19,374 nucleotides of DNA from the NCBI GenBank assembly GCA_039586365.1, contig JBDHKN010000088.1:1-19374 (forward strand). Reading direction: 5' to 3'. A program made the position numbers and the translations under genes. The first letter of the stretch is position 1, and each line of letters starts with the position of its first letter. This stretch comes from Gemmatimonadota bacterium (GTDB taxonomy: Bacteria; Gemmatimonadota; Gemmatimonadetes; Gemmatimonadales; GWC2-71-9). Positions 1 to 19,374 of the stretch are shown one piece after another. The notes under the pieces were generated by a model, which searched no databases, was not told the DNA's origin, and worked only from the letters and a program-made list of their open reading frames with translations.

Positions 1-43
1 TCGGGGATCAGTGCGTGATTGGACCGAGTGAGAGGAAGAATCG

Positions 44-1045
44 ATGGCTGAGAAGAACGACCGAAAGGTTGGAGCCGTCCTGGTAGTTGGGGCCGGTGTG
101 GGAGGCATGCAGGCCTCGCTGGATCTCGCTGAATCCGGCTACAAGGTCTACCTGGTCGAGAGAGGCCCGTCTATCGGCGGGGTGATGGCCCAGCTCGACA
201 AGACGTTCCCGACCAACGACTGCGCGATGTGCACGCTCGCGCCACGCATGGTCGATTGCGGCGGCCACCTGAATATCGAGAAGCTGACCTACTCCGAGAT
301 AGAATCGATCGAGGGAACAGCGGGCAACTTCAGAGTCCGCGTCAGGAAGAAGGCGCGCTTCGTCGATCCAGACAGGTGCACTGGCTGCGGGGAGTGCGTC
401 CAATACTGCCTTGTCAGAAACAGCCCTTACCTGGAACCGGCCGGGATAGGCGAAATCGCGGAACTGCCGGAAGAGTTGGATGGCCTCAGAAGGATAGTCG
501 AGAAATACAGAGGTCGGAGAGGGGCAATAGTCCCCGTCCTGCAAGAGGCACAGGAGCTGTACAACTACCTGCCGGAAAGCGCGGTCCGGTATCTGTGTAG
601 GGAACTGACCATCCCGCTTAGCCTGGCATTCAGGCTGGCCACCTTCTACAACGCGTTCAGCCTCACTCCCAAGGGCAAGCACGTTCTGCGGGTCTGTATG
701 GGTACGGCTTGCTACGTCAAAGGCGGGAAGAGAATCCTGAGGGCATCTCAGAAGTATCTGAACGTCGAAGTTGGCGGCGTAAGCGACGACAGGGAGTTCG
801 GCCTGGAGACGGTCAACTGTCTTGGCTGCTGCGGTCAGTCGCCCGTAGTGACACTCGACGAAGATGTATTCGGGTACATGAGGGAAACCAGGGTTCCGCG
901 ACTTGGAGAGGATCGGCGAGAAGATCAAGCGAACGATGTCGTTGAGGGAGGGGGAGGGCCGAGCCAAGGTCATCGTCCACATGGGCACGTGCGGCATAGC
1001 CGCCGGAGCCAGGACGGTCATGAAGGCATTGATGGACGAGATTGA
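44..1045 (+). CDS. Fusion of an HdrA N-terminal fragment (FAD-binding motif plus one 4Fe-4S motif) and a NuoE/HydC-like [2Fe-2S] subunit; last ~45 aa probably spurious read-through
   Basis: VLVVGAGVGGMQASLDLA, SIGGVMAQLDKTFPTNDCAMC and RFVDPDRCTGCGECVQYC are HdrA-type motifs. From ~nt 470, LQEAQELYNYLP, ATFYNAFSLTPKGKHVLRVCMGTACYVKG and ETVNCLGCCGQSP are NuoE motifs. SD-like AGAGGA at 31-36. Homology ends near nt 905. Confidence 0.88.
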   Translation: MAEKNDRKVGAVLVVGAGVGGMQASLDLAESGYKVYLVERGPSIGGVMAQLDKTFPTNDCAMCTLAPRMVDCGGHLNIEKLTYSEIESIEGTAGNFRVRVRKKARFVDPDRCTGCGECVQYCLVRNSPYLEPAGIGEIAELPEELDGLRRIVEKYRGRRGAIVPVLQEAQELYNYLPESAVRYLCRELTIPLSLAFRLATFYNAFSLTPKGKHVLRVCMGTACYVKGGKRILRASQKYLNVEVGGVSDDREFGLETVNCLGCCGQSPVVTLDEDVFGYMRETRVPRLGEDRREDQANDVVEGGGGPSQGHRPHGHVRHSRRSQDGHEGIDGRD

Positions 1046-1262
1046 TAGAAGAAACATCGGGGATGTCATCTTGACGATTTCGAGTTGCGCTGGGCTTTGC
1101 AGCCGGGAGCCGATGATTACGGTCGAACTGCAAGGTGAACCAGCAGTCAAGTACGTCGACCTGACTGCTGAGAAGGCGAAGACGGTCCTCGTCGAACATG
1201 TTCTTGGTGGTAAGATCGTCACCGAGTACGCTCTGGCTGCGGGGAGCGAGAGAAGCATCTAG
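903..1262 (+). CDS. Thioredoxin-like [2Fe-2S] ferredoxin (HndB/HydD type); 5' end uncertain
   Basis: IVHMGTCGIAAGA...SSCAGLCSREPMITV...YVDLT...EHV pattern, located between nuoE-like and nuoF-like genes. TTG start lacks a well-spaced SD. Confidence 0.82.
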   Translation: MERIGEKIKRTMSLREGEGRAKVIVHMGTCGIAAGARTVMKALMDEIDRRNIGDVILTISSCAGLCSREPMITVELQGEPAVKYVDLTAEKAKTVLVEHVLGGKIVTEYALAAGSERSI

Positions 1263-1276
1263 GGAGATTTCGAGCG

Positions 1277-4200
1277 ATGGCATACAGAGCAAACGCAATG
1301 ATATGTACGTGTACAAACTGCATATCGAACGGCTCTTTGCGGATAAAAGATGCGCTCGAAGCCGAGATAGAGCGGCGCGGCTTGCAGGATGACGTTCTGG
1401 TCGTTCCAACGGGGGCGAGCGGGCTTTGTGTGCGAGGTCCGATCCTCATAGTCCAACCCGATGGCATCTTCTATCAACGTCTCAGAACGGAGGATATTCC
1501 CTACCTGGTAGAGGAACACCTCCTGAAGGGGAGACCTGTAAGGTCCCTCATGTATGTCCCTCCTGGTGAAGAGGTTCCGATTCCGGAACTGCGAGCGATT
1601 CCATTCTTCAAGGACCAGAGACTTGTCGCCTTGCGGAATCGCGGCATGATCGACCCGGACAAGATGGACGAGTACATAGCCAGAGATGGCTACAAGGCTC
1701 TGGCGAAGGTCCTGACCTCAATGACGCCGGAAGAGGTGATCGCAACGATAAAGGACGCAGGGCTCCGAGGTAGAGGGGGAGCTGGATTTCCGACCGGCGT
1801 GAAGTGGGAACTGTGCAGGAAGTCGCGCGGCGAGCCCAAGTACGTGATATGCAATGCTGACGAGGGTGACCCCGGCGCGTTTATGGATCGAAGCATCATA
1901 GAGGCCGATCCCCACTCCATTCTCGAGGGCATGGCTATAGGTGCCTACGCCATAGGAGCATCCACGGGGTACGTATATGTGAGAATCGAATACCCGCTGG
2001 CGATTGAGAGGTTGGAGAACGCTGTCAGGCAGGCATACGATTCTGGATTGCTGGGAGAAGACATCTTCGGCAGTGGGTTCGACTTTGATGTTGAGATCTT
2101 TCAGGGGGCCGGGGCCTTCGTCTGTGGAGAGGAAACGTCGCTCATCGCCTCCATTGAGGGCAGGCCACCTGAGCCTCGTGTGCGTCCCCCGTTCCCTGTG
2201 CAGTCGGGGCTCTGGGGCAATCCAACGAACATCAACAACGTAGAGACCTGGGCAAACGTCCCGGTCATTATCAACTGGGGGGCGAAGTGGTTTTCGGCGC
2301 TGGGGACCGAGACCTCAAAAGGCACAAAAGTCTTCTCCTTAGCAGGCAACGTCAACAATGCTGGGTTAGTCGAAGTGCCGATGGGCATGACTCTCCGGGA
2401 GATAATCTATGACATAGGCGGGGGGATCCCTTGGGGAAAGAAGTTGAAGGCCGTTCAGACGGGTGGTCCCTCCGGCGGTTTCATTCCGCCCCATTTGCTG
2501 GAGATGCCCGTGGACTATGAGCGCCTGAAGGAGGTTGGCGCGATCATGGGCTCGGGTGGAATGGTCGTCATGGACGAAGACACGTGTATAGTGGATATCG
2601 CGAAGTATTTCCTGGAGTTCACGAATGACGAGTCCTGCGGTAAGTGTACCGCCTGCCGAGAAGGCTCAGAGGTGCTCCTCAAGCTGCTTAGCAAGATCTC
2701 CGATGGAGATGGAGAGGAGACAGACCTGACGCTTCTGGAGGAGCTGGGGGAAGCGGTCAGAGAAGCCTCGATGTGTGGGCTAGGGCAGACTCTCCCCAAT
2801 CCTGTACTGAGCACGGTGCAGCATTTCAGAGACGAATATGAGGCACACATCAAGTACAAGAGGTGTCCGGCCGCAGTCTGCAAGGGCATAATCTCGTCGC
2901 CGTGTCAGCACACCTGTCCTATCGGCCAAGATGTGCCTTGCTATATCGGCTTGATCGCACAAGGAAGGTTCGACGAAGCCGTTCGGATCGTGAGGAGGGA
3001 GAATCCACTACCTGCCATATGCGGCAGGGTCTGTACTGCTCCCTGTCAGGACAAATGCCGCTCAGGTGCGGGAGGTGGGGAGGCGATCTCTATCCGGGCG
3101 CTCAAGCGGTTCTTGGCTGACTACGAACGGGCGAAGGGCCTCAGCCTGACGCCCAAACCGAAAGAGGCGCGACCCGAACAGGTCGCTATCGTAGGCTCGG
3201 GACCCGCCGGACTCACGTGCGCCTACTATCTCGCCCTCGAAGGATATCGTGTCACGATCTTTGAGTCGCTTCCGGTTGCGGGCGGTATGCTGGCGACCGG
3301 AATTCCAGACTACAGGTTGCCCAAGGATCTCCTGAGATATGAGATCGACATTATCAAGAACCTCGGCGTGGAGATCAGGACGAACACGACCGTGGGCAAG
3401 GACGTTCAGCTATCTGATCTGAGGGAGCAATATAATGCCGTATTCCTGGCAGCGGGTGCTCACAAGGGGCTGAAGCTGAACATCGAGGGCGAGGACTCCG
3501 CGCAGGTCATCGATGCAGTGGACTTGCTACGTGCAGTCAATCTTGGAGGCGAGGTCAGTATCGGGGAAAGGGTCGCGGTGATCGGCGGAGGAGACGCCGC
3601 CGTAGATGCGGCTAGAGTGGCAAAGCGCTTGGGCAAAGATGTCAAGGTATTCTACAGGCGAACCAGAGCAGAGATGCCAGCGGCCAGAGAGGAGATCGAG
3701 CAACTGCATCAAGAGGGGATCGAGATTCAGTTCCTGGTGGCACCGGTAAGAGTGCTGCATGAGAATGGAGGGTTGAAAGGAATTGAATGCATCAGGATGG
3801 CGCTGGGAGACATCGACAAGAGCGGCAGGAGAAGGCCGGTTCCGATAGAAGGATCGGAATTCGCGGTCGAGATTGACACTCTGATCCCTGCCATCGGTCA
3901 GGAGCCGGACGTTGTGCCTTTGGTGGACGGCAACGGGCTTAAGCTGTCCCGATGGAGCACTATCGAGGTCGACCTGGAGACCCTGCATGCCGGGGGGGAA
4001 GGGATCTTTGCCGGCGGAGACGTTGTCACCGGCCCCGCCACGGTTGTACAGGCAATGGCTCACGGGAAGACCGCCAGCCAGATGATACACAACTATATCC
4101 AGGGAATCCCGATCGAGAGGCAATACAGTGTGACCCGCCCGGCGATGGATGTGGGGGTCGTTGAACTCACTGACGAAGAGATCGAGAAGCTGCACAGGCC

Positions 4201-4330
4201 TGAAATGCCGCTGCTGCCAGTAGAGGAGCGGACCGGGAACTTCAAGGAGGTGGAGTTAGGCTTCACCGCCGAGATGGCCGTCATGGAAGCGAAGCGGTGT
4301 GTCAGGTGCGACAAAGAGACCGAGGAATGA
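1277..4330 (+). CDS. NuoF/HydB-like FMN/NADH-binding subunit fused to a GltD/NfnB/SudA-like FAD/NAD(P)H oxidoreductase domain
   Basis: NuoF motifs: GLRGRGGAGFPTG, NADEGDPGAFMDRS, GAFVCGEETSLIASIEG, ESCGKCTACREG, SMCGLGQ. GltD-type motifs: PCQHTCP, CGRVCTAPCQDKC, VAIVGSGPAG, GIPDYRLP, VIGGGDAAVD, YRRT, FAGGDVVTGP, EAKRCVRC. SD AGGGAG at 1261-1266. Confidence 0.93.
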   Translation: MAYRANAMICTCTNCISNGSLRIKDALEAEIERRGLQDDVLVVPTGASGLCVRGPILIVQPDGIFYQRLRTEDIPYLVEEHLLKGRPVRSLMYVPPGEEVPIPELRAIPFFKDQRLVALRNRGMIDPDKMDEYIARDGYKALAKVLTSMTPEEVIATIKDAGLRGRGGAGFPTGVKWELCRKSRGEPKYVICNADEGDPGAFMDRSIIEADPHSILEGMAIGAYAIGASTGYVYVRIEYPLAIERLENAVRQAYDSGLLGEDIFGSGFDFDVEIFQGAGAFVCGEETSLIASIEGRPPEPRVRPPFPVQSGLWGNPTNINNVETWANVPVIINWGAKWFSALGTETSKGTKVFSLAGNVNNAGLVEVPMGMTLREIIYDIGGGIPWGKKLKAVQTGGPSGGFIPPHLLEMPVDYERLKEVGAIMGSGGMVVMDEDTCIVDIAKYFLEFTNDESCGKCTACREGSEVLLKLLSKISDGDGEETDLTLLEELGEAVREASMCGLGQTLPNPVLSTVQHFRDEYEAHIKYKRCPAAVCKGIISSPCQHTCPIGQDVPCYIGLIAQGRFDEAVRIVRRENPLPAICGRVCTAPCQDKCRSGAGGGEAISIRALKRFLADYERAKGLSLTPKPKEARPEQVAIVGSGPAGLTCAYYLALEGYRVTIFESLPVAGGMLATGIPDYRLPKDLLRYEIDIIKNLGVEIRTNTTVGKDVQLSDLREQYNAVFLAAGAHKGLKLNIEGEDSAQVIDAVDLLRAVNLGGEVSIGERVAVIGGGDAAVDAARVAKRLGKDVKVFYRRTRAEMPAAREEIEQLHQEGIEIQFLVAPVRVLHENGGLKGIECIRMALGDIDKSGRRRPVPIEGSEFAVEIDTLIPAIGQEPDVVPLVDGNGLKLSRWSTIEVDLETLHAGGEGIFAGGDVVTGPATVVQAMAHGKTASQMIHNYIQGIPIERQYSVTRPAMDVGVVELTDEEIEKLHRPEMPLLPVEERTGNFKEVELGFTAEMAVMEAKRCVRCDKETEE

Positions 4331-4410
4331 GAGGCACAAGATGATCGGCGGCGACGTTGATCTTCGTGCGTTCGCTACACCCTGTCAGCGGTGAGGATGT
4401 TGCAGAGAAG

Positions 4411-4767
4411 ATGAAACTGGAACAAGTAAGACAAATCCTTAATGCAGAGGTGATAACAGGTGAAAACCTGCTATCCAGAGAGGCCACCATGGGGTGCGGC
4501 GCGGACCTGATGAGCGATGTGCTGGCCTATGGCAAGCCGGGTTCTCTTCTCTTGACAGGGCTGACGAACCAACAGGTGGTGCGCACAGCGGAGATGGCGG
4601 ACCTCGTGGCCATCTGCTTTGTCCGCGGCAAGAGGCCGGATGCGGAAACCGTCAAGATGGCGAAGAGCCATGGGTTGCCGCTGTTGTGGACGAAGGTGCC
4701 GATGTTCGAGAGCTGCGGCCGGTTGTACAAGCACGGTCTCGTCGGCGTTTCTGAATACGGGGAATAG
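4411..4767 (+). CDS. DRTGG domain protein
   Basis: MKLEQVRQIL...GADLMSDVLAY...LLLTGLTNQQVVRTAEM...FVRGKRP pattern. ATG at 4411 preferred over the ORF-track TTG at 4357. Confidence 0.85.
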   Translation: MKLEQVRQILNAEVITGENLLSREATMGCGADLMSDVLAYGKPGSLLLTGLTNQQVVRTAEMADLVAICFVRGKRPDAETVKMAKSHGLPLLWTKVPMFESCGRLYKHGLVGVSEYGE

Positions 4768-4783
4768 CAGGAGTGGTGCAGGT

Positions 4784-5713
4784 ATGCCGTTCACCAAGGT
4801 TCAGGAACTGGTCTACGAGATGAAGGTCAACGAGGTGATGACCAGGAGTGTCATCACCGTTGACGCTCGGACACCGATGAGCCAGTTGCGGGAGGTCTTT
4901 CGTGATAAGAAGATCTCGGGTACACCGGTCGTGCAGGATGGCAAGCTCGTTGGCATCATAAGTCTCGAAGATTTCATCAAGTGGCTCTATGGCAGAGAGC
5001 AGAACTCCGTCATCGAGACGAAGATGACAAAGGAGGTGGAGACTCTCTACGATGACGAGCCACTGGTTCACGCAGTCAGCAAGTTCGACAGGTTGGGCTT
5101 CGGTCGGTTTGCGGTCATCGAGCGGCAAACCGGCAGGTTGGTCGGTGTGATTACGAAGGGAGACATCATCGCGGGGGTACTGAAGAAACTGGAGATCGAC
5201 TATCACGAGGAAGAGATACATCGCTACCGTGCAAGTCACATATTCGAGGACATTGTGGCCGACAGGACGACGCTCGTGTTTGAGTATGACGTCATAGGCC
5301 AAGATTTCGATCGAGGTGGGGAGAGCTCCAGCCGACTGAAACGCACACTGAAGCGCCTAGGCTTGGATCCCGTCACGGTTCGCCGAGTGGCCATAGCCAC
5401 GTATGAGGCGGAGATGAATCTCATCGTATTCACGGAGGGCGGGAAAATAGTGGCTCGTGTCGAGCCGGGCCGAGTAACCATGGAAGTGGATGACTCGGGT
5501 CCGGGAATCGCCGATGTCGAGAAAGCCCTTCAGCCAGGATATTCGACTGCACCGCAGTGGGTTAGAGACCTGGGGTTCGGAGCTGGGATGGGCCTGAACA
5601 ATATCCAGAAGTGCGCGGACCATATGGATATTGTTTCGGCTCCAGGCAAAGGTACTCACCTCAAGATATCCATCTTGACGGGAGATGAGCGTGAAGCTGG
5701 CCGAGATAGTTGA
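4784..5713 (+). CDS. CBS-pair domain plus RsbT/RsbW-like (anti-sigma factor type) Ser/Thr kinase domain
   Basis: CBS motifs KVNEVMT..ISGTPVV..LVGIISLED and LVGVITKGDI. GHKL motifs YEAEMN, DDSGPGI, GYST, GFGAGMGLNNI, GKGT. ATG at 4784 follows AGGAG/AGGT. Confidence 0.88.
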   Translation: MPFTKVQELVYEMKVNEVMTRSVITVDARTPMSQLREVFRDKKISGTPVVQDGKLVGIISLEDFIKWLYGREQNSVIETKMTKEVETLYDDEPLVHAVSKFDRLGFGRFAVIERQTGRLVGVITKGDIIAGVLKKLEIDYHEEEIHRYRASHIFEDIVADRTTLVFEYDVIGQDFDRGGESSSRLKRTLKRLGLDPVTVRRVAIATYEAEMNLIVFTEGGKIVARVEPGRVTMEVDDSGPGIADVEKALQPGYSTAPQWVRDLGFGAGMGLNNIQKCADHMDIVSAPGKGTHLKISILTGDEREAGRDS

Positions 5714-6035
5714 GAAGCTCGATCTGGCGGTCCGAACCGCTGGCGGGCGTCTGGGTAGGGAGGTCACTGCAGGATATGCCAGCGATCTCATGAGCGATGT
5801 GATCGCGCACGCCAAGCCGGGAACGCTCTGGGTGACACTGCAGATCCATCAGAACATAGTTGCAGTGGCCAGCATGAATGAGCTTGCCGGAATCGTGCTG
5901 GTAAACGGTCGCGAGCCGGAGGCGGAGACGATCGAAAAGGCGGAAGCCGAGGGTCTGCCGATAATGGTGACGCCGCTGCCGACGTTTGAGGTAGTCGGCA
6001 GGCTCTACAGCCTGGGGATCCCGGGAATCGCCTGA
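5691..6035 (+). CDS. Second DRTGG domain protein
   Basis: GYASDLMSDVIAH...LWVTLQIHQNIVAVA pattern. GTG at 5691 is 6 nt after GGGAG (5680-5684); ATG at 5685 is the alternative start. Confidence 0.85.
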   Translation: MKLAEIVEKLDLAVRTAGGRLGREVTAGYASDLMSDVIAHAKPGTLWVTLQIHQNIVAVASMNELAGIVLVNGREPEAETIEKAEAEGLPIMVTPLPTFEVVGRLYSLGIPGIA

Positions 6036-6065
6036 GGAAGGCGAGGCGGGCCGCCGGAAGACTGG

Positions 6066-6782
6066 ATGAGGCAACTGAGAGCAGACTTGCACGTGCACAC
6101 CTGCCTTTCTCCGTGTGCGGAGCCCGAGATGGTGCCAACCGCGATCGTCAAGCGGGCAAAGCGGATAGGCTTAAACATCATTGGCGTATGTGATCACAAC
6201 TCGGCCGAGAACGTCGGTGCTGTGGTCAGAGCAGGGCAGCGAGAGAACCTGTCCATCATAGTCGGAATGGAGATCACCTCCCGTGAAGAGGTGCACATTC
6301 TGGGCCTGTTCGGTGATGAGGACCCCTTGCTGCGTCTTCAAGACCTGGTTTACGAGAACTTGCCTGGGGAGAACGACCCGGAAGCCTTCGGCCCTCAGAT
6401 GGTTGTAGACGAGTTCGACAGCGTTGTGGGATCGACTACGAAACTCCTGATCGGAGCCACTACCTTCTCGCTGGAGGAGACGGTGAACGCGATCCATGAC
6501 GCCGGAGGACTGGCAATCGCCGCACACATCGACCGTGAGCGGTTCGGCCTGATCGGGCAGCTGGGGTTCATCCCCGAGGGACTTCCCCTGGATGCTCTGG
6601 AGGTTTCGCCCCGCGCGTCGATCGCCAACTGGAACGGGTTCCCGGTAGTCAGCTCTTCGGACGCCCATTTCTTGAACGACATTGGCAAGAGCTCTACCTG
6701 CTTCTTGCTCGAGGAAGCAACGCTTGAGGAGATCGCAAAGGCACTCAGAAACGAGGATGGTCGGAGGATAGTGTGCGGCTAG
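6066..6782 (+). CDS. PHP-family metal-dependent phosphoesterase
   Basis: DLHVHTCLSPCA, CDHNS, GMEITSREEVH, AHIDR and SSDAH metal-binding motifs. Confidence 0.92.
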   Translation: MRQLRADLHVHTCLSPCAEPEMVPTAIVKRAKRIGLNIIGVCDHNSAENVGAVVRAGQRENLSIIVGMEITSREEVHILGLFGDEDPLLRLQDLVYENLPGENDPEAFGPQMVVDEFDSVVGSTTKLLIGATTFSLEETVNAIHDAGGLAIAAHIDRERFGLIGQLGFIPEGLPLDALEVSPRASIANWNGFPVVSSSDAHFLNDIGKSSTCFLLEEATLEEIAKALRNEDGRRIVCG

Positions 6783-7247
6783 ATGGAAGATTTTGCGCTT
6801 CACATCTTGGACATAGCCGAGAACTCCATTGCTGCTTCAGCGAAGAGAATCGAGATTCTGATCATTGAAGATACGATGAATGACCTTCTGTCTATCGAGA
6901 TCAGAGACGACGGTAAGGGCATGGATGCAGAGACCCGTGAAAGAGCTCTAGATCCTTTTTTTACGACGCGGACGACGCGCCGGGTTGGCTTGGGTATTCC
7001 GTTGCTGGCTCAGGCGGCTAGGGAAAGCGACGGAACCATCGAGATCATCTCTGAGCCGGGGAAAGGGACTACAGTCAAGGCTTGTTTCCGTCACAGTCAC
7101 CCAGACCGCAAGCCGTTGGGGGACATCGCTGAGACGGTGCGCACGATAATGGCCGGGAAAGCGGAGTTGGAGCTCAAATACGAGCACAGGATAGACGGCT
7201 CTGTGTATCGGTTGGACACGAGGGATCTGAAGGCAACCGATGCGTAG
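6783..7247 (+). CDS. Stand-alone HATPase_c (histidine-kinase-like ATPase) protein
   Basis: LHILDIAENS (N box), DDGKGM (G1), DPFFTT (F box), VGLGIP (G2), HPDRKPLGD. Starts immediately after the PHP stop codon. Confidence 0.88.
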   Translation: MEDFALHILDIAENSIAASAKRIEILIIEDTMNDLLSIEIRDDGKGMDAETRERALDPFFTTRTTRRVGLGIPLLAQAARESDGTIEIISEPGKGTTVKACFRHSHPDRKPLGDIAETVRTIMAGKAELELKYEHRIDGSVYRLDTRDLKATDA

Positions 7248-7300
7248 GGTATGGCCCGGTTGCGTGAGCGCGAGGGACCTTCCTGCACAGGGTATGTGAG

Positions 7301-10300
7301 ATGGCAATACTGACCATTGACGGTGTGGAAGTCGAGGTTCCAGAGGGTTCGACGGTACTCCAGGCGGCGGAAAAGCTGGGCGTCAAGATACCTACTCTCT
7401 GCCACCATAGGTCCTTGGCACCCTACGGCGCCTGCCGCCTGTGCCTTGTGGAGCTGGAGGCCGCAGGTGGGTCAAAAATCGAGGCTTCTTGCGTCTATCC
7501 AGCCCTGGAAGGCCTCGTGGTCAAGACCGACACGGAGAGAGTTCTCAAGACTCGTAGCATCATGATGGAATTGCTGCTGGCCCGCTGCCCGGAGGTAGAG
7601 TCGCTGAAGCAGCTAGCGAAGAGTCTGGGGGTCGAAGACACCCGCTTCCCGAAGAAGGATGAGGATTGCATCCTGTGCGGTCTGTGCGTCCGCGTATGCC
7701 AGGAGCGGATGGGGGTTGGCGCCATCAACTTCGTCAACCGTGGTTCATCCCGGAAGATCTCGTCTCCCTACGACAGGCACTCGCCTATTTGTATGGCGTG
7801 TGGTGCCTGTCAAGTTGTCTGCCCGATGGAGGTAGTCGATCTGTCCGAGGTCACCCTCAACAAACCCAGACCCATAATGGCTGATTATGACGTGGGTCTG
7901 ACCCAACGGTCTTCCATCTACATACCGTTCCCTCAGGCTATACCTAAGGTCGCAACGATCGATCGTGATACCTGCATGCATCTGCTTACAGGCCTTTGCA
8001 GGTCCTGTGAGAACTTCTGCCAGGCGCAGGCGATTGACTTCTCGCAAAAGGACGAGATCGAAGGAATCGATGTCGGTGCGGTGGTCTTGGCGCCCGGATT
8101 CGAGCAGTTCAATCCTGAACTGAAGAAGGAATTCGGCTACGGCAGATACCCCAACGTCGTCTCCAGTCTCCAGTTCGAGCGGATCCTTTCCGCCAGCGGG
8201 CCGTATCTCGGGAAGGTGCTCAGACCATCCGACCTCCAGCATCCGAAGAGGATCGCGTGGATCCAGTGCGTCGGCTCGCGAGAGGTGGAGCGCAACTACT
8301 GCTCCTCCGTCTGCTGCATGTACGCGACGAAGGAGGCCGTTATCGCCAAGGAACACGAGCCCGACCTCGACTGCACGATCTTCTACATCGACATGCGTGC
8401 GTTCGGTAAGGGGTTTGATGCGTACTATTATCGTGCCAAAGAGCTGGGCGTCAGATACGTCCGCTGTTCTCCTTCGTCGATCAAGGAAGTTCCTGATACG
8501 AACAACCTGAGGATCACCTATCAGCGGGAGGATGGCGAGCGCGTCACAGAAGAGTTCGACATGGTCGTTCTCTCCACTGGTCTGGCTCCTCCTAAGGAGG
8601 TGCGTGATCTGGTGCAGAAGTTCGGGATCGACCTCAACCAGCACGGTTTCGCCGCTACAGGGACGCTGGCGCCTGTCGAGACGTCGCGACCCGGGATCTA
8701 TGTCTGCGGGCCGTTTGCTGGGCCCAAGGACATCCCCGAGACGGTGATGGAGGCCTCGGCCAGTGCCTCGAAGGCGATGGCACTTCTGGCGGAGGAACGA
8801 GGCTCGCTAATCAAGGGCAAGGAGTACCCACCTGAAAATGATGTGACGGGCCAGGAACCGCGCATCGGCGTGTTTGTCTGCCACTGCGGCAGGAATATCG
8901 GCGGCGTTGCCGATGTGCCTTCGGTGGTCGAATACGCGAGGACGCTGGCCAACGTCGTCTATGCGGAGGACAATCTCTACACGTGCTCAACTGACACGCA
9001 GGATAAGATCAAGGAGATGATCGCGGAGCACGACCTCAACCGCGTGGTAGTGGCGTCGTGCAGCCCGAGGACCCATGAGCCTCTGTTCCGCAACACGTGT
9101 CGGGAGGCCGGTCTCAACGAGTACCTGTTCGAGATGGCGAATATCCGCGATCAGTGCACGTGGGTCCACATGAGTGAGCCGCAGAAGGCGACACGGAAGT
9201 CGAAGGACCTGCTGCGGATGGCCGTGGCCAAGGCGAGGTTGTTGGAGCCCTTGCACAAGGGCAGCCTGAAGGTGAGCAACGAAGCCCTGGTGATCGGGGG
9301 AGGTATGGCGGGCATGACCGCCGCTCTCAACCTCGCCGAGCAGGGGTTCCAGGTGCACCTCGTGGAGAAAGAGGAGGAACTGGGAGGGAACTTCAATCAC
9401 ATACGCAGCTTGCTCAACGGTGGGAACCCTCAGCGAACACTGACTGAGACCGTCGAAAGGGTCAAATCTCATCGCCGGATTAACGTCTATCTGGGGAGCA
9501 CGGTCTCGGCGGTTGAAGGATCGGTAGGCAACTTCGCCTCCACGATATCGCAGAACGGTACGGAACAACAGGTGGCGCACGGTGTCGCGATCGTGGCTAC
9601 CGGGGCGACCGAATACGAGCCGACCGAGTACCTCTACGGTGAGCATCCGCGGGTCCTGACACAACGTACTCTGGAGGAGTGGATCTTCGAGAACAGGGCC
9701 GAGCTTCAGGAGCTCAAGTCGGTCGTCATGATTCAGTGTGTGGGTTCAAGAGATGAGGAACGGCCATACTGCAGTCGGATTTGCTGTTCGCAGGCGGTGA
9801 AGAACGCCATCGCCCTGAAGGACCTACGTCCGGAGGCGGCTGTGACTGTTCTCTATCGTGACATACGGACGTACGGTCTGTACGAAGAGTATTACAGAAA
9901 GGCGCGAGAGAAGGGTGTGCGGTTCGTCCGATACGAGGAGGATCGGAAACCTCAGGTGTCCTCCAGCAATGGCGTGCTTCGTGTGTCCACTGCGGATCCC
10001 ATTCTCAATGCTACACTGCATATAGACTGCGACATGGTGGTGCTAGCTCCTGCCATCGTACCGAGGGGCGATACGGAGCAGGTGGGCAAGTTGTTCAAGG
10101 TGCCGCTTAACCAGGACAAGTACTTTCTCGAGGCCCACATGAAGTTGAGACCGGTGGATTTCGCTACCGACGGCGTGTTCATGTGCGGCCTGGCCCACTG
10201 TCCCAAGTCGGTCGAGGAGAGTATCGCGCAGGCGGACGCCGCCGCAGCCAGGGCTGCAACGATCCTCTCCAAGGACGAGATCGAGCTCGAGGCTACCATA

Positions 10301-10546
10301 TCTGAGGTTGTGGATGCGAACTGCGACGGGTGTGCGTACTGCATCGATCCCTGCCCGTATAACGCGCTCACGCTGATCGAATACATGTATCAGGGCAGTA
10401 TCAAGAAGGCCGTCGATCGAGATGCAGCGCTTTGTAAGGGCTGCGGCGTGTGTCAGGCGACATGCCCCAAGAAAGGGATATATATCCGCAACTTCAGGCT
10501 TGAGCAGTTGAGCGCGATGGTAGACGCTGCATTGGAAGTGGCCTAA
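7301..10546 (+). CDS. hdrA: Large HdrA-family flavo-FeS protein: NuoG/HydA-like N-terminal FeS domain, C-terminal part of one HdrA, then a second HdrA unit
   Basis: NuoG-type: IPTLC, GACRLCLVE, ASC, CILCGLCVRVC, CMACGACQVVCP. HdrA copy 1 from ~7880: GLTQRSSIYIPFPQAIP, YGRYPNVVSSLQFER, IQCVGSR..YCSSVCC, GPKDIPETV. HdrA copy 2 from ~8860: RIGVFVCHCG, ASCSPRTHE, NIRDQC, GGGMAG, QCVGSR..YCSRICC, and a C-terminal 2x[4Fe-4S]. Confidence 0.92.
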   Translation: MAILTIDGVEVEVPEGSTVLQAAEKLGVKIPTLCHHRSLAPYGACRLCLVELEAAGGSKIEASCVYPALEGLVVKTDTERVLKTRSIMMELLLARCPEVESLKQLAKSLGVEDTRFPKKDEDCILCGLCVRVCQERMGVGAINFVNRGSSRKISSPYDRHSPICMACGACQVVCPMEVVDLSEVTLNKPRPIMADYDVGLTQRSSIYIPFPQAIPKVATIDRDTCMHLLTGLCRSCENFCQAQAIDFSQKDEIEGIDVGAVVLAPGFEQFNPELKKEFGYGRYPNVVSSLQFERILSASGPYLGKVLRPSDLQHPKRIAWIQCVGSREVERNYCSSVCCMYATKEAVIAKEHEPDLDCTIFYIDMRAFGKGFDAYYYRAKELGVRYVRCSPSSIKEVPDTNNLRITYQREDGERVTEEFDMVVLSTGLAPPKEVRDLVQKFGIDLNQHGFAATGTLAPVETSRPGIYVCGPFAGPKDIPETVMEASASASKAMALLAEERGSLIKGKEYPPENDVTGQEPRIGVFVCHCGRNIGGVADVPSVVEYARTLANVVYAEDNLYTCSTDTQDKIKEMIAEHDLNRVVVASCSPRTHEPLFRNTCREAGLNEYLFEMANIRDQCTWVHMSEPQKATRKSKDLLRMAVAKARLLEPLHKGSLKVSNEALVIGGGMAGMTAALNLAEQGFQVHLVEKEEELGGNFNHIRSLLNGGNPQRTLTETVERVKSHRRINVYLGSTVSAVEGSVGNFASTISQNGTEQQVAHGVAIVATGATEYEPTEYLYGEHPRVLTQRTLEEWIFENRAELQELKSVVMIQCVGSRDEERPYCSRICCSQAVKNAIALKDLRPEAAVTVLYRDIRTYGLYEEYYRKAREKGVRFVRYEEDRKPQVSSSNGVLRVSTADPILNATLHIDCDMVVLAPAIVPRGDTEQVGKLFKVPLNQDKYFLEAHMKLRPVDFATDGVFMCGLAHCPKSVEESIAQADAAAARAATILSKDEIELEATISEVVDANCDGCAYCIDPCPYNALTLIEYMYQGSIKKAVDRDAALCKGCGVCQATCPKKGIYIRNFRLEQLSAMVDAALEVA

Positions 10547-10565
10547 GGAAAGGACTCTGCCGGCC

Positions 10566-10982
10566 ATGGCGAACGAGGACTTCGAACCGATCATCATCGG
10601 CTTCTGCTGTAATTGGTGTTCATACGCGGGAGCGGACCTCGCTGGTGTGTCGCGACTTCAGTATCCGACGAATCTGCGGATCATCCGGGTGATGTGTTCC
10701 GGGATGGTGCATCCGAACCTGGTCATCGACGCGCTCACGAAAGGCGCCGATGGCGTTCTGATATGTGGCTGCCATATCGGAGACTGTCACTATCTCGAAG
10801 GGAACCTGAAGACCGAGGGTCGCAAGGAGGCCATCGAGCTCATGCTGGAGGATTTCGGCGTGGAGCCCGAGCGATTCAGATTGGAATGGGTATCGGCGTC
10901 CGAGGGTCCTCAGTTCGCCGAGGTGGTGCGGGAGATGAGCGAGGCTGTTCGTGAACTGGGGCCCAGCCCCTATAAAGCCTGA
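10566..10982 (+). CDS. mvhD: MvhD/FlxD-like [2Fe-2S] subunit
   Basis: FCCNWCSYAGADLAG, RVMCSG, GCHIGDCHY, EWVSASEG, LGPSP motifs; directly after hdrA. Confidence 0.96.
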   Translation: MANEDFEPIIIGFCCNWCSYAGADLAGVSRLQYPTNLRIIRVMCSGMVHPNLVIDALTKGADGVLICGCHIGDCHYLEGNLKTEGRKEAIELMLEDFGVEPERFRLEWVSASEGPQFAEVVREMSEAVRELGPSPYKA

Positions 10983-11048
10983 GGCTGTTCGTCGAGTCCC
11001 ACGGTTTGGGGCTCCGGGTTGGCGAGGACTTGGCACAGGATTCGAGAC

Positions 11049-11246
11049 ATGCCTGAGCAAGTACGTTATTTCGAAGGTAAGAAGTACCTCTGGGACGGGG
11101 GAGAGTACGACAGCGAGGAGAACGCCAGGGCAAAGGAGAAAGAGTACAGCGACAACGGCTTCGAGGTCCGTGTGTGGCGTAAGGACGGGACGGTGCTCCT
11201 CTACACACGGCGGGTCGTTAAGGAGGTGGTAGTCGAGGGAGGCTGA
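11049..11246 (+). CDS. Small hypothetical protein (65 aa)
   Basis: MPEQVRYFEGKKYLWDG...YTRRVVKEVVVEGG. Protein-like composition, co-oriented, fills the gap between mvhD and the regulator, AGGA at 11037-11040. Confidence 0.78.
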   Translation: MPEQVRYFEGKKYLWDGGEYDSEENARAKEKEYSDNGFEVRVWRKDGTVLLYTRRVVKEVVVEGG

Positions 11247-11317
11247 GAAGAGGGGCTGGGTGGAAGGAGACGTGGTACAGCAACTGCGTTGACAAGGGCG
11301 CTGCCGGCGCGAGGACA

Positions 11318-11728
11318 ATGAGTAGAACTCGGATACTGATCATCGATGATGACCCGGATTTCGTGGATGCCACAAAAGCGATCCTCGAAACAGGGCAATA
11401 CGAGGTAAGCTGTGCCTACAACGAGGACGAGGGCTTGCAGAGTTTGGAAGAAGAGATTCCCGACCTCATCATATTGGACATCATGATGAGGAGATTCGCC
11501 GAAGGCTTTACCTTCGCACGGGGGATCAGGAAGGATCCACGGTACCAGAAGATACCGATCATCGTAGCGACATCGGTACGTGAACAGACGGGGTTCGATT
11601 TCCCGGGCGAGCCCAAGCACCCGAAGTTCTTCCCCATAGACGAGTTCATGGAGAAGCCTCTTGAGCCGCAGCTTCTCTTGGAGACGATTGAGCGGCTGCT
11701 CGCGAAGAGAGATGACGATCCTGCGTAA
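11318..11728 (+). CDS. Single-domain response regulator (REC)
   Basis: ILIIDDD, PDLIILDIMM (phospho-acceptor Asp), IPIIVATS and FMEKP motifs; no output domain. Confidence 0.93.
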   Translation: MSRTRILIIDDDPDFVDATKAILETGQYEVSCAYNEDEGLQSLEEEIPDLIILDIMMRRFAEGFTFARGIRKDPRYQKIPIIVATSVREQTGFDFPGEPKHPKFFPIDEFMEKPLEPQLLLETIERLLAKRDDDPA

Positions 11729-11762
11729 GTGACGGAGTCTCCTTAAGAGGGAGGAGGGTATC

Positions 11763-12716
11763 ATGCCAGTAAAAGTGGCAGAAGAGTGGCTGAACATCTG
11801 CGGAGGATGTGAGGTCACGATCCTGGACATCGGCGAGCCGCTTCTGGACCTGCTGTCCGAGCTCGACTTCGTCCACATGCCGGTGTTGATGGACCACAAG
11901 TACTTCGGGCAGACAGGGGAGAAGACGGAACTCGAGATCCCCGAGGCGGATGTGGGGATCATCTCCGGAGGTGTCAGGAACGAGAAGGAGAAGCACGTCA
12001 CCGAGGAGATGAGAAAGAAGTGCGGCACGCTCATTGCCCTCGGATCGTGTGCGTGCTACGGGGGTATTCCTGCCCTCGCGAACATGTTTCCTCTCGAGGC
12101 CCTCTACCAGAAGGTGTACAGGGAGTCGAAGACTACAGACTCCGCTGACACGCCGACGGAGAATATCCCGCCGCTGCTAGACCGGGTGTACGCGGTGGAC
12201 GAGGTTGTGCCTGTCGACGTGTATATTCCGGGCTGTCCCACAAACCCGGACATCATTGTCAAGGCACTCACTGCGCTTCTGGAGGGCAAGTCCTTCGAGC
12301 TTCCCGAGCGAAGCGTGTGTGACGAGTGCCCACTGAAACGGGAGAAGAAGGCTGCAGGCGGCGAGATCAAGAGGACCCTCGAGTCGGTTGACTTCAAACA
12401 AGACGCGCCTTGGGAGCATACAAGGTGCTTCATGGAGCAGGGGTACCTGTGCCTGGGGCCCGTCACCCTGGCGGGTTGTGGCCATAAGGAAGGAGGGAAC
12501 GGAGTAACGGTCCCGCGTTGTATCAGGGGCTATATGCCGTGTCGGGGATGTTTCGGCCCGATCCGCAAGGGGGCCAACCCCATGGTTGACATGATGAGCG
12601 CGATCTCATCTATCGGGCTGGACGCCAAGCAGGTAGAGGATAGACGAGCACTGTTGAACAGGTACATCGGCGGTCAGAACCGACTCAGGCCGCTACCTGA
12701 GCGGCCCAAGAGATAG
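11763..12716 (+). CDS. mvhG: [NiFe] hydrogenase small subunit, MvhG type
   Basis: WLNICGGC, GSCACYGGIP, PGCP, VCDEC, CFMEQGYLCLGPVT..GC, CIRGYMPCRGCFGP. No Tat signal seen. Strong SD (GGAGG) upstream. Confidence 0.93.
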   Translation: MPVKVAEEWLNICGGCEVTILDIGEPLLDLLSELDFVHMPVLMDHKYFGQTGEKTELEIPEADVGIISGGVRNEKEKHVTEEMRKKCGTLIALGSCACYGGIPALANMFPLEALYQKVYRESKTTDSADTPTENIPPLLDRVYAVDEVVPVDVYIPGCPTNPDIIVKALTALLEGKSFELPERSVCDECPLKREKKAAGGEIKRTLESVDFKQDAPWEHTRCFMEQGYLCLGPVTLAGCGHKEGGNGVTVPRCIRGYMPCRGCFGPIRKGANPMVDMMSAISSIGLDAKQVEDRRALLNRYIGGQNRLRPLPERPKR

Positions 12717-12728
12717 GGGGCTGGACAG

Positions 12729-14168
12729 ATGAAAACGATCACGCTTGCTCCAGTAACCAGGATCGAGGGCCACGCCAAGGTGACGATCAACCTTGACGAC
12801 GCCGGGAATGTTGCCGACACGTTCGTCAACGTCGTCGAGCTGCGTGGCTTCGAGAAGTTCTGTATCGGCAGGCCCGTAGAGGAGCTTCCGCGCATCGTGA
12901 CGAGTATCTGCGGCGTATGCCCATGGTCGCATCACTTGGCTTCAGCGAAGGCCAATGATGCGGTGTTTGGCGTGACGCCACCGAGTGCAGGGAGAAAGCT
13001 CCGCGAGTTGTGTAATGCGATTGCCTATACCGAGGAGCACATCCTGCATTTCTTCTTCCTCGCAGGCGCGGACTACGTAATGGGTCCGGACAGTGACTAC
13101 TCGGTGAGGAACGTCATAGGCATCGCTCAGACTCATCCCGAGATCGGAAGGCAGGTGGTTCGCAACCGACACCTCGGGGCACAGATGCTAAACATTGTCT
13201 CAGGGAAGTCGATTCACCCTGTGACCGCCGTACCGGGCGGATTCAGCAAGCCGTTGACCGAGGCTGAGCGGAAAGAAGTCCTTGCCAAGGCGAATGAGGT
13301 CCTGGAGTTCGCCAAGTTCGCGATCGCGTTCGCCAAGGAGAACATCTTCCCGAAGTACCTGGATGTCGTGCAGACAACCGGGGTCATTACCACGGGCTTT
13401 CTCGGCACGGTGACCGATGACGGGACGATGGACCTCTACGATGGCAAGGCGCGGCTGATGAAGCCCGATGGCACGTACGAGGAGTTCACGTACGATCAGT
13501 ATACAGAGCATATCGGAGAGCACATCGAGCCCTGGACCTACCTGAAGTTCCCGTATGCGAAGAAGTGGGGCCCGTTCTCGATGGATCTGGACAATCCGTC
13601 AGGGATCTATCGGACGAACACGCTCGCCCGCATGAATGTCTGTGACAAGATCAGCACCCCACTGGCCCAGAAGGAGCTCGAGGAGTTCCGCGAGAAGTTC
13701 GGCAGGCCGGTTCAGCTGACGTTACTGTACAATTGGGCGAGGCTGATCGAGCTGCTCTACAATGCCGAGAAGGCGGTTGAGCTTCTCAACGACCCTGAAA
13801 TTACGAGTACGGATACCAGGGTGCCGGTGACCCCGCGGGCGGCACGGGGTGTGGGGTGCGTTGAGGCGCCCAGAGGCACGTTGATCCACGACTACGAGAC
13901 GGATGAGAACGGGCTGGTCACGGACGTCAACCTCATTGTTGGCACCACGCACAACAATGGGCCCATTAATATGTCCGTAAAACAGGCGGCACAGACTCTG
14001 ATAAAGGATGGGAACTACGATCAGGGCATTCTCAACAAGATCGAGATGGCCATACGTGCCTATGATCCGTGCCTGTCCTGCGCGACGCACGATCTCTCCG
14101 GCAGAATACCGGTGAAGATCGAGATCCGGAACTCGCAGGGGGAAGTGATTGACACCATAGCCAATTGA
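12729..14168 (+). CDS. mvhA: [NiFe] hydrogenase large subunit, MvhA type (group 3c-like)
   Basis: PVTRIEGH, RGFEKFC.GRP, L1 ICGVC, VEAPRGTLIHDY, L2 RAYDPCLSCATH followed by a 25-aa C-terminal extension. Confidence 0.95.
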   Translation: MKTITLAPVTRIEGHAKVTINLDDAGNVADTFVNVVELRGFEKFCIGRPVEELPRIVTSICGVCPWSHHLASAKANDAVFGVTPPSAGRKLRELCNAIAYTEEHILHFFFLAGADYVMGPDSDYSVRNVIGIAQTHPEIGRQVVRNRHLGAQMLNIVSGKSIHPVTAVPGGFSKPLTEAERKEVLAKANEVLEFAKFAIAFAKENIFPKYLDVVQTTGVITTGFLGTVTDDGTMDLYDGKARLMKPDGTYEEFTYDQYTEHIGEHIEPWTYLKFPYAKKWGPFSMDLDNPSGIYRTNTLARMNVCDKISTPLAQKELEEFREKFGRPVQLTLLYNWARLIELLYNAEKAVELLNDPEITSTDTRVPVTPRAARGVGCVEAPRGTLIHDYETDENGLVTDVNLIVGTTHNNGPINMSVKQAAQTLIKDGNYDQGILNKIEMAIRAYDPCLSCATHDLSGRIPVKIEIRNSQGEVIDTIAN

Positions 14169-14172
14169 GGAT

Positions 14173-14197
14173 CTGCTGAAGCGACGGGCTTCGGCAG
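14173..14197 (+). repeat. Inverted repeat, 10-bp stem (one G.U) with 5-nt loop, just after the mvhA stop
   Basis: CTGCTGAAGC-GACGG-GCTTCGGCAG. Confidence 0.6.
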
Positions 14198-14228
14198 GGG
14201 ACGTTCTGGTTATTATTGCTTGAGAGAA

Positions 14229-14271
14229 CACGTCAGTCCGTCCGCATGTCTCATGTGGACGGACTGACGTG
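14229..14271 (+). repeat. Long inverted repeat, 20-bp stem (one G.U) with 3-nt loop
   Basis: CACGTCAGTCCGTCCGCATG-TCT-CATGTGGACGGACTGACGTG; no U-tract follows. Confidence 0.9.
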
Positions 14272-14310
14272 CTTGGTGGGTAGACATGGTGCCCACTCAC
14301 AGGGAGGTAC

Positions 14311-14802
14311 GTGAGGACCGTGGCCGACTGGTACAACAAGCGGACCCTGATCCTGGGATGCGGGAACGTGTTGTTCGGCGATGACGGATTTGGCCCGGCG
14401 GTGGCCGAGTACTGTGAGCGGAACTGCGCGATCCCTGCGGACGTGTGCGTCTTGGATGTGGGGACCTCGGTCCGCAACATTCTCTTCGACGTATTGCTGG
14501 CTGATGTGAAGCCTTCGAGGATTGTGATAGTGGACGCGGTGGACTGTGGCCGCGAACCGGGCGATCTCTTCGATGCGGACATCGACTCTCTCCCCGAGAC
14601 GAAGACCGACGATTTTTCCATGCATCAGGTTCCCACCTCCAATCTGCTTCGTGAGCTGAGAGATCTGTGCGGCGTAGACGTCTCGGTGCTGGCGTGTCAG
14701 GTGGCCCGCATACCGGAGGAGGTGTCGCCGGGGCTCTCGCAGCCGGTTGCGGGAGCCGTTGAGCGAGCTGCGGAGATCCTGGCCCAGGCACACTTCAAAT
14801 AA
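14311..14802 (+). CDS. Hydrogenase maturation endopeptidase (FrhD/HybD-like)
   Basis: LILGCGNVLFGDDGFGP, LDVGT, IVDAVD and FSMHQ motifs. AGGGAGGT at 14301-14308. Start is GTG 14311 or GTG 14320. Confidence 0.92.
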   Translation: MRTVADWYNKRTLILGCGNVLFGDDGFGPAVAEYCERNCAIPADVCVLDVGTSVRNILFDVLLADVKPSRIVIVDAVDCGREPGDLFDADIDSLPETKTDDFSMHQVPTSNLLRELRDLCGVDVSVLACQVARIPEEVSPGLSQPVAGAVERAAEILAQAHFK

Positions 14803-14831
14803 TCGGTGGGGGTAGTAGTTGTACGTACCCG

Positions 14832-14875
14832 CCTCGGGGTTGCTACTTAGAAACTTGACCCGAGGTGCTCTTTCC
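14832..14875 (+). terminator. Possible weak terminator or processing hairpin after the protease gene
   Basis: CCTCGGG (14832-14838) pairs with CCCGAGG (14859-14865), followed by pyrimidine-rich TGCTCTTTCC. Large loop and imperfect U-tract. Confidence 0.3.
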
Positions 14876-15020
14876 TGAACGGTCCCCACATTCTTCCGCG
14901 CAAAAGATGCCCCGCTTGGGATGCTTTGCCTCAACTCTTCCGAGTTGGTTTCAGGCACATCGCTGCCCGTAAGTAGAGATCTCAAGAGGCCACGACCGCT
15001 TGCGCATGGAGTCAGGCACG

Positions 15021-16985
15021 ATGGCCCCGATCTTGCCCCTCCACGGGGCGGCTCCAACCCAAGCCAAGGCGTCGATCGTGACCACAGTGGACGCCGTTTG
15101 TACGACCTGTCCGTTTTGCGCTTGCGGGTGCGGAATCTACCTGCAGGCTGAAGACGGTAAGCTTTCCGGGGTGGGGCCGAGCAGGCACCACCCGATTTCC
15201 CAGAGCAGAGTATGCGCCAGGGGGTGGGGTGCTCACGAGGCGCCCGCGTGGGGTGAGCGTCTAACCGAGCCCCTAGTGCGGCGCGCCGGCGGACTCACAC
15301 CGGTGACGTGGGAGGAGGCGCTGGATGCAGCGACCACCAGCCTTGGCGCGGTGCAGGCAGCCGGGAAGGCCGTCGGGGTTCTCGGTTCGGCGCGGGCGAC
15401 GAATGAAGAGAACTACCTGGTGGCCAGGCTGGCGCGCGGGGCGCTCGGAACCGGCGATCTCGATTCCTGTCTGCGGAGCACGTACTTGCCGCTTGCGCGG
15501 GGGATCGCACGCGGCAGTGGCGGACGTGCGCCGTGGGGCAGGCTGGCAGACATCGAGGGGAGCGAGGTGGTCATCGTCTTCGACGGCGACCTCGCCAGCA
15601 GCCACCCTCGGGCGGCCTTCGCGGTCATGCGGGCGGTGGCGCGGGGAGCGCGTCTGCTGACGGTCTCCTGCTTACGCACTCAATTGGCGCGTCTAGCAGC
15701 GTTGCATGTGCCGGTGTCGCCGGGCGGGCAGCACGAGGTCGTTTCCGGCCTCGTCGCCTCGGTCGCCGAGGCGGGCGGTGCCGAGGAGAGCGTGCCGGAA
15801 GGATGGGCCGTCGAGCCGCCTGCCGCGCTCGCGGAGGAGGTGAGGGAGGCTGGGCGGTGGTACGCGGAGGCCGAGCGTGCGAGCCTTTTGGTTGCCCCGG
15901 AGGCCGTGATGGGGAATTCGGGTGAGGCGTTCGGGGCAGCCCTCGCCTTGCTGAGCCGGATGTCCGGGCACCTGGGCCGCCCCGGGTCGGTGCTTCTGCC
16001 GTTGCCGGTGCGCTGGAACCTGCGGGGCGCGTGCGAGATGGGTGTGGGGCCGGACGTCCTGCCTGGTGGAGGACCACTCGATGATGCGGCGGCGCTTGAG
16101 CGGCTGGCAGAGGTCTGGGGAGGGGAGCCGGCAACCGGGGCAGGTCGCGACGCCGCAGCGATGATCGGCACGGTCGGAGGCCTGGTGGTCGTGGCCGACG
16201 ATCCGCCGAGCGCGCTCCGGGATGGCAGGGCGGCCGTCCAAGGGTTGGCGGAACTGGACTGCCTCGTGGTACTGGATGCCTTCATGACACCGACCGTTCG
16301 CGCCGCTCACGTCGTGCTGCCGATTGCCAGCCACGCAGAGAACGAAGGCACCTGCACGAGTGCGGACGGGCGCGTCCAGCGGGTGCGACCGTGTGCGCCG
16401 CCCCCCGGCTCTGCGCGGCCCGGCTGGCAGGTGCTGGCCGGACTCTCGGCTGGACTGGGCCGAGCGTTTGATTTCGCGTCCCCAGGGGGCGTGTTGGACG
16501 AGATCCGTCGTGTGGTACCCGCGTACGAGAGACTGGACGAGCGAGCGCTTGACGAGGTCTGGGGAGACGTAGTCGCCCCGCAGAGCGACGGACGCCCGAT
16601 CGAATGCCCCGCGCGATTCGGGGACCCGCCCCGAGCCTCCGGCGACGCGTCGCACCTGCTCGCGCTGGATGGGGTGTTCGACTGGGGGAGCGATCCGCTG
16701 GTGGCCTTCGCGCCCACCTTGAGCCGGGACTTTATCTCGAGGCGCAAGCTCTTTTCCGGCGGGCTGGTCGAGATGAGCGGCGAGGACGCCAAGGCGCTCG
16801 GGGTGCGGCCCGGCTGGCCGGTGCGGATCAAGTCCCTGCACGGGGAAGTGACGCTCCCCGTCGTGGTGCGTCGGGAGGTGGAGCGGGGGTTGTTGCTCGT
16901 GCCGTTCGCGTTCCGCGACCAGGTCGGCGATGTGCTGGGCGGGCACGACATAGTGCCCGTGCAGGTGACGCGCCCAGAAGGGTGA
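15021..16985 (+). CDS. Formate dehydrogenase alpha-like (molybdopterin oxidoreductase fold) protein with degenerate active site
   Basis: TTCPFCACGC..VCARG (4Fe-4S), RLTEPLVR, TWEEAL, GSARATNEENY, GACEMG, AHVVLP..E.EGT.TSADGRVQR. ATG 15021 is 9 nt after GGAG; exact start uncertain. Confidence 0.85.
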   Translation: MAPILPLHGAAPTQAKASIVTTVDAVCTTCPFCACGCGIYLQAEDGKLSGVGPSRHHPISQSRVCARGWGAHEAPAWGERLTEPLVRRAGGLTPVTWEEALDAATTSLGAVQAAGKAVGVLGSARATNEENYLVARLARGALGTGDLDSCLRSTYLPLARGIARGSGGRAPWGRLADIEGSEVVIVFDGDLASSHPRAAFAVMRAVARGARLLTVSCLRTQLARLAALHVPVSPGGQHEVVSGLVASVAEAGGAEESVPEGWAVEPPAALAEEVREAGRWYAEAERASLLVAPEAVMGNSGEAFGAALALLSRMSGHLGRPGSVLLPLPVRWNLRGACEMGVGPDVLPGGGPLDDAAALERLAEVWGGEPATGAGRDAAAMIGTVGGLVVVADDPPSALRDGRAAVQGLAELDCLVVLDAFMTPTVRAAHVVLPIASHAENEGTCTSADGRVQRVRPCAPPPGSARPGWQVLAGLSAGLGRAFDFASPGGVLDEIRRVVPAYERLDERALDEVWGDVVAPQSDGRPIECPARFGDPPRASGDASHLLALDGVFDWGSDPLVAFAPTLSRDFISRRKLFSGGLVEMSGEDAKALGVRPGWPVRIKSLHGEVTLPVVVRREVERGLLLVPFAFRDQVGDVLGGHDIVPVQVTRPEG

Positions 16986-16999
16986 ACGGAGAGCCGACT

Positions 17000-18052
17000 A
17001 TGGAATCGGTCACAGCGCAGGTCATCGCCAGGGCCAGAGTCGGCGCGTGGATAGAGCGGCTGATGGCCGAGGCCGAGGTCATAGCGCCGGTCCTGGCGCA
17101 CGGCGGGGACGAGGTGTTCGCAGCGATCCAGTCTCCCGACGAGGTCCTTTGGGAGTTCGCCAACCCCGTGCACCCACCCAAGCAGTTCCTCCTGCCGCAG
17201 ACCGATCCCGTTGTGGCGATTCGGCGCGCCGGCAACGGGTATGCGCTCGAACCCATTGTGGATGAGCGCCGCCGCATCCTGTTGAACATCCGGAGCTGCG
17301 ACGTGACCGGCCTCGCGTTCTTGCGGCGCGTGCACGCAGCCGACTTGCCCGACGACTCTTACCTGCGGCGCGCGGCCGCCGTGACCGTCGTCTGCCTTGC
17401 ATGCTCCCAGCCGTGTCCGCTGGGGTTCTGCGTTTGCAGCGCTGCGGGGCCCTTTGCCAGAGAGGGCTACGATGTGCAGCTCAGCGACATGGGAGACCGC
17501 CTGCTGGCCGAGCCCGGCAGCGAGCGTGGGGAAGAGCTGCTCAGCGCCGCGGGCGATCTTTTCCGCCCCGCGACGTCGGAGGAGCTAGCACGGCGACACG
17601 ACCTGGAGGAGCAGGCGAAGCGGCTCTTCGGTGAGGAGACGTGCCACTTCGCCTCGGCCATGCGACGTGTCTCGACCGGTCGGGTCGCTGACGAGTTGTG
17701 GGCGAGCATGACGGATTGGTGCCTCGAGTGTGGCGCCTGCAATTTCGTTTGTCCGACCTGCTACTGCTTCTCGGTGAAGGACCGGCGTGATGGCGATGGG
17801 TGGTTGCGCTGTCGCACCTGGGACTCCTGCCAGTACCCGGCGTTCACCCGGGAGGCCTCGGGTCACAACCCCCGGGAGGAGCGCAAGGATAGGATCAAGC
17901 GGCGCTTCTTCCATAAGGTTAGCGCGCAGTACTTCCAGCGCGACGGCGTGGTCGGCTGCGTGGGGTGCGGCAGGTGCATCGAGGTTTGCCTCGGCACTAC
18001 TGACATGCCGGCCGTGGTCGCGGCGATCCGCAAGGGGGAATGGCATGGATAG
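17000..18052 (+). CDS. AsrA / sulfhydrogenase-beta / FlxB-C-like FeS protein
   Basis: PPKQFLLP, IRSCD, CLECGACNFVCPTCYCF, WDSC, RRFFHK, CVGCGRCIEVC. ATG 17000 is 8 nt after GGAG. Confidence 0.9.
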   Translation: MESVTAQVIARARVGAWIERLMAEAEVIAPVLAHGGDEVFAAIQSPDEVLWEFANPVHPPKQFLLPQTDPVVAIRRAGNGYALEPIVDERRRILLNIRSCDVTGLAFLRRVHAADLPDDSYLRRAAAVTVVCLACSQPCPLGFCVCSAAGPFAREGYDVQLSDMGDRLLAEPGSERGEELLSAAGDLFRPATSEELARRHDLEEQAKRLFGEETCHFASAMRRVSTGRVADELWASMTDWCLECGACNFVCPTCYCFSVKDRRDGDGWLRCRTWDSCQYPAFTREASGHNPREERKDRIKRRFFHKVSAQYFQRDGVVGCVGCGRCIEVCLGTTDMPAVVAAIRKGEWHG

Positions 18053-18866
18053 CCTGTTTCTCCCGCGAGTGGCGCGCATCCTCGACGTGCGGGATGAGAC
18101 ATACGACACCAAGACGTTCCGGGTCGTCTTCCGGGACCGGGCGGCTCAGGACGGGTTCGAGTTCCGGCCCGGTCAGTTCGTCGAACTCTCGGTCTTCGGC
18201 TACGGCGAGGCGCCCTTCTGCATCGCCTCGTCGCCGACTCGGCCCGAGTGCCTGGAGTTCACGGTGCGGCGCGCCGGCCAGCTCACCGACGCCCTGCACC
18301 GACTCGGCCCTGGCGACGAGATCGGCCTGCGCGGGCCATGCGGCAACTTCTTCGACCTGGCGGCAGCTGAAGGGAAGGACCTGCTGTTCATCGGCGGCGG
18401 TATCGGCCTGCCGCCGCTGCGTGGGCTCATCTGGAACGTCCTCGACCGACGCGAGCACTTCGGGCACGCCACGATCCTCTACGGAGCGCGCACCCCGGCT
18501 GATCTGGTCTACAAGGACGAGCTGAAGGATTGGGCGGAGCGCTCCGATGTGGAGTTCCTGGTCACCGTCGACCGCGCGGCGCCGGGTTGGGACGGTATCG
18601 TCGGCATGGTGCCCGTTCTGTTCGACCGCACCGAGCTGCGGCCAAGCACGTCCTTGGCATACGTGTGCGGCCCCCCGGTGATGATCAGCTTCGTGATTCA
18701 GGACCTGCTCATGCGCGGCTTCTCCGAGGAGGCGATCATCTCGACGCTCGAGCGCATGATGCAGTGCGGGGTGGGGAAGTGTAACCACTGCGCCATCGGC
18801 CACCGCTACGTTTGTCGCGACGGACCGGTCTTCAGCTACAGCCAGATCAAGGAGATGGTCGAATGA
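18045..18866 (+). CDS. AsrB / sulfhydrogenase-gamma / FlxA-like FAD/NAD(P)-binding [2Fe-2S] protein
   Basis: FRPGQFVEL...GEAPFCIAS, LRGPCGN, GGGIGLPPLR, VCGPPVM, ERMMQCGVGKCNHC, VCRDGPVF. ATG 18045 follows AAGGGGG and overlaps the upstream gene end. Confidence 0.92.
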   Translation: MDSLFLPRVARILDVRDETYDTKTFRVVFRDRAAQDGFEFRPGQFVELSVFGYGEAPFCIASSPTRPECLEFTVRRAGQLTDALHRLGPGDEIGLRGPCGNFFDLAAAEGKDLLFIGGGIGLPPLRGLIWNVLDRREHFGHATILYGARTPADLVYKDELKDWAERSDVEFLVTVDRAAPGWDGIVGMVPVLFDRTELRPSTSLAYVCGPPVMISFVIQDLLMRGFSEEAIISTLERMMQCGVGKCNHCAIGHRYVCRDGPVFSYSQIKEMVE

Positions 18867-19374
18867 GCCTGGCAAAGGAGCTGGCCGACCGCTTGAGAGG
18901 CTCGGTCGTCGTGATCGGGATCGGCAACCCGCTGCGCGGCGACGATGCCGCTGGCTGCGAGGTGGCGCGGCGACTCCAGGGCCGCAGCACCGCGCTGGTG
19001 GTTAACGCCGAGGAGATCCCTGAGAGCCATCTTGTCCGCATCGCGGCGGCCCGTCCTGACACGGTGTTGTTTGTCGACGCGGTTGACCTGGGCGCGGCCC
19101 CGGGCTCCCTGGCAGTGGTCGAGGCACAGCAGATGGCCGGCTACTGCCCGTCCACTCACCGTGTGCCGCTCGGCCTGCTGATGGAGTGCTTGCGTCGCGA
19201 TACGGCCGCCGACGTGTTCCTCGTGGCGGTGCAGCCGGGGCGAATCGGCTTCGGCGAGCCGATGAGTGCCGAGGTCGCGGCCAGCATTACGGTGTTCATC
19301 GAGATGCTTGAGGGCCTCCTGCCGGCGCCCCCTGCAGGCGCGGGCTCACGCGGCGCGGCGAAACTCGAGGGGAG
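18863..19374 (+). CDS. hycI: Second hydrogenase maturation endopeptidase, HycI-like; no stop codon within the window (absent from the ORF track)
   Basis: Translated by hand: MSLAKELADRLRGSVVVIGIGNPLRGDDAAG...NAEEIPE...FVDAVDLGAAPG...STHRVPL...VQPGRIGFGEPMS. ATGA overlap with the previous stop; AAGGAG at 18849-18854. Confidence 0.88.
   Translation, partial: MSLAKELADRLRGSVVVIGIGNPLRGDDAAGCEVARRLQGRSTALVVNAEEIPESHLVRIAAARPDTVLFVDAVDLGAAPGSLAVVEAQQMAGYCPSTHRVPLGLLMECLRRDTAADVFLVAVQPGRIGFGEPMSAEVAASITVFIEMLEGLLPAPPAGAGSRGAAKLEG

Follow-up and report, generated by a model that had tools for sequence, protein, structure and literature searches.

A candidate two-chain HdrA fused to a Bfu-type NADH module in a hydrogenase operon of a Gemmatimonadota bacterium

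Background

Four described systems share parts with the operon studied here: the HdrABC-MvhAGD complex of methanogens, HdrA proteins that carry a GltD insert, the Bfu family, and class II benzoyl-CoA reductase (BCRII). The inserted ferredoxin of HdrA is the low-potential exit, according to excerpts of PMC9012536, and it has the same role in BamE of BCRII (bioRxiv 2026.04.10.717634). For GltD-inserted HdrA, excerpts of PMC12054007 propose the opposite role for this port, with NADH as the mid-potential donor. For the Bfu family, motif criteria for the FMN site of BfuB (A232/M234, F367, GGPSG) are given in excerpts of PMC7311640, and the B3/B4 clusters are held necessary for bifurcation (PMC9304861 and PMC11406978, both in excerpt). 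PMC11406978 also reports that Hydrogenedentota subtype I BfuB has B3/B4 replaced by a DPD_II/FAD domain. The BCRII preprint of April 2026 says that no complex combining two distinct bifurcation modules had been reported earlier (bioRxiv 10.64898/2026.04.10.717634).

Operon layout

The window is the whole stretch of DNA analysed (19,374 nt). Its operon context is hdrCB...mvhD-mvhGA, and dsr genes, read by eye, are present in the host. The features are as follows.

1..18, forward: 3' end of hdrB (SGISA-stop), cut off at the contig start; HdrB of relative L101 ends GITA-stop at the same place
44..418, forward: HdrA N-half, with Rossmann beta1/GxGxxG (aa 16-21), Cys60-x-x-Cys63 and the first ferredoxin motif (C112/115/118/122)
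467..898, forward: NuoE/HydC/BfuC domain, joined in frame to the preceding HdrA N-half; [2Fe-2S] ligands C218, C223, C259, C263
898..899, no strand: 57-nt deletion that takes out the stop region of nuoE and the start of fdx
903..1262, forward: thioredoxin-like [2Fe-2S] ferredoxin gene (fdx), which we take to be HndB/HydD-like; weak PF01257 match, kept in relatives, start missing in this assembly
1277..4330, forward: NuoF/HydB-type FMN subunit with a GltD/NfnB-like FAD, NADP(H)-type C-terminal domain
4357..7247, forward: five accessory genes within the split (DRTGG, CBS-HATPase, DRTGG, PHP, HATPase)
7301..7834, forward: NuoG/HydA-like (BfuA-type) domain with A1 [2Fe-2S] and A2/A4 [4Fe-4S] motifs, without A3
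7877..8845, forward: HdrA C-half, flavin unit 1, with the second ferredoxin motif (C225/233/236/240), Glu293, Lys344 and cluster ligands C323/334/338/339; no GxGxxG
8852..10546, forward: remainder of the tandem HdrA, made up of an N-terminal-type domain (aa 518-655), the second flavin unit and the C-terminal ferredoxin
10566..10982, forward: MvhD adaptor (PF02662, 4e-54)
11318..11728, forward: single-domain response regulator
11763..14168, forward: MvhG and MvhA, F420-non-reducing-type [NiFe]-hydrogenase (best models VhuG and VhuA)
14311..14802, forward: hydrogenase maturation protease

Window positions 1-411 match L101 positions 2313-2723 at 86.6% identity. A search of the host genome (G000) for a second hdrB gave weak matches only, the operon's own copy being truncated at the contig start. 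ORF 44 is 333 aa long, compared with 292 aa in its closest relatives, because the 57 nt missing at nt 898 give it a frameshifted tail. The same 57-nt gap appears in the alignment to relative L102; the deletion is private to the window. It may cripple nuoE/fdx in this strain.

The divided HdrA

ORF 44 aligns over aa 12-124 to residues 146-258 of HdrA in PDB 5ODC (E 2.5e-40) and over aa ~142-285 to HydC/NuoE, bearing out an earlier note which had described an HdrA FAD-binding start that switches to NuoE. ORF 7301 matches BfuA/HydA/NuoG N-termini over aa 1-180 and then follows 5ODC HdrA in three segments (aa 163-443 to 245-510, aa 518-750 to 2-235, aa 899-1075 to 475-647). HdrA-specific sequence resumes at aa ~193-199 (nt ~7877), close to the position of ~7880 given in that note for the switch from a NuoG-type iron-sulfur start. 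The cut falls between the two Cys motifs of the HdrA inserted ferredoxin, and the alignments also support the note's claim of a tandem hdrA cut in its ferredoxin region and fused in frame at both ends. The halves overlap by 14 residues (HdrA 245-258), and this overlap is apparent, because the NuoG-type CxxCxxCxxxCP motif mimics the first ferredoxin motif of HdrA.

The ligands of flavin unit 1 are distributed between the chains. The GxGxxG and the Cys197/200 motif lie on ORF 44 (aa 16-21 and C60/C63, the latter equivalent to HdrA Cys197/200 and BamE Cys59/62) and are invariant in 107/107 aligned sequences. The equivalents of HdrA E356/K409 lie on ORF 7301 as Glu293/Lys344, invariant in 48/48, and a Lys409 equivalent occurs in all 68 C-halves with a located motif (69 examined). 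In the second flavin unit, this Lys is kept in only 34/48. Scanning ORF 7301 for GxGxxG returned only GGGMAG at 666 and, at 369, GKGFDA, which is the conserved AFGKG loop; there is thus no Rossmann GxGxxG before aa 666, as had been claimed for the first HdrA copy. The HdrA flavin domain is therefore divided over ORF 44 and ORF 7301 rather than carried on one polypeptide, and the inserted 2[4Fe-4S] ferredoxin is complete only when both chains are counted. An N-terminal-type domain and a C-terminal ferredoxin are also present. By sequence alignment, we consider it confirmed that ORF 44 and ORF 7301 are complementary halves of one tandem HdrA, each fused to an NADH-module subunit.

Structure prediction gave an ipSAE of 0.87 for ORF 44 with ORF 7301 and 0.00 for the best of three controls, on a mark that is reached by 116/157 solved pairs versus 2/215 mismatched pairs. 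Contacts agreed between runs at ≥90%, with partner pLDDT ≥79. In the predicted model, ORF 44 strand 12-15 pairs with ORF 7301 260-264, both ferredoxin motifs are in contact, and NuoE 191-201 contacts BfuA 37-38. Resemblance to the solved HdrA and HydAC structures may explain why one FAD fold is predicted to be rebuilt; PDB matches cover the HdrA and BfuA parts separately, and none has the split layout. Together with the complementary halves, the prediction supports a FAD site in flavin unit 1 that would be built from two chains, as the earlier note had expected.

The NADH module

The [2Fe-2S] motif of BfuC and the BfuB FMN-site motifs named above are present in the window, and NuoF has the bifurcating-type motifs AFM, AGAF and GGPSG. 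The C-terminal B3/B4 ferredoxin domain of BfuB is absent from this NuoF, with a GltD/NfnB-like domain in its place. The N-terminal B5 [2Fe-2S] region is a variant, CTCTNC...GASGLC, with four Cys in shifted positions. Since this NuoF lacks B3/B4 and its N-terminal Cys residues follow a variant pattern, the FMN site of the window may not bifurcate. Across 68 NuoF sequences, 47 have both B3/B4 motifs, 12 are GltD fusions and nine are truncated or unresolved by pattern.

The BfuA part of ORF 7301 has C34/45/48/64 (A1) and C123-133 and C164-174 (A2, A4), and the A3 motif is absent from 69/69 C-halves. In every C-half printed, the last BfuA cluster motif ends ~20 residues ahead of the inserted-ferredoxin sequence.

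Distribution and origin

The two halves travel together. Of the metagenome loci selected by the junction, 31/31 that extend far enough upstream have the N-half (46 loci, 15 cut); of the genome loci selected by the N-half, 14/14 that extend far enough downstream have the C-half (five cut). In all 51 complete pairs, the N-terminal-type domain is on exactly one chain. The C-half junction occurs in 56/201 genomes of one sulfate-reducer order and in 8/301 genomes of the host phylum (G000 included), so its distribution in that phylum is patchy. No full-length ORF 44 match was found among 60 related genomes, and no cultured carrier among 10 clusters looked up. Many hosts (Phycisphaerae, Cloacimonadota and Spirochaetes MAGs) are, we assume, possible H2-producing fermenters.

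Gene neighbourhoods vary. Among 62 N-half loci, hdrB is directly upstream in 26 and a qmoC-like gene in eight; mvhGA occurs in 30 and the DRTGG/CBS/PHP/HATPase block, which is thus optional, in 25. MvhD partners include Mvh, Flx and MetVF, with none seen in 24/62 loci; because they vary, H2 is not a universal donor. In Desulfobacterales-type loci, the HdrA N-piece is a free small gene ahead of nuoE, so the N-terminal NuoE fusion is dispensable. There is also a second form of the split, in which a canonical single HdrA is divided.

In operons that are otherwise syntenic, this slot is taken by GltD (HdrL/type III HdrA) or is empty, and on the HdrA tree the split, GltD-inserted and intact forms are interleaved. 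We therefore regard the module as an exchangeable, widespread cassette and not a one-off insertion. A quick HdrA core tree (125 rows, careful search unfinished) does not support a single origin, its starred branches forcing at least seven changes of the split-tandem label; a quick BfuA-domain tree with only three free outgroups is too weak to separate single from multiple origins. Of the proposal that a nuoE-fdx-nuoF-...-nuoG' block had been inserted, the split and fusions stand and the single event does not. The block's content also needs amending: its NuoF is a NuoF-GltD fusion, and the five accessory genes lie inside it.

Proposed mechanism and alternatives

Our model builds on what the loci display: gene content, complementary halves, FAD and cluster ligands over two chains, and co-occurrence. 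It holds, with a confidence we would put at about even, that the split HdrA, the fused HydABC/Bfu-type module, HdrBC and the Mvh hydrogenase form one enzyme with two bifurcating flavins in series. By analogy with HdrABC-MvhAGD and BamE, electrons would enter from H2 via MvhA, MvhG and MvhD, then the C-terminal ferredoxin, to the two-chain FAD. The high-potential electron would leave via HdrC/HdrB to a disulfide, for which DsrC is a candidate in a dsr-containing host. The low-potential electron would pass from Cys60/63 through two cross-chain [4Fe-4S] clusters to A4/A2/A1 of the fused BfuA, bypassing free ferredoxin. From there, the FMN module would share the electrons out to NAD+ and to one further acceptor, which may be NADP+ in the window (via the fused GltD domain) and ferredoxin in most relatives (via B3/B4). 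Use of this port is supported by the syntenic operons, where an NAD(P)H-type GltD domain otherwise fills the slot.

Such an arrangement could act as gearing. At 1-10 Pa H2, the low branch of HdrA would reach only about -390 to -450 mV, which would be insufficient for ferredoxin at -500 mV and sufficient for Bfu entry, at -390 mV with NAD/Fd or -330 mV with NAD/NADP. Potentials are from PMC9304861 Table 1 and PMC9012536, both in excerpt, the arithmetic is ours, and -145 mV (CoM-S-S-CoB) is a stand-in for the disulfide potential of DsrC. More tentatively, and with somewhat less confidence than the series model itself, we suggest a widespread and so far undescribed class of enzyme in which the HdrA low-potential exit is an exchangeable socket. 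A plugged-in Bfu cassette would make a two-stage bifurcation gearbox, spending two high-potential electrons per ferredoxin electron. With it, anaerobes of sediments, among them roughly a quarter of one sulfate-reducer order, would be able to reduce ferredoxin or NADP+ with electrons from NADH, or from H2 at ~1 Pa, where a single stage falls short.

Electron direction is not fixed by sequence, and the forward model rests on analogy. The same structural evidence fits a reversed flow, in which the Bfu module confurcates NADH and reduced ferredoxin (or NADPH) into the split ferredoxin and, with thiol/quinol electrons from HdrBC or a QmoC-like protein, reduces the MvhD partner, for H2 formation from H+ or for reduction of methylene-THF by MetVF. 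Confurcation by HdrA has been argued for ANME (PMC9012536, in excerpt), BamGH is a confurcating input, and the partners here include metVF and flx. However, disulfide reduction is the expected direction in a dsr-containing host, and ferredoxin-level electrons spent on H2 conserve no energy alone; we consider this reversal unlikely, though the strongest of the alternatives.

Slightly less likely again is an exchange of ports, with Bfu supplying mid-potential electrons via the inserted ferredoxin and the FAD bifurcating to HdrBC (high) and MvhD-MvhAG (low, with H2 evolution). Excerpts of PMC12054007 propose this for type III HdrA with mvhADG, GltD and Bfu cassettes are interchangeable, and confurcated electrons at ~-390 mV suit mid-potential entry. 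That scheme is itself only a proposal, however, and in solved HdrA and BamE low-potential electrons leave through the inserted ferredoxin, a route whose defining residues are all conserved here.

The fusions could also be tethers only, with BCRII-like wiring: BfuA would feed MvhD as well as the C-terminal ferredoxin, and an external acceptor would still be served by the inserted ferredoxin. The modules are those of BamE-F-GHI, in which electrons pass from BamI to E1/E2 and BamF. We nevertheless find this improbable, given the ~20-residue spacing described above, the contact between the last BfuA cluster region and the partner-chain ferredoxin/linker region in the predicted model, and an MvhD already partnered by MvhGA or Flx.

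Misassembly or a decayed relic is a negligible prospect: although the window, itself an entire MAG contig, has a deletion private to it, hundreds of relatives are intact (some on multi-megabase chromosomes), the ligands are invariant, and contigs of other runs bridge the junctions. These independent contigs span both junctions with ~99%-identical DNA (X2 record 8 = 191-898; X1 record 3 = 898-8325), and X1 has the 57 nt that the window lacks at nt 898 (X1 record 7428 to 7486). Misassembly, which the earlier note had wanted checked, is thus refuted for the family, and only this strain's copy could be damaged.

Comparison with known systems

Methanogen HdrABC-MvhAGD (PDB 5ODC) shares hdrC, hdrB, the HdrA ligands, mvhD, mvhG and mvhA with this operon or its closest relatives, but its HdrA is a single-chain homodimer, it reduces free ferredoxin or polyferredoxin, and it has no NADH module. 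HdrL of Desulfobacterium autotrophicum (PMC2702500), type III HdrA (PMC12054007) and ANME HdrA9-11 (PMC9012536), all seen in excerpt, also have an NAD(P)H module interrupting the inserted ferredoxin, in the same operon contexts. They are single chains with a GltD/NfnB insert ~35 residues downstream of the window's split point, whereas in the window the insert is an FMN module of several genes and the chain is in two pieces. The window's GltD is fused to NuoF and not to HdrA, which places it outside the HdrL/type III group.

With the Bfu family (HydABC, StnABC/Nfn-Bfu, Wor-Bfu 9MQX), the operon shares BfuC, the BfuB FMN motifs and BfuA A1/A2/A4, but excerpts of the Bfu literature describe no type with HdrA fused to BfuA and BfuC. 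We found no description of the split HdrA-Bfu layout in the literature covered, including excerpts of PMC5736913, PMC10327494, PMC10553843, PMC11237513, PMC5109826, PMC5296606 and PMC7325909; HdrA and sulfate-reducer reviews, which were incompletely covered, may mention it. Present annotations (FAD-dependent oxidoreductase, NuoE family, HdrA) conceal it.

BCRII, Bam[(BC)2DEFGHI]2, is closest in its combination of modules (bioRxiv 10.64898/2026.04.10.717634; PMC9304861). Its HdrA is tandem and has one bifurcating FAD, located in the first unit, and it further has an MvhD adaptor, an HdrBC-like exit and a HydABC-like module with an A1/A2/A4-type small subunit. Cys59/62 and Lys280 of BamE correspond in the window to Cys60/63 and to a Lys whose virtual position is ~278. 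However, BamE is a single chain, with a separate BamGHI feeding the C-terminal ferredoxin/BamF, while in the window HdrA is split and Bfu is fused at the inserted ferredoxin. The inserted ferredoxin of BCRII exits to BamC/B, and the window has a hydrogenase on MvhD. No BamB-like AOR-family protein was found among 18 window ORFs or 112 neighbours scanned; this, together with the split of the BamE-like HdrA, puts the locus outside class II benzoyl-CoA reductases.

The earlier note named no characterised enzyme with this architecture, which remains apt for the split and the port used, these being new relative to BCRII, and not for the module combination, which is known from BamE-F-GHI. A flavin fold and two iron-sulfur clusters divided between separately encoded chains would make a natural assembly switch, and the sister operons with no insert, a GltD insert or a Bfu insert offer a ready comparison for the function of the HdrA ferredoxin port. 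If the model is true, sulfate reducers and other sediment anaerobes would have a route to low-potential reductant when H2 is very scarce or when NADH is the source. Two bifurcation modules would then be joined in a second case, with a topology opposite to that of BCRII and a far wider distribution.

Two chains of one HdrA

The window spans the entire contig G000:C14, with its genes in the following order.

First 18 nt: 3' end of hdrB
From nt 44: ORF 44, HdrA N-half and NuoE
Between ORF 44 and ORF 7301: fdx, nuoF-gltD, five accessory genes
From nt 7301: ORF 7301, BfuA/NuoG-type domain and HdrA C-half
3' of ORF 7301: mvhD, response regulator, mvhG, mvhA, protease

The earlier note read ORF 44 as an HdrA start that switches to NuoE and ORF 7301 as a NuoG-type start that returns to HdrA, and alignments bear out both. 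ORF 44 matches HdrA 146-258 of PDB 5ODC (aa 12-124) and HydC/NuoE (aa ~142-285), while ORF 7301 opens with a BfuA/NuoG-type FeS domain and runs on through HdrA 245-510 into an N-terminal-type HdrA domain, another flavin unit and a C-terminal ferredoxin, so the halves are complementary, as the note had expected. HdrA's inserted ferredoxin is cut between its two Cys motifs, leaving C112/115/118/122 in ORF 44 and C225/233/236/240 in ORF 7301. The proposed division of the flavin site also stands: ORF 44 carries GxGxxG and Cys60/63, and ORF 7301 carries Glu293 and Lys344, equivalent to HdrA E356/K409, which PMC12054007 describes as the key flavin residues. Counted across the junction, Lys344 falls at ~278. 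BamE, the HdrA of class II benzoyl-CoA reductase (BCRII), is reported to have Cys59/62 and Lys280 (bioRxiv 10.64898/2026.04.10.717634), so together the halves make up one BamE-type tandem HdrA.

We modelled ORF 44 (1-283) with ORF 7301 (1-655) and FAD, and one shared fold was predicted, as the note had anticipated (score 0.87 vs 0.00 for the best control; the pass mark is reached by 116/157 solved and 2/215 mismatched pairs). At least 90% of contacts agree between runs, and partner pLDDT is at least 79. In the model, strand 12-15 pairs with 260-264, the two ferredoxin motifs are joined, and NuoE also sits on BfuA. Because split-gene halves often pass through likeness to solved structures, this prediction speaks for geometric feasibility, not binding.

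Reality and spread of the layout

Contigs of other runs bridge both junctions, which answers the concern about misassembly. FAD and NuoE Pfam labels occur together on 115 of the best 120 ORF 44 relatives, nearly all of 289-311 aa, and the best 120 ORF 7301 relatives span its junction in full (64-100% identity). The layout is real and common. The sole defect is private to the window: 57 nt are absent at nt 898 (present in the ~99%-identical contig of another run, X1, and in locus L102), which is why ORF 44 reads as 333 aa and the fdx start is missing.

The two halves need each other. The genome search proposed earlier found the partner every time: the N-half in 31/31 metagenome loci with enough upstream DNA (46 picked by the C-half junction) and the C-half in 14/14 genome loci with enough downstream DNA (19 with the N-half-NuoE fusion), counted without dereplication (L134/L150 look like duplicates). 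Three forms occur: N-half-NuoE with a tandem C-half (n=37, including the window); a free N-half gene, separate nuoE and tandem C-half (n=7; Cys63 encoded as TGA); and a long N-half-NuoE of canonical type paired with a short C-half (n=7). The N-terminal-type domain is limited to exactly one chain in 51/51 complete pairs. Full order is found in 12/14 further genome regions, picked for length of sequence. The exceptions have a free N-half and nuoE, 24 kb off on the same contig (G139) or far off within a gapped scaffold (G135, no nuoF adjoining either piece).

The junction occurs in 8/301 genomes of Gemmatimonadota, the window's phylum, and in 56/201 of the order of G061 (itself counted; its locus L031 is named Desulfobacteraceae). 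Named hosts, all MAGs, include Planctomycetota, Acidobacteriota, Cloacimonadota, Spirochaetes, Bacillota, Ignavibacteriota, Gemmatimonadota and one archaeon.

An exchangeable slot

The same searches also returned intact tandem HdrA and single-chain HdrA whose ferredoxin domain contains GltD, called HdrL (PMC2702500), type III (PMC12054007) or, in ANME, HdrA9-11 (PMC9012536). The slot in HdrA's ferredoxin domain is exchangeable. For example, L015 (split) and L041 (GltD) share 83-91% DNA identity flanking the cassette on both sides and their operons differ only there, a pattern repeated in other lineages (L007/L027; L031/L066/L074). Split, GltD-type and intact HdrA are intermixed on a quick HdrA-core tree, where starred branches force at least 7 changes. 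The GltD insert begins farther downstream than the split, by ~35 residues. L078 holds a nuoE-fdx-nuoF-DRTGG-PHP-HATPase-nuoG' block lacking HdrA, plausibly the cassette's donor form. The split may have had a single origin and spread by recombination, or may have arisen repeatedly.

Neighbouring genes

A block between nuoF and nuoG' (4357-7247: DRTGG / CBS-HATPase / DRTGG / PHP / HATPase) occurs in 25/62 loci and resembles a kinase-phosphatase switch; a limited literature search found no report of it. PHP-HATPase and HATPase-BfuA fusions exist (L109, P0185, P0200). In NuoF, the N-terminal [2Fe-2S] variant CTCTNC...GASGLC (window 1277-1430) replaces CxGTxC...GCxGFC and recurs in L001, L102, L109, L126, L129, L130, L135, L136 and L139. 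GC rises from ~58% to 67-70% across 14900-19374, which encodes a formate-dehydrogenase-like molybdopterin-fold protein (its Cys/Sec-His site apparently substituted), AsrA/FlxB-like and AsrB/FlxA-like proteins and another hydrogenase protease. In L101, the protease is followed by the first part of the same gene. Elsewhere in the source assembly, G000:C9:6382-12757 holds a second nuoE / nuoF-gltD / free nuoG' module lacking HdrA, then a glutamate-synthase-like gene.

Directly upstream of the N-half stands hdrB in 26/62 loci and a qmoC-like gene in 8/62. This membrane gene takes the place of upstream hdrCB in L003, L004, L009, L013-L016 and L018, which points to quinone as the high-potential partner of those lineages. 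An FrhB/FdhB-like gene lies directly 5' of the N-half or tandem HdrA in L007, L008, L010, L027, L035, L127 and L128, accompanied in L007/L010 by rhodanese and sulfur-transporter genes. At L021:8606-16843, glycine-cleavage-H-like domains occur both 5' of the N-half and as a fusion at the C-half C-terminus, which suggests that a lipoyl carrier may serve as redox partner.

Proposed electron flow

MvhD has a hydrogenase as neighbour in 30/62 loci and Flx or MetVF in others; in three relatives HdrB retains its two CCG motifs, and apr-qmo-dsr genes are in the host genome (gene list read by eye). BfuA is fused at HdrA's inserted ferredoxin, the low-potential exit in HdrA (PMC9012536) and BamE (BCRII preprint). 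Our favoured reading, at about even odds, is H2-driven bifurcation in series, HdrA flavin then FMN module. H2 electrons would reach the two-chain FAD, from which one would pass via HdrBC to a disulfide and the other to the FMN module, which would reduce NAD+ plus NADP+ (window) or ferredoxin (relatives keeping cluster sites B3/B4, as 47/68 NuoF rows do). With -145 mV as stand-in for the disulfide acceptor, the computed low branch is -446 mV at 10 Pa H2 and -387 mV at 1 Pa, which falls short of ferredoxin (-500) yet is near Bfu entry (-390 or -330).

Against series bifurcation, the window's NuoF lacks B3/B4, and flow direction is not readable from sequence. Reverse flow through the same parts is an unlikely alternative reading. 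Swapped port roles, proposed for type III HdrA (PMC12054007), seem quite improbable here, and wiring as in BCRII very improbable.

Comparison with known systems

A structure search found no solved structure with this layout. The literature searched holds no description of split HdrA with NuoE/NuoG fusions, counting the available parts of the BCRII preprint, PMC9304861, PMC2702500, PMC12054007, PMC9012536, PMC7311640 and PMC11406978, and an earlier mention is possible. The modules are known; their split-HdrA arrangement is a new, widespread and testable variant. It works most like BCRII BamE-F-GHI and HdrL, yet is a member of neither.
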